Part shown: piece by piece, positions 1-36,051 of the stretch | How positions within the stretch are numbered: the first letter of the stretch is position 1 | Layout of the letters: each line of letters begins with the position of its first letter | DNA from: a virus | Taxonomy: Duplodnaviria > Heunggongvirae > Uroviricota > Caudoviricetes | Virus record (IMG/VR): IMGVR_UViG_2579778871_000005 | DNA: 36,051 bases | Reading direction: 5' to 3' (one strand) | Notes under the pieces: generated by a model | The model's input: the letters and a program-made list of their open reading frames with translations, nothing else | Told to the model about the DNA's origin: nothing | The model's database searches: none | Program-made: the position numbers and the translations under genes

Positions 1-258
1 TCAGGCGTCCAGATTTTCTTTCACCCATGCAGCAAAATCGGTATAGCCGCCGATATGTTGCTGATCGACAAAAATCTGCGGCACGGTTTCTACGGGTTTA
101 CCTGCCTTTTGTTGTAGATCTTCTTTAGTGATCCCTTCCGCACGAATATCTACATACTGATACTGAAAATCATCGCGTTCATTGCTCAATTTCTCAGCCA
201 GATCTTTTGCACGCACACAGTAAGGGCAACCCGAACGACCAAAAATAACGGTTTGCAT
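1..258 (-). CDS. grxA: Glutaredoxin 1 (host gene flanking the prophage)
   Basis: ORF 1..273 minus; product from the internal Met reads MQTVIFGRSGCPYCVRAKDL... with the CPYC active-site motif and matches my recollection of E. coli GrxA; ATG (plus-strand CAT) at 256-258. Confidence 0.9.
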   Translation of the reverse strand: MQTVIFGRSGCPYCVRAKDLAEKLSNERDDFQYQYVDIRAEGITKEDLQQKAGKPVETVPQIFVDQQHIGGYTDFAAWVKENLDA

Positions 259-498
259 TATTTCTCTCCTCATAGATTTATGCCTGTAATGATCACGCTA
301 AAATGTATTCGCTGAAAGTAGGTTTAACCTGTTGCATTAATTGCTAAAAGCTATAACTGTTAAACACAATACAGTGAAAAGTTTTAGACTGAAGGCTCAC
401 TTTGCAGAGGGAAGCTAAAGCCGCGCGCGATAAATCGGCGCTAAAAACGCAATAAATAGCAGGCGGCTTTCATTTCAGTATGTGTAACAGATTTTCTC

Positions 499-1221
499 TT
501 ATTTAGGGTAAGCCTGAACTCGGAACAACTTACTGTTAAGATGCTGACGCGCACGTTTATCCAAAAAGCGGATATAGCGGAACTGTTTATAACGATGTCT
601 CGTTGCTTTATCCAGATTTGCTCGAAGGTACTCTCCGCGTTTGCCACCACGAACTAGCGCCGTTCTACATATCTCATGGTAAAACTCACCATCCAATTCA
701 TAAAACGTAGAGAAATGGCTACCGATGTAGTCAAAATTTGCAGCCTGATACACTACGCCTGAACGGCCACAACGCTCATCCGCAAATGTTTGAACCCATT
801 TAACTTGTGGATAAAGAATGGAGATGAGCTTCAGTGAGTAAGCTAAGACACGACTTTCAGTATTGCGGGGCTGGCTGTCGTGAATCCACATTCGATTGAG
901 TTCCATATACTCCCGGTTGCCGGTCCCGAGTACCACTCGTGCGCCGCTGTTGGGGTTTAATGCATAACCGAACTGTAATACTCCAACCAAATTTCTCCCC
1001 GCAAATACCCCGAGATGCAAGTAACTGTTGTTAACAAACCGCCTGGAATAATGCTTATCTTGAATAATAGACCTGGCCAGCCAGCAACTGATGGTTTCTA
1101 CACGCAGTTCTGTGCAACCATATCCCACGATATCATTCTGATCCTTGATTACGCCGCGAGGGCTTAATACACGAGAAACCTTTTGAGCCATAATAACCTC
1201 TCGTCTGGCGCTCAAAGGCAC
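499..1221 (-). CDS. mom: Mom-like DNA modification protein (start may be the internal Met at 1191)
   Basis: 240-aa ORF containing [13 protein letters not shown], which matches the Mom motif I recall from phage Mu (..IYKAANFRYLG..); sits immediately downstream of, and overlapping, a Com-like zinc-finger ORF as in the Mu com-mom operon. Confidence 0.7.
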
Positions 1222-1333
1222 TCAATTCGTTTACAAACCCGCAGCGCGGGCATTTTATTTGCACCTCAATAACCTGCCCCTTGAATAGCAGTTTTGAGCA
1301 TTGCGTACATCTGACATGCATTTTGTCTGTCAT
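1133..1333 (-). CDS. com: Com-like zinc-finger translational regulator of mom
   Basis: Sub-ORF of 1133..1501 starting at ATG 1333 ([36 protein letters not shown]...), a CxxC...CxxC zinc ribbon resembling Mu Com (..IRCKNCNKLLFKA..IRCPRCK..); its 3' end overlaps the mom start. Confidence 0.55.
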
Positions 1334-1378
1334 TCTGCAAACCTTTTTCAGTATGTGAAAAACTGATAGGCTTACCGG

Positions 1379-1394
1379 ACTGATGGCCATCAGT
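1379..1394. promoter_or_regulatory. Perfect 16-bp palindrome ACTGATGGCCATCAGT upstream of com (candidate regulator binding site)
   Basis: Read directly from the sequence in the 145-bp gap between the stop at 1479 and the com start at 1333; a second inverted repeat CCAGAGTC..GACTCTGG lies at 1439-1466. Confidence 0.3.
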
Positions 1395-1478
1395 GGCAGC
1401 CTTGGGCGGCTCGCAGGCGCATCCTGCGGGTTAGCTGGCCAGAGTCTGGTTGCAGCCTGACTCTGGTCGCTGTTTTCC

Positions 1479-1931
1479 CTATAACGTCTTATTTTGAACA
1501 CTACTGGCTAGCGCGTGGAGTATGTTAGGTGAGTAACGCCAGCTATCGACCAGTCCGAGGAAATCTGCACAAAACTCACTGCAGAAATACTTATCCTCTC
1601 GCCCACGATTGAAAACAACAAACCCCACAGCACCCAACCAGTCGTATTTCAATTGGTCATTTTGCTGGAAGAACTTCTCAACGCGGGCAGGTGATGCCCT
1701 TGTCAGTATCAAATCCCATTTATCGCGCGGCAGCGGCATTTGCTTGCAGCGCACCCCCTTGTCACGCACCGACGACGAATAACAAACAAACTCACCGTTA
1801 CCCAGGTCAACGGCCAGCTCGCAGTGAGAATACTCACCCCGCGTCACCAGTCGCGTCAGCCAGTCGGAAAGCCGTGCAAACCCATGATGATCTTCTCGCC
1901 CTTTATAGAACGCCAGATACACCTGCTTCAT
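1479..1931 (-). CDS. Permuted papain-like (YiiX/YaeF-type, NlpC/P60 superfamily) protein, putative
   Basis: ORF 1479..1940; likely ATG at 1931 overlapping the upstream stop (ATGA). His-containing motif YSHCELAV early and C-terminal Cys motif KYFCSEFC, the order expected for permuted papain-fold enzymes. Assignment by motif only. Confidence 0.45.
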   Translation of the reverse strand: MKQVYLAFYKGREDHHGFARLSDWLTRLVTRGEYSHCELAVDLGNGEFVCYSSSVRDKGVRCKQMPLPRDKWDLILTRASPARVEKFFQQNDQLKYDWLGAVGFVVFNRGREDKYFCSEFCADFLGLVDSWRYSPNILHALASSVQNKTL

Positions 1932-2554
1932 GGTTGCCACCCCGTGGAGTAGTCATACGCCTGAACTGCCTGGATATCTTCCAGCGCCTCAACGGCGGCA
2001 ATATGCCGCTGGGCATTGGCAAAGAGGCGCATATCGTGATCCATTGTAACGGACTCAAACTGCGCCGCGATTTCATTGGTCAGCTCAAGAAGTCCGAGGT
2101 TTTTGGTCTGCCACATTAAGCCTTTGGGGATTTGCTTTGCCTGTCCCATTTTAGTCAGTGACATCTGCTGGATACGGCTACTGGCATCGCTGTGGAAGTG
2201 GTAGTCACCAATCACAATATAATCGGCAGTGACTTCGTCTCGTTGTGCTTTTATCGCTTGTTTAACTTGCGATTTAGCGTTATTAAGCTCGAGGGCAAAT
2301 CTGGCTACGTCATATACCCATACCTTTCCGTCTAACCGGTAAAAATCCCCTGGGGGTAATGTGGTGGTAAACGTTCTGTCTTCAACATTAACCCAGACAT
2401 ATTCCCCTTGATTGAAATGTTCAAGCCATTGTTGCTCAGTTAATTCAATCAGACTTGTTCTCTCTGGATAACAGAATAACTCGGTATCCATCCAATCCAG
2501 AACACGTAAGGATGCAGGATCGTAGTAAGCATATTTTGACATTATCTTCACCAA
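1928..2554 (-). CDS. Tail fiber assembly protein (Tfa)
   Basis: 208-aa ORF immediately downstream of the tail fiber gene with overlapping start/stop; size, position and C-terminal ..YDYSTGW.. are typical of Tfa chaperones. Confidence 0.6.
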   Translation of the reverse strand: MVKIMSKYAYYDPASLRVLDWMDTELFCYPERTSLIELTEQQWLEHFNQGEYVWVNVEDRTFTTTLPPGDFYRLDGKVWVYDVARFALELNNAKSQVKQAIKAQRDEVTADYIVIGDYHFHSDASSRIQQMSLTKMGQAKQIPKGLMWQTKNLGLLELTNEIAAQFESVTMDHDMRLFANAQRHIAAVEALEDIQAVQAYDYSTGWQP

Positions 2555-4164
2555 TAAATTCTGACGATACCAGAAGAACCATTCGATCCATTATTAAGAA
2601 CCCAGTCACCTAGATACCCCCGGTTACTGGCACTGGAGCTACCACCTGCACCACCTGCACCGAAGCCATTTGCATTAGATGGTAATGAACCAGCTATTAT
2701 CTCTGAACGTTCTAATGTGACATTCCCAGGGATTCCACCTTTACCTAAGATAGAATCACTCCCTCTTAGCCCTAGAGTTACATACTCTTCCTTACGCCCG
2801 CCTCCATTCCCATCAGAGGGGAGAAATCTTATTACATTTCCTCCTGTACACCCTGCTACACCTCCATCACCACCTGGTACATTCAGATATGCAAAAGAGG
2901 ATTGTCCTCCAGCGTTCCCGTTATAACCTATACCTTGTGAGCCGCTGCCTTTCGCACCTCCGCTACCGCCTACACCAACCATTACAGGTATCTGACTTTT
3001 TGGTGCAACATCAACATAACCAGCAATACATCCGGCAGCGATTCCCCCTGTGGAACAAACATTATTTGCTGATGAACCTCCGGCTCCGCCACCACCACCA
3101 CCAACAACCTCAACAAAGATCTGCGTCACCCCATCCGGTACAGTAAAAGTCCCATTAGCCGTAAAAAACTGATAATGGGAGTGGTTGGCTGGAGCTGCCG
3201 CACTTGCCTTGTCATACGCCGCCTTAACTGCGCTCGGCGTCGCCGCTTCCGTCGTGCTGTTACTATTCGTAGAGCTATTAAGCTTCACAACTCCTTTCTG
3301 TGCCGTCGTGGCATCCGGAACGTCGGTAATTTGATTCCAGGGGTGCGAATGATTTCCCGCCGCCTTACCATTCGCCAGGTCATACGCCGCCTTAACAGCA
3401 CTCGGTGTCGCTGCCTCTGTCGTATTGGTACTGTTCGTCGCACTATTAAGCTTCACAACCCCTTTCTGCGCCGTAGTGCCATCCGGCACCCCGGTAATAT
3501 CGCCCCACGGATGTTTATGCGCTTTATCAGCCCCAGCTTTTTCCAGTGCCTCATTCGCCTTATCCATCGCCGCCTTCACCGCCTTCGGCGTTGCTGCCTG
3601 CGTTTCCAGCGTGCTATTGGTTGAGCTGTTAAGCTGCGTAAAGCCTTTCTGCGTCAGCGTCGCGTCCGGGTGATTATGCGATCTTTCGTGCTCTTCAATA
3701 CTGGAGTCCACATAATCTACCGTTGCCATCACCAGTGATGGATCAACCATCAATGTCACAGCCGCCGCGTTCGTCACCTCCATCACCGCACGGATCACAA
3801 TCTGCTTACTGGCCCCGGCAGGCAGCTTCGGCTTATAGGTTTCCGGGAACTTGCCAATGGCGATCAGTACGCCGTCCTTATCCAGCAATCCCACCTCGCG
3901 GATATACCAGCCGCCGACTGATTCCGGCAGTACCGCCTCGGCAATCACCCACGCCGGGTTTTCCGGGGCGATTTTCAGAGTATTCAGTGGCCCGCGCCAG
4001 ACTTCACGCACCACCTTTGTCTGGCTCTCTTTCGGTTCGGCATACTGCCCACCGCCGTCGCCAACGACCATTGTTTGCAGCACTATCTGCTTTTGTTCCG
4101 CCAACGCCGCCGCGATTTTCGCGCGGCCAGCGGCGGTTAAAATGGTAAAAAATTCACTCGCCAT
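2548..4164 (-). CDS. Tail fiber protein
   Basis: 538-aa ORF; N-terminus MASEFFTILTAAGRAKIAAA... resembles the conserved N-terminal domain of Mu S / P2 H-type fibers; three in-frame tandem repeats (..AQKGVVKLNSSTNS..TTEAATPSAVKAAYD..HSHPW..ITDVPD..) and a Gly-rich C-terminal domain. Confidence 0.8.
   Translation of the reverse strand: MASEFFTILTAAGRAKIAAALAEQKQIVLQTMVVGDGGGQYAEPKESQTKVVREVWRGPLNTLKIAPENPAWVIAEAVLPESVGGWYIREVGLLDKDGVLIAIGKFPETYKPKLPAGASKQIVIRAVMEVTNAAAVTLMVDPSLVMATVDYVDSSIEEHERSHNHPDATLTQKGFTQLNSSTNSTLETQAATPKAVKAAMDKANEALEKAGADKAHKHPWGDITGVPDGTTAQKGVVKLNSATNSTNTTEAATPSAVKAAYDLANGKAAGNHSHPWNQITDVPDATTAQKGVVKLNSSTNSNSTTEAATPSAVKAAYDKASAAAPANHSHYQFFTANGTFTVPDGVTQIFVEVVGGGGGGAGGSSANNVCSTGGIAAGCIAGYVDVAPKSQIPVMVGVGGSGGAKGSGSQGIGYNGNAGGQSSFAYLNVPGGDGGVAGCTGGNVIRFLPSDGNGGGRKEEYVTLGLRGSDSILGKGGIPGNVTLERSEIIAGSLPSNANGFGAGGAGGSSSASNRGYLGDWVLNNGSNGSSGIVRIYW
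3169..3663. repeat. Three tandem ~140-bp in-frame repeats inside the tail fiber gene
   Basis: Near-identical DNA blocks (for example gccgccttaac.gc.ctcgg.gtcgc.gc.tc.gtcgt...ctattaagcttcacaac.cctttctg.gccgt) recur at about 3230-3330 and 3375-3480, mirrored by the protein repeats. Confidence 0.7.
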
Positions 4165-4883
4165 TACTCCTCCGGGTAAACAGTGACAAACTCAATACTC
4201 CAGCAGCCCGCTCCAACACTCATAACGCTGGTCTGCTCAACATTGCCATGCAGCGGAGGCAACACCGTTACCACCTCTGCACTCAGACACTCCGTCGCCA
4301 GATAAACCGCAGACGACTGACTCACGCTCTCCGCAATCCACGGCAGAACGGTAGCGATCTCGCCGCCCTGAACCGCGCTGGCGATAACGGGGATCTGGCT
4401 CTGGTTAATCAGCCAGATAGTCAGCATCTCCAGCTTTGAGCGGACGTTCTTGTACTCATGGATCAGCACAATCAGCGCGTTAAATTCATCCTCAGTCAGC
4501 CCGCGCGTCTCAAGCGTCACACCCATGCGGAAAAAGTACGGCTTGCCGCCATACTCAAACCACTCGCTGATATCGCCGTCCAGTGCCAGAATCTTCAGTA
4601 CCTGACGCACAGCCCACGGCGTACCGCGATAGCGGTGCAGCTCAATGGCCTGCTTGATCAGATCGCGTTTCTGCCGCTCATTACGGGCGAACAGCCAGCC
4701 TTCCAGCCCCTGAACATGAAACTGTTCTGCCAGCGACGGTAGCGCCGTGGCGTCCACCAGATCCACTAGGTAAATCAGCAGCACAGTCAGATCGAGTTGT
4801 GCGAAGCGTTCGGCGGCAAGATTTGCCAGCCGGGTAAAGCGTTCATCCCCGGCCAGCGGCGGTTGAAGCGGTAACTTATCCAT
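4164..4883 (-). CDS. Tail/baseplate protein, P2 gpI-like
   Basis: 239-aa ORF between the baseplate J-like and tail fiber genes, the gpI position in P2-type tails; overlapping start/stop with neighbours. Confidence 0.65.
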   Translation of the reverse strand: MDKLPLQPPLAGDERFTRLANLAAERFAQLDLTVLLIYLVDLVDATALPSLAEQFHVQGLEGWLFARNERQKRDLIKQAIELHRYRGTPWAVRQVLKILALDGDISEWFEYGGKPYFFRMGVTLETRGLTEDEFNALIVLIHEYKNVRSKLEMLTIWLINQSQIPVIASAVQGGEIATVLPWIAESVSQSSAVYLATECLSAEVVTVLPPLHGNVEQTSVMSVGAGCWSIEFVTVYPEE

Positions 4884-5991
4884 CGCTCACCCCGGCGATG
4901 GTCACATCAATTGCGGTACACTGCGCCCACTCATGCGCCGCCAGCACTCGTTTGGCAGGCGTTTCCAGCGCCACGTCATAAACTCCCGCCACCTGCAACA
5001 CCTTGATGATTTGATTGGGGACGATATCCAGCCCCAGATGGCGCTCGCGTTCTGCCGTCCAGTCGGCGATGGCCCGCCGCGCGGCAAGCAGGGTTGAGTC
5101 CTGATCGGCTTTAGTGAACAGCGTGAGTTGCGCGTTAATCTGATATGCCACGCGGAGTGGTTTCTTCGCGCTCACCTTATCTGTCAGTGGGCGCTTTTTC
5201 TCTTTGCTGACGTCCTGTACCACCTGTGCGAGCAGTTCGTCTCCGGGCAGGCCGTCCTGCGTCAGCGGGTAAATCTCCACGCAACCTTCATCCAGCCCTT
5301 CATCCGGGCCGAGGATGGCCACGTCGATAATCGCCTGACTGACCGACAACGCATGAAAGCGGTACGCGCCATAACTGCCCGCGTTGCTGAAGCACTCCGG
5401 GGCCAGCCGGATACGCTCACGCAGGGCGTCGTCACCCTCATCGGCACATCCACCGCCTGAAGCAGTAATGTTCGTTACCTGCAAATCCACGCCCGCCACG
5501 CTGTCTACCAGTGCGCTAATCTGCGCCGGTTGCCAGTCATTACCAGGCTCACCAGCGGTGGTACAGGTGGCAGTCACATCCACGCTCAGGCTTCCGGCAG
5601 GCAGCAGCACGTCATCATCGGTGGCAAACATCACGCTGTTAGAGGCGCTGGCGCGGGTTCCCTCCGGGATCAACACATTGCGCTTTTGCGCCTTGGCAAC
5701 GGAGAATTGCAATGTGGTCTGCGCCGCTTGTGCGGGCAGGCGCTTCACACCCACCAGTTCGCCGAGATAATCGAGCATTGGCGCACGGGAAAACGCCACA
5801 AGGTTCTGCTTTGCCGCTTCCTGGATGCCGATGCGTACAAGGTTCTCACGGTAGGCAAAGACGTCTATCAGCAGCCGCTCCGCCTGCGCCGGATAGAGCG
5901 TTTTACCGCTGGCCGCTTCATACTGCGCAATCATCTCGCTGGTAATTTGCGCCGGGTCGCGGTCGATAAAATCGGGTTCATCTAACGCCAT
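4876..5991 (-). CDS. Baseplate protein, P2 gpJ-like
   Basis: 371-aa ORF downstream of the W-like gene; size and synteny (V-W-J-I-H) match a P2-type baseplate; assignment by synteny and general similarity. Confidence 0.7.
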   Translation of the reverse strand: MALDEPDFIDRDPAQITSEMIAQYEAASGKTLYPAQAERLLIDVFAYRENLVRIGIQEAAKQNLVAFSRAPMLDYLGELVGVKRLPAQAAQTTLQFSVAKAQKRNVLIPEGTRASASNSVMFATDDDVLLPAGSLSVDVTATCTTAGEPGNDWQPAQISALVDSVAGVDLQVTNITASGGGCADEGDDALRERIRLAPECFSNAGSYGAYRFHALSVSQAIIDVAILGPDEGLDEGCVEIYPLTQDGLPGDELLAQVVQDVSKEKKRPLTDKVSAKKPLRVAYQINAQLTLFTKADQDSTLLAARRAIADWTAERERHLGLDIVPNQIIKVLQVAGVYDVALETPAKRVLAAHEWAQCTAIDVTIAGVSDG

Positions 5992-6341
5992 ACCACCTCC
6001 GTTTCATTAATGACGCCATCAGCGGCACGCCACTGGATGCGCAGCGTGAGATGTTCGCCGTCCAGTTCCGGCACCACTTTCAGAAATTTGCAGCGCGGCT
6101 CCCATTGACGAATAGCCTCCACCGACTCACGCACCACATGCGGAATCGCCCGTTCAGCAGGCCAGTCGATATAGCGCCACAGGTCGCTGCCGAAAAAGGG
6201 ACGATGGGGATCGCTGCCGCGCGGTGTGCGCAGAATGATGTGAACGGCCTGGCTGATATCATCCAGCCCGCAGACGTATTCGCCGTCGCGTTTCAGGGCC
6301 GGTTGCCAGTGCAGATTTAAAGGATGGGATTGTGTGCTCAT
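5982..6341 (-). CDS. Baseplate wedge protein, P2 gpW / T4 gp25-like
   Basis: 119-aa ORF (MSTQSHPLNLHWQPALKRDGEYVCGLDDISQAVHIILRTPRGSDP...) of the size and position of gpW-family proteins. Confidence 0.65.
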   Translation of the reverse strand: MSTQSHPLNLHWQPALKRDGEYVCGLDDISQAVHIILRTPRGSDPHRPFFGSDLWRYIDWPAERAIPHVVRESVEAIRQWEPRCKFLKVVPELDGEHLTLRIQWRAADGVINETEVVWR

Positions 6342-6386
6342 GGGGGCATTGTCGCCCCCGGTGCTACAGCGCGGTATTAAACCGCT

Positions 6387-6878
6387 TTAATGAGAGTGAT
6401 GGTTGGTATTGCCGCCTGCGTCGATGATAGTGCCTGACGCATTGATATTGCCGTTAACCTGAATATTGCTATTAATCGTGGTCAGCGGTGCGGTAATAGT
6501 GATACTGGTTTTCACCTCAATCACGATTTTTTCAATGCCGCCATTAACGGTAAGTTGGTGCTGTTTGCGATCATACTCAATCGCGGCCTCATCGGAGAAC
6601 CTCACATAGCGCTTGTCTTTGTCAGTCACCGGCGGCGTATCGACCGACGAATAGACAGCCCCCAGCACCACGCCATCCTCGCCGTTATCATCCAGCAGAA
6701 CCTCCACCTGCTCGCCAATATCCGGGAGCCAGTAGTCCTTATTGTCCTGTGTATTGCGTTGCAGGATGGGGAGCCAGTTGGTACGCAGATCGTCGCATTC
6801 CGGCAGGGTGACGCGCACACACACCTTCACTTCGTCGATATCGCTGATAATACCGGTCTGTCGGGTTACGCCTTTCAT
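6387..6878 (-). CDS. Baseplate spike/assembly protein, P2 gpV-like
   Basis: 163-aa ORF upstream of the W-like gene with a beta-rich, repeat-like C-terminus (..ITITAPLTTINSNIQVNGNINASGTIID..) typical of spike proteins. Confidence 0.6.
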   Translation of the reverse strand: MKGVTRQTGIISDIDEVKVCVRVTLPECDDLRTNWLPILQRNTQDNKDYWLPDIGEQVEVLLDDNGEDGVVLGAVYSSVDTPPVTDKDKRYVRFSDEAAIEYDRKQHQLTVNGGIEKIVIEVKTSITITAPLTTINSNIQVNGNINASGTIIDAGGNTNHHSH

Positions 6879-7993
6879 TGTGTCTCCTGCGTTGTTGTAC
6901 CGTCAGGGTGATAAACGGTCAGGGTGTCGGGCTTTTTATTCTTACGTTTGCCGGAGCCAGAGCTGCTGCCCGCCGCCGTTTTCGGGCCGCGTCCAATCTC
7001 GATCTCCGTACTGTACCCTGATGAACGGTCGAACGAATGGCGGGCGCTGGTGATAAGCCACTCCCCGGAGAGCACTCCGAACCCGTCAAGATTGATTTTG
7101 TTCCCGGCGATAAGCTGCGTGTTACCCATCATGGAGAGCGAACCGGTCTGCTGATACTCGTTATGATCATCCAGCGCCGCCTCGGCTTTCACCTGTGCCG
7201 TCCCCTGATCCGCCGCCCGCGCATTGACCTTGAGCGTATCGGCGCTGGTTGATTTACCGCGTGGGGCGGTACTGCTACTGCCATCGGCGTTATAGGTGAT
7301 CAGTTCCTTATCCTTACTCTTCTGATGCGCCACCTTTGCATCCTTATAGATGCGGTTGATGGTATCGCGCAGCGACCATCGCGCCACATCCTGCGGCGTC
7401 AGCGTCGTCACCGGCGCATTGCTGCGCAGCGTGGCCAGATGGGAAAACACCAGCTCATCAGTGGTGACTTTCAGCGCGTAGCCATACTCACCCGCCAGTC
7501 GCTTCAGAAAGCCGACGTCTGTCTCCGCGTATTGCGTCACCCGATCAATAGTAATTGGCTCTATCTGGCCAACCAGCTTCAGGCCGTGCTTCTGTGCGAT
7601 ACGGCTGGCAATCGCATCCAGCGTCGTTTCTTCGTAGCCCTCGCTGGACGCGGTGCGCAGGGCGCTATTGACCGACGTCGCCACGCCGCGAATGGATACC
7701 GTATCCGGCGGTGCGCCCAGCTCAATCTCATCGATGGAGAACGATCCACAGTCCAGCAACGCTTCGCCCTGATAACCTAACTTCAGCATCAGCATATCGC
7801 CTTTGCCCGGATACCAGGCATCCCGCCAGCGCCCGGCAGTGTCTTCCACCTGCACGTCGATTTCATCCGACTCGCTCTTGAGACTGTCGGTATACGTCAC
7901 GCTCAGGACAAAAGGCGCAATATCGTGGGTGATATCTTTCTGCCCGTAAAACAGGGTGAAAACGGGGGTGATAACGGCATTTACCTGAGCCAC
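6875..7993 (-). CDS. Tail protein, P2 gpD-like (baseplate hub / late control D family)
   Basis: 372-aa ORF following the X-like and U-like genes after the tape measure, the P2 T-U-D order. Confidence 0.65.
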   Translation of the reverse strand: MAQVNAVITPVFTLFYGQKDITHDIAPFVLSVTYTDSLKSESDEIDVQVEDTAGRWRDAWYPGKGDMLMLKLGYQGEALLDCGSFSIDEIELGAPPDTVSIRGVATSVNSALRTASSEGYEETTLDAIASRIAQKHGLKLVGQIEPITIDRVTQYAETDVGFLKRLAGEYGYALKVTTDELVFSHLATLRSNAPVTTLTPQDVARWSLRDTINRIYKDAKVAHQKSKDKELITYNADGSSSTAPRGKSTSADTLKVNARAADQGTAQVKAEAALDDHNEYQQTGSLSMMGNTQLIAGNKINLDGFGVLSGEWLITSARHSFDRSSGYSTEIEIGRGPKTAAGSSSGSGKRKNKKPDTLTVYHPDGTTTQETQ

Positions 7994-8199
7994 GGTGGCA
8001 CCTCATCAACATCATGCACCTGCATCGGCCCAATCACCGGGATACGCAGCCGCAGCCCGGAGGCCAGCGTGGGCGTGATCGCAATATGCGGATTAGCGAT
8101 AATGATGCGCTCATAGCCCATCGGATCGCCATAATAGCGGAACGCCAGATTATCCCAGCGTTCACCCTCGGTGGTGATATGTTCAATCCAGCCGCCCAT
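7981..8199 (-). CDS. Tail protein X-like (small LysM-like tail protein)
   Basis: 72-aa ORF (MGGWIEHITTEGERWDNLAFRYYGDPMGYERIIIANP...) of the size and motif pattern of P2 gpX-family proteins. Confidence 0.55.
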   Translation of the reverse strand: MGGWIEHITTEGERWDNLAFRYYGDPMGYERIIIANPHIAITPTLASGLRLRIPVIGPMQVHDVDEVPPWLR

Positions 8200-9182
8200 T
8201 ACACGCTCCTTGTAATGATTGCTGCCGCCAGCCTGCTAACGGCAGGGGAGCACTCTTCCATCAGCGACTGGCCGTTGCGCACAACGTCCAGTGCCTGCGA
8301 AAAAACAGTGGTGAAATTGTCCAGACTGATATCCTCAAACCCGGTCAGGGTGCCGCTGATTTCGTCATAAATCTGCGAGGCGTATTGCCCGACGTCGCCA
8401 AGAACATCTGCAAGTACGCTGCCGTCTGTGATGTCCGTCAGCGTTTGCAGCACATCGTCCAGGGGGGACAATACATCGTCGAGAATATCTTCCAGCGGAG
8501 AGACCACCTCGTCCAGCATCTCCTCCAGCGGTCCCAGTACATCATCAACAAGATCCCCGACTTGTTCCATTGCTTCTCCAATGGCGTCCTCGACCTGTCC
8601 CGCCATATCTTCTGCCCACGACACCGCCTCATCGAACGCCTGCGCAGCGGCATCCAGCGCATCCGATACCTCACCCAGCCCGTCAGTAATATCGCCCAGG
8701 TCTTCGAACATATCGCTGCCAGAAAAACTGTCATCAGCATCGTCAGACCATGAGTCAATATTCGGATCATCCCCGGACACCGCAGGTGGCGTCAGGGGAT
8801 TTTTCGGATCGCCGATGTACTCCTTCAGCGACAGCTCCGCACTTAACGCCTGCACATTGCCGAGGCCATCGGTCTGCTGGCTGGTTGCCCGGATATCGGT
8901 GATCACAAACCAGCCGCGATAGTCACCGTTGCCGAACACCAGCGCCAGCGCCTGATGTGCCACCATCGCGTCACGCAGCCGCGCCAGTTCAACATCCGGC
9001 TGGCAATAGTGTTCGTGGAACACCAGGCTGATACTCACTTCATCCAGCTTTTCGCCGATAAACTGCAACCCCGGCTTACCTTCGATACGTGAGTGCTCGG
9101 CATAATCCATGCCAAACGACGCATCAAAACCGTCCCAGTAGGTCACCACCTCAAACTCAATATCACCCAGTACGGCAAACAT
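8199..9182 (-). CDS. Tail protein, P2 gpU-like N-terminal domain with acidic repeat-rich C-terminus
   Basis: 327-aa ORF immediately downstream of the tape measure gene; C-terminal half made of degenerate acidic repeats (DxxxDVLSPLEDxLDxV). Confidence 0.5.
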   Translation of the reverse strand: MFAVLGDIEFEVVTYWDGFDASFGMDYAEHSRIEGKPGLQFIGEKLDEVSISLVFHEHYCQPDVELARLRDAMVAHQALALVFGNGDYRGWFVITDIRATSQQTDGLGNVQALSAELSLKEYIGDPKNPLTPPAVSGDDPNIDSWSDDADDSFSGSDMFEDLGDITDGLGEVSDALDAAAQAFDEAVSWAEDMAGQVEDAIGEAMEQVGDLVDDVLGPLEEMLDEVVSPLEDILDDVLSPLDDVLQTLTDITDGSVLADVLGDVGQYASQIYDEISGTLTGFEDISLDNFTTVFSQALDVVRNGQSLMEECSPAVSRLAAAIITRSV

Positions 9183-11944
9183 TACGCATACTCCCGGCGT
9201 TCACGACGCGCCATAATCCGCTCCATCATCTTCTCCAGTTCGTGCAGGCTCAGTTTCAGCGCAGAAGTGATTTCGCCTTCGGTAGCCGATGCCGCGCCCT
9301 TGATAGTAATTTGCGGCGCAAAGGTCACATTCACCCCGGATGACTGCCCCGGTACATGCACACTGGCATTGCGCCCTTTGGCGGCAGGAGCATTACTTTT
9401 TGGTAGTTCAGGAACGGCAGGCGCGGCGGCTTTCGGTGGCACTGGCGGAAGCGGTTTGGGGCGGGATAACACTGCGCCCGCTGCTCCGGCCAGCGCCATA
9501 CCCGCCGCAGAGGGCGCAGGCGGTGCGGCTTTCGACAGCAGTGGATTGAACTGGGGAGCGATGACGCCCGTCACTGGCGCAATCTTTGGTATCGGAGCAA
9601 CATCCAGCCCCGGTACGCTGATATCCGGCAGTGGAGGAATTAACGCCGCCGCCATTTGCTGACTGGCGGAAATCGCATCCGGGGCGGTGCGGTTGATACC
9701 AATAGCGGCCCCTTGCGCGATATTATCGCCGAACCCGGCAAAGACCTGGCTGGGGGAGTGAATACCCAGCGTCTCTTTAAACCAGCCGGAAATGGAGTTA
9801 CCAAAATTGACGACCGTCTCTTTCGCGGCGGTCAGCGCATTGCCGATACCGTTCACCAGACCGTTAATCAGATTGCCGCCAAAATCGGTAAAGTTCTTCG
9901 GCATATCGATACCGAAGTATTTCATCACCCCGGCAAAGGCTTTACAGAACAACCCCAGCGGCGACCAGTTCATAATTAATCTGCCGACGCCCGCGATACC
10001 GCCAGAAAACGCGGTCTTAATCTGTGCCCAGATACCGGAGAACCAGCCTGTCACGCCGCTCCAGATACCTTTGATGCCGCTCCATGCCCCGCGAAACGCT
10101 ACCGTGACCTGCGCCCACAGCCGTTTAAAGAAAGCGGATATTGGCCCCCAGTAGCGATAAATCAGATACGCGGCCACGGCGATGCCGGTGATGATTAACC
10201 CGATGGGATTCATCAGCAGCGCACGGCCAAGAAACAATACCGCCCGTCCGGCCATCATCAGACCACGCAGCAGCCCACTGCCCAGAATTTTTGCCAGCTT
10301 TAAAGCGCTACGTCCCAGTGAAGTTAGCATCCGCGTTACCACATGGAATCTGCCCCCTGTCGAAAATGCGACTTTAAGGAACAACCAGCGGGTCCTTAGT
10401 AGTTCAACGGCTTTGATACAGTCAGCAAAGGGAGAAAGCATTAAGTTCAGCGCCAGTTTGCAGCCCACCGTTGCCGCTTTAAAGGCAATAAATCCAGCGA
10501 GTAGTTTGGCAACCGTCGCGACCATCTCCGGGTTTGCCGCGAGCCATTTACTGAACGAATCCAATACGGGTAACAGACTTTCCGATAATTCAACCAGTGC
10601 CGGGCGAAGCGAACTACCTATGCTGATTGCAATTTCATTCATCGCAACTTGAGATTTTCGCCACCGGGCTTCCAGCGTGTTATTTTGTTTACCAAAGTCG
10701 GTATCCAACGCATTTTGCGATCCAGGATCACTCATCTGGGCCTTATTAGACTGATATTTATCCCAGTTCTGCCGCATCGAAAGTAGATGATTGACGGTCT
10801 GAATATCGGTAAACACCTCTGACAGACCGAACGACTCCATCAATTTTTGCTGTGCTTCGCCGTCACCGCTTGCGCCAGCTTCCTGCCACTGCTTAATAAA
10901 TGCATCACCTTTTCCCTTAATAAAGCGATCCGCAATCATCAAGGAAGCTTCATATTGTGAATAACCTTTGGCGACGTAATCCTGCATTGACGCCTCATAG
11001 TCTACGCCCGCTTTTTCATATTTCTTAACGGTGTCACCGCGCGTCATTGCAGCCATCCAGTTAGTCATATTGGTCACAGCTTCTTCTGCTGAACCTGAAC
11101 CTTTTGCTGCCTCAAGAGATGCAACGATCTCCTTAATTGCCTCCGGCCCGGTAATGCCTTTGGCGGCAAAGCTTTTCGCCAGGGTGGGGAGAGCTTTAGC
11201 CATATCCTTTAATTCAAAGGAACCGGTCTTTGCACCGACGGCTGCCATTGCAAAGGCTTCTTCCATCTCCTTACCATCACCAATCTTCAGCGCATCGCTG
11301 AATGCATATGTCATCTTCGCCAGATCGGTCATATCGGCTTTGGTGGCGGTGGCCGTTTTACCGAGTAATTCCACCATGCCAGCTGCTTTTTCAGGATTCA
11401 TACCGTCTGCAACCAGTTGATTCACACCGCCGAGCAGTGTTTCCTGCAGTTGGTTTACCTGGCCCGCGGCCTGACGGATGGCATTACCAATAGCCACTTC
11501 CTGTTTATCATTAAGGTTGCCTGTGACGGCGATATCCCGTAAGCCGGACTCAAATCCTGCGTAGGTCTTAACAGACGATACGAACGGAGCCGACATTGTT
11601 CTTGCAAGGGCATAGGTTTCTGCCCCCTGGGCATACAGATTCATCCGCTGATTGCGTAAGGCCTGACTACGCGCGGCAGATGCTGACAATCTTGCCTGTT
11701 GATTCTGTAACTGCTGGAGAGTGCGTGAAACACGCTGTAAATCAGCGTTCAACCTGTTCGCTACGCTCCCCCCCAAATGACCGTAACGGGCAAGAGCGTC
11801 GTTCAGGGCGTTCTGTTGAGTGCGTAACCGCTGTGTTGATCTGCCTAAATCGGTTAACGCGCTGCGCGTTCCCCCCATTGCAGAACGAAACGCCCCGCTA
11901 ATTGCACCACCAATCAGAACACTAATTGAAAGATCTGCGGCCAC
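9182..11944 (-). CDS. Tail tape measure protein
   Basis: 920-aa ORF, Ala/Gly-rich with coiled-coil-like N-terminus and internal hydrophobic segments, between the tail tube/chaperone and baseplate genes. Confidence 0.85.
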   Translation of the reverse strand: MAADLSISVLIGGAISGAFRSAMGGTRSALTDLGRSTQRLRTQQNALNDALARYGHLGGSVANRLNADLQRVSRTLQQLQNQQARLSASAARSQALRNQRMNLYAQGAETYALARTMSAPFVSSVKTYAGFESGLRDIAVTGNLNDKQEVAIGNAIRQAAGQVNQLQETLLGGVNQLVADGMNPEKAAGMVELLGKTATATKADMTDLAKMTYAFSDALKIGDGKEMEEAFAMAAVGAKTGSFELKDMAKALPTLAKSFAAKGITGPEAIKEIVASLEAAKGSGSAEEAVTNMTNWMAAMTRGDTVKKYEKAGVDYEASMQDYVAKGYSQYEASLMIADRFIKGKGDAFIKQWQEAGASGDGEAQQKLMESFGLSEVFTDIQTVNHLLSMRQNWDKYQSNKAQMSDPGSQNALDTDFGKQNNTLEARWRKSQVAMNEIAISIGSSLRPALVELSESLLPVLDSFSKWLAANPEMVATVAKLLAGFIAFKAATVGCKLALNLMLSPFADCIKAVELLRTRWLFLKVAFSTGGRFHVVTRMLTSLGRSALKLAKILGSGLLRGLMMAGRAVLFLGRALLMNPIGLIITGIAVAAYLIYRYWGPISAFFKRLWAQVTVAFRGAWSGIKGIWSGVTGWFSGIWAQIKTAFSGGIAGVGRLIMNWSPLGLFCKAFAGVMKYFGIDMPKNFTDFGGNLINGLVNGIGNALTAAKETVVNFGNSISGWFKETLGIHSPSQVFAGFGDNIAQGAAIGINRTAPDAISASQQMAAALIPPLPDISVPGLDVAPIPKIAPVTGVIAPQFNPLLSKAAPPAPSAAGMALAGAAGAVLSRPKPLPPVPPKAAAPAVPELPKSNAPAAKGRNASVHVPGQSSGVNVTFAPQITIKGAASATEGEITSALKLSLHELEKMMERIMARRERREYA

Positions 11945-11982
11945 GTTTTACACTCCCGAAAACCACACGAAAAAGAGGCGTT

Positions 11983-12261
11983 ATGAACAACGCATTAGCT
12001 TTGTTTAAAGGACTATTGATCGCTGCGATTGTGGTGGTAGATGGCTGGGCGCTATTTCAGGTGGTCAGCTACACCTTACAGAATTGCCATAATGGACTGG
12101 CGATTGTGTTAATGATTGGTGTGGGCAGCATTGGCGTCCTGTTACTGACAGCCCTGATGGCCTGGGTAATACAGCCCGCCGTTTATTTACTGACTTTCCT
12201 GTTTGCCATTATCGGCGGTATTACCGAATGGGTACTCAACCGCCGCCGCTCTCACGCTTAA
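11983..12261 (+). CDS. Small membrane protein (about 3 TM helices), transcribed antisense to the tail operon
   Basis: ORF 11926..12261 plus; likely ATG at 11983 preceded by AAGAGG (11973-11978); product MNNALALFKGLLIAAIVVVDGWALFQ... is strongly hydrophobic; fills the gap between the chaperone and tape measure genes where no minus-strand ORF of 60 aa or more exists. Confidence 0.45.
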   Translation: MNNALALFKGLLIAAIVVVDGWALFQVVSYTLQNCHNGLAIVLMIGVGSIGVLLLTALMAWVIQPAVYLLTFLFAIIGGITEWVLNRRRSHA

Positions 12262-12335
12262 TCTGGGCGCTGGCCTCATCAAGCCAGCGTTCAAAATCCC
12301 CAACCGCCAGATTGTCAATTTCCCCCGGCTGAAAT

Positions 12336-12653
12336 CTAAACCACCGCGCCAGCAGTGCCATCGCCTGCCACAGTTGCTGCGGATTCGCCGCCCAGCCCAA
12401 GCATGTCCTGAAATCGTTTCTGCAGTGCCTGATAATCAGCCAGATCCATTTCAGCCAGGTCTTCCGGCACCAGCCCGGTCATTGCCGCTAACAGCGGCTC
12501 GTCCCAGTCTTCCGGCTTATCGCTGATACGCCGCGCCGCGCGCATATCTTTCACCTTCAGGCGAGTGAGTTGCAGCTCGTCGATGCGCTGCCCGGAGGGC
12601 GCGGTGAAAGGGTATTGCAGTTTGAAAGTGTTTTTCATGGTGACTGTCCTCAT
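12336..12653 (-). CDS. Tail assembly chaperone (P2 gpE-like), putative; start uncertain
   Basis: 105-aa ORF directly downstream of the tail tube gene, the usual chaperone position; no frameshift-extension ORF detected by eye. Confidence 0.45.
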   Translation of the reverse strand: MRTVTMKNTFKLQYPFTAPSGQRIDELQLTRLKVKDMRAARRISDKPEDWDEPLLAAMTGLVPEDLAEMDLADYQALQKRFQDMLGLGGESAATVAGDGTAGAVV

Positions 12654-12717
12654 CGAATGATGAGGACAGTATTGAGGAGGGAATAAACAAACAGTATTAA
12701 ACGGCTTTAATGAGCGG

Positions 12718-13242
12718 TTAGCCTCCGATATTACTGCGGTAAGTGCTTAATTGATCCACGCCATTCACTTTGAAGATATTCGCCAGATAATCCAGCTCCA
12801 GCAATGTCTCGCCGTCCACCACCTGCTTGATATAGGTGCAGCTAAAGGCACTGGAAAAATCCGGATTCTCATGTTGCTTAAACGTCCCCAGCGGATTCTT
12901 CTTGAACATTACCGTAAGGTGCGTCACCAGCGGGATTTCATCGATACGCCCCGTTGAGTTATAGCGGTCGATAGACGAACGGCACTGCAATGCCAGCGAT
13001 TTATACGGGTTAGCCGCATGACGCATCACCTCACGATAGAAGCTGTTCCACTTGATTTCGCCTTCCAGTTTGTCGAACCCGGCGGGCAACTCAATCTTAC
13101 CCACCATCCCCAGCGCCTTATGCTCCTGCATAATCATGCTGATATCCGGCAGCTTAATCTCCTCCGCGCGGCCCAGCAGGTTATTGCCGTTGATATAGAT
13201 ATTGGCGTTGGTAATACGGTTAACTTCAATTTTTCCGCCCAT
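12718..13242 (-). CDS. Tail tube protein
   Basis: 174-aa ORF immediately downstream of the sheath gene (stop/start overlap at 13242); size and position typical of contractile-tail tube proteins. Confidence 0.7.
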   Translation of the reverse strand: MGGKIEVNRITNANIYINGNNLLGRAEEIKLPDISMIMQEHKALGMVGKIELPAGFDKLEGEIKWNSFYREVMRHAANPYKSLALQCRSSIDRYNSTGRIDEIPLVTHLTVMFKKNPLGTFKQHENPDFSSAFSCTYIKQVVDGETLLELDYLANIFKVNGVDQLSTYRSNIGG

Positions 13243-14651
13243 CAGCGTTTACCTTCCAGATTAACCAGATATTCCGAAGTGATTTCTGTCTCAAACGTCA
13301 GCCGTTCCAGCGGCGGAGGTGGCGTATATTTGTAACTCAGCAACAGATGGCCAGCGGCCAGTTCGGTCTGCTCGTTACGCGCCGGGTCATACCAGCACTC
13401 GAAGCCCAGTAGCGCACCATCGCCAATCAGCTTGCGGCCATAGGCGTTGACCGACTCAGTGAGCGCATCAATTAACGCCTGGTTAATCGGCATATCCAGA
13501 TACTGCTGACTGAAATAGCGGATCGACTCGTTAATTACATCACCGGTACGCCGCACGTTTTCAAAGTTGCGCATATGGGTAACGGTCGGCCACGCGGCGG
13601 TACGGTTGCCCCACAGGCGCATCCCGGTGCCGTAGCTGTTGAAAACGGTGGTGATGCCGTTTTCGTTCAGTTGGTTTACCTCGCTTTGTGGATCGTCAAT
13701 CATCGCCGACAGCGAACGCTCAACGCCAGTGATGCCGAGGATCTCCTGGTTAGAGTTGCTCCACCAGAAACCGTTATCTAAATCCACTTTGGCACGCAGG
13801 CCAGCGGCACGGGAGGAGAGCGGCTCCAGTCGTTCACTGTCGGTGGCCGCATCGTAAACTTTAACGTGCGGATAGCACAGACGGGCGCGTTCGGAGCTGG
13901 TGTTGAAGTTGATAACACCTCTGGCACCACGCCCGGACAATACCTGACTAAACGTAGTACCAATTGGAGCGTCAATATAGGTTATTGCATCCAGCTTCTC
14001 TGCCAGTGCGATCAGTTCTGTACTCACCGATCTTTGAGTACAGAACACCGGTGCAATGAGGATCTTGGCTTTAAACCCGTACAGGCTGTACGTATCCTCA
14101 AGCAACTTCATTCCTGTACGCTGACCTGCAATATTAATTGCACCAATGATATCTGCCGCCGTGACTGCGGATGGATTCAGATAACGATAGCTAATACTCA
14201 GCCCTGCGCCGACCATAAAAGTTGGCAGCGTAATGACCCCCGTGGCGGCGTCAACGCTGTAATCAGTTGCTACAACCACACTTGAACCATTCTTTACCAC
14301 TACATTACTGACAGCCCCCTGGGCTAATCTGATCTGATGATTGCTGTCAACTTTCAACGTGGCATTCGTCACACTATTAGAATGTTTTTCTGGATCAAAA
14401 ACGTTAATCACCACAACCGTTCCCGCACCGTGATCGTAGATCGCATCCAGTGCCTGCGGAATACTAAATCCAGTCAGTTGTGGTCCAAACTGTGCTGCGT
14501 CTTTCTCAGACAGACACAATACCGACTCATTGACCGGACCAACGGGAGCCGTGCCAACAAGACCAATTACCGCTGATTTAACGGTACGTACCGGGCGAGG
14601 GCCGCGCTCGATCTCAATAGTCTCGACGCCGTGCAAATAGTTAGCTGCCAC
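13242..14651 (-). CDS. Tail sheath protein
   Basis: 469-aa ORF at the sheath position, followed by tube, chaperone and tape measure; general resemblance to Mu L / P2 FI-type sheath proteins. Confidence 0.8.
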   Translation of the reverse strand: MAANYLHGVETIEIERGPRPVRTVKSAVIGLVGTAPVGPVNESVLCLSEKDAAQFGPQLTGFSIPQALDAIYDHGAGTVVVINVFDPEKHSNSVTNATLKVDSNHQIRLAQGAVSNVVVKNGSSVVVATDYSVDAATGVITLPTFMVGAGLSISYRYLNPSAVTAADIIGAINIAGQRTGMKLLEDTYSLYGFKAKILIAPVFCTQRSVSTELIALAEKLDAITYIDAPIGTTFSQVLSGRGARGVINFNTSSERARLCYPHVKVYDAATDSERLEPLSSRAAGLRAKVDLDNGFWWSNSNQEILGITGVERSLSAMIDDPQSEVNQLNENGITTVFNSYGTGMRLWGNRTAAWPTVTHMRNFENVRRTGDVINESIRYFSQQYLDMPINQALIDALTESVNAYGRKLIGDGALLGFECWYDPARNEQTELAAGHLLLSYKYTPPPPLERLTFETEITSEYLVNLEGKR

Positions 14652-14877
14652 TGGTTGCCTCCTTCTCTTTCTTACTTTTCAGTGGCTGCGGTTCAGATTC
14701 CGCATCTGCATCCACTGGGCTTTCTACTGTCACCGGCTTCAGATATTTAAGTGCCAATAACGTCTGCACGTAGTCATGTTCTTCCGGCAGTTCCACTTCG
14801 CTTTCCGGCCAGAGCAGCACTTCAGCGCCATCAGCCAGCGTTACGCCGCTGGCCGGGCCGTGGTAAATAAATTTCAT
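14641..14877 (-). CDS. Small hypothetical virion-module protein
   Basis: ORF 14641..15036; ATG at 14877 (MKFIYHGPASG...) overlaps the upstream stop (ATGA), giving a 78-aa acidic protein between the head-completion and sheath genes. Confidence 0.45.
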   Translation of the reverse strand: MKFIYHGPASGVTLADGAEVLLWPESEVELPEEHDYVQTLLALKYLKPVTVESPVDADAESEPQPLKSKKEKEATSGS

Positions 14878-15338
14878 GGTTGTTCCTCGTAGTTCACGGT
14901 AAACAGCAATGGCAGCTCGTCCACGTCGCTGTCCTCTACAAACATCGTTTCGGTGACGAACTCCAGCGCGTATTGCCAGAGTCCCGCCACTTCGCCAATA
15001 AAGGTGTCCTGCTTCAGCCGTATCGGGCGGTGACAATTCACCGGACGCCAGCCGCCGAGCGCACGGCGCACCAGTTCAAGTACCGCTACTGCCCCACCGC
15101 GCCCGTTCAACTGGCGCATGATGACCGTGGCGCACAGCGTGACGGTCTGCGCCTGAACCACCGCGCAGGTGTCATCCGGCAAGGCGTACTTCGAGCTGAT
15201 ATAACTCACCAGTACCGCGCCAGCCGGGTGGTTGAGCCGGAACTCTTCCGGCTTCTCCGGGAAATATTCCACCTGTAGCGCCGGGAGTTTGGTACGCAGC
15301 CGCGCCACCACGTCATCGACGATGGTCAATGTGTCCAT
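14874..15338 (-). CDS. Mu gp37-like head-tail joining protein, putative
   Basis: 154-aa ORF in the position of the uncharacterised Mu genes between major capsid and sheath; coupled start/stop with neighbours. Confidence 0.5.
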   Translation of the reverse strand: MDTLTIVDDVVARLRTKLPALQVEYFPEKPEEFRLNHPAGAVLVSYISSKYALPDDTCAVVQAQTVTLCATVIMRQLNGRGGAVAVLELVRRALGGWRPVNCHRPIRLKQDTFIGEVAGLWQYALEFVTETMFVEDSDVDELPLLFTVNYEEQP

Positions 15339-15781
15339 CAGTATTTCTCCAGCAGGCCGTTAGCGCCGCCAAACGTTGCCGCTCGCGCTCGCACCCGAAA
15401 CTCACCGGATTCCGGTACATCAGCTTCGGTGGATGGCAGGCCGAGCGTCATTTTGTTATCGCGGATATCCGCCAGTTGCTTCAGGGCGTCTTTGTAGTCG
15501 TCCTTTACCGCATCGGGCAGTGCGCCCTCCGGGCGGCGGGCATACAGGCGGTAACGGGTAATCGACACGGCTACGTCATGGATCACTGTTGGCACTTCCG
15601 GTAGCGGCAGCGTGTAGCGCCCGCGCAGGTAGGCATCGATGCGTTCCTGCGCATGGCGTATTGCTTCCTGCACCACGGCCTCATTCACCGTGGTCGCCGT
15701 GGCATCCTCATTCGACAGCCAGACCAGCGTCTGCCACGGCAGCGAAAGGGTGAGTTCGTCCAGGGTGCAGTAGTCCATCAT
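15338..15781 (-). CDS. Mu gp36-like (DUF1320-type) head completion protein, putative
   Basis: 147-aa ORF downstream of the capsid region; synteny with Mu-like head modules. Confidence 0.5.
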   Translation of the reverse strand: MMDYCTLDELTLSLPWQTLVWLSNEDATATTVNEAVVQEAIRHAQERIDAYLRGRYTLPLPEVPTVIHDVAVSITRYRLYARRPEGALPDAVKDDYKDALKQLADIRDNKMTLGLPSTEADVPESGEFRVRARAATFGGANGLLEKY

Positions 15782-16122
15782 CAGGCCCCGCGCAGAATGC
15801 GCACCGTATCGCCCGCCTGCGTTGCCGCATCCAGCGCGATTCCGGCGACAGCATTGCTGCCCGTTTTCGCAATGGCGCGGCCTCCAGCGTCGGACTGGAC
15901 GGATGCACCGGCTTCAATCGCTGCGCCTGCTTCAACAGCAATAATCCCCAGCACATTGACGCCAACGGCGTCCTCTGCGTTGGCATCGGTTTCCGCGACG
16001 CCGAGAACGGCTTTACCCGCCGCGCAGACCTTGCCGTCGAAGCCGACAAAGTGCTGCTGGAGAATGATGTCAACGGCAACGACAGTGGTGGTCAGAATGA
16101 CCTGTTGAGTGACGGCCATCAT
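15781..16122 (-). CDS. Ala/Gly/Val-rich small protein after the major capsid gene
   Basis: 113-aa ORF whose start overlaps the capsid stop (ATGA at 16119-16122). Confidence 0.45.
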   Translation of the reverse strand: MMAVTQQVILTTTVVAVDIILQQHFVGFDGKVCAAGKAVLGVAETDANAEDAVGVNVLGIIAVEAGAAIEAGASVQSDAGGRAIAKTGSNAVAGIALDAATQAGDTVRILRGA

Positions 16123-17057
16123 GCACCTCCTTTGAGGCCAGAGAGCAGGAACCCGGCGTCAGAACCAACCACGACCACCTTATAGATATCGGTATAACGA
16201 CAGTGATGGACTTTACCGCCCACTGCGTCGTACTGATCGATAACAGGCATCCCCTTGCGGCGGAAGGTATAGCCGAACGACGGCTCATTCTCATCAGCCG
16301 ACGTCGCGCCCCCCTGCGGCGGCGTGACGTAGTGGCCCATCAGGTTGTCTTTCCAGAGGTCTGCGGTTTTGCCGTCTTTACCCAGCGATACCGGGTTACC
16401 GACTACGATTTCATCCACACCGAACAGTTCTTTGAGGATATCGGTGGTAATAATCTTGCGTTCGTTCGCGCCGATAGCAGCCTGAATCACCGGGTGGAAT
16501 TTCAGCAGCGTCATCACCGATGCGCCCATCGTGATAATGTTCGGGCGCAGGCCTACGTTATTACGCACTGCATCCATATGGGTCTCAACGTCGCGCAGCG
16601 GGTCGCCGTGACCGTTAGCCCAGCAGTCCGCCGCAGTGAAAGCCTTTTTCGCATTGGACTTGTAAATCTTCGCATCCTGCGCCAGCGCAGCCGCATAAAC
16701 TTCACGGCGCAGCAGGATGCCATTGGTGGCGCGGCGGGTAGCTTTTGCCTCTTCGTCGAAGATACTCTCCGCGCTCTCGCGATAATCCACCGGCACGGCC
16801 AGATCGTGTTCATCCAGCACAATATCCACCGAACCGGTCTTCTCGCGGATCATGACGTTACTGTCAGCCCCCACGGCGCGTTTCGTCTCATAGACCGCAA
16901 ACACGCCGTTGCCAAACGTCGGCACCGTTGCACCTTCTTTCTCCATTTCCACAATCGGGAAAATCTTCTCCCCGATAAACGCCGCGTTCTTATAACCACG
17001 CGCAACGGTGGTCAGAATAGGGTTAACGACGCGTTTACCCTGTAAATGATTTGGCAT
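16119..17057 (-). CDS. Major capsid protein, Mu gpT-like
   Basis: 312-aa ORF following the protease/scaffold gene; size, position and general composition match Mu-type major head subunits. Confidence 0.75.
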   Translation of the reverse strand: MPNHLQGKRVVNPILTTVARGYKNAAFIGEKIFPIVEMEKEGATVPTFGNGVFAVYETKRAVGADSNVMIREKTGSVDIVLDEHDLAVPVDYRESAESIFDEEAKATRRATNGILLRREVYAAALAQDAKIYKSNAKKAFTAADCWANGHGDPLRDVETHMDAVRNNVGLRPNIITMGASVMTLLKFHPVIQAAIGANERKIITTDILKELFGVDEIVVGNPVSLGKDGKTADLWKDNLMGHYVTPPQGGATSADENEPSFGYTFRRKGMPVIDQYDAVGGKVHHCRYTDIYKVVVVGSDAGFLLSGLKGGA

Positions 17058-17068
17058 TCTTTTCTCCT

Positions 17069-18160
17069 TTATAAGCAGCGTTTAACGGCGGCTTCGTAGC
17101 TGATGCCTTCCGCTTTCGCCAGCGCCACGGCCTTGTTATGCACCGCCAGTTGCTCCGGGTCGGCATCGGCAAAATCGACGGTGCGCACGGTATCGCGGCT
17201 GGCGCGGTCTTTGCTGGCAACTTCGCCGAAGTCCAATACCGGCGCAGCACTCGTCAGCAGTTCTTTAAACGCCGTCGCCAGCGGTTTCTTCACATCGCCC
17301 TCGGCGAACTCCACCGGCGCATCGCCTTTGCTTACTTCATCCAGCAGCGCGACGACCACGCCTTTAGCCGCAGGCGTCAACTTGCCGCCGGTCACCAGTT
17401 CCTCGGCAAAGGAAACATTGGTGGTGTGCAGTTCGTCGGCACGGCGTTTTACATCAGCTTTCGCGCGGTCAGCAGCGTCGGCTTTCAGGCGGGCGTTCTC
17501 TTCGCGCATCGCCTTAATTTCTTCTTCAGTCACGGATTTCTCCTTTGGTTCAGGTTTTGGCTCACTGAAAGCCGGGTCGGGTTTGGGGTCATCACGCTGC
17601 GCCTCATCGCGTAGCGCATCGATTTGCCAGGACGGCAAAACGCTGTCGGCCTCGTCGAGGCTGAACTTGCTGATCAGGAAATCGCGCAGGCGGGCAAACA
17701 TCCCTGCGCTGGTTGAAAGTCCCCAGTCGGCGAACTCGACCACGCCTTCCTCCTGCTCGCTGAACTCGACGGGTTTTAAGCCTTTTACGGCAGGCGGTTG
17801 TGCGCCAAGAAAGCCAACATGGCGCAGATACAACGAACCGGGCTTCGGGTTATTGGGCGAATCAGGCAAATAGAACGAGGCCGAAATTTTCTTGTAGCGC
17901 CCGGCTCCAACCAGTTCGACGAACGCCGGATCTACCTGGTCAGGCTCGGCCTGCAAATCATCCTGCGAGGCGGTTAACGACTTCACCCAGCCATAAGCCG
18001 GGGCGTCATGCGTCGGATGGCCGATAACCAGCGGCGCTTCATGTACCGCCGGATCATAAGCGGCTGCACAAGCAGCCAGCTCAGCCGATGTGAACGGCAT
18101 CCGCTTACCGTTCATCGCGGTATGCGTGCCGGATTTAAAGATATGAATGGATGCGGGCAT
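17069..18160 (-). CDS. Head protease/scaffold protein, Mu gpI-like
   Basis: 363-aa ORF upstream of the capsid gene; N-terminal domain followed by a charged coiled-coil/Pro-rich linker (..KPDPAFSEPKPEPKEKSVTEEEIKAMREENARLKADAADRAKADVKRRADE..). Confidence 0.65.
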   Translation of the reverse strand: MPASIHIFKSGTHTAMNGKRMPFTSAELAACAAAYDPAVHEAPLVIGHPTHDAPAYGWVKSLTASQDDLQAEPDQVDPAFVELVGAGRYKKISASFYLPDSPNNPKPGSLYLRHVGFLGAQPPAVKGLKPVEFSEQEEGVVEFADWGLSTSAGMFARLRDFLISKFSLDEADSVLPSWQIDALRDEAQRDDPKPDPAFSEPKPEPKEKSVTEEEIKAMREENARLKADAADRAKADVKRRADELHTTNVSFAEELVTGGKLTPAAKGVVVALLDEVSKGDAPVEFAEGDVKKPLATAFKELLTSAAPVLDFGEVASKDRASRDTVRTVDFADADPEQLAVHNKAVALAKAEGISYEAAVKRCL

Positions 18161-18338
18161 ATTCCCTCCGTAGTACGTCAGGGAATAGCTTTATAAAAAC
18201 GGGCGAAAATCGCTTTTAAAGCGCTTTAATCACTGCGGGGAAGTAGAGGATAAAAAGCGGGGCGTAAAGGGCTTTATAAATCTTTATAAAGCGGGTCAGG
18301 CGATCAGACCGGGCATTCGCCCGGCCTGGAGAAACATC
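18161..18338 (-). promoter_or_regulatory. Candidate late promoter/activator-binding region upstream of the protease-capsid operon
   Basis: Only sizeable gap in the head cluster; five copies of a GCTTTWWAA-type motif (CTTTATAAA at 18189-18197, 18272-18280, 18282-18290; related copies near 18212-18230) plus palindrome TTAAAGCGCTTTAA; GGAGGG ribosome-binding site before the ATG at 18160 on the minus strand. Confidence 0.4.
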
Positions 18339-18788
18339 TTATCTACGTGCCGCTGATTCGAGATGACGCAGAATAGTATCTAAAACCGACAGTTTGGCCT
18401 CGACAGACAGCTCACCCTGTTCATCAACCGGCAGATAGGGGCGAGCGGGTAGCGTTACAGCGCGTTTACGTCCAGCCTTACCACCTTTCTGGTGAATGGC
18501 CGCATAAGCCAGGTTGCTACCAATAGCAACATGCGATTCTCCGTAATCGGTGGTGACGGATCTCGCCAGATGCCCGCTATCCTGGAGAGTCTGACCACCG
18601 CGTGCCTGCGCTGCCAGTGAGGGGGGCCACGGTGGGTTACCCTCATCTTCGAAGTTGTACTGCGTCTCTGCCAGCAATGCCCCGGCTATTTTACGCATCG
18701 CAGGGGTTAAATCCTGACAGGACATTTCCAGGCTATGTAAGGCGCTCTGTAGAGCGCGGTCATCAAAACTGATGGCATTCATCGTCAT
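18339..18788 (-). CDS. Virion morphogenesis protein, Mu G-like
   Basis: 149-aa ORF downstream of the F-like gene with coupled start/stop; size and position as Mu G. Confidence 0.55.
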   Translation of the reverse strand: MTMNAISFDDRALQSALHSLEMSCQDLTPAMRKIAGALLAETQYNFEDEGNPPWPPSLAAQARGGQTLQDSGHLARSVTTDYGESHVAIGSNLAYAAIHQKGGKAGRKRAVTLPARPYLPVDEQGELSVEAKLSVLDTILRHLESAARR

Positions 18789-19603
18789 GGTACTAATTCC
18801 TGTTGTGCCAGTGCCGCCAAATCGCCGCCATATTTTGCCAGATCCGGGCGATATGCCGCGCCCGGAGAATAACTCCAGCCAATGTCGGGACTGACTACAA
18901 TCCCGGTTGGTGTAACAAAGGCCGCTACCGAGTCTATAGCCATATCAGAAACACGTTTTGCAATATACCCCAGCGAGTCCCCTGAACTGGTCACAGTAAC
19001 TTTCCTCCGGGTAATATCACGCTCGCTCATCGCCACGACTGAACAACGACAACCCCAACCATTGGGCGGATAGAATGCCTCCCAAAAGGGATCGTCGTAG
19101 CGCATGACTGTGCCGTGCAGTGCCTCATGAGTCTTACGGGTACGGTTATCCTGTATAGCGGTATATTTCCAGTAGGGGCGATCATCAACGTTTTCCATCT
19201 GTTCAGCCCAGCGCCCGGCACTGTAAACAACCGTCATATTGGTGCGGTAGATAGTGTCGAGCCGCCATGTGCTGCCTTGCTGGATGATGGTCACTTCCCC
19301 GGTGTCCGGGTCGGTGATTTCTTTCTCGCCCCACCAACCTTTCTCTTTCAGCACAGGTTCAAGTTCCTTACGAAACCATGCCGCCGTCCTGCCTTCGTCC
19401 AGTGCCTGCTGTAACTTACGGCGGATATCTTCCAGTATGTCCAGCCGGGTAACTTTAGCGACGGTAAAAGCGCGGGCGTGCTCTTCCTCCCACACATCAC
19501 GCCAGTCATGCGACAGGACGTATCCCTTCGACTCCAGATAGCCAATCGCCCTCTCTGGCGGGAGCGTCAAACTATACGCCAGCTCACTGCTCGTCACGCT
19601 CAT
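18785..19603 (-). CDS. Head morphogenesis protein, Mu F (gp30)-like
   Basis: ORF 18785..19630 (first codon TTG); likely ATG at 19603 (MSVTSSELAY...); follows the portal gene as in Mu; contains ..GWGCRCSV.. near the C-terminus. Confidence 0.7.
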   Translation of the reverse strand: MSVTSSELAYSLTLPPERAIGYLESKGYVLSHDWRDVWEEEHARAFTVAKVTRLDILEDIRRKLQQALDEGRTAAWFRKELEPVLKEKGWWGEKEITDPDTGEVTIIQQGSTWRLDTIYRTNMTVVYSAGRWAEQMENVDDRPYWKYTAIQDNRTRKTHEALHGTVMRYDDPFWEAFYPPNGWGCRCSVVAMSERDITRRKVTVTSSGDSLGYIAKRVSDMAIDSVAAFVTPTGIVVSPDIGWSYSPGAAYRPDLAKYGGDLAALAQQELVP

Positions 19604-21062
19604 TGAGCCGCCCCCAGATATTCGCCACAAACAACAGACGCGCCAGCCGTTCTGTCAGGTCGTCGGTGTTCATCTGCGGGTACAGCTCCGCCAGTTCGCC
19701 CATCAACACCGCTGGCGCGACGCCGTTTTGTACCCGCGCAAACAATGGAGCCAGCACCGGCGTCAGCGTATCGTCCAGCTTGCCATTGGTCATCAGTTCA
19801 TCCAGCGCCGCATCCAGCAGTTCCTGCGCAGCAACATCGGCGGCTACTGCCTCAGCAAATGCCACCGGCGCAGGTGACGGGGTTTCGTCGATATCGCCAT
19901 CCTGTAACTGATACTCGCGCTTCCAGTACTGTGGGGTGAACTTGACGCCTGACTGCGACAGTTTCTGGTCGCGTCCGGCCTGCACTTCATCAACCGTTTT
20001 CTGCTCCCACATACGGAACACAGGGCAGTCCACCGCACCGAAGTTCAGTTCCACAATCCAGCGGATAAGCTGGTTAAACGCGCTGGTTACAATGGATGCA
20101 TCACCGTCACGGATATCATCCGTCACCTCCAGCCCGGCCTGCGCCGATGCTTTGTTGGCGCTGGCTTCAGTGGTCTGATTCTGCCCCAGCAGCGCAATAG
20201 AAATCTCACCGCGCGACAGGGTGATCAGATTCTGATAAATATCGCTGGAATCCGCTTTGCCCGCCGCCTCTTTGATATCTACAGAAGAATCGTCCGGGAT
20301 AGCGGCCACCGCATCCTCAATCATCGCCTCCAGAGAATCCAGCAACTGGTTAATCTCGCCCTGCGACGTACCGCGCGGATGCTTGCCAACAACCCACGGC
20401 GAGCCGTACTTCTCGGCAAAGCGCACCCAGAACTTCATGCCACCTTTCTTGAAGGTGACGGGCCAGAAGCACATCGACAGATCCGGGAAGCCATACGGGT
20501 TATCGTAGGTCGCATCCTGACGCGGCAGCAGGAATTTATACGGCGGCGTCAGCTCGCCCTCCAGGCCTGCATTGCGGGCGCGAAAGCGCAGGCGGTTTTC
20601 CATATCGAACTGAAACCATTCCGGGGGCTTGCCCACAACATCGGTCACGGCCCACGATTTGCCGTCGCGTGACCACATCAGTTCACACGGCTGATAGCCG
20701 TAGAGCACAGCGTCGGTCATCTCGCCCGTAATGCGTGAAATATCCAGATCATCAAACAGATCACGCACAAAGCGGAACACCCGCGCCGTGGCATTGCCAC
20801 GTTCGACGCCGTTCTCCAGCGCCTTCACCGCCGCCTTGCGCCGACGAATACAGCCGCCGACCAGCGGATCAGAACGCAGTTCGCGGTAGATCTTAATATC
20901 GCGCCCTTGTGCTTTGAGGATAGGATCGGGATTGGGCAGGTACATCCCCAGCCCGTAGAAATCAATGGAGCGCGAACGAACGGCGATTTGATCCGACAGA
21001 CTTTTGGTCGTCTCGCTGAATGAAACGAACTCGGTGGGGGTAACGTAAATTCCGCGTGGCAT
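19584..21062 (-). CDS. Portal protein, Mu gp29-like
   Basis: 492-aa ORF immediately after the large terminase gene with overlapping start/stop. Confidence 0.8.
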   Translation of the reverse strand: MPRGIYVTPTEFVSFSETTKSLSDQIAVRSRSIDFYGLGMYLPNPDPILKAQGRDIKIYRELRSDPLVGGCIRRRKAAVKALENGVERGNATARVFRFVRDLFDDLDISRITGEMTDAVLYGYQPCELMWSRDGKSWAVTDVVGKPPEWFQFDMENRLRFRARNAGLEGELTPPYKFLLPRQDATYDNPYGFPDLSMCFWPVTFKKGGMKFWVRFAEKYGSPWVVGKHPRGTSQGEINQLLDSLEAMIEDAVAAIPDDSSVDIKEAAGKADSSDIYQNLITLSRGEISIALLGQNQTTEASANKASAQAGLEVTDDIRDGDASIVTSAFNQLIRWIVELNFGAVDCPVFRMWEQKTVDEVQAGRDQKLSQSGVKFTPQYWKREYQLQDGDIDETPSPAPVAFAEAVAADVAAQELLDAALDELMTNGKLDDTLTPVLAPLFARVQNGVAPAVLMGELAELYPQMNTDDLTERLARLLFVANIWGRLNERDEQ

Positions 21063-22378
21063 TAATAGCCCTCCAGCAGACGCACCGACGAACGACGGCG
21101 GCGCGAGTTAACGGTGACAGGCCCGGACGGGCCATCGGAGGCGTTGACCGCCAGAAAACAAGCCCATGTCTGATCCGCATGACCGCTGCTGTCGCTCTCG
21201 GCCACAAAACGCGGTACACCGGTTGGCCCGGTAATCTTTTGCAGTTTATGTAGATCGCCACGTAACGCCTGATCACCCAGCGGAATACGGATATGCCGAT
21301 CCTGAAAGACTTCTTTACCGCGCGTGGCCAGCGTCAGCTTACTGGCCGCACTAAATATCACACCCTCAACCCGGCTGCTGCCGTGGCGGTACTTCGCATC
21401 TTCCACCGGCTTTTCGCCCATCCCGGTCTGATCCATACAGCAACGCAGTACCCGATAGCGGAAAAATACATCATCCAGCAGCGCGTCCTGTTCGGCGAAA
21501 GTGGCGCGCTTACGGAGAATAATTTCCCGCGTCCAGTAAACGTCGCCCACCTGTTCCAGCACCCAGATAACAAACAGGTCGTGACGAATGCCGATATCGA
21601 CACCGACAAAGCACGGGCCACCGCTGTAGTGTTCCGGCAGTCCGGCATGGTCATGCTCCACGCCGTCAATCAGTTCAAAGGAGAGCCACGCACTGGCCTC
21701 ATCCAGCCACTGCAATTCAAACTCCTGCGCCCAGGCGTCATCGTCATTGAGCGCTAGTCGCATCTCTTCCACATTACGCGGCAGACCGCCGCGTACCGCC
21801 TGGTGAATATCCACGGTATGCCGCGACCAGATATCCGCCAGCTTTTTGTCGGTCATCAGTTCGTAGAATTTATTGCCCTTACCGTTAGGCGTGGAGGTGA
21901 TGCGCAGCTTCCAGCCGTTGGAGATCACCGGAAACAGCGCCGCCCAGATTTTGCGGCTGTCGGCGTGGAAGGCAAACTCATCAAGATACACGTTGGCAGA
22001 GAAACCACGCGCAGTATCCGGGTTGGCAGGCAGCGCGGTGATGCGTGAACCGCCCGGTAAGACTGCCTCCAGTTTGGTATAACGCTCGCCGGAATCGCCT
22101 TTCAGTTCGCCTTCAATAACCTGAATCGCCATATTGTAGGCGCGGCAGTGTTTGATCACGCCTTCTTCCATCGCTTCCCGCGCCTGGCGCTCGCCGCGCG
22201 ACAAAATCACCCAGCGGGCGCGACCTCCGGCTACCTCGGTTTCAAAGGAATCGTCCACCAGTTCCAGCGTGGTGGTGAAGGTTTTCCCGGTCTGGCGGGC
22301 GAACATCCCAATCTTGAATCTGGCCCGGTCCATAAACCACGCCTTCTGGTAGTCATGCAGTTCAATGGCGGCGCTCAT
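21062..22378 (-). CDS. Terminase large subunit, Mu gp28-like
   Basis: 438-aa ORF with Walker A-like motif (..MFARQTGKTF..) near the N-terminus and nuclease-sized C-terminal half; follows the small terminase-like gene. Confidence 0.85.
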   Translation of the reverse strand: MSAAIELHDYQKAWFMDRARFKIGMFARQTGKTFTTTLELVDDSFETEVAGGRARWVILSRGERQAREAMEEGVIKHCRAYNMAIQVIEGELKGDSGERYTKLEAVLPGGSRITALPANPDTARGFSANVYLDEFAFHADSRKIWAALFPVISNGWKLRITSTPNGKGNKFYELMTDKKLADIWSRHTVDIHQAVRGGLPRNVEEMRLALNDDDAWAQEFELQWLDEASAWLSFELIDGVEHDHAGLPEHYSGGPCFVGVDIGIRHDLFVIWVLEQVGDVYWTREIILRKRATFAEQDALLDDVFFRYRVLRCCMDQTGMGEKPVEDAKYRHGSSRVEGVIFSAASKLTLATRGKEVFQDRHIRIPLGDQALRGDLHKLQKITGPTGVPRFVAESDSSGHADQTWACFLAVNASDGPSGPVTVNSRRRRSSVRLLEGY

Positions 22379-22926
22379 TTGACGATCCCGTAGATTTCCT
22401 CGCGCACCCGGCGCAACGTTTCTGCGTCAATGCGCCCGGAGCCGGATTTCGATTCGGCCTCCAGCGAGTCCATTTTCGCGGCAATTTTCTCGCGCAGCTC
22501 CTGCTGAAACTTCTTCAGGTTGACGCTGGCGCGGCTCAACGTCGCCACGTTCTTTGCCACCTTCGACAGCAGCGCCACACGCTCCTGCGGGTCAATCTCG
22601 CCGACCTCCGCCTCCTGTAACTGGACGATGGACTCAAACAATTCAGTCTGGATCAGCGCAATCACCGCCTCCGAACGGGCGTCCTGATCGTCGGCGGCTC
22701 CTTCCGTCAGCATCCGCGCCGCTTCGGTAGCCGCGCGGATGGCAGTAAAGCGGCGCTCAATCTTCTGGCCGTAACGGTGAATGGCGCTGCGGCTGATAAG
22801 GTAGCCCTTATCACGCATCAGTTCTTCCAGTTCGGCATAACCGCTGAAACCACTGTCTGTCAGCGCCCGTTCCAGCCAGCGGCGCACATCCTCCGGAAGT
22901 TTGTCGATAGTGCTGCGGCGGGCCAT
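22375..22926 (-). CDS. Terminase small subunit-like protein, Mu gp27-like (DUF3486-type)
   Basis: ORF 22375..23001; ATG at 22926 gives MARRSTIDKLPEDVRRWLERALTDSGFSGYAELEELMRDKGYLISRSAIHRYGQKIE..., matching the N-terminal pattern I recall for Mu gp27-family proteins. Confidence 0.6.
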   Translation of the reverse strand: MARRSTIDKLPEDVRRWLERALTDSGFSGYAELEELMRDKGYLISRSAIHRYGQKIERRFTAIRAATEAARMLTEGAADDQDARSEAVIALIQTELFESIVQLQEAEVGEIDPQERVALLSKVAKNVATLSRASVNLKKFQQELREKIAAKMDSLEAESKSGSGRIDAETLRRVREEIYGIVK

Positions 22927-22927
22927 G

Positions 22928-23233
22928 TCATTCACTCCAGTACTTTTGCGGGCGGGCAATGCCGGGGCCACAGTCCACGGTGTACTCGACCACATCAACA
23001 CCGAGACGGGTCAAATCACCGAACCAGGTGCCGGACGGTTCCTTCACCAGTTCCACCATCCGGCGGTCAGCCAGATAGTCCAGCTCACGCCTAAGCTCCA
23101 GCGCGGTGGCATCCGGGTAAATCGCCTGCATCACCGCCAGTAAAAACCGTTCATTGCTGGTATAGGGCCGCGCCTTGTTCAGCGCCAGCATCAAATTCCA
23201 GCGCATCGACTCACGACGAATTTTATCCATCAT
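22928..23233 (-). CDS. Hypothetical protein (Mu gp26 position)
   Basis: 101-aa ORF with ATGA-type coupling to the upstream gene; no recognisable motif. Confidence 0.45.
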   Translation of the reverse strand: MMDKIRRESMRWNLMLALNKARPYTSNERFLLAVMQAIYPDATALELRRELDYLADRRMVELVKEPSGTWFGDLTRLGVDVVEYTVDCGPGIARPQKYWSE

Positions 23234-23544
23234 CTGCCACCCCCTTGCGACAGTTCGATTTTGTTATACAGCGCATCCAGTTTGGCTTCGATAACCGTCT
23301 GGCCCCGGATGTAGTCCTCGCGCCGCACGTAGTTCAATGGCATATCGGCGCGGAACTCCAGGAACTCGCGCTCCAGCCGTGACCAGCCTGACTCTGAATC
23401 TTTACGCGCCGCCTCCAGTGCCTCAAAGCGTTCATTTAGTCGCTTCTCAATCTGGGTTAACAGCATCTTACCGGCGGCAAACATTACCCCCAGAAACGAC
23501 AGCAGCATGGAAACCACTTCCCAGAAATCAACCTGCAACATCAT
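23230..23544 (-). CDS. Hypothetical membrane-anchored coiled-coil protein
   Basis: ORF 23230..23604; ATG at 23544 (MMLQVDFWEVVSMLLSFLGVMFAAG...) overlaps the Rz stop; one N-terminal hydrophobic helix. Confidence 0.45.
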   Translation of the reverse strand: MMLQVDFWEVVSMLLSFLGVMFAAGKMLLTQIEKRLNERFEALEAARKDSESGWSRLEREFLEFRADMPLNYVRREDYIRGQTVIEAKLDALYNKIELSQGGGR

Positions 23545-24111
23545 CGTGACACCTCTCTGATGTACTGCTGTAACCCATGTACCTGTGCCTTCAGTTGCTG
23601 GCACTGTTTTCCGTTGTCAGCAATGCTGGCGAGGACGTCGCGCTGGTTGATACCGGATGCGCGTAACCGGGTGTCAGCGCCCGGAACGACTGCGGCGGTT
23701 GCGCCAGCGTCGCGGGAAGCGGCGGCAATGTCCGGGGCGGACACACCGAAGGCGGCGTTGTACTGCTGCACGAAGCCGCGAGTAAACACGCAATCGACAG
23801 GGTGAGCCTTGCCGCGTTCGTCAATGTAATGATGCGTAACATCGTTAATTTTCCTTTGAAGTTCGGCGTTACGGGCGGTCAGCTCTTCCGTCCGGGTGAG
23901 ATACGTCTGTTCATGTTGGCGAATGTTAATAAGCTGCTGCTGGCTACGGTTCATCTCTTCCTGCAAAGCCCGCTGGCTGGCCTCAGCCTGCTGTTTTTGC
24001 AGGCGCAGGCATTCGGTCTGTGCCTTCTCATAGCCCGCCTTATGACCTTGCAGCCAGGCGAAATACCCACCCAATGCAAAGGCAAGCGTGATGGCTAACC
24101 CTTTATTGAAC
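23541..24111 (-). CDS. Rz-like inner-membrane spanin (i-spanin)
   Basis: ORF 23541..24215; probable GTG start at 24111 preceded by GGGGAGGGG; product has an N-terminal TM helix (LAITLAFALGGYFAWL) then a long coiled coil; directly downstream of the transglycosylase. Confidence 0.6.
23591..23842 (-). CDS. Rz1-like outer-membrane lipoprotein spanin (o-spanin), embedded out of frame in Rz
   Basis: 83-aa ORF wholly inside the Rz gene in another frame; lipobox-like LLAASC followed by a Pro-rich segment (TTPPSVCPPRTLPPLPATLAQPP), the hallmark of embedded Rz1 genes. Confidence 0.55.
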   Translation of the reverse strand: MLRIITLTNAARLTLSIACLLAASCSSTTPPSVCPPRTLPPLPATLAQPPQSFRALTPGYAHPVSTSATSSPALLTTENSASN

Positions 24112-24837
24112 ACAGGTAGCCCCTCCCCATGACAGGTAGCGCGGTGCGTTCTGGTAGAGGATGCGCTGCGGATAACCCCGGTTCTCGCGCCAGTTCGCCG
24201 CACTACGCCCGGCATTGACCGTGGCTACAACATCGAACCAGACGCCTGCATCCAGCCCGCGCTGCGTCGCCAGCTTCTTGTCGCGGTTAACCCAGCCTAA
24301 GCCGCCGTTATAGGCGCTTAAGGTGAATGCCATCCGCTGGCAACCATCGCGGGCGCTGACGCGCTGCCACAACCACAGGTCGTATTGCACCAGCGCCCGG
24401 ATGGCCCACGACGGGTTAAACGGTTCGCGGGCGCGGAGTTCGGGAAACAGTTGGCTGATCCAGTCGCTGGTGGAGGGCATAAACTGCGCCATCCCCTGTG
24501 CGCCAACGGGCGAGCGGGCAGAAGGGTTCCAGCCGGATTCCTGCTGGAACTGCCCGGCGAAATCCGCCACCGGCGCATCCATACCCCACACAGCGCGGGC
24601 GTTGCGAACCAGTTCAGCGCGGTAGGGTTTGGCGGCGGCGGGTGGTTCGGCAGCGTTAGCCTGGCTGAAAAAGCCGCCGCACCAGAGCAGCCAGCCTGCA
24701 ATCAGTACCGCCAGCGACTGATACCAGAAATTGTGTTTATCGGTGCGTGGTTGCCCGTGACGCGCCAGCGCCATTCCCATCCCCAGCAGTGCCGCCACAG
24801 ACCAGACAACCTGCGGCCAGTACATATGCAGCGTCAT
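24103..24837 (-). CDS. Lytic transglycosylase endolysin with N-terminal hydrophobic anchor
   Basis: ORF 24103..24867; ATG at 24837 (MTLHMYWPQVVWSVAALLGMGMALA...); contains a transglycosylase-like motif with catalytic Glu (..FAGQFQQESGWNPSARSPVGAQGMAQFMP..); two N-terminal hydrophobic segments. Confidence 0.75.
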   Translation of the reverse strand: MTLHMYWPQVVWSVAALLGMGMALARHGQPRTDKHNFWYQSLAVLIAGWLLWCGGFFSQANAAEPPAAAKPYRAELVRNARAVWGMDAPVADFAGQFQQESGWNPSARSPVGAQGMAQFMPSTSDWISQLFPELRAREPFNPSWAIRALVQYDLWLWQRVSARDGCQRMAFTLSAYNGGLGWVNRDKKLATQRGLDAGVWFDVVATVNAGRSAANWRENRGYPQRILYQNAPRYLSWGGATCVQ

Positions 24838-24839
24838 GG

Positions 24840-25130
24840 CTACAGCCCCATCGCCACGGACAGACACACCGCCGCGACAATCACGGCCCGGCGTAGCATC
24901 GCGGCGGAAAAGAGACGTTGTTCATCTTCCGCTGACTGAAAATAATTGGGCCGCGCATAGGGAAACAGGCTGCGATCCAGCCAGTAACCCAGCACCGCCG
25001 CCAGTGAAATCAGGCTTAGTTTGTAGATGACAACCGGGAGTTGCTGCGGGGAAATCAGGGCAATCAGTGCGAACAGCACCACCGATGCCACCAGCCAGCC
25101 GGATAAACGCGGGAAAAGAGAATTTTTCAT
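24840..25130 (-). CDS. Holin candidate (small protein with three hydrophobic segments)
   Basis: ORF 24840..25142; ATG at 25130 preceded by GGAGG; 96 aa; directly upstream of and abutting the endolysin gene. Confidence 0.5.
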   Translation of the reverse strand: MKNSLFPRLSGWLVASVVLFALIALISPQQLPVVIYKLSLISLAAVLGYWLDRSLFPYARPNYFQSAEDEQRLFSAAMLRRAVIVAAVCLSVAMGL

Positions 25131-25195
25131 AAGTGCCTCCATTGGGTGATGAAGGCAGTGTGGGGGATGGCTGGCAGGAAGGCTTTTAAAGGGGT

Positions 25196-26404
25196 TTAAG
25201 GAGTGGGCTTATTGCTCAAGTGATGCCACCATGACATCACTTTTGTAACCAAGGTATTCCATGTTTCAGGGTATGTGCAGTATAGGTAAATTAATCCTGT
25301 CGATATAATAGCGACAACAAGGAACATAATGATAAACCAGAACGCAATAACCTGACGGCAAAGACGTTTACGTACAGAGCAAAAGATACTATCAATGTCA
25401 TTTTTTATTGATGCATACTTTTTATCAACCTGAGTCTTTTTATGTCGAAGTTCTTCTTTGATAGCGGTTAACGTCTGTAACTGGTTGAACAAAGTCAACA
25501 TAACCAACGTAGCAAAAACAAAGGCCCCTAAAAAAACTGCGCTATTGATAATGGTTTGATAGACATCACCACTTGCTTTCTTGATTTGTGTCGCGACGAT
25601 AATGGTTGCGACTGGGATACCCAGTATCTGGTTTTGGATATCTGAAAAGACTTTGTGGATACGTCCCATTTCTTCAACTTTGGCGGTTCTAAGTTCATCC
25701 AGAACCTTTTCGTATGAGAACCCAGAAGTGAAGAGGCGATAACCCTTATCGAACTCAACTTTTAATTTTTCAATGTTCTTCAGTGCATACTCAAAGACTT
25801 TATTGTTTTCCGTTTCCTGACCGATTAACTGGATGCTTTCAATTAAAAGGGAGAGTTTCTGCTCTTTGTGTGTGTCGTCAGAAAACTGCTGAATGAGTTC
25901 ATCGAGTGTCGTTTTATCAAGATTTTCTACGGTTTCTGCACTGTAACGTATAGGTAATTTAAATACATCGGCACGGAAAAAAACGCATTCATATGCTCTG
26001 GTATCAAAGTATGCCGACTTTTCTTTAAGCAGGCGCAGAAATGTTAAGATAGTGCGGTAGTTTTCAATTACGGATGTTGGCGCATCCGAACTATAAAATT
26101 GGCTGTCGATCAGGTAGTATCGGGAAGGTTCCTCGCTTTGGTGTTTTGGCGACTTTAACAAAGCCGCCAAATTACGGCATAGCAGACCTAGCTTTGTCTT
26201 TGGGGCGTTCACAAATAGCGACACCTGCTGACCAGGTTCTACTTCGCCTTGTGCCAGAGAGATCCCATATGTATCAGTGTCCTCAAGCAAGGTGTTGAGC
26301 AACTCGCAGGATTCTGGGGTAAGCACCAGCGTACCTTCGGCCATATCGTTACCGAAAGTAATCTGCCTGTACAATCCCACCAGCTGCTCAAAACTGATAC
26401 TCAC
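25196..26404 (-). CDS. Cargo protein of unknown function with ~330-aa soluble N-terminal region and two C-terminal TM helices
   Basis: 402-aa ORF; its start overlaps the stop of the NdpA-like gene (ATGA at 26401-26404); C-terminal hydrophobic helices (..TIINSAVFLGAFVFATLVMLTLF.. and ..VIAFWFIIMFLVVAIISTGLIYLY..); AT-richer than the phage backbone by eye. Confidence 0.75.
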   Translation of the reverse strand: MSISFEQLVGLYRQITFGNDMAEGTLVLTPESCELLNTLLEDTDTYGISLAQGEVEPGQQVSLFVNAPKTKLGLLCRNLAALLKSPKHQSEEPSRYYLIDSQFYSSDAPTSVIENYRTILTFLRLLKEKSAYFDTRAYECVFFRADVFKLPIRYSAETVENLDKTTLDELIQQFSDDTHKEQKLSLLIESIQLIGQETENNKVFEYALKNIEKLKVEFDKGYRLFTSGFSYEKVLDELRTAKVEEMGRIHKVFSDIQNQILGIPVATIIVATQIKKASGDVYQTIINSAVFLGAFVFATLVMLTLFNQLQTLTAIKEELRHKKTQVDKKYASIKNDIDSIFCSVRKRLCRQVIAFWFIIMFLVVAIISTGLIYLYCTYPETWNTLVTKVMSWWHHLSNKPTP

Positions 26405-27432
26405 TCCTCAACCTCATCCAGTATCTCTTCCCTGAAGCTATCAGGAATATTCCTTAGAATGATTACATCCTGATCACGATTATACTCAATTGAACCATCT
26501 ACAAGACCGACACGATCAAACTTTAGTTCCCAATAATTAGACTTTCCTTTAAAGGAAATGATTCCTTTTAGTACGCGTCCATCAGGGACAAAACCATCCG
26601 ACAGTTCCAGTTCTTGGTTGGCTAGTTTAGTCGAGAGTAGTTCTGGTTCTTGTGGCCAGACCGCATTCACAAAGGTTGTCAGATCTACAGGCTCACCATC
26701 TTTGCTCAGTTGCTTCAAATGGTCATGTGCAGTTTGCAGAAAAGCCTCTCGATGTGCGGGGTCAAGCCCTTGCTCAGTCGCAAATTCTTTCAACGCATCC
26801 CGCAATTTCTCCGTTTCACGCTTGGCGATCAAAACATCGTTACAGCCCAGGAATTGCTTAAAGTAACCAGATACAGCATTACTCCCCTTCAGGAAACTTA
26901 TATAACGTTCGGCACCTGATTGCCAGGACGTAATGTCAATACGCCCCGCCACACGTAGCTTGTCGATATCAAGGTAGACACTTTCTTGGATAGCAAAGGC
27001 ATCGTTAACCGCAGTACCCGTCGTGGGACTTAACATGGCAACTAAAATATGCTCGTGTTGATTCATCGTAATGTGGGCGAATAGAACATAGCCACCAGTA
27101 GCGAGTGGTGTTGTTTGAATTCGAGATTCCAAATGACGAATCATACGGCAGGAGCTACGGTAAAAATTATCAGGATGCTCCTGAGCTAAATAGTCTGATA
27201 CAATTGTTTGCATCGGGTAATTATCTGGGTCATCTTCAAAATGGCCATAGCCTTTCCCCATTCGCCCTGCATATTTCCCACAGATATCATCGATTAAGCG
27301 TTGTGATGCTGCGGTGACACCGCTCTCTGTTGGACTTAGCTGTAAGGATGTCACCCCATGCGGTTCTTTATCTAAAAGATGAACAACCACATGATTTACA
27401 ACGATTGCATTTGCAGGTTCATTTGCTGGCAT
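26401..27432 (-). CDS. NdpA/YejK-like nucleoid-associated protein homolog (diverged)
   Basis: ORF 26401..27483 (first codon GTG); likely ATG at 27432. Segment GGYVLFAHITMNQHEHILVAMLSP...RIDITSWQSGAERYISFLKGSNAVSGYFKQFLG aligns with E. coli YejK as I recall it ([24 protein letters not shown]...[37 protein letters not shown]). Confidence 0.65.
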   Translation of the reverse strand: MPANEPANAIVVNHVVVHLLDKEPHGVTSLQLSPTESGVTAASQRLIDDICGKYAGRMGKGYGHFEDDPDNYPMQTIVSDYLAQEHPDNFYRSSCRMIRHLESRIQTTPLATGGYVLFAHITMNQHEHILVAMLSPTTGTAVNDAFAIQESVYLDIDKLRVAGRIDITSWQSGAERYISFLKGSNAVSGYFKQFLGCNDVLIAKRETEKLRDALKEFATEQGLDPAHREAFLQTAHDHLKQLSKDGEPVDLTTFVNAVWPQEPELLSTKLANQELELSDGFVPDGRVLKGIISFKGKSNYWELKFDRVGLVDGSIEYNRDQDVIILRNIPDSFREEILDEVEE

Positions 27433-27509
27433 AGAATCTGAAACCTTCAGTAGAGTTAGATAGTAAATGCATGCTGTCTGCACGCTTTTTGGTTTTGTTT
27501 ACAACATGT

Positions 27510-28031
27510 TTAATCTTGCCTTGGACACATCCAGTAATCCTCATCCGGCTCTGGCGAGTAAACCATCAGGCACCCTTCGCGCGGCGGCTTCTTATCAGAA
27601 GTCATAGGAACTTTTTCTTTATCCAGTTTCACAACCAGATCCCCACCCGGTACATCCGCTTTATCGAAGCAGACAGACTGGCAGGCAGATTTTGAAATCT
27701 TTACTTCGTGGGTATTATTGGAGATGAAAAGGAAGCAGGTATGACCGGAGGCAGTGTAATTACCTGGTATGTCGTTTTTATCTTTTACGTGAAACTCGAC
27801 CGTCGTAACGGGACGTTGGCTATCATCGTAGACCTTGAACGAATCGAAGTTTGTCGCGTACTTATCCAGACCTGGGCACTGTTGACGAATAAACGGCAGT
27901 TCACGTTTTACTACCGGATTATCGGACTCAACCTTAAATGTAGTAGGGACAGGAGATGGTGCGGCATTATCATCACCACACCCAACCATTAGCAGAGCAC
28001 TTACCCCCAGAGGTAAAAGAAAGTGCTTCAT
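27510..28031 (-). CDS. Cys-rich lipoprotein of unknown function (possible exclusion protein)
   Basis: 173-aa ORF with signal peptide and lipobox (MKHFLLPLGVSALLMVGC); AAGGA ribosome-binding site before the ATG at 28031; same strand as and downstream of the repressor. Confidence 0.7.
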   Translation of the reverse strand: MKHFLLPLGVSALLMVGCGDDNAAPSPVPTTFKVESDNPVVKRELPFIRQQCPGLDKYATNFDSFKVYDDSQRPVTTVEFHVKDKNDIPGNYTASGHTCFLFISNNTHEVKISKSACQSVCFDKADVPGGDLVVKLDKEKVPMTSDKKPPREGCLMVYSPEPDEDYWMCPRQD

Positions 28032-28143
28032 AAAACATCCTTATCTAAAGAAACTCCGTCAACTCTGACAGCAGGTCTCTGGTGACAGAGATAACCAACA
28101 GACCTTTTGAGGCTTTAACCAGGTGCGTAATACCACTACGTTA

Positions 28144-28494
28144 CTATCCGGCTTGTTTATCGGGTCGGGCCTGCGTGAGCAATCGGCCCATTTCAAGAAT
28201 CGCCCTCCGTTGTTCGGCGCTCATATCGTCAAAGGCCTCTAACAACCTTTGTTTTTCTGGTGAAAAATTTTCTACCTTTTCTGCAACCATTGATGGATTA
28301 CGTTGCCCAGTAACTACATAGAGAACATCTAATCCAACCTTTGCCCAAGCCTCTAAAACCGCACTATTAGGGAACGAAGCGCCTTTTTCCCAATTGATTT
28401 GGGAGTGCTTACCTGCGCTAGCCAAAGCAGCGAAATCAGTCTGGTTGTAACCCAACCGTTCACGTTCCTTTTTAATGCGTTCACCTTGGTTCAT
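28144..28494 (-). CDS. Prophage repressor, XRE-family helix-turn-helix protein
   Basis: 116-aa ORF with N-terminal HTH-like segment (..IKKERERLGYNQTDFAALASAGKHSQINWEKG..); divergent from the early operon across a repeat-containing intergenic region; no peptidase domain. Confidence 0.7.
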   Translation of the reverse strand: MNQGERIKKERERLGYNQTDFAALASAGKHSQINWEKGASFPNSAVLEAWAKVGLDVLYVVTGQRNPSMVAEKVENFSPEKQRLLEAFDDMSAEQRRAILEMGRLLTQARPDKQAG

Positions 28495-28589
28495 TTTTTT
28501 CTACTTTTACATTGAAAGGTTGAAAATTTTCTACCATAATCTACCACACATAAACCAAACATCATTGCATCAAACAAGGAGCCAGAACC
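28495..28589. promoter_or_regulatory. Divergent repressor/early promoter-operator region
   Basis: Candidate rightward sigma70 promoter: -35 TTGAAA (28512-28517), 17-bp spacer, -10 CATAAT (28535-28540); repeated TTTTCTAC(C) at 28497-28504 and 28527-28535 and TCTACCA at 28540-28546; AAGGA before the ATG at 28590. Confidence 0.45.
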
Positions 28590-28775
28590 ATGACAACCGA
28601 TCAGGTCAAAGCCCTCTTTCGTCAGCGCGGCGTTACCTTTACCCGCTGGGCAGAAGATAACGGTTACACCCGCAATGAGGTGTATCGCGTGCTTAATGGT
28701 CAGTCAAAAGCCAACTACGGAAAGGCGCATGAGATTGCCGTCAAACTTGGCCTTAAGTCCGGCATCGCCGCCTAG
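28590..28775 (+). CDS. Ner/Cro-like small DNA-binding protein (first early gene)
   Basis: 61-aa ORF opening the rightward operon opposite the repressor; HTH-like pattern (..RQRGVTFTRWAEDNGYTRNEVYRVLNG..). Confidence 0.5.
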   Translation: MTTDQVKALFRQRGVTFTRWAEDNGYTRNEVYRVLNGQSKANYGKAHEIAVKLGLKSGIAA

Positions 28776-28836
28776 ATTTTACAGTAAGTGTAACAGCGTT
28801 TCACATACAGAAAAGAGGCAACACAGGATAATCGTT

Positions 28837-29076
28837 ATGAAACCTACCGATTTAACCCCCGGCCAGCGCGTACTGATTACACCAGAGCTTGGCCCGAAAA
28901 CCCCGCTTCACGGTACTTTTCTCCGCCGCGTTCCGCGCCAGTGTGGTCGGGCGGCTTACAGCGTTTTTCGCATTGATGAATTTGTCGAGCAGAACGGGCC
29001 AGACGATAAAGGAGACACCCCGATGTCGGATTCCTGCATTTCCCGTCGGGTACAACCACTGGAGGTGCGTACATGA
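28837..29076 (+). CDS. Hypothetical early protein
   Basis: ORF 28675..29076; likely ATG at 28837 (MKPTDLTPGQRVLITPELGP...); stop overlaps the next start. Confidence 0.4.
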   Translation: MKPTDLTPGQRVLITPELGPKTPLHGTFLRRVPRQCGRAAYSVFRIDEFVEQNGPDDKGDTPMSDSCISRRVQPLEVRT

Positions 29077-29369
29077 AGGCTTCTACCTCCGGCGCACGCA
29101 TCCTTCGCGTACTCAAAGCCCTGAAAGGCTACTCGCTCACCGGGCTGTCCAATGGCGAACTAGCGGCGGCGTTGCATGAATCCCCGGCCAATATCACTCG
29201 TGCCGCTGACACTCTGATCGAAGAGGGCCTGGTACAACGGCTGGAAAATGGGCGCTTTGCCATGAGCATGGCGATGCTACAAATCGCCCACGCTCATGCG
29301 ACAGAAGTCACCCGCGCTCAGGACAGACTAAAAGAAATGAATCAACGCCTGCTGGCTGGCAGTCGATAA
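29073..29369 (+). CDS. Winged-helix DNA-binding protein, putative early regulator
   Basis: 98-aa ORF (..ILRVLKALKGYSLTGLSNGELAAALHESPANITRAADTLIEEGLVQR..), a pattern typical of winged-helix transcription factors. Confidence 0.45.
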   Translation: MKASTSGARILRVLKALKGYSLTGLSNGELAAALHESPANITRAADTLIEEGLVQRLENGRFAMSMAMLQIAHAHATEVTRAQDRLKEMNQRLLAGSR

Positions 29370-29379
29370 GGAGTAAGCA

Positions 29380-30330
29380 ATGGCACGTCAAAAATCACAA
29401 CCCGCCGAACTGGTGCCGGATGCGCCGCTGGACGCCGAACTGAACGTCGGACTGAATGCGCTGGCGGAACACCGCATTGAGATTATGCAACAGTTCGGTG
29501 ACGGCCTGCCGTATGAGCGTGACCGCGTGGTGCATGAGGCACGGTTTTATATGTCGCAGAGCGCCGAGGCAATGCTGGAAGCGGGTAAGCGGCTGGTGAT
29601 ACTGAAAGAGAATGAACCGCATGGGGAGTTCACGGCAATTGTCACTGAACAGTTGGGGCTAGGTGACCGGGCTGCACGCCGTATGATGCAGGCGTCTATT
29701 AAGTACCTTTCACCTACGCTTGAGTCAAAACGGCCAACGTTGGCCGTTTTGGGTAAGGCTAAATTATTTGAACTGGTATCAGAGGATGACGAAGACCTTA
29801 CAGCATTAGCCGAAGGCGGCACCGTCGCTGGCCTGACACTGGACGACGTAGATCGCATGAGCTGCCGCGAACTCCGCGCCGCTCTGCGTGAAGCCCGCGA
29901 GGACGCCGACGCCCAGCGCCGCGTTCTGTCCGATAAGAATGACAAAATTGACAAACTCTCCACCCTGCTCGCCAAAAAGTCCCGAATCGCGCCGCCGCCC
30001 CCGGATGTAGAGGACGAGCAGTTGCGTAAGGAAGTCATGGCTATCGCCTTCGAAGCTGAAGCCATTATTCGCGGCAAGCTCTATGAGGCCTTCACCGTAT
30101 TGAATCAGCATCATTCGGAACTGGTTCAGACGCATCCCTACGCCTTTATGACGGGCCTGCTGTGTCAGATTGACAGCGCCACCACCTATCTGCGCGAAGA
30201 GTTTGGCCTTGCTGCTGAACCACGCAGTGACGCCGCGCCGGAGTGGGTAACAGACCCCACGCCAGAGATTGATCGCCCGGAATGGATGAATGCTTCAGAT
30301 TCAGAACCTGTTCAGGCGGATTGTATATGA
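29380..30330 (+). CDS. DUF3102-like early protein
   Basis: 316-aa ORF directly upstream of the transposase; motif ..GKRLVILKENEPHGEFTAIVTEQLGLGDRAARRMMQAS.. matches the pattern I associate with DUF3102 proteins of Mu-like phages. Confidence 0.55.
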   Translation: MARQKSQPAELVPDAPLDAELNVGLNALAEHRIEIMQQFGDGLPYERDRVVHEARFYMSQSAEAMLEAGKRLVILKENEPHGEFTAIVTEQLGLGDRAARRMMQASIKYLSPTLESKRPTLAVLGKAKLFELVSEDDEDLTALAEGGTVAGLTLDDVDRMSCRELRAALREAREDADAQRRVLSDKNDKIDKLSTLLAKKSRIAPPPPDVEDEQLRKEVMAIAFEAEAIIRGKLYEAFTVLNQHHSELVQTHPYAFMTGLLCQIDSATTYLREEFGLAAEPRSDAAPEWVTDPTPEIDRPEWMNASDSEPVQADCI

Positions 30331-32072
30331 GCGCCGTCATGACCGAACGCTTAGTTGCTTTTGCTCAGGCTGCGCGGCAGGCCGGGCATGGTACACGAGG
30401 CGCAATCTATGCTGCCGCCTGCGCGGAGTTGGGCCTTTCCCGCGCCACGCTGTTACGCAAAATCAAGGAAGTCGCCGTGACTGATAATCGTAAGCGCAGA
30501 ACAGACGCAGGGAAAACCGCGCTGACCCGCGACGAGGCGGTGATGATATCCGCGACACTGATGGAAGCCACTCGTAAGAACGGCAAGCGCCTGTATTCCG
30601 TCGCCGACGCCGTGGAAATGTTACGCGCCAACAACGAAATTGACGCCGGGCGACTGGATGAAGAATCCGGTGAATGGATGCCGTTGTCGGAAAGCACCAT
30701 TATCCGGGCGCTACGCGGCTACGGCCTGCACCCGGATCAGCTCAGTCAGCCCGCGCCGGTGACGGAACTCGCCAGCCTGCACCCCAATCACGTCTGGGAA
30801 ATCGACGCCTCGCTCTGCACGTTGTACTACCTCAGCAATGGACAGCATGGCTTACAGGTGATGGACAGTTCGAAGTTCTACAAGAACAAGCCGAAGAATC
30901 TGCAACGTATCGCCAGTGACCGGGTATGGAGTTACGAACTGACCGACCACACCAGCGGCTGGATCTACGTTGAATACGTGATGGGCGCGGAGTCTGGCGA
31001 GAATCTTTGCTCAGTGCTGATAAACGCCATGCAGGAGCGCGGCGGCGCGGATGTGCTTCACGGCGTACCGCATATGCTGTATCTCGACCCCGGCTCGGCT
31101 AACACCGCGGCCATGACCAAAAACCTCTGCCGTTCGCTGGGCATTGACGTGGTAGCACATAAAGCCCACAACGCCCGCGCCACCGGGCAGGTGGAAAAGG
31201 CGCGTGACATTATCGAGCGCCGCTTTGAACCGGGGCTGAAGTTCCAACCGGTTCATAGTCTGGAGGAACTGAACGCCAAAGCGAAGCTGTGGCGGCAGCA
31301 CTTCAACGCCACCGCCATTCACACTCGCCACGGCAAGTCGCGTAGTAACGTCTGGATGACCATCACCACGCAACAGCTTATCAAAGCGCCATCGGTGGAT
31401 GTATGCCGCGAACTGGCCGTTGCCGCGCCGGAAAGCCGCAAGGTAACACCAAAGCTGCGCGTCTCCTTCCGGGGCGCTGAATATGATGTGTCGTCGGTGC
31501 CGGGTGTGATGGTGGGTGAGAAACTGATGATCACCCGCAATCCGTGGCGCACTGACGCTGCGCAGGTAGTTCTTATCGGCGACGATGGCCATGAGTATTT
31601 TCATCTGGTGGAAGAAGTTCGTAAGAATGAATACGGCTTTGCCCAGGATGCTGCGGTACTGGGCCAGAACCATAAGCGCCACGCCGATACACCAGCGCAG
31701 ACTGCTGCTAAACAAATTGAGCAGATTGTTACCGAAACGGATAACGAGACTGACGCAGCCGCTGCGCGTAAAGCGAAGGCGCTGCCGTTCGGCGGCAGGC
31801 TCGACCCGTACAAACCGATCACCGACAGCGAACTCCCCGCGTTCCTACCGCGTCGCGGCCAGGATTCTCTGGTACGCGCCCCACGTATTGAGGAAAGGCT
31901 TTTAACTCACGTTGAAGCTGCGAAGGCGCTGAAAGCGCGTCTGCCGGAATGGAGCGTAGCAGTGTATCAGGAACTGGTGAAACGCTGGCCAGAAGGCGTG
32001 GCGGAAGAAGAACTGGACGCCGCCGCGCAGCAGCTTACCGCCCGAGTGCAACTGAACGTAGTCGGTGGTTAA
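30327..32072 (+). CDS. DDE transposase (Mu A-like function, integrase-core fold)
   Basis: ORF 30282..32072; ATG at 30327 overlaps the upstream stop (ATGA); candidate catalytic residues in ..VWEIDASLC.., ..LYLDPGSANT.. and a downstream Glu; followed by an AAA+ ATPase gene, the transposase/ATPase pairing of Mu, IS21 and Tn7-type elements. Confidence 0.8.
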   Translation: MSAVMTERLVAFAQAARQAGHGTRGAIYAAACAELGLSRATLLRKIKEVAVTDNRKRRTDAGKTALTRDEAVMISATLMEATRKNGKRLYSVADAVEMLRANNEIDAGRLDEESGEWMPLSESTIIRALRGYGLHPDQLSQPAPVTELASLHPNHVWEIDASLCTLYYLSNGQHGLQVMDSSKFYKNKPKNLQRIASDRVWSYELTDHTSGWIYVEYVMGAESGENLCSVLINAMQERGGADVLHGVPHMLYLDPGSANTAAMTKNLCRSLGIDVVAHKAHNARATGQVEKARDIIERRFEPGLKFQPVHSLEELNAKAKLWRQHFNATAIHTRHGKSRSNVWMTITTQQLIKAPSVDVCRELAVAAPESRKVTPKLRVSFRGAEYDVSSVPGVMVGEKLMITRNPWRTDAAQVVLIGDDGHEYFHLVEEVRKNEYGFAQDAAVLGQNHKRHADTPAQTAAKQIEQIVTETDNETDAAAARKAKALPFGGRLDPYKPITDSELPAFLPRRGQDSLVRAPRIEERLLTHVEAAKALKARLPEWSVAVYQELVKRWPEGVAEEELDAAAQQLTARVQLNVVGG

Positions 32073-32081
32073 GGGGGAGTT

Positions 32082-33206
32082 ATGCAGATTAAACAACAGT
32101 TGCGCCAGCGTGGCATCACTCAGGCAGCAGTAGCACAGGCTACCGGGGTTTCCGCAGCGGTTATCGCGCAGATGGTTAATCACGGCCTGTGGCCGAAAAC
32201 AGAAGAACTACGGGAGCGCATCAGCGCATTTTTGGCAGAAAAAGGTATTGAACTGAAAGTGGGACAGGCAGCGGCCACTGCCTGCCCCGATACCGCATCC
32301 ACAAGGGACGAAAATATGTTACTGGCAAAACAGGTATTAAATCCAGCGGCGAAGAAACATTTTGGGCTGTTCCGCGACCCGTTCGCTGATGAAGTCATGC
32401 AGAGCGCGGACGATGTATTCACCACGCCGGATATCCGTTATGTGCGCGAGGCGCTGTACCAGACTGCGCGTCACGGCGGGTTTATTGCGGTGACAGGTGA
32501 ATCCGGCGCAGGGAAAACCACGCTGCGCCGTGACCTGGCTGACCGCATCAACCGCGAAAACGCGCCCGTTATCATCATCGAGCCGTATATCATCGCGATG
32601 GAAGACAACGACGCAAAGGGTAAAACCCTGAAAGCTGCCGCCATAGCAGAAGCCATCATCAACACCATCGCGCCGCTGGAGAACGTCAAACGCTCGCAGG
32701 AGGCGCGTTATCGCCAGTTGCACCGGGTGCTAAAGGAATCGGCCCGTGCCGGGTTCTCACATTGCCTTGTTATCGAAGAGGCGCACTCGCTGCCGGTGCC
32801 GACGCTCAAGCACCTGAAACGCTTCTTTGAGCTGGAAGATGGCTTTAAGAAACTGCTGTCGATAGTGCTGATTGGTCAGCCTGAACTGAAGCTGAAACTG
32901 TCCGAACGTAATCAGGAAGTGCGTGAAGTGGTTCAACGTTGCGAGGTTGTCGAACTGCTGCCGCTGGACAACTATCTGGAATCGTTTCTGGCGTTTAAAT
33001 TTCAGCGTGCCGGAAAAGGAGTTTCAGAGGTGCTGGATGATAGCGCCGCCGATGCTATCCGCGCCCGGCTGTGCAATTCATCCCGACGCGGTGACGTCAG
33101 TCTGCTGTACCCGCTGGCGCTGGGGAATCTGGTTATCGCTGCAATGAATCTGGCTGCTGATATCGGCGTACCCGTAGTGAATGCCGATGTGATTAAAGGA
33201 GTGTGA
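32082..33206 (+). CDS. Transposition ATPase (Mu B-like AAA+ protein) with N-terminal HTH
   Basis: 374-aa ORF; Walker A ..VTGESGAGKTTL.. and Walker B-like ..HCLVIEEAHSL..; N-terminal HTH-like segment (..LRQRGITQAAVAQATGVSAAVIAQMVN..). Confidence 0.8.
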   Translation: MQIKQQLRQRGITQAAVAQATGVSAAVIAQMVNHGLWPKTEELRERISAFLAEKGIELKVGQAAATACPDTASTRDENMLLAKQVLNPAAKKHFGLFRDPFADEVMQSADDVFTTPDIRYVREALYQTARHGGFIAVTGESGAGKTTLRRDLADRINRENAPVIIIEPYIIAMEDNDAKGKTLKAAAIAEAIINTIAPLENVKRSQEARYRQLHRVLKESARAGFSHCLVIEEAHSLPVPTLKHLKRFFELEDGFKKLLSIVLIGQPELKLKLSERNQEVREVVQRCEVVELLPLDNYLESFLAFKFQRAGKGVSEVLDDSAADAIRARLCNSSRRGDVSLLYPLALGNLVIAAMNLAADIGVPVVNADVIKGV

Positions 33207-33208
33207 AA

Positions 33209-33337
33209 ATGGTATTTCACAAATTAACCGGAAAGGACGTGATGCAATACCGCAAGATATCGCTGGCTGACCGTTTTGTATTATGGGCCAGCGCTATAAC
33301 TACACTGATTTTTATATTCATAGCCTTATTTAATTAA
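33209..33337 (+). CDS. Possible 42-aa single-TM peptide (below the ORF-track size cutoff)
   Basis: ATG at 33209 preceded by AAGGAG (33196-33201); translation MVFHKLTGKDVMQYRKISLADRFVLWASAITTLIFIFIALFN; lies in the 200-bp gap after the ATPase gene. Hand-translated. Confidence 0.3.
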   Translation: MVFHKLTGKDVMQYRKISLADRFVLWASAITTLIFIFIALFN

Positions 33338-33408
33338 TTCAGGTCGCAGAAAAATGCCGTCAACCCGGCAGGCTTCGCACACCCTGAAATCACCCTGGAG
33401 ACTATTTT

Positions 33409-34026
33409 ATGACTGAAAAAACTATCCCCGCAGGTTACTGGCAGGACGCCAAAGGTTGTCTGGTTCCCGAGTCTATGATCAAGCCCATTGACCGCGCACG
33501 CGATGCGCTGGTGAAGGAGATCGTCGCCGACGCAATGAAAATGAATGCTGAATTACTTGAGTTTAAAAACCGCTGTTTTGGCGATATACAGGCGTTTATT
33601 GATTTGTCCGTTGAACAATATGATGCCCGCCCCGGAGGCAAGAAAGGCAACATCACCCTGCATTCATTTGATGGTCGCTACAAGATCCAGCGCCAGATTG
33701 CCGAAAACATCGCCTTTGATGAACGGTTACAAGCCGCCCGTAACTTGATTGATGAGTGCCTGCATGAGTGGACGGCACAGGCCACGCCAGAGCTGAAGGT
33801 CATTGTGGAGAAAGCATTCGCAGAAGATAAAGAGGGCAACATCTCCACCGGGCGCGTACTGGCGCTGCGCCGCTATGAAATCACCGACCCGCGCTGGCTG
33901 AAGGCGATGGAGGCCATTGGCGAGTCGGTACAGGTGGTGAACTCAACAAGTTACGTGCGGGTTTATCAGCGCATCGGTGATAGCGATAAATACCAGCCCG
34001 TCGTGCTGAATATTGCGGGGGTGTGA
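33409..34026 (+). CDS. DUF3164-like early protein
   Basis: 205-aa ORF in the semi-essential early region; size and position match the DUF3164 proteins common in Mu-like phages; assignment by recollection. Confidence 0.5.
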   Translation: MTEKTIPAGYWQDAKGCLVPESMIKPIDRARDALVKEIVADAMKMNAELLEFKNRCFGDIQAFIDLSVEQYDARPGGKKGNITLHSFDGRYKIQRQIAENIAFDERLQAARNLIDECLHEWTAQATPELKVIVEKAFAEDKEGNISTGRVLALRRYEITDPRWLKAMEAIGESVQVVNSTSYVRVYQRIGDSDKYQPVVLNIAGV

Positions 34027-34027
34027 G

Positions 34028-34222
34028 ATGGCGACGATTAAATGTGTGTACTGCAAAAAAGAAGTCACTGAACTGGATTTTCAGCAGGCCAGCTTATTTC
34101 AGACTGATGAATATAAGGAGTGGTGTGTAAATTTAATTTTGCTCTGTCCGCACTGCGAGCAGGCTTATAACGCCTTTATTCCCACGATGGAATTAACCCC
34201 GGCAACGGAGGTAGGCGCATGA
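34028..34222 (+). CDS. Small zinc-ribbon protein
   Basis: ORF 34013..34222 (first codon TTG); ATG at 34028 gives MATIKCVYCKK...LLCPHCEQAY with a CxxC...CxxC arrangement. Confidence 0.45.
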   Translation: MATIKCVYCKKEVTELDFQQASLFQTDEYKEWCVNLILLCPHCEQAYNAFIPTMELTPATEVGA

Positions 34223-34497
34223 AAACGCTTATCTACCGTGCAGCCTTACTCAAGTGGGGGCCGGAGAAACAACTGGCGAAGCTGGCCGAGGAAGCAGCCG
34301 AACTCAGCGCCGCAGCCGCGCGTGGTTTGACAGGCTTCTGTGATGAAGCTGTGCTGGCGGAGGAGATTGCCGATGTGGAAATCATGATCGAACAGTTCCG
34401 GCAGAACGGTATGGACAAGCTAATCGATTATCGAAAAGCGAAAAAGCTGGCGCGGCTGGCAGAATGGTTGGGAGTAGTAAATGATGATGTTTGTTAA
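34219..34497 (+). CDS. MazG-like nucleotide pyrophosphohydrolase, putative
   Basis: 92-aa ORF with EExxE-type acidic motifs (..LAEEAAELSAAAARG.., ..EEIADVEIMIEQ..) characteristic of small all-alpha MazG-family proteins. Confidence 0.55.
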   Translation: MKTLIYRAALLKWGPEKQLAKLAEEAAELSAAAARGLTGFCDEAVLAEEIADVEIMIEQFRQNGMDKLIDYRKAKKLARLAEWLGVVNDDVC

Positions 34498-34774
34498 ATG
34501 CCCAGCCTGCGGGAAATATGCCGAGAAAGAAGTACCGTTTCGCATTGGCGACAAAGTGAGTTTTGCCTGGCAGCAAGTATCTATGAGCGCTCGTAACACT
34601 CGCATCAGAATAACGACAAAAACAGGGAAAATAACCAGCGTCAATAATGATTCAGCGGTTGTCCGTTCCCGTGGCAAGGATTACTGCCTCGATAAAAGCT
34701 GCATATCTCCAGCAAATGAACCATCGGTATTAACCGTAAGGATGGTTGGGATCTGCCAGTGTGCTGACGTGTAG
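34481..34774 (+). CDS. Hypothetical early protein with N-terminal CxxC
   Basis: 97-aa ORF (MMMFVKCPACGKYAEKEVPF...) overlapping the end of the MazG-like gene. Confidence 0.4.
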   Translation: MMMFVKCPACGKYAEKEVPFRIGDKVSFAWQQVSMSARNTRIRITTKTGKITSVNNDSAVVRSRGKDYCLDKSCISPANEPSVLTVRMVGICQCADV

Positions 34775-34828
34775 CCACATTGATCATCCGGCGGTTGTGC
34801 CTGTCATAACCGCCTCACGGAGGAATGA

Positions 34829-35233
34829 ATGAACAGAGCACAATTATTGCGGGTTATCCATGTTGCCCGGCGAGAGCTGCGACTGGATGAGGCTACGTAT
34901 CGACAATTACTCAAAACACACTGCGGCGGGGAATCATTACGGGTAATGAGCGACTCACAACTGGCTAAGGCTTTCGCTGTGATGAAAAAACAGGGCTTCA
35001 AAGTCACATCTAAAGAGCCTCCTTCCTATGATAAGCAGTCTGCGATGATCCGCGCATTATGGAAGGAACTGGCGTCCAGCGGTACGGTTAGAGATGGCAG
35101 TTTGTCAGCGTTAAATAAGTTCGTACAGCGCCAGACAGGTGTCGCCCGGCTTGAGTGGCTGAATAATCAACAGGCTAGCCAGGTGATTGAACAACTGAAA
35201 AAATGGCTGGCGCGTGTCGGGAGGAGAAGATGA
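34829..35233 (+). CDS. GemA-like protein (Mu gp16 family)
   Basis: 134-aa ORF; ..LLRVIHVARRELRLDEATYRQLLK..., the pattern I recall for GemA-family proteins, located immediately upstream of mor as in Mu; GGAGG before the ATG. Confidence 0.55.
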   Translation: MNRAQLLRVIHVARRELRLDEATYRQLLKTHCGGESLRVMSDSQLAKAFAVMKKQGFKVTSKEPPSYDKQSAMIRALWKELASSGTVRDGSLSALNKFVQRQTGVARLEWLNNQQASQVIEQLKKWLARVGRRR

Positions 35234-35610
35234 AAGAACCGCAACAGCCAGAAATCTTTGCTGACCTTGCGCACCATGTCGCGAGCACGTTGCAAGAAAT
35301 GGTTGGAATGGAAGATGATATAGCTGAACAAATTGCTGTAGCTGTTGCTAACCGCATGATGCAAGCATGGGGCGGGCAAACCATCTACCTGCCCAAAGGC
35401 ATGGTCTTCATGACATCGGCGCGGGACTACAAAATCTGGCAGGAGTGTGATGGACGCAACTACCGCGAACTGGCGAAGAAGTACAACCTGACTTTGCAGT
35501 GGATCTACAAAGTAGTGAAAAAGATCCAGCGTTCTGAAAGCGCCCGCCGACAACTCCCATTATTCTCTATCACTGATGAACCTGAAGCAGTAAAATCAAC
35601 CCTGAAGTGA
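35230..35610 (+). CDS. mor: Mor-like transcriptional activator (Mor/C family)
   Basis: ORF 35203..35610; ATG at 35230 overlaps the gemA-like stop (ATGA), preceded by GAGGAG; C-terminal ..RDYKIWQECDGRNYRELAKKYNLTLQWIYKVVKK.. matches the Mor/C-family HTH region. Confidence 0.65.
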   Translation: MKEPQQPEIFADLAHHVASTLQEMVGMEDDIAEQIAVAVANRMMQAWGGQTIYLPKGMVFMTSARDYKIWQECDGRNYRELAKKYNLTLQWIYKVVKKIQRSESARRQLPLFSITDEPEAVKSTLK

Positions 35611-35614
35611 TTAA

Positions 35615-35649
35615 TGAAACGAGGTCGTAATGATGTTGGCCTCGTTTCA
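35615..35649. repeat. Inverted repeat (10-bp arms TGAAACGAGG / CCTCGTTTCA, 15-bp spacer) at the prophage right end
   Basis: Read directly from the sequence; starts 5 nt after the mor stop; the right arm ends in CA at 35649 and overlaps the 9-bp word TTTCAGTAT also present at 473-481. Confidence 0.5.
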
Positions 35650-35763
35650 GTATCTGAAAAGCAATTACAGAAACCGTCCCGTTAAAACTCACCTCACCCC
35701 ATCTAATCCCATAATTATCGTGCAGATGATGGTGGGTTTATCTCACTTCTGATTAGGAAGCGT

Positions 35764-36051
35764 ATGCGCGCGATCGGTAAATTGCCTAAAGGCGTGTTGA
35801 TACTGGAATTTATCGGAATGATGCTACTGGCGGTGGCGCTGCTGTCGGTAAGCGACTCCCTGTCGCTGCCTGAGCCATTTTCTCGGCCAGAAGTGCAGAT
35901 TCTGATGATTTTTCTCGGTGTTTTGCTCATGCTTCCCGCTGCGGTGGTGGTTATTCTTCAGGTGGCAAAACGTCTTGCCCCACAGCTGATGAACCGTCCA
36001 CCGCAATATTCACGTTCAGAAAGAGAAAAAGATAATGACGCCAACCATTGA
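35764..36051 (+). CDS. ybjC: Small inner-membrane protein, host gene flanking the prophage (ybjC-like)
   Basis: 95-aa ORF with two hydrophobic helices, divergent from grxA as in the E. coli K-12 grxA/ybjC arrangement as I recall it; AGGAAG before the ATG. Confidence 0.65.
   Translation: MRAIGKLPKGVLILEFIGMMLLAVALLSVSDSLSLPEPFSRPEVQILMIFLGVLLMLPAAVVVILQVAKRLAPQLMNRPPQYSRSEREKDNDANH

Follow-up and report, generated by a model that had tools for sequence, protein, structure and literature searches.

A YejK-like nucleoid-associated protein and a putative membrane effector form a probable two-gene anti-phage system in a Mu-like E. coli prophage

Results

Two overlapping genes lie between the repressor gene and the lysis cassette. 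The window (the whole stretch of DNA that was analysed, 36,051 nt) contains a Mu-like (Bcepmu-like) E. coli prophage. We found genes A and B on the minus strand, which is also the repressor strand, at the coordinates and in the position between repressor and lysis genes that an earlier note had given from the letters alone (Table 1). The holin gene, also on the minus strand, begins 53 bp beyond the end of gene B. The repressor gene is upstream of the pair, again on the same strand, and is outside the two-gene system.

Table 1. Coordinates of the gene pair, its parts, and the neighboring genes in the window
Feature	Position	Strand	Remarks
Holin	24840-25142	-	PF13272, 4e-33
Gene B, soluble at the N terminus with TM helices at the C terminus	25196..26404	-	402 aa; putative effector, PagB/DS-1B-like
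Gene B, TM helix 2, aa 346-379	25268..25369	-	Kyte-Doolittle maximum 2.63; helix in AF2 model
Gene B, TM helix 1, aa 283-309	25478..25558	-	Kyte-Doolittle maximum 2.30; helix in AF2 model
Gene B, best-conserved block of the family, aa 220-275	25580..25747	-	GYRLF.SGFSY.K..D.L..AK.EE.G.IHK.FSDIQNQILGIPVATIIVATQ.K; from columns invariant in alignment A1 (38 sequences)
Gene B, soluble N-terminal part, aa 1-255	25640..26404	-	alpha/beta domain, then helices; pI 4.94, net charge -11; AF2 pLDDT 82
Start/stop overlap GTGA	26401..26404	-	4 nt; start codon GTG (gene B) and stop codon TGA (gene A); read directly from the sequence
Gene A, YejK/NdpA-like nucleoid-associated protein	26401..27432	-	343 aa; putative sensor, PagA/DS-1A-like
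Shine-Dalgarno-like purine-rich stretch GAGGTTGAGGA	26405..26415	-	within the 3' end of gene A and ahead of the gene B GTG; read directly from the sequence
Lipoprotein gene	27510..28031	-	lipobox LMVGC; between repressor and gene A; separate cargo
Repressor gene, HTH/CI-like	28144-28494	-	HTH_19 and Phage_CI_repr matches; PHROG transcriptional repressor/regulator families

The genes are joined by a 4-nt stop/start overlap. The overlap had been noticed before as ATGA, and we found that it exists and that its sequence is GTGA. We take the GTG as the start of gene B because the homolog in the M-17 prophage can be aligned from residue 1 (MSISFE and MAISFE) and because related loci have GTG starts in the identical register. 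The stretch GAGGTTGAGGA may be the Shine-Dalgarno sequence for gene B. For gene A, the longer reading frame that had been assigned, from an in-frame upstream GTG at 27483 (26401..27483, 360 aa), is present, but the ATG at 27432 is most likely the start, based on the RefSeq annotation of the identical locus in E. coli A35 and on alignment to homologs. We set aside the idea that the pseudogene annotations in A35 indicate a decaying prophage that has retained its cargo; the window and A35 differ by eight indels, which are possibly assembly errors.

The pair is richer in AT than the phage backbone. This had been judged by eye, and the computed GC content bears it out: 0.415 for gene B, 0.445 for gene A, and 0.436 for the island from 25143 to 28589, compared to 0.563 for positions 3000-25142. 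The lipoprotein and repressor genes, each at 0.467, are part of the low-GC block. We rejected the lipoprotein gene as a possible third component of the system, a link left open in the earlier note: a homolog (66.5% identity) adjoins the repressor in KP12 and Phi06_2974 B, both of which are without the pair, indicating that the gene travels with the repressor, and the M-17 prophage has the pair and lacks the lipoprotein gene.

No convincing promoter for the pair was found in a promoter scan, in which sites were no more numerous than in shuffled sequence. The interval from the repressor to gene A had neither a convincing minus-strand promoter nor a strong terminator, and no terminator was detected between gene B and the holin (3'-end folding z = -1.2). 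An alignment of intergenic regions from different loci gave no information. The repressor gene is likely the source of lysogenic transcription into the pair.

The product of gene A belongs to the NA37/YejK family. It matched Pfam NA37 (PF04245; 6e-73, 246.5 bits versus a cut-off of 24.6) over positions 1-324 of the 325 in the profile, phrog_3767 (1e-99), and, end to end (residues 11-337), the YejK structure PDB 9be2 (1.5e-29), as expected if it is the diverged NdpA/YejK homolog proposed earlier. We do not consider gene A an ortholog of housekeeping YejK because its score against the NCBIfam YejK model NF001557 (187.3 bits) is under the equivalog cut-off of 341. Judged by these comparisons, the protein is a family member distinct from housekeeping YejK/NdpA (NF001557; PDB 9be2). 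The two have the fold family in common, but gene A is prophage-encoded and always paired with gene B. Standalone genes for nucleoid-associated proteins (NAPs) are common in phages, e.g., F116, H66, and Vibrio phages.

Gene B encodes a protein with a large soluble N-terminal region and two C-terminal TM helices, in agreement with the first reading of the locus. The helices were located by Kyte-Doolittle hydropathy in a 19-residue window. A hydrophobic helix at about residues 259-275 is shorter than the TM helices and strongly conserved, and the best-conserved block of the family consists of a juxtamembrane segment and this short helix. The invariant residues of the family include H250, K251, D255, Q257, N258, P264, N287, N307, and Q308. 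The loop at residues 309-350 has a net charge of +6; with two TM helices and a cytoplasmic N terminus, it would be periplasmic, contrary to the positive-inside rule. The mild acidity of the soluble part is unremarkable for a cytoplasmic protein, and it is compatible with, and not distinctive of, the DNA-mimicking, NAP-binding 'DMK' domain. By analogy with Pag2B (below), residues 1-255 are a candidate NAP-binding ('DMK'-like) domain.

Gene B matched phrog_5023 (5e-87), and we found no family for it in Pfam or PADLOC and no profile match to catalogued effector families, including SLATT, in PADLOC-DB v2. Foldseek of the gene B model against the PDB gave no significant match (the top match was the AhlB pre-pore, E 0.69), and a gene B family profile found no relative among PDB sequences.

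Gene B homologs were always accompanied by a NAP gene. The NAP gene was directly upstream of gene B in all 39 evaluable IMG/VR viral loci, in seven of seven phage records, and in each of four sampled genomic contigs, and gene B was never found there without it. Of 39 homologous loci, 37 had gene junctions between -14 and +3 nt, and the divergence of gene A co-varied with that of gene B (r = 0.84). These relatives were found by protein-level searches only; megablast of the pair against phage records gave no match.

The pair is mobile and occupies variable slots. The gene B subfamily comprises 1225 clusters at 50% identity, is conserved in length, and is mostly in prophage cargo slots: the repressor-holin interval of Bcepmu-like prophages (in E. 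coli, Klebsiella, and Salmonella) and, in lambdoid phages, the Q-holin region. The pair has moved between Bcepmu-like phages, lambdoid phages, and restriction-modification (RM) islands. Outside prophages, it was found in Pseudomonas beside a type III RM system and a Schlafen/AlbA_2 protein, and in an integrase island beside methyltransferases. The slot that it occupies in the window holds other genes in PhiKM, KP12, phiE255, E. coli AR_451, and DSM 101139. Whether related prophages hold different cargo had been raised as a check, and the pair is absent from PhiKM, KP12, and phiE255 and thus not a conserved part of all related phages. Pairs of the M-17 type are common in E. coli prophages.

The pair is a remote homolog of the anti-phage system DS-1. 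DS-1 was validated following its prediction by DefensePredictor (Science 2026). It is D390 in that set (DS-1A, WP_000355468.1, NCBIfam NF053868; DS-1B, WP_000150292.1, NCBIfam NF053869) and lowers plating of Bas1, Bas26, Bas3, T3, and T5. Gene A matched DS1_1_antiphage (4e-18, 65.5 bits versus an equivalog cut-off of 330) and gene B matched DS1_2_antiphage (1e-20, 74.2 bits versus an equivalog cut-off of 315), as did all 38 members of the gene B family examined. By hhalign, the gene B family alignment A1 matched DS-1B with 96.2% probability (E 2.4e-9, 278 columns). BLASTP gave 2e-10 for DS-1A (23% identity) and 1e-9 for DS-1B, with identities of 23-25%. Because both proteins score under the NCBIfam equivalog cut-offs, the pair is, by these measures, a separate subfamily and not DS-1 proper, and with identities this low and scores this far under the cut-offs, function is extrapolated across a large distance.

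The two systems are laid out alike. Each has a NAP gene followed by a gene for a partner of about 400 aa (343 and 402 aa in the pair, 391 and 404 aa in DS-1), with a tight junction (the DS-1 genes are at 220602-221777 and 221780-222994; those of the pair overlap by 4 nt). Both have an NA37 domain in the first protein, occur in E. coli, and have hydrophobic segments at corresponding C-terminal positions of the second protein. They differ in that the segments of DS-1B are weaker than those of gene B, and in that the gene A protein has no counterpart of the N-terminal CxxC...CxxC extension of DS-1A. Protection from phages by DS-1 is experimental, whereas the pair is known from sequence alone.

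The pair has the architecture described for type II PANGU. Type II PANGU (Pag2A/Pag2B, PANGU-Ecu) is a bicistronic system of a YejK-like NAP and a TM effector in which both genes are needed for defense and the phenotype is abortive infection (bioRxiv 10.64898/2026.04.06.716658). Pag2B binds Pag2A through its acidic N-terminal domain with a KD of 19 nM, and Pag2A-GFP leaves the nucleoid upon infection by T4; the sensor is described as departing from the degraded nucleoid and then binding the effector's N-terminal domain (bioRxiv 10.64898/2026.04.06.716658). PANGU operons were defined by less than 40 bp between the genes (bioRxiv 10.64898/2026.04.06.716658), and our pair is a two-gene operon within that distance, with a YejK-like NAP and a partner that has a C-terminal TM domain.

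The likeness to type II (a NAP, a mildly acidic soluble N-terminal region, and a C-terminal TM part) is one of architecture and description, and extends to an E. coli host and a wide, horizontally mobile distribution. The available text of the preprint does not mention prophages, whereas the gene B subfamily is mostly prophage cargo. Type I PANGU (Pag1A and the GRel toxSAS Pag1B) is similar in its sensor family and in having an effector with an acidic NAP-binding domain, but that effector is a soluble alarmone synthetase rather than a membrane protein, and the domain is C-terminal.

Discussion

Based on the family of gene A, the remote homology to DS-1A and DS-1B, the linkage and coupling of the genes, their mobility, the RM genes beside some relatives, the low GC of the island, and the variable slot, all computed or observed here, we believe that the pair is probably a prophage-borne two-gene anti-phage system of the kind that combines a YejK-like NAP with a membrane effector. 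The earlier proposal of sensor-plus-membrane-effector cargo of the abortive-infection type is supported, by analogy, by the DS1_1 and DS1_2 matches, the hhalign probability of 96%, and the PANGU description. The pair was not recognized there as a named defense family, a point that we correct, as the names DS-1 and type II PANGU now exist. PADLOC-DB v2, which dates from 2023 and is older than both, gave no usable match for either protein. As judged from the sequence comparisons, the pair is a diverged putative member of a defense kind that is already known and is not novel in kind.

The position next to the lysis genes raises a different role, in the phage's own lytic cycle, with a nucleoid-state sensor and a membrane protein that tune lysis timing or aid the holin after replicative transposition and headful packaging fragment the host chromosome. 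The same-strand holin 53 bp from gene B, with no terminator detected between them, would fit such a role, as would the lysis-adjacent pairs elsewhere (the Q-holin slot of the lambdoid locus L019, L030 beside holin and Rz, and Klebsiella locus L007). We consider it very unlikely, given that 822 E. coli genomes have a related lysis cassette and far fewer have the pair, and that PhiKM, KP12, and phiE255 are among the related phages, most of which lyse without it. The pair of L030 runs in the opposite transcriptional direction to the lysis genes there, and pairs also occur outside prophages beside RM systems. Lysis-adjacent slots are general sites for extra phage cargo, e.g., stx.

Still less likely is a role in transcription and not in immunity, in which gene A would encode a mobile-element nucleoid protein modulating transcription of the host or the prophage and gene B would be unrelated or accessory. 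Gene A does encode a complete YejK-like protein, phages commonly carry NAP genes on their own, and Pnd, an NdpA homolog encoded by plasmid pCAR1, provides a precedent. Against this, gene B was never found without gene A upstream, the genes are translationally coupled and diverge together (r = 0.84), and each protein has its homolog in DS-1. Least likely of all is that the pair stabilizes the prophage as a toxin-antitoxin or addiction module, with the membrane protein as toxin and the NAP as antidote: two coupled genes, one for a membrane protein, resemble some such layouts, but the proteins, at 343 and 402 aa, are large, neither matched a toxin-antitoxin family in Pfam, NCBIfam, or PADLOC, and the PANGU genes are singly non-toxic and both needed for defense (bioRxiv 10.64898/2026.04.06.716658).

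If the pair is a defense system, type II PANGU offers an analogy for how it might work, in a scheme whose chances we put a little short of even and in which lysogenic expression, the trigger, binding of the effector by the NAP, and the effector's action are all inferred. The lysogen would make both proteins, probably through transcription from the repressor promoter, with translation coupled by the GTGA overlap. The gene A protein would be on the host nucleoid, apart from the gene B protein, which the C-terminal helices would anchor in the inner membrane. An infecting phage that degrades or displaces host DNA would free the NAP, which could then bind the acidic cytoplasmic N-terminal domain of the gene B protein. 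Binding would activate the membrane part, the membrane would probably lose its integrity or its potential, and the infection would abort.

Such a NAP sensor should also fire at the prophage's own induction because a Mu-like phage, as it replicates and packages by the headful, breaks the host chromosome apart. The pair may double as a lysis or exclusion switch gated by the state of the chromosome, or else the phage must carry a silencer; we regard this as unlikely. A dual role, if true, would be a new link between sensing of genome integrity and control of phage lysis.

A reading of raw sequence alone singled out a defense cassette of a kind validated only in 2025-2026. What our analysis adds to the available text of the DS-1 and PANGU papers is a large gene B subfamily that is mainly prophage cargo, always with a NAP gene and in defined slots. 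If the subfamily is active, host immunity includes a nucleoid-integrity sensor supplied by common prophages. The near-invariant juxtamembrane motif of gene B is a defined target for mutagenesis that could illuminate how the as yet unexplained TM effector of type II PANGU acts.

Relationship of the pair to DS-1 and type II PANGU

Based on profile and sequence comparisons, we conclude that the window pair (gene A, encoding a YejK/NdpA-like nucleoid-associated protein, NAP, and gene B, encoding a 402-aa transmembrane, TM, protein) is probably a diverged representative of the DS-1/PANGU type II kind, within a large subfamily associated with prophages. Gene A matched the NCBIfam model DS1_1_antiphage ("nucleoid-associated anti-phage protein"; 4e-18) and gene B matched DS1_2_antiphage (1e-20), both of which stem from DS-1, a two-gene anti-phage system from DefensePredictor (Science 2026). 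Among the domains for which that study newly validates a defence role is the YejK nucleoid-associated domain; the supplement of the study places the DS-1 NAP gene at 220602-221777 and the partner at 221780-222994, and the screen there found that DS-1 reduced plating (-log EOP) of Bas1 (7.6), Bas26 (2.7), Bas3 (1.7), T3 (1.7), and T5 (1.0). By BLASTP, gene A was 23% identical to DS-1A, the NAP (2e-10), and gene B was 25% identical to DS-1B, its partner (1e-9). An hhalign comparison of the gene-B family with DS-1B gave a probability of 96.2% over 278 columns, and all of the sampled gene-B family members (38/38) matched DS1_2. Together, these matches indicate that the window pair is remotely homologous to DS-1.

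The window pair also shares the architecture of type II PANGU. A preprint from April 2026 (bioRxiv 10.64898/2026.04.06.716658) defines PANGU as NAP-based two-gene systems, of which type II comprises a YejK-like NAP (Pag2A) and a TM effector (Pag2B), needs both genes, and causes abortive infection. Pag2A is bound at 19 nM by the acidic "DMK" domain at the N-terminus of Pag2B, T4 infection moves Pag2A-GFP off the nucleoid, and the mode of action of Pag2B is left open (bioRxiv 10.64898/2026.04.06.716658). The DS1_1 and DS1_2 matches and this architecture support the earlier note in reading the pair as defence cargo. The note did not recognise the pair as a named defence family; the kind is already known and experimentally validated, and that validation belongs to DS-1 and PANGU type II.

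Proteins encoded by the pair

Gene A encodes a complete NA37/YejK-family protein that covers the whole Pfam profile (6e-73), matches phrog_3767 (1e-99), and aligns end-to-end with the solved YejK structure 9be2. Its YejK equivalog score was 187 bits against a cut-off of 341, and we therefore regard it as a paralogous, mobile version of YejK, in agreement with its earlier description as a diverged homolog. In a Mu-like prophage of Xenorhabdus budapestensis (L006, 6211-8017), the NAP gene is annotated as two separate genes of 247 and 97 aa, next to an intact TM gene; the copy may be decaying, or the split may reflect a sequencing frameshift.

Gene B belongs to phrog_5023 (5e-87), with no Pfam or PADLOC family found in profile searches, and its family profile retrieved 1225 clusters (50% identity), with lengths of 380-420 aa in almost all cases. 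The layout proposed from sequence was confirmed: a soluble region (aa 1-255), mildly acidic (pI 4.9, net -11), precedes two strong hydrophobic helices (aa 283-309 and 346-379), and another hydrophobic helix, shorter and very highly conserved, lies at about aa 259-275. The loop joining the two TM helices carries positive charge (+6). Given a cytoplasmic N-terminus and two TM helices, this loop would be periplasmic, unless the conserved helix enters the membrane as well.

Gene calls and phage context

Both open reading frames were present where they had been placed, and the pair sits, as claimed, between the repressor and the lysis cassette, in which an SLT endolysin gene comes after the holin gene.

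Coordinates of features in the window and of DNA adenine methylase genes near the pair at comparison loci
Feature	Location	Strand	Remarks
Gene A ORF	26401..27483	-	ORF from GTG, 360 aa
Gene B ORF	25196..26404	-	ORF call
Lipoprotein gene	27510-28031	-	173 aa; lipobox LMVGC read from sequence; between repressor and NAP gene
HTH repressor gene	28144-28494	-	Profile matches
Holin gene	24840-25142	-	PF13272, 4e-33
DNA adenine methylase gene	L002 8865-9635		Near pair
DNA adenine methylase gene	L007 (Klebsiella) 5924-6694		Near pair
DNA adenine methylase gene	L019 (lambdoid) 2052-2855		Near pair
DNA adenine methylase gene	L030 (lambdoid) 10071-10757		Near pair

The bases common to both genes (26401-26404) are GTGA and not the ATGA that had been reported: read directly, gene A ends ...GAG GAG TGA and the overlapping GTG opens gene B. 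This GTG is a credible start, because the E. coli M-17 homolog aligns from residue 1 (MAISFE versus MSISFE) and related loci likewise have GTG in the same register. The 360-aa GTG start of gene A is less likely, since RefSeq starts the gene in the identical locus of E. coli A35 at the ATG that corresponds to 27432 (343 aa), and alignments of homologs to this 343-aa version begin at about residue 10-21. Computed GC bore out the AT-richness judged by eye: 0.415 and 0.445 in the two genes and 0.436 across 25143-28589, versus 0.563 in the left backbone. The low-GC block extends over the lipoprotein and repressor genes too.

The pair occupies a variable slot between repressor and holin. The backbone is that of a Bcepmuvirus-like transposable phage (DDE transposase, Mor activator, Mu-type portal and F proteins), with relatives that include PhiKM, KP12, and phiE255. 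Related phages and prophages hold different cargo at this position: Dam methylase and small ORFs in PhiKM; a lipoprotein homolog, Dam methylase, and another ORF in KP12; a membrane protein and small ORFs in phiE255; and further gene sets in E. coli AR_451 and DSM 101139. In E. coli M-17, the slot is filled by a NAP/TM pair, 64%/47% identical to the window pair, together with a Dam methylase. A related lysis cassette was present in 822 of 5426 complete E. coli genomes. Of the complete genomes, 251 had DNA matched by the cassette query; in only 59 of these was the identity in the range typical of the pair itself (identical in 2, 60-80% in 57; about 68% among the pair matches listed in E. coli). 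With 822 genomes carrying the lysis cassette and only 59 at pair-typical identity, the pair is accessory cargo and not a conserved phage function.

We treated the lipoprotein gene as independent cargo, not as part of the pair. Phages KP12 and Phi06_2974 B lack the pair but carry a 66.5%-identical homolog adjoining the repressor; conversely, the lipoprotein gene is absent from the M-17 prophage, in which the pair is present. The protein may be a superinfection-exclusion lipoprotein. It looks internally shortened, because a 316-aa version lies ahead of the pair in another comparison locus (L017, 3921-4871).

Several prophages with differing backbones have a DNA adenine methylase gene (D12 class or Dam family) close to the NAP/TM pair. 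These genes may go with the phages and not with the pair, since PhiKM, KP12, and AR_451 have them in the absence of the pair.

Linkage and mobility of the pair

Gene B was never found without gene A upstream, in keeping with the pairing that had been claimed. Gene A was directly upstream of gene B in 7/7 phage records, in all four sampled genomic contigs (Xenorhabdus, Klebsiella, Methylotenera, and Pseudomonas), and in 39/39 evaluable IMG/VR loci (a fortieth, truncated at the gene, was left out). In 37 of the 39 loci, the junction fell within -14 to +3 nt, and the extents to which the two proteins diverged from their window counterparts co-varied (r = 0.84, n = 36, no phylogeny correction).

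The pair lies in the same repressor-holin slot in Bcepmu-like prophages. In lambdoid L019 it is between antiterminator Q and holin (4185-8748), the region that is the stx slot of Stx phages, and in lambdoid L030 it is between the nin region and the lysis genes, adjoining the holin and Rz genes in opposite orientation (3425-7158). In unrelated backbones, the cassette is thus repeatedly placed next to lysis genes. It was also found in one integrase island alongside methyltransferases and, in Pseudomonas, directly after a type III RM system with a Schlafen/AlbA_2 protein.

Two IMG/VR contigs (L014 and L015) carry a pair 98% identical and a lipoprotein 83% identical to those of the window, with no homolog of the window repressor detected. 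This points to exchange of the immunity region around a cargo block that stays conserved.

Expression and proposed mechanism

The best-supported proposal for the window pair, by analogy, is the PANGU/DS-1 logic, in which a NAP released from the degraded nucleoid would bind the N-terminal domain of a membrane effector and lead to abortive infection. We infer lysogen expression, the trigger, NAP-effector binding, and effector action. A promoter scan found no cassette promoter, so we assumed that the pair would be expressed in the lysogen via read-through from the repressor. The holin start is 53 bp downstream of the gene B stop on the same strand, and no terminator was detected between them (25143-25195 and 25196-25260). 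At this position, the M-17-type prophage has a dam gene in convergent orientation.

Source prophage

The window corresponds to IMG/VR contig UViG_2728369607_000010 and is 99.97-100% identical to the prophage adjoining ybjC in E. coli A35 and OkiPb01694. Positions 5106-36051 differ from the A35 locus by 1 mismatch and 8 indels across 30,954 bp. RefSeq flags the tape measure, gpD, and ExeA/B-like genes of the A35 prophage as frameshifted or interrupted; these may be assembly indels in A35 and not real decay. The terminase large subunit is a 438-aa ORF in the window versus a 426-aa RefSeq CDS in A35. The right end (about 35620-36051) passes the Mor activator gene into host ybjC (matched to A35 locus positions 30667-30954); thus, the IMG/VR contig holds a short stretch of host DNA, and the insertion point of the prophage lies upstream of ybjC-nfsA. 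Positions 1-3000 have low GC (0.44-0.50, versus 0.55-0.60 in the backbone) and, by position, may be a tail-fibre or host-range region.

What the first reader, a model, noticed from the sequence alone, without database searches (positions are those of the whole stretch)
27510..28031. Cys-rich lipoprotein immediately downstream of the repressor: candidate superinfection-exclusion factor
A 173-aa protein with a clear lipobox (LLMVGC) and at least six further cysteines lies between the repressor and the NdpA-like pair, on the same strand and with a good ribosome-binding site. Prophage lipoproteins in this kind of position often block DNA injection or receptors of incoming phages. It may act alone or with the downstream pair.
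Basis: inference. Interest (0 to 1): 0.5.

Follow-up and report, generated by a model that had tools for sequence, protein, structure and literature searches.

The report
Repressor-linked lipoprotein of Mu-like prophages
This is a real, conserved gene for a small lipid-anchored, disulfide-bonded periplasmic protein that Mu-like transposable prophages carry directly behind their repressor gene; its family is unnamed and untested, its most plausible job is an envelope-level block against other phages, and it does not depend on the two defence genes next to it.

Summary
Window 27510..28031 (minus strand) encodes a 173-aa protein with a rule-conforming lipobox (LLMVG|C18), an AAGGA ribosome-binding site and six further cysteines. 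It lies between an HTH repressor and an NdpA-like gene. It is under purifying selection (dN/dS 0.11-0.18).

It belongs to an uncharacterised family. About 130 cluster representatives were found, with no Pfam, NCBIfam, PADLOC or PDB match. The roughly 100-residue core is always placed behind a lipobox, signal peptide or transmembrane anchor. Cysteines are gained and lost in pairs (C52/C121, C99/C117), as expected for periplasmic disulfides.

All 15 independent loci with long context are Mu/BcepMu-like transposable phages. In 14 the gene directly follows the repressor, and in one it follows mor. The genes downstream vary (NdpA pair, Dam methylase, Acb2/Tad1-like), so it is not co-conserved with the NdpA pair. 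That pair resembles a self-contained type II PANGU/DS1-like abortive-infection system.

In some phages the domain is fused to, or adjacent to, a Flk-like tail-anchored protein.

Superinfection exclusion is the best-supported reading, but it rests on inference from position and topology only. No assay, homology or fold match supports it.

The parts
27510..28031 (-). Complete lipoprotein gene (173 aa plus stop); identical to E. coli WP_050483972.1, which PGAP annotates as 'hypothetical protein'
   Evidence: purifying selection
28038..28042 (-). Shine-Dalgarno AAGGA, 6 nt upstream of the ATG
   Evidence: read
27981..28031 (-). Signal peptide, aa 1-17 (n-region MKH, h-region FLLPLGVSALLMV, lipobox L-M-V-G)
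   Evidence: rule-based test; conserved across the alignment
27978..27980 (-). Cys18 codon (TGT), the predicted lipid-modified first residue of the mature protein; residue +2 is Gly
   Evidence: (invariant column)
27921..27977 (-). Low-complexity tether, aa 19-37 (GDDNAAPSPVPTT...); low pLDDT and variable in length between homologues
27606..27920 (-). Conserved core domain, aa ~38-142: helix 39-57, strands 62-69, 75-82, 98-104 and 109-112, helix 115-122, strand 132-135. Motifs are CPGLDKY, IP..Y.A.GH.CF and K.AC.SVC.D. Inferred disulfides are C52-C121 and C99-C117.
   Evidence: HMMER family; alignments; AF2 core pLDDT 94-98; Cys co-occurrence
27513..27605 (-). C-terminal Pro-rich Cys-loop tail, aa 143-173 (..KKPPREGC154LMVYSPEPDEDYWMC169PRQD). 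It is also kept in the 311-319-aa long forms, after a ~160-aa helical insert.
28032..28143 (-). Repressor-lipoprotein intergenic region (112 nt); no convincing intrinsic terminator or sigma-70 promoter found
28144..28494 (-). HTH (Cro/C1-type) repressor-like gene immediately upstream, the probable operon partner. It is a different allele from that of the E. fergusonii phage whose lipoprotein is 90% identical.
25196..27483 (-). Neighbouring but independent cargo: an NA37/NdpA-like gene (26401-27483; probable true start 27432) plus a 402-aa C-terminally membrane-anchored protein (25196-26404). They resemble the DS1 / type II PANGU abortive-infection system. Listed only to mark the boundary; not part of the lipoprotein unit.

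Best explanation
Shown or strongly supported (about 0.9). The gene encodes a prolipoprotein that is exported, lipid-modified at Cys18 and folded in the oxidising periplasm. It forms a compact helix-plus-antiparallel-sheet domain held by two disulfides (C52-C121, C99-C117). A Pro-rich C-terminal loop is closed by a third disulfide (C154-C169). The gene is a fixed feature of the immunity region of Mu/BcepMu-like transposable phages. It sits directly behind the repressor on the repressor's strand, while both the repressor allele upstream and the cargo downstream are swapped around it.

Inferred. It is co-transcribed with the repressor and therefore made in lysogens. There it works as a stand-alone envelope protein that interferes with incoming phages at the periplasm or inner-membrane stage, which is superinfection exclusion. 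Because the family is confined to Mu-like phages of very different hosts, and because some members are inner-membrane-anchored rather than lipid-anchored, the likeliest target is either a conserved component of the entry machinery of Mu-like (or other tailed) phages or a conserved periplasmic or inner-membrane host factor. A host-specific outer-membrane receptor is less likely. It does not need the downstream NdpA-like pair.
For: Gene reality and export.

Periplasmic topology across the family: every representative places the domain after a lipobox (63 of 137 by a strict rule), an N-terminal hydrophobic segment or a transmembrane helix.

Disulfide pairing over 140 sequences: C52/C121 are both present in 97, both absent in 30 and discordant in 13. 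C99/C117 are both present in 131, both absent in 7 and discordant in 2. Within the close family the C52/C121 covariation is perfect.

Context: all 15 independent long-context loci are Mu-like transposable phages, carrying an rve or Mu transposase, a MuB-like AAA protein, GemA, Mor, Mu gp27 and a Mu portal. In 14 the gene directly follows an HTH repressor, or has one membrane or Flk-like gene in between. Gaps range from a 4-nt overlap to about 190 nt.

Independence from neighbours: the downstream genes differ between phages (same calls), and the repressor allele differs while the lipoprotein stays 90% identical.

Nothing against read-through from the repressor was found.

Precedent for lysogen co-transcription of the gene after the repressor in a transposable phage with the same layout: Fc02 RNA-seq, PMC9936078.

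The lysis role is already filled by a holin, an SLT endolysin, Rz and an embedded Rz1.

From general knowledge: membrane proteins or lipoproteins encoded in lysogeny modules (TP-J34 Ltp, lactococcal Sie2009, phi80/N15 Cor, HK97 gp15) are the classical exclusion factors.

Against: Expression in lysogens is inferred, not measured. This window has a longer gap (112 nt) than its relatives.

In the Pseudoxanthomonas Mu-like prophage the gene overlaps mor and precedes holin-SLT. That implies early or middle lytic expression there.

dN/dS is low (0.11-0.18), with no sign of the diversifying selection often seen in proteins that contact rival phages.

The +2 Gly predicts outer-membrane sorting in E. 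coli, while TM-anchored paralogues sit in the inner membrane, so the site of action is unresolved.
Confidence: 0.45

Rival explanations
1. Lytic-cycle envelope function: the protein controls or protects lysis. It might restrain the membrane-tethered SLT endolysin or the spanins. Alternatively, like T5 Llp, it might neutralise receptors or debris so that progeny are not wasted.
Confidence: 0.17
2. Lysogenic-conversion or host-fitness factor: an envelope lipoprotein that benefits the host (stress or serum resistance, envelope remodelling, in the manner of lambda Bor) with no direct anti-phage role.
For: It has the position of a lysogeny-expressed moron and lies in a low-GC island (0.41-0.46 against ~0.57 for the backbone). 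It is an exported lipoprotein.
Against: The family is found in phages of unrelated hosts (Enterobacterales, Xanthomonadaceae, Desulfovibrionaceae, metagenomes). Yet in every long context it lies in a Mu-like phage and in one fixed slot. That pattern points to a phage-centred function rather than a niche-specific one. There is no similarity to Bor, Lom or TraT-type families in Pfam.
Confidence: 0.18
3. Periplasmic half of a trans-envelope module. Together with a membrane-anchored cytoplasmic partner (Flk-like), it relays an envelope event to the cytoplasm, for example to the lysogeny switch or to an abortive response. In this window the partner would be missing or replaced.
For: There is a fusion/fission relationship. 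In E. coli L010 one 328-aa protein carries a Flk-like N-domain, a TM helix and this domain, and its gene overlaps the repressor gene by 4 nt. In L017 a Flk-like tail-anchored protein and a separate 134-aa lipoprotein are adjacent. The two Flk-like parts are homologous (E=1e-21). Other phages place a different membrane protein between the repressor and the lipoprotein.
Against: This window and its closest relatives have no such partner: there are only 35-112 nt between the repressor and the lipoprotein. The function of the Flk-like domain in phages is unknown. Fusion to a TM protein may simply be an alternative anchor.
Confidence: 0.08
4. Third component (sensor or anchor) of the downstream NdpA-like/TM defence pair.
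For: It is adjacent and on the same strand in this window and in the E. fergusonii-type phages.
Against: It is not co-conserved. Most phages carrying the lipoprotein lack the pair. The pair matches the two-gene NCBIfam DS1_1/DS1_2 anti-phage models (E=4e-18 and 1e-20, below the curated cut-offs). It also matches the published two-gene type II PANGU architecture, which worked in E. coli without a third gene.
Confidence: 0.03

Closest known systems
Ltp of Streptococcus phage TP-J34 and lactococcal Sie2009-type proteins (lysogeny-module exclusion lipoproteins or membrane proteins)
   Same: A small membrane-tethered, extracytoplasmic protein encoded next to the repressor in the lysogeny module and expressed from the prophage (general knowledge). 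The proposed action is at DNA entry.
   Different: No sequence or fold similarity. Those hosts are Gram-positive. Exclusion has been shown experimentally for those proteins and has not been tested here.
T5 Llp and phi80/N15/HK022 Cor (receptor-blocking phage lipoproteins)
   Same: Phage-encoded Gram-negative lipoproteins; Llp is disulfide-stabilised. They act in the envelope against superinfection.
   Different: Those proteins are much smaller and target one outer-membrane receptor (FhuA). This family spans hosts without a shared receptor, has inner-membrane-anchored members and shows no homology.
phrog_10002 (PHROG family of unknown function) = Flk_N+TM+domain proteins such as P0165
   Same: The core domain is homologous (E=8e-14, aa 19-130 against profile positions 211-321). 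The slot directly after the repressor in BcepMu-like E. coli prophages is the same.
   Different: Those proteins are 328-aa bitopic inner-membrane proteins with a Flk-like cytoplasmic domain and no C-terminal Cys-loop tail. The window protein is a lipoprotein with the tail and without the Flk-like part.
Accessory gene e4 and the exclusion genes olg1/sie1 and gene 10 of Pseudomonas transposable phage Fc02 (PMC9936078)
   Same: The genome layout is the same: repressor and late genes on one strand, ner and early genes on the other. The gene after the repressor is transcribed with it in the lysogen, and exclusion genes cluster in the immunity region.
   Different: No detectable homology: no Pseudomonas phage record matched in tblastn. 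The Fc02 exclusion proteins are not described as lipoproteins.
Rz1-type o-spanins
   Same: A phage lipoprotein with Pro-rich segments and periplasmic cysteines.
   Different: The phage has its own Rz1 embedded in Rz at 23591-23842. This protein has a folded 100-aa domain and lies outside the lysis cassette.
Small helix-on-sheet periplasmic folds (LolA; PepSY/BLIP-like; Ivy)

Membership tests
Bacterial lipoproteins (Lgt/LspA/Lnt substrates) | Positively charged n-region, uncharged h-region, lipobox [LVI][ASTVI][GAS]-C with Cys at about position 15-35 | tested here: met
   MKHFLLPLGVSALLMVG|C18 passes a PS51257-type rule. Cys18 is invariant in 24 homologues. SignalP and LipoP were not available.
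Bacterial lipoproteins (Lgt/LspA/Lnt substrates) | Actual lipid modification and globomycin-sensitive cleavage | not testable with these tools
   Needs wet-lab work: palmitate labelling and globomycin treatment.
Unnamed Mu-like-phage periplasmic domain family (includes phrog_10002) | Core motif set: P.I...CPGLDKY / IP..Y.A.GH.CF / K.AC.SVC.D, with two Cys pairs | tested here: met
   Profile search: 132 representatives at E<=1e-3 and 29 at E<=1e-10. PHROG E=8e-14. Conserved columns and Cys pairing.
Unnamed Mu-like-phage periplasmic domain family (includes phrog_10002) | Located in a Mu-like transposable phage, next to the immunity repressor | tested here: met
   Window: rve transposase, MuB-like AAA protein, GemA, Mor and Mu portal. 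The same holds in 15 of 15 long-context loci, with 14 of 15 after the repressor.
Known superinfection-exclusion lipoproteins (Llp, Cor, Ltp) and PADLOC defence proteins | Sequence homology to the family | tested here: not met
   No Pfam hit at E<=0.01, no NCBIfam hit and no PADLOC hit.
Known superinfection-exclusion lipoproteins (Llp, Cor, Ltp) and PADLOC defence proteins | Structural similarity to a solved exclusion protein | tested here: not met
Known superinfection-exclusion lipoproteins (Llp, Cor, Ltp) and PADLOC defence proteins | Exclusion phenotype when expressed alone | not testable with these tools
   No experimental data were found for any member.
o-spanin (Rz1) | Small Pro-rich lipoprotein gene embedded in, overlapping or adjacent to the i-spanin gene in the lysis cassette | tested here: not met
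   A separate Rz1-like ORF is embedded in Rz at 23591-23842. This gene lies 2.4 kb upstream of the holin and outside the cassette.
DS1 / type II PANGU anti-phage system (as a third component) | Co-occurrence with the NAP (NA37) and TM-effector genes | tested here: not met
   The pair is present only in the window and in the E. fergusonii-type loci L002/L003. It is absent from at least 11 other phage lineages that keep the lipoprotein.
Flk-like (Flk_N, PF27202 / NCBIfam PRK10715) proteins | Flk-like N-terminal cytoplasmic domain | tested here: not met
   The window protein has no such region and no NCBIfam hit. Only the fused relatives P0165/P0166 and the L017 neighbour match Flk (E=3e-12 and 8e-14).

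The most novel reading that the evidence does not exclude
The domain is the periplasmic sensor or effector head of a Mu-like-phage-specific trans-envelope device. Alone as a lipoprotein, or joined to a Flk-like tail-anchored cytoplasmic domain (fused in some phages, encoded by the adjacent gene in others), it detects or blocks an event in the periplasm. That event could be an incoming tail tip or tape measure, or envelope damage. In the fused or paired forms it would relay the event across the inner membrane to the repressor-controlled switch or to an abortive response. This would be a new fold and a new class of prophage immunity-region function, conserved from Desulfovibrio to E. coli phages.
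Probability: 0.1. Interest if true: 0.8.

Novelty: new variant of a known kind. Interest (0 to 1): 0.42.

Why it matters
Transposable (Mu/BcepMu-like) prophages are common in Enterobacterales and in many other Proteobacteria. Apart from the repressor itself, what their immunity regions express in lysogens is largely unknown.

This analysis defines a protein family that is as stable a feature of that region as the repressor. It keeps its slot while repressor alleles and defence or anti-defence cargo are exchanged around it. It has a confidently predicted fold with no solved relative, and it is annotated everywhere as 'hypothetical'.

If it is an exclusion factor, it would be the first described for this phage group in enteric bacteria. 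It would also be a handle on how Mu-like phages cross the periplasm.

The work separates the lipoprotein from the adjacent NdpA-like/TM pair, which belongs to a recently described abortive-infection type. It also marks the slot between the lipoprotein and the holin as a cargo hotspot.

Tried and rejected
- Pfam, NCBIfam and PADLOC scans of the protein and of 51 family members gave no family.
- PDB sequence searches matched only signal-peptide regions.
- megablast of the region against GenBank phages gave nothing.
- tblastn with four family members found only two unannotated or 'hypothetical' records: a Klebsiella phage KP12 contig and Escherichia phage Phi06_2974 B.
- Single-protein scans of IMG/VR with P0051 and P0056 found nothing.
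- Contigs for P0053, P0049 and P0092 were too short to show context.
- P0048, a 4417-aa hit with 17 matched stretches, is a T/G/S-rich repeat protein. It was rejected as a compositional false positive.
- The spanin hypothesis was rejected because Rz1 was found elsewhere.
- The 'third component of the NdpA pair' hypothesis was rejected on co-conservation.
- The idea of a dedicated SLT-endolysin inhibitor was down-weighted. Some phages carrying the domain lack a recognisable SLT gene nearby, and one carries it far from any lysis gene.
- Literature searches found no paper on this family.

Full report
**1. The observation.**
The ORF is real and lies as described, on the minus strand at 27510..28031 (ATG start, 173 aa). 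Its N-terminus, MKHFLLPLGVSALLMVG|C18, passes a PROSITE-type lipobox rule. The Cys18 codon (TGT) is at 27978-27980. An AAGGA Shine-Dalgarno sequence lies 6 nt before the ATG. The mature protein has exactly six further cysteines: C52, C99, C117, C121, C154 and C169.

Upstream on the same strand is a 116-aa HTH repressor-like gene (28144..28494; HTH_19, PHROG repressor families). Downstream are an NA37/NdpA-family gene (26401..27483) and a 402-aa gene (25196..26404).

The gene is under purifying selection. dN/dS is 0.18 against a 90%-identical copy and 0.11 against 70%-identical copies. Only one other credible lipobox ORF exists in the window, and that is the Rz1 spanin. SignalP and LipoP could not be run.

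**2. What the window is.**
The 36-kb window is a complete BcepMu-like transposable prophage.
- Late genes run leftward from the lysis cassette: holin 24840-25142, SLT endolysin 24103-24867, Rz with an embedded Rz1, then Mu gp27, terminase, Mu portal and so on.
- Early genes run rightward from a Ner-like gene at 28590: MarR-like, DUF3102, rve transposase 30282-32072, MuB-like AAA protein, DUF3164, GemA and Mor.
- The segment 25000-28500 is a low-GC island, 0.41-0.46 against about 0.57 for the backbone.
- Region 27400-28600 is 100% identical in two of 5,426 complete E. coli genomes (strains A35 and OkiPb01694). There PGAP calls the protein WP_050483972.1 'hypothetical protein'.

**3. The family.**
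- Close homologues form 29 clusters at 57-90% identity. All are from Enterobacterales (E. fergusonii, Salmonella, Citrobacter, E. coli, Apirhabdus). Among 50,697 GenBank phage records only two carry it.
- A profile search of 1.84 billion representatives found 132 proteins at E<=1e-3, 29 of them at E<=1e-10. One is a low-complexity false positive.
- The shared unit is a core of about 100 residues (aa ~38-142 here) with the motifs CPGLDKY, IP..Y.A.GH.CF and K.AC.SVC.D.
- Most members are lipoproteins of about 140 aa. By a strict rule 63 of 137 have a lipobox. The rest have an N-terminal hydrophobic segment or a transmembrane helix before the domain. The domain is therefore always extracytoplasmic.
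- The cysteines come and go in pairs over 140 sequences. C52/C121 are both present in 97, both absent in 30 and discordant in 13. C99/C117 are both present in 131, both absent in 7 and discordant in 2. This pattern indicates two structural disulfides.
- The enterobacterial subfamily adds a Pro-rich C-terminal tail closed by C154/C169. The tail is retained even in 311-319-aa 'long' forms that carry a ~160-aa helical insert.
- No Pfam, NCBIfam or PADLOC model matches. The only library hit is phrog_10002, of unknown function.

**4. Structure.**
AlphaFold2 with the close alignment gave mean pLDDT 80.6. With the 51-sequence diverse alignment, the core scores 94-98 in all five models, with the same secondary structure. 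The order is helix 39-57, strands 62-69, 75-82, 98-104 and 109-112, helix 115-122, and strand 132-135.

**5. Genomic context, the main new result.**
I obtained 15 independent loci with 10 kb or more of context. They came from:
- E. coli (three types)
- E. fergusonii
- E. albertii
- Apirhabdus
- the Klebsiella phage KP12 contig
- Pectobacterium
- Xenorhabdus
- Symbiopectobacterium (decayed copy)
- Mixta
- Maridesulfovibrio
- Pseudoxanthomonas
- an IMG/VR contig
- two further assemblies that were not taxonomically placed here (L017/L018 and L028/L029)

Every one is a Mu-like transposable phage. In 14 the gene directly follows an HTH repressor on the repressor's strand. The gap is 35-40 nt in the closest relatives, a 4-nt overlap in L010, and 112 nt here. 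In three lineages one membrane or Flk-like gene lies in between (L017, L019 and L022/L023). In the remaining locus (Pseudoxanthomonas, a collinear Mu layout) the gene overlaps mor by 4 nt and precedes holin-SLT.

What follows the gene varies:
- the NdpA-like pair (window, L002/L003)
- a Dam methylase on the opposite strand (KP12, Apirhabdus, Xenorhabdus, Mixta)
- an Acb2/Tad1-hairpin gene on the opposite strand (L028/L029)
- unrelated ORFs
- the end of the prophage (Maridesulfovibrio)

What precedes it also varies. This window's repressor is a different allele from that of the E. fergusonii phage whose lipoprotein is 90% identical, and homology resumes just before the lipoprotein's ribosome-binding site. 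The gene is thus a fixed point between two recombining segments.

**6. The neighbours.**
The NdpA-like protein and the 402-aa protein with C-terminal membrane helices match the NCBIfam models DS1_1 'nucleoid-associated anti-phage protein' (E=4e-18) and DS1_2 'anti-phage protein' (E=1e-20). Both scores are below the curated cut-offs. The pair also has the architecture of type II PANGU (Pag2A NAP plus Pag2B TM effector), reported to protect E. coli as a two-gene system (bioRxiv 10.64898/2026.04.06.716658).

**7. Flk-like partners.**
- In E. coli locus L010, the protein in the same slot is a 328-aa fusion of a Flk-like cytoplasmic domain, a TM helix and this domain (NCBIfam PRK10715 E=3e-12; precomputed Pfam Flk_N).
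- In L017 a 196-aa Flk-like tail-anchored protein and a separate 134-aa lipoprotein are adjacent. The two Flk-like parts are homologous (E=1e-21).
- Other phages place unrelated membrane proteins between the repressor and the lipoprotein.
- The window has no such partner.

This fusion/fission relationship shows that the domain can work anchored to the inner membrane. It leaves open a trans-envelope function.

**8. How it most likely works.**
Shown or strongly supported:
- export, lipid anchoring (by rule) and a disulfide-stabilised periplasmic fold
- fixed linkage to the repressor
- independence from the adjacent cargo

Inferred:
- Co-transcription with the repressor in lysogens. Nothing resembling a terminator or promoter was found in the gap. 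There is no room for a promoter in relatives with 35-nt gaps or overlaps. In the B3-like transposable phage Fc02, which has the same layout, RNA-seq showed the lysogen transcript covering the repressor and the accessory gene after it (PMC9936078).
- From position and topology, the best reading is an envelope-level exclusion factor. The family is restricted to Mu-like phages across very different hosts, and some members are inner-membrane-anchored. I therefore favour a target in the periplasmic or inner-membrane entry step, or a conserved phage entry component, over a host-specific outer-membrane receptor.

Confidence is about 0.45. Three things keep it there. No member has ever been assayed. 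There is no similarity to known exclusion proteins. And dN/dS is low rather than showing arms-race diversification.

**9. Rivals.**
- *Lytic-cycle role (0.17).* Suggested by the mor-linked Pseudoxanthomonas copy and the shared strand with the lysis genes. Against it: the lysis cassette is complete (holin, SLT, Rz, embedded Rz1), cargo intervenes, sometimes on the opposite strand, and the Maridesulfovibrio copy lies far from any lysis gene.
- *Host-fitness conversion factor (0.18).* Possible, but it fits poorly with the phage-restricted, host-independent distribution.
- *Trans-envelope signalling with a Flk-like partner (0.08).* The most novel option. The partner is absent here.
- *Third component of the NdpA pair (0.03).* Rejected on co-conservation.

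**10. Comparison and novelty.**
Functionally the nearest known things are the lysogeny-module exclusion lipoproteins and membrane proteins (Ltp, Sie2009, Cor, Llp). The gene is not a member of any of those families, because the homology and fold tests were not met. It is a member of an unnamed family that includes phrog_10002.

I rate it a new variant of a known kind. The niche is familiar: a prophage envelope protein next to the repressor. It is filled here by an unrelated, uncharacterised domain with an unusual restriction to transposable phages and with alternative anchors and fusions.

Interest is moderate (0.42). It is a well-defined, testable lead and a clean family definition, but no surprising mechanism has been shown.

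Noticed in passing
window 25196-27483 (-): The NdpA/NA37-like gene and the following 402-aa protein with C-terminal membrane helices match NCBIfam DS1_1 and DS1_2 anti-phage models (E=4e-18 and 1e-20, below the curated cut-offs). They have the two-gene architecture of type II PANGU (NAP sensor plus TM effector) described in bioRxiv 10.64898/2026.04.06.716658. PADLOC 2023 does not recognise them. The two genes overlap by 4 nt.
   Followed up: partly
window ~25143-27509, and the equivalent slot in L001, L005, L010, L012, L021-L025, L028, L029: The interval between the lipoprotein gene and the holin is a cargo hotspot in BcepMu-like phages. Different phages carry there a PANGU-like pair, a Dam methylase (opposite strand), a DUF2441 gene, an Acb2/Tad1-hairpin anti-defence-like gene (opposite strand), or unknown ORFs.
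   Followed up: partly
window 23591-23842 (-), inside 23541-24215 (-): A Pro-rich lipobox ORF (MTNAARLTLSIACLLAAS|CSSTTPPSVCPPRTLPP...) is embedded in another frame of the Rz-like gene. This is a typical embedded Rz1 o-spanin and is not listed as a gene in the PGAP record seen.
   Followed up: partly
window 28032-28600 compared with L002 7430-8050: This window's repressor (116 aa) and its operator region are unrelated in sequence to the 136-aa repressor of the E. fergusonii phage. The flanking lipoprotein is 90% identical and the MarR-like early gene 100% identical, so this is an immunity-region swap, with homology resuming just upstream of the lipoprotein's ribosome-binding site.
   Followed up: partly
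L010 8001-8987; L017 7396-8405: Flk-like (flagellar regulator Flk N-domain) tail-anchored proteins occur in the immunity regions of BcepMu-like prophages. They are either fused to the periplasmic domain or encoded by the gene before it. It is unknown why a phage would carry a Flk-like domain.
   Followed up: partly
window 24103-24867 (-): The SLT-domain endolysin has one or two hydrophobic segments at its N-terminus (…WPQVVWSVAALLGMGMALA… and …LAVLIAGWLLWCGGFF…). This suggests a membrane-tethered (SAR-type or signal-anchored) endolysin.
   Followed up: no
L024 (Symbiopectobacterium MAG), 4253-5953 and 8001-8937: This copy of the prophage is decaying. The transposase, the lipoprotein (split into two ORFs), Dam, SLT and the portal are all fragmented.
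   Followed up: no
L027 207-2199 (2.4-kb metagenome contig): A distant family member (P0092) lies next to a Fic/VbhA toxin-antitoxin pair on the opposite strand. The contig is too short to tell whether this is also a Mu-like phage.
   Followed up: no
L020 10889-11809 (E. coli A35) compared with window 32082-33206: PGAP marks the MuB-like/ExeA-family gene, and two small late-region genes, as frameshifted pseudogenes in strain A35. The window has an intact 374-aa ORF at 32082-33206. Identity between the window and A35 was checked only for 27400-28600.
   Followed up: no

Follow-up and report, generated by a model that had tools for sequence, protein, structure and literature searches.

The closest described counterparts of the locus analysed here are the lysis-lysogeny regions of the transposable phages B3, BcepMu and Fc02. 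The repressors of this family include ORF18 of B3, the 'repressor' of Ps59 and Ps60 and gp17 of BcepMu, and a related phage, KS10, is reported to switch spontaneously at high frequency (PMC2628397). In Fc02, which belongs to the B3 family, a temperature-sensitive mutation just after the helix-turn-helix (HTH), G64E, shows that RepC is the immunity repressor (PMC9936078). Transcription of this repressor in the Fc02 lysogen starts at a distal promoter, pC1, and runs antisense through ner; once the repressor is inactivated, pE transcripts start at ner, and pC2, which overlaps pE, becomes active after thermal inactivation (PMC9936078). In the literature on the B3/BcepMu phages we found no operator mapping and no induction data.

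The region described here belongs to a 36,051-nucleotide stretch of viral DNA (IMGVR_UViG_2579778871_000005; hereafter the window, with all coordinates counted from its first letter), which, going by its sequence, is a Mu-like transposable prophage of E. coli of the BcepMu/B3 type. The window corresponds to IMG/VR contig UViG_2728369607_000010, and E. coli strains A35 and OkiPb01694 each carry a prophage that is 100% identical to it, and in both strains ybjC adjoins its early-gene end. The window encodes a DDE transposase A (rve), an AAA+ B protein, DUF3164, a gp16-family gene and Mor, together with a head module that has DUF935 and Mu F-like genes and a contractile tail of P2 type. Among named phages it is closest to Escherichia phage PhiKM (Bcepmuvirus) and to the Pseudomonas beetreviruses (Beetrevirus) B3, Ps59 and Ps60, and the switch is internal in the prophage, not at the left end (as in B3). 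In the A35 copy, RefSeq lists as pseudogenes the tape-measure gene (internal stop), late control D (frameshift), a tail gene and an ExeA-family B-like gene, which correspond to about 1-12000 and 32288-33208 of the window; because several structural genes are flagged in this way, the prophage may be defective, and the switch may thus sit in a defective prophage. The ExeA-family B-like gene is called a pseudogene in A35, whereas positions 32082-33206 of the window form an intact ORF of 374 aa.

Between the repressor and the lysis genes, the window carries three cargo genes on the minus strand (25196-28031), which encode a 173-aa lipoprotein-like ORF, a nucleoid-associated protein of the NA37/NdpA type (360 aa) and a protein of 402 aa for which membrane segments are predicted, the gene for the last overlapping the NA37 gene by 4 nt. 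Relatives have other cargo at the same spot (Dam methylase, YecR, Sel1 or HSDR_N). A defence or exclusion role is possible for these genes; a PADLOC search with the three of them returned no match.

With the B3, BcepMu and Fc02 regions the locus shares a homologous repressor and a first early gene of the gp16 family; with the B3 and BcepMu families, a gap of about 100 bp and an early promoter with a palindrome in its spacer; and with Fc02, an overlap of leftward and rightward promoters, which is predicted here (PMC9936078). It differs from all three in the gene that follows ner and in lacking the olg1/olg2/gene 10 arrangement. The Pseudomonas members have a different C-terminal repressor domain, and the intragenic site that we call O3 was found only in the enterobacterial subgroup.

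The comparison with Mu c and Ner is similarly mixed. Both phages are transposable, with a repressor gene divergent from a first early gene that lies ahead of transposase A/B and Mor; in both, the second regulator appears to act away from the repressor operators, and the repressor has no autocleavage domain of the RecA type. However, Mu c has a MuA-like winged-helix domain that occupies multiple sites in its own O1-O3 with IHF-assisted bending, whereas the window repressor is predicted to use an Xre/P22 c2-like HTH on 18-bp palindromes, and the small protein of the window belongs to the BcepMu_gp16 family, unlike Mu Ner. The P22 c2 and 434 cI systems resemble the locus in their five-helix HTH, in 18-bp palindromes whose AT-rich centres are probably not contacted, and in tandem sites that overlap the lytic promoter. 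They are unlike it in that the window repressor has no S24 C-terminal domain, in that the tandem sites here are two and not three, and in that the protein in the Cro position here does not share the operators.

The gap between the divergent genes

A first-pass annotation, made from the sequence alone, had described the 95 bp between the repressor and the Ner-like gene as the divergent repressor/early-operon control region of a temperate phage. Its boundaries are as given there, and the reading is supported, for a transposable phage. The features of the region are these:

28144-28494, minus strand: repressor gene, 116 aa, ATG at 28494
28259-28276: O3, candidate intragenic auxiliary operator, GGTGAA-AAATTT-TCTACC, 16/18 identical to O1 (GGTGAAAAATTTTCTACC)
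28488-28505: O2, predicted weaker operator, GGTTCA-TTTTTT-TCTACT, 13/18 identical to O1 (GGTTCATTTTTTTCTACT)
28495-28589: gap of 95 bp between the divergent repressor and ner-like genes
28512-28540, plus strand: early (lytic) promoter PE, -35 TTGAAA at 28512-28517, 17-bp spacer, -10 CATAAT at 28535-28540
28518-28535: O1, predicted main operator, GGTTGA-AAATTT-TCTACC, 16/18 palindrome (GGTTGAAAATTTTCTACC)
28538-28565, minus strand: candidate proximal repressor promoter, pC2-like, -35 ATGATG at 28565-28560, 16-bp spacer, extended -10 TGGTAGATT at 28546-28538
28556-28570: conserved leader element CAAACATCATTGCAT, found in all immunity types, containing the -35 of the candidate leftward promoter
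28578-28581: Shine-Dalgarno sequence GGAG of the ner-like gene
28590-28775, plus strand: ner-like gene, 61-aa HTH protein of the BcepMu_gp16 family in the Ner/Cro position
28787-28814, minus strand: conserved post-ner element, candidate distal promoter, -35 TTTTCT at 28814-28809, extended -10 TGTTACACT at 28795-28787
28788-28804: post-ner palindrome, GTGTAAC-AGC-GTTTCAC, overlapping the candidate distal promoter

The rightward promoter TTGAAA-17-CATAAT is where it had been placed: PE matches the consensus at 10 of 12 positions, it is the best promoter-like site within 1.2 kb, and its PWM score is the highest in the gap, as it is in every relative examined (10-12 bits). Its transcript is predicted to start at about 28546-28548. 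O1 fills the spacer of PE and overlaps its -10 by 1 bp, and O2, which starts 30 bp from the start of O1, covers the repressor start codon in such a way that its left half is formed by the first repressor codons (ATG AAC C) and its right half by the word copy at 28497-28505.

The repeated words that first drew attention to the gap are also present as claimed and exceed chance. TTTTCTAC occurs four times in the 36-kb window against 0.68 expected, a count that none of 100 shuffles reached, and three of the four copies fall within 270 bp (28268, 28497 and 28527). That these repeats are operator parts holds up, but not the direct-repeat unit TTTTCTAC(C) proposed for them, since the true unit is an 18-bp palindrome of 6-6-6 form, of which TTTTCTACC, picked out by a repeat finder, is the right arm in O1. 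The degenerate pattern of O1 matches twice in the 36 kb (at O1 and O3) against 0.02 expected, and the original interval, although correct for the gap, is therefore incomplete, the third operator copy lying outside it in the repressor gene.

The second word put forward as an operator element, TCTACCA (28540-28546), fared differently. It reads TCTAACA or TCTATCA in relatives with the same operator, and the stretch around it, ATAATCTAnCAC, is common also to phages with unrelated operators; it is therefore not a conserved operator half and more probably belongs to a conserved extended -10 in the leftward direction.

We also note that no member has a Shine-Dalgarno sequence before the repressor ATG (window 28476-28494 and all relatives) and that the upstream sequence is A-rich or AT-rich (AAAAAAATG, ATATTTATG), which suggests that the repressor is translated from a leader that is A/U-rich or very short. 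At the repressor ATG, a promoter of leaderless or PRM-like kind (TAGAAA-17-TAAAAG) was considered and rejected: its -10 has no final T, and O1 would cover its -35 in a geometry that is not activating.

Operator types, the repressor and the intragenic site

About 30 related switch regions were compared (8 enterobacterial contigs, 8 E. coli genomes, IMG/VR and Comamonas loci, Ps60, U11 and B3). All relatives have the same layout of repressor start codon, O2, -35, 18-bp palindrome and -10. In each relative examined, the -35 and -10 of PE enclose a palindrome; the operators fall into at least seven types, and across the ~30 loci the palindrome changes together with the recognition (third) helix of the repressor:

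Type i: helix KHSQIN, operator GGTAGA-N6-TCTACC, in 16/16 loci from E. coli, Klebsiella, Providencia, Pseudomonas and Comamonas
Type ii: helix YKSQLR, operator TATCCCA..TGGGATA, in L022, L024 and L202
Type iii: helix KRT(V/F)ID, operator GTGAG-N6-CTGCAC, in L025, L195, L198, L200 and L047
Type iv: helix SNGGISQ, operator TGCTCA-TAATTA-TGAGCA, in L196
Type v: AlpA-like N-terminus, operator TGTCTA-ATTTTT-TAGACA, in L201
Type vi: helix RKSQIR, operator GTCCCA..TGGGAC, in L051 and L144
Type vii: operator ATGAGAAC-AATA-GTTCTCAT, in L081
B3: helix KRTQIG, operator GGTGCA..GGCACC

It is mainly because helix and DNA co-vary that we call the palindromes operators of the 116-aa protein, and the comparison, from which the sites, their positions and this covariation can be read, supports such an assignment for the 18-bp palindromes. 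The arrangement of the sites is likewise conserved. The 30-bp offset between O1 and O2 and the right half-site of O2 are kept in type-i relatives, type iii has its operator twice as identical or near-identical 16-mers 30 bp apart, and in L022 the O2 half changes along with O1.

Where the immunity type differs from that of the window, identity to the window drops to 53-60% in the HTH-coding part and to 37-69% in the left part of the gap (41 bp; 37-54% for types ii, iv and v), whereas it stays at 63-76% in the C-terminal domain, at 66-86% in the right part of the gap (54 bp) and at 68-81% in ner. Indeed, the C-terminal domain, right gap, ner and post-ner element are as similar in other types as in type-i relatives. 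As only the HTH-coding part and the left gap drop, the specificity cassette extends from O3 as far as O1, and conserved DNA flanks it on both sides, coding for the C-terminal domain at one end and comprising the -10 region, the leader and ner at the other; with O3 in the linker codons of the repressor itself, O3, HTH, O2 and O1 form one contiguous block of ~280 bp. Among 5426 complete E. coli genomes, the type-i cassette is present in only 2, the C-terminal segment in 93 and the ner region in 595. The E. coli carriers of the ner region include many human clinical isolates, O25b:H4-ST131 among them, and at least six different immunity cassettes occur among the few E. coli loci sampled.

Searches by motif added little to this sample. 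Matches to the 14-mer AAACATCATTGCAT in viral contigs were almost all due to chance, relatives being encoded at 4 of 120 loci; a scan of metagenome contigs with a pattern of O1 plus the -10 gave nearly all unrelated matches, many of which adjoin an ORF beginning MFDKIVIANRGEIA, and gained two to three loci, known or redundant. A search of genome contigs with the repressor gave only two Comamonas loci. A further repeat was seen within the Ps60 repressor gene (L001, 2449-2480), where an 11-bp inverted repeat, GGTCAAATGTG-N9/10-CACATTTGACC, is unrelated to the Ps60 operator.

In the repressor itself, a flexible linker (residues 63-78) joins an N-terminal HTH of the Xre/P22 c2 kind (3-62) to a helical hairpin on the C-terminal side (79-107). 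An AF2 model gives the same picture, a five-helix HTH (pLDDT about 95 over residues 1-60), linker and two-helix hairpin, and its N-terminal domain superimposes on that of P22 c2, which binds 18-bp operators, with a TM-score of 0.83 and an rmsd of 1.5 A. Foldseek matches to the N-terminal domains of P22 c2, 434 cI/Cro and SinR (TM 0.7-0.85) are limited to the HTH. By sequence, Pfam finds only HTH_19, at 24 bits and below the 30-bit cut-off, and a PDB search gave only a marginal match, to ImmR. The missing peptidase domain had been recognized already: neither Pfam, the AF2 model nor the fold matches reveal an S24 domain with a Ser-Lys dyad, and self-cleavage mediated by RecA is accordingly not expected as a means of induction, as had been surmised. 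A search of the window for an antirepressor gene found none.

SinR offers a partial parallel, with a similar size (111 aa against 116 aa), the same domain order and a full-length Foldseek alignment (1b0n_A); however, the match is weak (E 4e-3, rmsd 11.6 A), and the window encodes no SinI-like paralogue, tblastn with residues 69-116 against the window finding only the repressor's own gene (next E=1.5). Closer relatives are plentiful, at 218 phage records by tblastn and 348 homologues by protein search. Identity reaches 44% to B3 over 84% of the query and 76% to Ps60/U11 over residues 1-70, and in the window and all relatives collected the gene is divergent from the first gene of the transposase operon, an HTH gene of the gp16 family. 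The residue mutated in Fc02, G64, probably corresponds to the invariant G63 of the window repressor. This homology and the covariation of operator and helix together point to the 116-aa protein as the one that would repress PE and confer immunity.

The C-terminal domain (28144-28258; compared in L018-L025 and L195-L202) is conserved across types as SPEKQxLxDAFDxMxxxQRRxxLExG...QPKPxKxAG, and in L201 it is joined to an unrelated AlpA-like N-terminal domain, which suggests a shared module for oligomerisation or inactivation. One may speculate that this domain, including its tail QPKPxKxAG, has a role in oligomerisation, is recognised by an inactivating factor or protease that the types have in common, or does both; an analogy for the tail is the Mu repressor, which is under ClpXP control.

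The intragenic site O3 lies 259 bp from O1 in repressor codons K73-P79 (KVENFSP), in the linker, where the AF2 model has low confidence. Shuffling of the gene never reached a 16/18 match to O1 in 5000 trials (P<2e-4). O3 is present in 6/6 enterobacterial type-i genes, in five of them at the same codons and 256-262 bp from O1; in the remaining one, L023, it stands at codon 88 (GGTTCATTTTTTTCAACC) and is 17/18 identical to the O2 of L023. A second operator copy at a distance is a feature of looping systems, and other types have own-type copies as well. Type ii has its own half-site plus spacer at the same codons (ATCCCAARAATG; (T/C)ATCCCAA(A/G)AATG, coding I-P-K/R-M, or TGTCCCAAAAATG, coding V-P-K-M, in L202), this being one half-site only. 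Type iv (L196) has TGCTCA-CTGGAA-TGAGCA, with 12/12 half-site bases (P<5e-5), and type iii a weaker candidate, GTGCAG-TTAT-CTGCAC (P about 0.02); shuffle P values for the intragenic sites of types ii and iii range from 0.02 to 0.17. No O3 was found in the distant type-i phages of Pseudomonas and Comamonas or in types v and vi. Distances between O1 and O3 across relatives are 228, 256-262 and 303 bp and are not phase-locked, and helical phasing is uninformative because they vary over this range.

Leftward promoters and the Ner-like protein

On the minus strand, the sequence at TCTACCA reads TGnTAGATT, an extended -10, and a PWM scan found this proximal site to be the same in 7/9 enterobacterial loci, whatever their immunity type. 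The candidate promoter overlaps the -10 of PE and has a predicted start at about 28531, inside O1; it fits the description of Fc02 pC2, as far as a prediction can. Farther right, the candidate distal promoter TTTTCT-16-TGtTACACT belongs to the post-ner element, which is present in 8/9 enterobacterial loci (L023 having a variant) and may be the counterpart of the distal pC1 of Fc02. The score of the leftward candidates is low, about 7.5-7.8 bits, and their -35 hexamers are poor. An overlapping alternative for the distal promoter, GTGAAA-17-TAAAAT (28804-28776), was set aside because its -10 is not conserved in relatives, whereas TTTTCT-16-TGtTACACT is.

The whole stretch after the ner stop (28776-28836) is strongly conserved and reads TAAGTGTAACAGCGTTTCAC(A/T)ATA(C/T)AGAAAAGAGG in all enterobacterial relatives, of whatever immunity type, with the palindrome in the form GTGwAAC-N3-GTTwCAC. 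The post-ner element may serve as a distal promoter of the repressor gene, as a target of the Ner-like protein or in both capacities.

The description of the downstream gene as Ner/Cro-like is right as to position but misleading as to family and behaviour. The 61-aa protein matches TIGR04111 (BcepMu_gp16) at 92 bits against a cut-off of 34 (NCBIfam), and phrog_925 in PHROGs; it gives no match to the Mu Ner family (Pfam HTH_35) and only a weak one to HTH_31, and is thus Ner-like by position only. Furthermore, it does not co-vary with the operators, and phages with entirely different operators have kept the protein, its predicted recognition region SRNEVYRVLNG included. For want of such covariation it cannot act on O1-O3 as lambda Cro would. 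We infer that its target, if it has one, lies in the conserved right half of the gap, where the leader element CAAACATCATTGCAT is a possible site, or in the post-ner palindrome. Explanations of the conserved leader at the RNA level were dropped because a search of 27900-29200 gave no Rfam match and the early leader showed no RNA structure (z=0.58).

A working model and its meaning

The region is, in our view, an ordinary immunity (lysis-lysogeny) switch with modestly new architectural detail. In the model that we propose, a dimer of the 116-aa repressor would bind 18-bp palindromes of 6-6-6 form, with GGTAGA as half-site around an AT-rich centre, and the C-terminal helical hairpin would presumably mediate oligomerisation. 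Repressor on O1 would exclude RNA polymerase, because O1 occupies the spacer of PE, and the lytic cascade, with ner and the transposase genes, would stay silent. O2, over the repressor start codon, would be a weaker site that is filled cooperatively, and O3 would pair with O1/O2 through a loop of about 230-260 bp, tightening repression and also holding down the synthesis of repressor, as a roadblock or through autoregulation. Transcription of the repressor gene would come from a weak proximal promoter, which has its -10 region in common with PE and, since its start is inside O1, would be self-repressed; a distal promoter beyond ner would probably contribute as well. The Ner-like protein would act on the conserved DNA and not on O1-O3. 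The stoichiometry of binding, the loop, the promoter starts and the role of the Ner-like protein are here as we infer them. Taken whole, the explanation of the region as the immunity switch of a BcepMu/B3-type prophage that works in this way appears to us probable, and we hold it with good confidence.

Other readings of the region deserve comparison with this model. The divergent arrangement, with a small HTH protein as first gene opposite the repressor, and the two adjacent operators between the genes recall a bistable switch of the lambda type, in which repressor and small protein would compete, as CI and Cro do, for the same operators with opposite preferences. That the partner is conserved despite entirely different operators, and hence cannot read O1-O3 specifically, makes this very improbable; a Cro co-varying with immunity type is not what was found, with ner at 68-81% and the right gap at 66-86% identity where the operator half has 37-54%. 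There are, moreover, two tandem sites and one distal one in place of three in tandem, and the conserved right gap and post-ner element make better targets for the Ner-like protein. One could go further and see in the repeats chance words of an AT-rich region, and in the 116-aa protein a generic Xre regulator or antitoxin, all of whose Pfam and NCBIfam matches do lie below curated cut-offs. We can give this hardly any credence, as it is contradicted by the shuffle statistics, by the helix-operator covariation over ~30 loci and by homology to, and shared position with, a B3-family repressor that was shown genetically to confer immunity (PMC9936078).

A narrower doubt concerns O3 within the switch model. 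It could be that O1 and O2 are real and O3 without function, a by-product of the conserved linker peptide VENFSP or of chance. The peptide V-E-N-(F/I/L)-S-P is kept in L025, as VENLSP, despite another operator type; the TCACC part of the site is fixed by the conserved Ser-Pro codons, so that the GGTGA of the weaker half is not independent evidence; distant type-i phages do without O3; and the evidence from synonymous sites is thin, with only two usable columns. Yet V-E-N-F-L(-P) is no more than what the consensus operator encodes when translated in frame 2, and its place is a linker predicted to be disordered, where a conserved peptide is not expected. The copy in L023 is at a different codon, in types ii and iv the gene has an operator sequence of its own type, in ii at the O3 codons and in iv close to them, and L025, which combines a window-like type-i C-terminal part with a different operator type, looks recombinant. 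A functionless O3 therefore strikes us as unlikely, though it keeps an appreciable weight, and we lean towards O3 as a selected auxiliary operator of the enterobacterial subgroup, a reading for which the sequence comparison gives us some confidence.

Looping operators within coding sequence are known from lac O2 in lacZ, gal OI in galE, OD of lactococcal TP901-1 and the flanking sites of 186 CI. O3 is like these in being a distal operator copy in a coding region, a few hundred bp from the promoter-proximal one. It is unlike them in that it lies in the repressor's own gene, in linker codons, and in that the loop is a proposed one. Tentatively, and with slightly less than even confidence, we suggest that immunity in enterobacterial BcepMu-like phages could be one self-contained cassette of ~280 bp (O3, HTH coding sequence, O2 and O1) that is swappable as a whole; that O3 could loop to O1/O2, giving tight repression of PE and negative autoregulation; and that a gp16-family antagonist could act on shared, immunity-independent DNA, a logic unlike that of lambda.

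In summary, the comparison yields operator sequences for at least seven immunity types, a table of correspondence between helix and half-site, and the prediction of an operator inside the repressor's own coding sequence. They could help to predict superinfection immunity groups and to build inducible or virulent derivatives, and they offer a collection of orthogonal repressor/operator pairs of small size. The ner region of this prophage has relatives in 595 of the 5426 complete E. coli genomes. No general principle of phage regulation is changed; for this family, the refinements are operators that would be 18-bp palindromes, an arrangement of two tandem sites plus one intragenic site, and a 'Cro-like' partner that would not share the operators of the repressor.

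Follow-up and report, generated by a model that had tools for sequence, protein, structure and literature searches.

The window, by which we mean the whole 36,051-nucleotide stretch of DNA that was analysed, contains a complete BcepMu-like transposable prophage of Escherichia coli, and its insertion adjoins ybjC. The minus strand carries the late genes of the prophage and the plus strand its early arm. The early arm starts with the repressor/Ner region and continues with a DUF3102-like gene, the rve transposase gene, the B-like AAA_22 ATPase gene, the small gene described here, the DUF3164 gene, genes for small proteins, GemA and Mor, after which host DNA follows. This order (A, B, peptide, DUF3164, ..., GemA, Mor) is the layout of the BcepMu early arm, which runs from gp10 to gp01 and to the end of the genome. 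The window B protein is 55-82% identical to the B proteins of BcepMu-like prophages, and phage matches to the B region are annotated as DNA transposition protein or transposase B. The prophage is carried by two of 5426 complete E. coli genomes. The features around the small gene are collected in Table 1.

Table 1. Features of the window between the ATPase gene and the DUF3164 gene
Feature	Position	Strand	Basis or remark
B-like transposition ATPase gene, 374 aa, N-terminal HTH + AAA_22	32082..33206	+	Pfam AAA_22, E 1.4e-20
Shine-Dalgarno site AAAGGAG	33195-33201	+	sequence; 7-nt spacer to the ATG
Small gene, 42 codons + TAA	33209..33337	+	sequence; homologues P0001-P0008; dN/dS; third-position substitutions
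Codons 1-22, hydrophilic, net +3, predicted cytoplasmic, signature H-K-L-T-G-K-D-V-M-Q-Y-R-K	33209..33274	+	
Codons 23-41, predicted C-terminal transmembrane helix FVLWASAITTLIFIFIALF, then one residue (N42)	33275..33331	+	Kyte-Doolittle; AlphaFold2
71-nt spacer with the ribosome-binding site of the next gene (GGAG 33397-33400)	33338..33408	+	travels with the peptide gene
DUF3164 gene, 205 aa, next gene of the early operon	33409..34026	+	Pfam PF11363, E 1.8e-82

As read from the sequence, the gene starts with the ATG at 33209-33211 and stops with the TAA at 33335-33337. Its product is a peptide of 42 amino acids, MVFHKLTGKDVMQYRKISLADRFVLWASAITTLIFIFIALFN. The TGA of the ATPase gene (33204-33206) ends 2 nt before this ATG, and 202 nt separate the B stop from the DUF3164 start (33409). 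The initial annotation had described an ATG with a near-consensus ribosome-binding site and a 42-aa ORF after the B-like gene. All of this stands, except that the ribosome-binding site was placed in the gap between the genes; it lies within B, where it overlaps the last codons. Upstream of every homologue, in all gene contexts, there is a similar purine run (AAAGGAG, AAGGGAG, AAGGGGA, TGGAGGAAAGG or CAGGAGC). The gene had also been called unlisted, which is correct for E. coli. PGAP has no feature between the ATPase gene and the DUF3164 gene in strain A35, and RefSeq lists none beneath the peptide match in the second complete E. coli genome with the prophage either. The homologues of Lelliottia and Limnobaculum are listed at NCBI as hypothetical proteins.

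The ORF listing opens this frame at GTG 33203, which would give 44 aa. We rejected this start, since the triplet is GTA in the Lelliottia homologue (L004), whereas ATG 33209 is conserved. The internal ATG at 33242 was rejected as well. The amino acids of codons 1-11 are conserved and most changes in these codons are synonymous, so translation starts at 33209; moreover, the internal ATG lies downstream of the motif KLTGKDV. An antisense ORF of 34 aa (33217-33321) was discarded because the third-position bias fits the plus frame and stops close every other frame of the stretch.

The peptide gene is a gene of the early (transposition/replication) operon and is translated right after B. A scan with a simple consensus, which is hence not absolute, gave no sigma-70-like promoter on either strand between 32800 and 33600. 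Since the same 71-nt spacer precedes either the DUF3164 gene or Gam, with identical first codons ATGACTGAAAA, it marks a module junction. The spacer forms a weak hairpin whose RNA structure is not significant (z -1.2), and it matches no Rfam family. A minus-strand terminator-like site within it (33370-33355) is at no more than chance level.

Conservation of the peptide gene in BcepMu-like prophages

A search of 5.8 billion proteins returned 42-aa proteins at 98% and 83% identity, and a profile search returned four further homologues with 69-84% identity. Relatives of 45, 53 and 100 aa were added by an exhaustive HMMER search, and the copy of Lelliottia wanjuensis was found by an ATPase-guided scan of one genome per species. 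Every one of these copies lies in a BcepMu-like early arm. Further BcepMu-like prophages of Enterobacterales thus have homologues of 42-53 aa at this position, and their chromosomal insertion sites differ, as one would expect of transposable phages. All named sources of the peptide are Enterobacterales, and all 34 fetched relatives from named non-Enterobacterales taxa are without it.

The genes next to the peptide gene vary. The order is B, peptide, DUF3164 in the window and in the fetched loci L084 and L085; B, peptide, Gam in L104; B, a 72-aa gene, peptide, Gam in L091-L093; B, peptide, an 88-aa gene, DUF3164 in L096 and L105; and B, peptide, Mor in L004 and L089. In the latter two, the Lelliottia prophage (L004:4130-5595) and a metagenomic one (L089:5051-6516), the early arm is reduced to these three genes. 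DUF3164, the MazG-like gene and GemA are missing, and the peptide gene is the only one kept between B and Mor. The extra 72-aa gene (MKDNPYTEHLKMARSHRKK...CWRKGYAC) between B and the peptide gene is found at 5793-6011 of L091, L092 and L093 and at 3-89 of L097. It overlaps the peptide start by 11 nt in L091-L093 and by 8 nt in L097. The N-terminus of the peptide differs in L091-L093 (MPASHF...), with the motif unchanged.

Judged from these versions, the ORF is almost certainly a real translated gene. The frame is open in seven divergent DNA versions, for which the Nei-Gojobori dN/dS is 0.07-0.39. Variable columns number 10, 11 and 28 at the first, second and third codon positions, of 39 each (chi-square ~12.5, p ~0.002), and the window differs from L004 at 7, 4 and 21 such positions, respectively. 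Both frame and length are kept at 69-83% protein identity in five gene contexts. In addition, gene callers independently predicted the gene in more than 20 assemblies. The DNA identity of the ORF is 82-83%, compared with 85-88% for the flanking B gene and 89-94% for the 71-nt spacer (L084, L092 and L104). Since the divergence of the ORF resembles that of the flanking B gene, its conservation is not simply that of a recently shared segment. The comparison of the DNA versions shows that the gene is under purifying selection.

It could still be argued that there is no gene here, i.e. that the ORF arose by chance in a spacer or is part of a conserved RNA or DNA element. The ORF is short, PGAP does not annotate it in E. 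coli, and it matches no Pfam or NCBIfam model. A length of 42 codons indeed proves nothing by itself; conservation does, and it points to more than chance. The codon-position bias, the low dN/dS and the frame and length kept across five contexts all speak against a non-coding element, as do distant homologues that share motif and architecture (see below). RNA structure was rejected as the cause of conservation, since none of the folding z-scores was significant (-1.5 for the peptide gene, -1.2 for the spacer and a further -0.6). The Rfam scan gave a snoRNA only, at E 0.32, which is noise. We consider the non-gene reading effectively refuted and leave it hardly any probability. The initial annotation had proposed conservation in related prophages as a check, and would have given up the gene had it been neither conserved nor equipped with a translation signal. 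Homologues were found at the same position, and the ribosome-binding site is strong.

Peptide architecture and a second subfamily

Residues 23-41 of the peptide have a Kyte-Doolittle 19-residue mean of 2.48. AlphaFold2, run on a 62-sequence alignment, predicted a single helix over residues 8-41 with a mean pLDDT of 80, rising above 90 in the hydrophobic part. Both results bear out the one transmembrane helix that had been predicted for the peptide. The ~19-20 hydrophobic residues at the extreme C-terminus and the positively charged segment in front of them are the marks of a tail anchor. According to this model, the peptide is very probably an N-in, tail-anchored inner-membrane protein. Its helix carries small residues in i/i+4 patterns (A27/T31 and S28/T32).

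In the PHROG scan the sole match of the peptide was phrog_11981 (49 positions, unknown function), with E-values of 0.0019 for the window, 0.00093 for P0004 (full length) and 0.062 for P0006. These scores are individually modest because the proteins are very short. A tblastn search against phages gave a 49-aa protein of Escherichia phage vB_EcoM-606R2 (URC08720.1), MKPEHLYRLTGRDVLRYRRKNFDLMTGLAVATALGLIITFILLVARTTV. With this protein included, the profile brought up 57 more clusters, which are 46-66 aa long (in most cases 46-49 aa) and come from E. coli, Salmonella, Citrobacter, Edwardsiella, Trabulsiella, Leminorella, Enterobacter and E. albertii. The bridging member P0056 (HRLTGNDVMQYRRIDPLSRAVL) has 14 of 22 N-terminal residues in common with the window peptide (HKLTGKDVMQYRKISLADRFVL). 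Over the 62 members of both subfamilies no change occurs at L6, T7, D10 or V11 and hardly any at G8, and the common N-terminal motif reads [HY][KR]-L-T-G-x-D-V-[ML]-x-[YWH]-[RQ]-[KR]. The transmembrane segment is conserved within each subfamily, but not between them. By its profile and member matches, and by the motif followed by a C-terminal transmembrane helix in 42-53 aa, the peptide belongs to the phrog_11981-type small membrane proteins. The family is already in the databases as a PHROG of unknown function and as proteins whose every source name is 'hypothetical protein'.

The phrog_11981-type proteins (MKPEH[LI][HY]RLTGRDVL.YRR...ILLVAR, 46-49 aa) are like the peptide in length class, in the basic LTGxDV N-terminus and in the C-terminal transmembrane helix. 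Like the peptide, they are encoded in early or replication operons of phages from this host order, and their genes are tightly coupled to a neighbouring one. Within the fetched loci BLASTP links the two with E-values from 4e-8 (to L098) to 5e-4. However, the overall identity is ~25-36% and the transmembrane sequences are unrelated in detail. The carriers differ as well, since those of the second subfamily are unrelated temperate phages with a CI-like repressor, a VapE-like primase, a DUF2800 nuclease, an Enc34-type SSB and DNA polymerase A. In the PolA-type phages the peptide gene opens the replication operon and its stop overlaps the start of a phrog_6784 gene, whereas in the transposable phage it follows B. 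The gene region of the second subfamily is present in 151 of the 5426 complete E. coli genomes (~3%). The peptide is the only protein common to both phage types in the 6-12 kb compared. These comparisons show the peptide gene as a module that moves between unrelated phage early regions.

Other searches were negative. There was no meaningful match in Pfam (E up to 10, all 62 members), NCBIfam, PADLOC or a PDB sequence profile; the best matches, PT-TG (E 0.06) and ribosomal proteins (E 0.05), were treated as noise. No match turned up in the plasmid collection, and the literature, searched in full text for the motif strings and for phrog_11981, yielded no paper. For the second-subfamily genes, promoter scans of the upstream DNA stayed at chance level. 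The string LTGKDVMQYRK presumably resembles the first helix of Cro/CI-type HTH domains; we made no use of this resemblance, which no Pfam match supports. On the strength of its sequence, the locus is a small phage early membrane-protein gene that had no annotation in E. coli. Small membrane proteins regularly escape annotation, and this one is absent from RefSeq in both complete E. coli genomes that carry it.

The slot after B and its relation to Kil

In phage Mu the gene kil (gp5, 74 aa) starts 18 nt after B. Its expression leads to spherical cells, and the kil locus is host-lethal (PMC3961180). The initial annotation found the position of the small gene suggestive because the genes right after B in Mu include the small host-killing gene kil. 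In 46 of the fetched relatives there is a family of 89-115-aa proteins ending in GC[RQ][IV]xW, encoded just downstream of B and in most of them directly after it. Examples are L002:3316-3585, L003:3316-3585 and L107:3607-3936, and the hosts are Enterobacterales, Pasteurellaceae and Pseudomonas. The genes of KP12, PhiKM and BcepMu (gp07) start 1-2 nt after B. BcepMu gp07 belongs to the family (hhalign probability 94.6%, E 7e-8), and the alignment of the family with Mu Kil covers 61 columns (probability 59%, E 9e-5). The family matches phrog_2041 strongly and phrog_6381 'Kil' weakly (E 0.006), and the C-terminal GC[RQ]IxW motif is common to the family and Mu Kil. From these profile comparisons the proteins are probable Mu Kil homologues, and among transposable phages Kil appears to be conserved much more widely than its annotation suggests.

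The peptide was rejected as a homologue of Mu Kil (hhalign probability 0.07%) and as a member of the Kil-like family (0.2% against a 14-member alignment). Like Mu Kil, BcepMu gp07, KP12_290 and the phrog_2041 proteins, it is a small early accessory protein encoded first after the ATPase B gene of the early operon. The Kil proteins, however, have 74-115 aa, the GC[RQ][IV]xW motif and no strongly hydrophobic stretch, whereas the peptide has 42 aa, no such motif and a hydrophobic helix predicted to anchor it in the membrane. The Kyte-Doolittle maxima are ~0.3-1.9 for the Kil-like proteins and 2.4-2.8 for the peptide, and the sequences are unrelated. What remains of the suggestion is the position itself: Kil-like genes do occupy the slot after B in relatives, but the peptide is not one of their kin.

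None of the 46 Kil-like loci has the peptide, and no peptide locus among the fetched relatives has a Kil-like gene. About two dozen fetched relatives have neither. This exclusivity is not phylogenetically independent, since the peptide loci represent a few related lineages. It hints at functional replacement, and the mutually exclusive placement gives a concrete, cheaply testable hypothesis. The slot after B may be a variable accessory position. In the Pasteurellaceae loci L053-L063 (Haemophilus, Pasteurella, Rodentibacter) the first gene after B, at ~5177-5383, encodes a ~67-aa lipoprotein (MRKTTLILTAFLLAGCDD...), and L048, L073 and L078 have other small transmembrane proteins there. Some of the relatives with neither gene thus have a lipoprotein or another small transmembrane protein in the slot, where small proteins aimed at the envelope seem to accumulate.

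Candidate functions of the peptide

The best explanation for the sequence features is that the peptide acts as an early-expressed, host-directed membrane effector, for which we estimate a probability of roughly 45%. The ~22 basic, motif-bearing residues would face the cytoplasm and the single C-terminal helix would span the inner membrane. During lytic development the membrane-held N-terminal helix would bind a host component where the inner membrane faces the cytoplasm, and the transmembrane helix may contact a host membrane protein with its small-residue face. In this way the peptide would reprogramme the cell envelope or the cell cycle for the phage. In the most specific version, which is one possibility, it would be a functional stand-in for the missing Kil-like gene and block division or elongation; that it inhibits division or cell shape specifically we regard as rather unlikely.

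A host target is suggested because the peptide is the only protein that the two phage types share in the regions compared. It is also suggested because the N-terminal motif is conserved across the subfamilies and the transmembrane segment only within each, and because the named sources are confined to Enterobacterales, with the 34 relatives from outside this order lacking the peptide. A comparable case is Gp11 of Staphylococcus phage PhiNM1, a small early phage membrane protein that blocks division and whose targets, MurG and DivIC, were found experimentally (PMC11237401). Like the peptide, Gp11 is a small membrane protein from an early gene, and its binding of envelope and division proteins is the kind of mechanism that we propose by analogy. 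However, the host of PhiNM1 is Gram-positive, and homology between the two is not expected. Against the effector function speaks that the Pfam, NCBIfam, PADLOC and PDB profile searches gave no similarity to any characterised protein.

The adjoining replication genes and the tight coupling to a neighbour in both phage types fit a phage-internal role equally well. The chances that the peptide is directed at the host rather than at a partner among the phage proteins are about even. Inside the phage it could be a membrane tether or regulator of the replication or transposition machinery, for example by anchoring the replisome, or the target DNA that B has bound, at the membrane, or it could tune the translation of its neighbour. 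It is embedded in the replication modules of two unrelated phage types, with a 2-nt gap after B here and a stop/start overlap with the phrog_6784 gene in the PolA-type phages, and in L004 and L089 no other gene is kept between B and Mor. However, the adjacent partners vary (B, the 72-aa protein, phrog_6784), no other protein is common to both phage types in the regions compared, and most BcepMu-like phages, BcepMu included, transpose without the peptide. We consider the phage-internal role improbable. If the peptide only anchors or fine-tunes a phage protein, its interest will be local to transposable-phage biology.

A role in superinfection exclusion or envelope modification would have the peptide block DNA entry, a receptor or an uptake function for competing phages. 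Its action would fall either early in infection, as with T4 Imm, or come from the lysogen, as with the small inner-membrane proteins of the HK97 gp15 type. A predicted single-pass inner-membrane protein of a temperate phage, encoded in a variable accessory slot, would fit such models, as would a family confined to one host order. The ~67-aa lipoprotein of the Pasteurellaceae and the small transmembrane proteins of L048, L073 and L078 in the same slot make it look envelope-directed. But expression in the lysogen is not expected, because the gene lies within a repressor-controlled early operon, has no promoter-like site of its own and, in vB_EcoM-606R2, is separated from the repressor gene by a strong terminator. 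In addition, the most conserved part of the peptide is the predicted cytoplasmic one, and only one residue would be periplasmic. Exclusion is an unlikely function on this evidence.

We give a similarly low probability to a membrane-damaging toxin, that is, a type-I-toxin-like, holin-like or abortive-infection peptide that oligomerises in the inner membrane, dissipates the proton-motive force and thereby stops the host. The type I toxins of E. coli include Hok, TisB, Ldr and Ibs/Sho. Like the peptide, they have fewer than 60 aa and a single hydrophobic inner-membrane helix, and they are often found on prophages, so its size and hydrophobicity fit this group. The small-xxx-small patterns (A27/T31 and S28/T32 here, G-x3-A-x3-G in the 49-aa subfamily) would suit a self-associating pore, and the host-lethal kil locus of Mu (PMC3961180) would be in keeping with a toxin. 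However, the simple consensus scan gave no antisense promoter, the Rfam search gave no antitoxin RNA, and the RNA folding was not significant. The peptide gene is translationally coupled within an operon and is not a stand-alone toxin-antitoxin transcript. It lies between the ATPase gene and the DUF3164 gene, not in a lysis cassette beside an endolysin gene, and the holin and SLT genes of L089 are on the opposite arm. Finally, the part conserved across the subfamilies is the hydrophilic N-terminal motif, which argues for specific binding and not for generic membrane damage.

The host-directed effector could be taken one step further. The LTGxDV tail-anchored peptides would then be a previously unrecognised, horizontally mobile class of early effectors in Enterobacterales, each inhibiting one specific essential host machine that lies in the inner membrane or is associated with it. 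A cytoplasmic helix of ~15 residues held at the membrane would inhibit, for example, a component of the divisome, the elongasome or the lipid II pathway, and the peptide would have replaced an ancestral Kil gene in this Mu-like lineage. We think this generalisation quite unlikely. If true, it would provide a new minimal peptide inhibitor whose target is defined, and also a lead towards the target of Mu Kil. With 42 aa, one motif and one predicted helix, the peptide is in any case a short and tractable candidate for a function in host takeover by phages.

Two further observations concern the prophage itself. The prophage of E. coli A35 is otherwise identical to that of the window, with one extra G in each of two G-runs near window positions ~32072 and ~32144 (5172 and 5245 of L001). 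Because of these two extra Gs, PGAP calls the A35 B gene a frameshifted pseudogene. They represent either homopolymer sequencing errors or a genuine inactivation, and the window B gene is intact (374 aa). At the end of the prophage, 20 nt after Mor, there is a 40-aa ORF (35630-35752, plus strand), which is called at the same offset in L085-L087 (8422-8544).

Follow-up and report, generated by a model that had tools for sequence, protein, structure and literature searches.

What does the inverted repeat that lies just beyond the last gene of this prophage do, and does the prophage end there? The window analysed here, that is, the whole stretch of 36,051 nucleotides, holds a prophage of E. coli A35 that is inserted between grxA and ybjC. 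A preliminary description of this DNA had placed the right prophage boundary at the repeat and had taken the CA at the end of its right arm as the candidate terminal dinucleotide of the element. In the window, the structural genes and the left-end mom/com genes are located on the − strand, a divergent gene for an HTH repressor lies near 28.1–28.5 kb, and a + strand early block that starts at about 28.6 kb encodes an rve-type DDE transposase, an AAA+ B protein, GemA and Mor. This layout is of the BcepMu type: the early operon points towards the genome end, and its last gene encodes the Mor homologue. The product of mor (35230–35610, + strand), the last gene of this rightward operon, is a Mor/C-family activator (Pfam PF08765, E 3.9e-39; annotated as Mor family protein in RefSeq), with a second possible ATG start at 35203.

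Several further features of the genome were recorded on the way. The mom/com module (499–1390) encodes a Mom-family adenine methylcarbamoylation protein and a Com zinc-ribbon protein and lies 83 nt from the left terminus. In the assembly collection, 575 blocks list exactly this Mom protein, and this type of prophage is therefore common in E. coli draft genomes, though rare in complete ones. The DUF3102-like ORF immediately ahead of the transposase gene contains a perfect 26-bp palindrome (CAAAACGGCCAAC|GTTGGCCGTTTTG, 29726–29751), which forms the most stable 40-nt fold of the early region (−20.6 kcal/mol). Another palindrome, GGTkGAAAAwTTTTCTACC, occurs twice, at 28259–28276 and at 28518–28535; the second copy overlaps the best sigma-70-like promoter match (28512–28540) beside the divergent HTH repressor gene, and both copies are likely operator sites. 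The RefSeq copy of the prophage, NZ_CP028740.1 (L108), shows small indels relative to the window, with an 8-nt offset at the right end. Its B gene, tape measure gene, gpD and others are flagged as frameshifted or as carrying internal stops, in line with either assembly errors or a decaying prophage; the B ORF of the window (32082–33206) is intact.

The inverted repeat itself is present as it had been described. Its left arm TGAAACGAGG (35615–35624) and its right arm CCTCGTTTCA (35640–35649) are each 10 nt long and are separated by a 15-nt spacer (35625–35639), the mor stop codon TGA (35608–35610) precedes the repeat by a 4-nt gap, and the right arm does end in CA (35648–35649). In + strand RNA, the stem grows inward through U·G, C-G and G·U pairs to give 13 pairs (35615–35627 with 35637–35649) and a 9-nt loop (35628–35636). 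The GC-rich core comprises eight of these pairs (35620–35627 with 35637–35644); within the arms, CGAGG pairs with CCUCG, flanked by an A-rich UGAAA on the 5′ side and a U-rich UUUCA on the 3′ side. Calculation of the fold energy, which had been proposed as a check, gave −19.0 kcal/mol for a 46-nt segment and −20.8 kcal/mol for a 71-nt segment (z-scores of −5.7 and −3.7, none of 200 shuffles being equally stable). Among the + strand 40-nt windows, the stem-loop ranks within the top 0.5% for stability. It is a strong local fold inside an AT-rich spacer. The Rfam 15 covariance models gave no match in 35400–36051 at E-values up to 10.

The ends of the element were located by comparison with the empty site of E. 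coli K-12. The window and K-12 have identical host sequence up to 415 and from 35756 onwards, with GGAAGC on both sides (left copy 410–415, right copy 35756–35761, the ybjC ATG following at 35764). The element hence comprises 416–35755, its termini are 5′-TA...TA-3′ and not TG...CA, and it is flanked by a 6-bp duplication of GGAAGC. On the left it begins with 5′-TAAAGCC on the + strand, and on the right it ends with ...TGATTA-3′ (35750–35755). To this comparison we added relatives gathered by means of their Mor protein (86–95% identical) from E. coli, Salmonella, an E. albertii-like contig, Lelliottia and metagenome assemblies. In at least 11 of these relatives, inserted beside different host genes, the common sequence runs through ...TTTATCTCACTTCTGATTA (...CTGATTA, 35755) and divergence sets in at the very next base. 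At the left end, one independent insertion (L110, found via the Mom protein) diverges exactly at 416. No second insertion with both junctions was found, and the 6-bp duplication rests on the ybjC site. Two IMG/VR relatives stop 3 nt past mor and contributed no downstream sequence. The scan of genome contigs with Mor returned a single locus, in Lelliottia, and the phage collection contained no close DNA relatives of the prophage. Among 5,426 complete E. coli genomes, the region 35450–35755 occurs in only two, in both cases as this prophage at ybjC; the other complete-genome carrier, OkiPb01694, has the same ybjC insertion and hence provides no independent junction.

The boundary therefore has to be moved: host DNA resumes only at 35756, at least 11 independent junctions agree on this, and the sequence shared with the ends of related prophages runs past the hairpin to 35755. 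The prophage boundary is thus 106 bp to the right of the first proposal, and the element extends by this distance beyond the CA at 35649, which is hence not its terminus. The empty site also answers the question whether the hairpin is host sequence that exists without the prophage. It is absent from the K-12 site and is phage DNA; a host sequence or REP-like repeat, which we had considered as a candidate, was excluded on this ground and by the occurrence in the two carriers only. Since elements with TA ends occupy many independent insertion sites, they are transposition-competent. As for other ends in the family, the related PhiKM-like, L061-like, BcepMu and L010 groups end in ...CA, and L102, L111 and L116 share the GATTA end of the prophage in the window. 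Our literature search yielded nothing usable on the duplication length of Tn552.

Near both termini we found copies of the motif RTTTATCKCRC, starting at 425, 447, 35713 and 35736, the left-end copies being inverted relative to those on the right. The left terminus with its two copies (416–457, − strand; L1 at 425–435 and L2 at 447–457) was defined by insertion L110 and by a motif scan. On the right, the inner copy R2 (AATTATCGTGC, 35713–35723, + strand) aligns with the second repeat of relatives and is a putative transposase-binding site, and the outer copy R1 (GTTTATCTCAC, 35736–35746, + strand) is an exact match to the consensus and lies 9 nt from the terminus. An outer copy at 8–9 nt from the terminus is likewise found in BcepMu, JBD25, PhiKM and L010. 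Judged by their sequence, these four repeats, and not the hairpin, are the candidate transposase sites.

If the hairpin is no end of the element, does selection nevertheless act on it? The alignment of the close clade comprised seven distinct variants. Across these the loop diverges and changes in length, and a core of nine pairs is retained: 90% of the aligned cells hold standard pairs, compared to 29–53% when the partner is shifted by 1–3 columns. Most substitutions affect only one side of a pair and go by way of G·U (C to U in the Lelliottia variant L005, A to G in L116), and inner pairs change from U·G to C-G or U-A. The G·U pairs of the variants form only in + strand RNA. On the − strand they turn into C·A mismatches, so that the fold there is weaker: the + strand fold is the more stable one in five of six variants, by 5–7 kcal/mol in four of the six and marginally in the fifth. 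Covariation within the close clade is weak, with one double change and with 38 of 500 shuffles reaching the observed score, and the Salmonella and L111 variants have lost two to four of the outer pairs. The two sides of the stem also differ in their conservation. All seven variants have nearly the same 3′ arm and next 20 nt, whereas the 5′ arm and the loop vary, which suggests an additional constraint on the 3′ arm at the level of sequence, possibly a protein site.

Most importantly, a hairpin at this place is not confined to the close clade. All examined BcepMu-like relatives in which mor is the last gene have a stable hairpin at the equivalent position. With Mor identities of 39–50%, the PhiKM-like and L061/L076/L102-like groups, KP12, L010/L009 and JBD25 each carry one downstream of the early operon and ahead of the terminus; an additional ORF separates mor from the hairpin in KP12. 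The four that were folded with shuffles gave z-scores of −2.7 to −5.7. The stems are unrelated in sequence, and a conserved T3-7CA motif directly follows each hairpin. L061/L076/L102 have a run of 6–7 U behind the stem, and the hairpin of L010/L009 is a terminator of textbook form (AAAAAACGGGCC-loop-GGCCCGUUUGUCUUUUCA). Mor-encoding phages of other layouts (L050, L091 and L097) also have a canonical terminator immediately past mor. A stem whose sequence is exchanged completely but whose place, immediately behind the last gene and on the strand that is transcribed, stays the same is characteristic of a stem-loop at the end of a transcript.

How well does the hairpin of the window match an intrinsic terminator? 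It offers a stable, GC-rich stem-loop, with its core of eight pairs in a stem of 13, and it sits at the 3′ end of its transcription unit and on the strand that is transcribed, as shown by the + strand early block, the G·U pairs and the asymmetry of the fold. The U-tract, typically at least 4–6 U in 8 nt immediately 3′ of the stem, is the weak part. On the + strand the core stem is followed by three U and the full stem by none, and the tail score is 2.7 versus 4.3–4.8 in the relatives with 6–7 U. The earlier statement that neither strand has a U-tract thus holds for the full 10-nt arms; for the core stem it does not, as UUUCAGUAU comes next on the + strand and UUUCAUUAA on the − strand. The tract had escaped notice because its U-rich part was counted as stem. 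In the Salmonella relatives, UUUUUUAA follows the core stem on the − strand, and in L111 only UUG follows the stem. The tail in the clade of the window has decayed to UUU (UU in L111). The consensus terminator scan did not list the hairpin, since the loop limit of the scan is 8 nt and the loop here measures 9 nt.

Several other readings of the locus have to be weighed against a role at the transcript end. The one proposed at the outset, in which the hairpin is the prophage end or a structure by which the transposase recognizes it and the right arm provides the terminal CA, draws on the arm ending in CA and on TG...CA termini having been described as typical of BcepMu-related elements (PMC2628397). 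It conflicts with the true terminus at 35755 and with the TA termini of the clade: the hairpin stops at 35649 and does not abut the target-site duplication. Its arms do not resemble the RTTTATCKCRC repeats, which lie outside it and are inverted at the two ends, and in the PhiKM and L061 groups, whose terminal repeats are homologous, the R1/R2 motifs are preserved but the stems are unrelated. The junctions refute this reading, and we give it next to no credence. An alternative is that the constraint acts on double-stranded DNA. The palindrome TTTCAG-TAT-CTGAAA (35645–35659) overlaps the 3′ arm and the U-rich tail and belongs to a block, T3-7CA-N-ATACTG-WAA...ATTRCA (35645–35669 in the window), that is kept after the hairpin in distant relatives (L025, L061, L004 and L010) and that is, from its sequence, a candidate protein-binding or pac element. 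The near-invariant 3′ arm and palindrome, TTTCAGTATCTGAAA (35640–35659), could then bind a phage or host protein (an accessory att-site factor, pac/terminase or a regulator), with the hairpin potential being secondary. Apart from the persistence of this block and the near-invariance of the 3′ arm and the next 20 nt beside a variable 5′ arm and loop, this reading can call on TCATTTCAGTATGTG (470–484, + strand) near the left (mom) end, a copy of the 3′-arm/palindrome sequence 35642–35656 in 13 of 15 positions. This match is suggestive only, as by our own estimate about 0.07 would be expected by chance, which is not negligible, and the left-end copy comes without a partner arm. Nor does a DNA site explain why a stable stem of unrelated sequence is ever present before the motif, or why G·U substitutions preserve the pairing. 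We consider it unlikely that such a site is the main function. A combined arrangement, in which the 3′ arm and palindrome are part of a family-wide protein-binding element (a pac, accessory att or regulator site) laid over a terminator, and occupancy or pairing sets early read-through across the att repeats into host genes, appears to us a rather improbable one.

The hairpin might also act mainly on the other strand, as a terminator that blocks host transcription entering via the right end, antisense to the early operon. The − strand tail of the window is indeed slightly better (UUUCAUUAAUC, score 2.98), and in the Salmonella relatives it is canonical (score 4.34), so that a role of this kind is possible in the Salmonella variants, but not in general: the − strand fold is the weaker one in five of six variants, and L111 and the distant groups lack a − strand U-tail, several of them having one on the + strand. 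As an account of the hairpin at large, we give a − strand terminator little credence. Finally, an inverted repeat of this kind might have arisen by chance and have no function at all. By our own arithmetic, a sequence of 36 kb should contain about 1.4 perfect 10-nt inverted repeats that fit within 40 nt, and the window has five other perfect repeats of at least 10 nt, several of them inside genes. The case for a function is thus made by position and conservation and not by the perfection of the repeat alone. As the close clade keeps the stem while the loop diverges, and as the position of the hairpin is conserved in distant relatives, a chance origin is very improbable.

We consider it probable, on the comparative sequence evidence, that the hairpin is a terminator or a 3′-end-protecting stem-loop of the early operon, with a weak tail of three U. 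The stem-loop would mark the 3′ end of a rightward early operon that runs from a promoter region near 28.5 kb through transposase A/B and gemA to mor, and would stand between the last gene and a cluster of roughly 100 bp of putative transposase-binding repeats at the right terminus. The early transcript would be ended by a weak, non-canonical intrinsic terminator, formed by the GC core stem with the short U-tail behind it and with A-rich and U-rich flanks that can pair. Alternatively, or in addition, the stem-loop might shield the 3′ end of the mor mRNA from exonucleases. Either way, less transcription would pass across the att repeats and into the host DNA (ybjC-nfsA). The sequence is compatible with efficient termination, with mere pausing of RNA polymerase and with a main role in protecting the 3′ end of the mor message, and it may be any of the three. 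This reading joins the observed position, fold, conservation and strand bias of the hairpin, and the observed ends of the element, to a termination or stabilisation and a benefit of shielding the end that we infer.

A stem-loop at the transcript end, placed behind the last early gene and ahead of the att repeats, suits phages whose early operon points outward; it would keep strong lytic transcription off putative transposase-binding sites and off neighbouring host genes. At this locus the neighbour is close. The ybjC ATG follows the insertion at a distance of 2 bp, and expression of ybjC-nfsA in the lysogen may therefore depend on the leakiness of the element. The insertion also parts ybjC-nfsA from the grxA-ybjC intergenic region, the expected place of the native promoter. 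Expression of nfsA, and hence nitrofuran susceptibility, could be altered in carriers. What was learnt about the ends of the element may prove of more use than the hairpin itself: their exact coordinates, the 6-bp duplication and the TA termini, where TG...CA has been described for the family (PMC2628397). As the TG...CA rule of thumb fails in this clade, boundary calls should use comparison with an empty site or among multiple insertions.

How does the locus compare to known systems? In gene order, with transposase (rve), AAA+ B protein, GemA and a terminal Mor, the element resembles BcepMu-like prophages, and the Mor homologues BcepMu gp01 and JBD25 gp01 are likewise encoded by terminal genes. 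It differs from BcepMu in its Mor, which is only about 44% identical to gp01, in its TA termini and in its 6-bp duplication. From the mor stop to the terminus we counted 145 nt, versus 123 nt in JBD25 and 364 nt in BcepMu. As in Mu, with its MuA sites in attL and attR (L1–L3 and R1–R3), the prophage has repeated terminal motifs (L1/L2 at 425–457, R1/R2 at 35713–35746), and 23-bp end repeats have been described for BcepMu and phiE255 (PMC2920897). Compared to the ends of Mu, BcepMu and phiE255, the hairpin lies inward of the prophage's repeats and is unrelated to them in sequence, and the termini are TA instead of CA.

Stem-loops at the 3′ terminus protect mRNA from 3′ exonucleases, for example where ends are trimmed back after Rho-dependent termination. 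Like them, the hairpin is a stable fold at the close of a transcription unit and lacks a good U-tract, and computation cannot tell such a structure from a weak terminator. In our literature search, we found no usable account of an early-operon terminator in Mu or BcepMu. Rho-independent terminators, built from an A-tract, a GC stem and a U-tract and often bidirectional, differ from the hairpin in their U-tract, which here has only three U (two in L111), and in the loop, which here, at 9 nt, is at the long end; the consensus scan did not detect the hairpin. What the hairpin has in common with them is the GC core, a short loop, paired A-rich and U-rich flanks and a position directly past the last stop codon of the operon; and at this same place, distant relatives have canonical versions.
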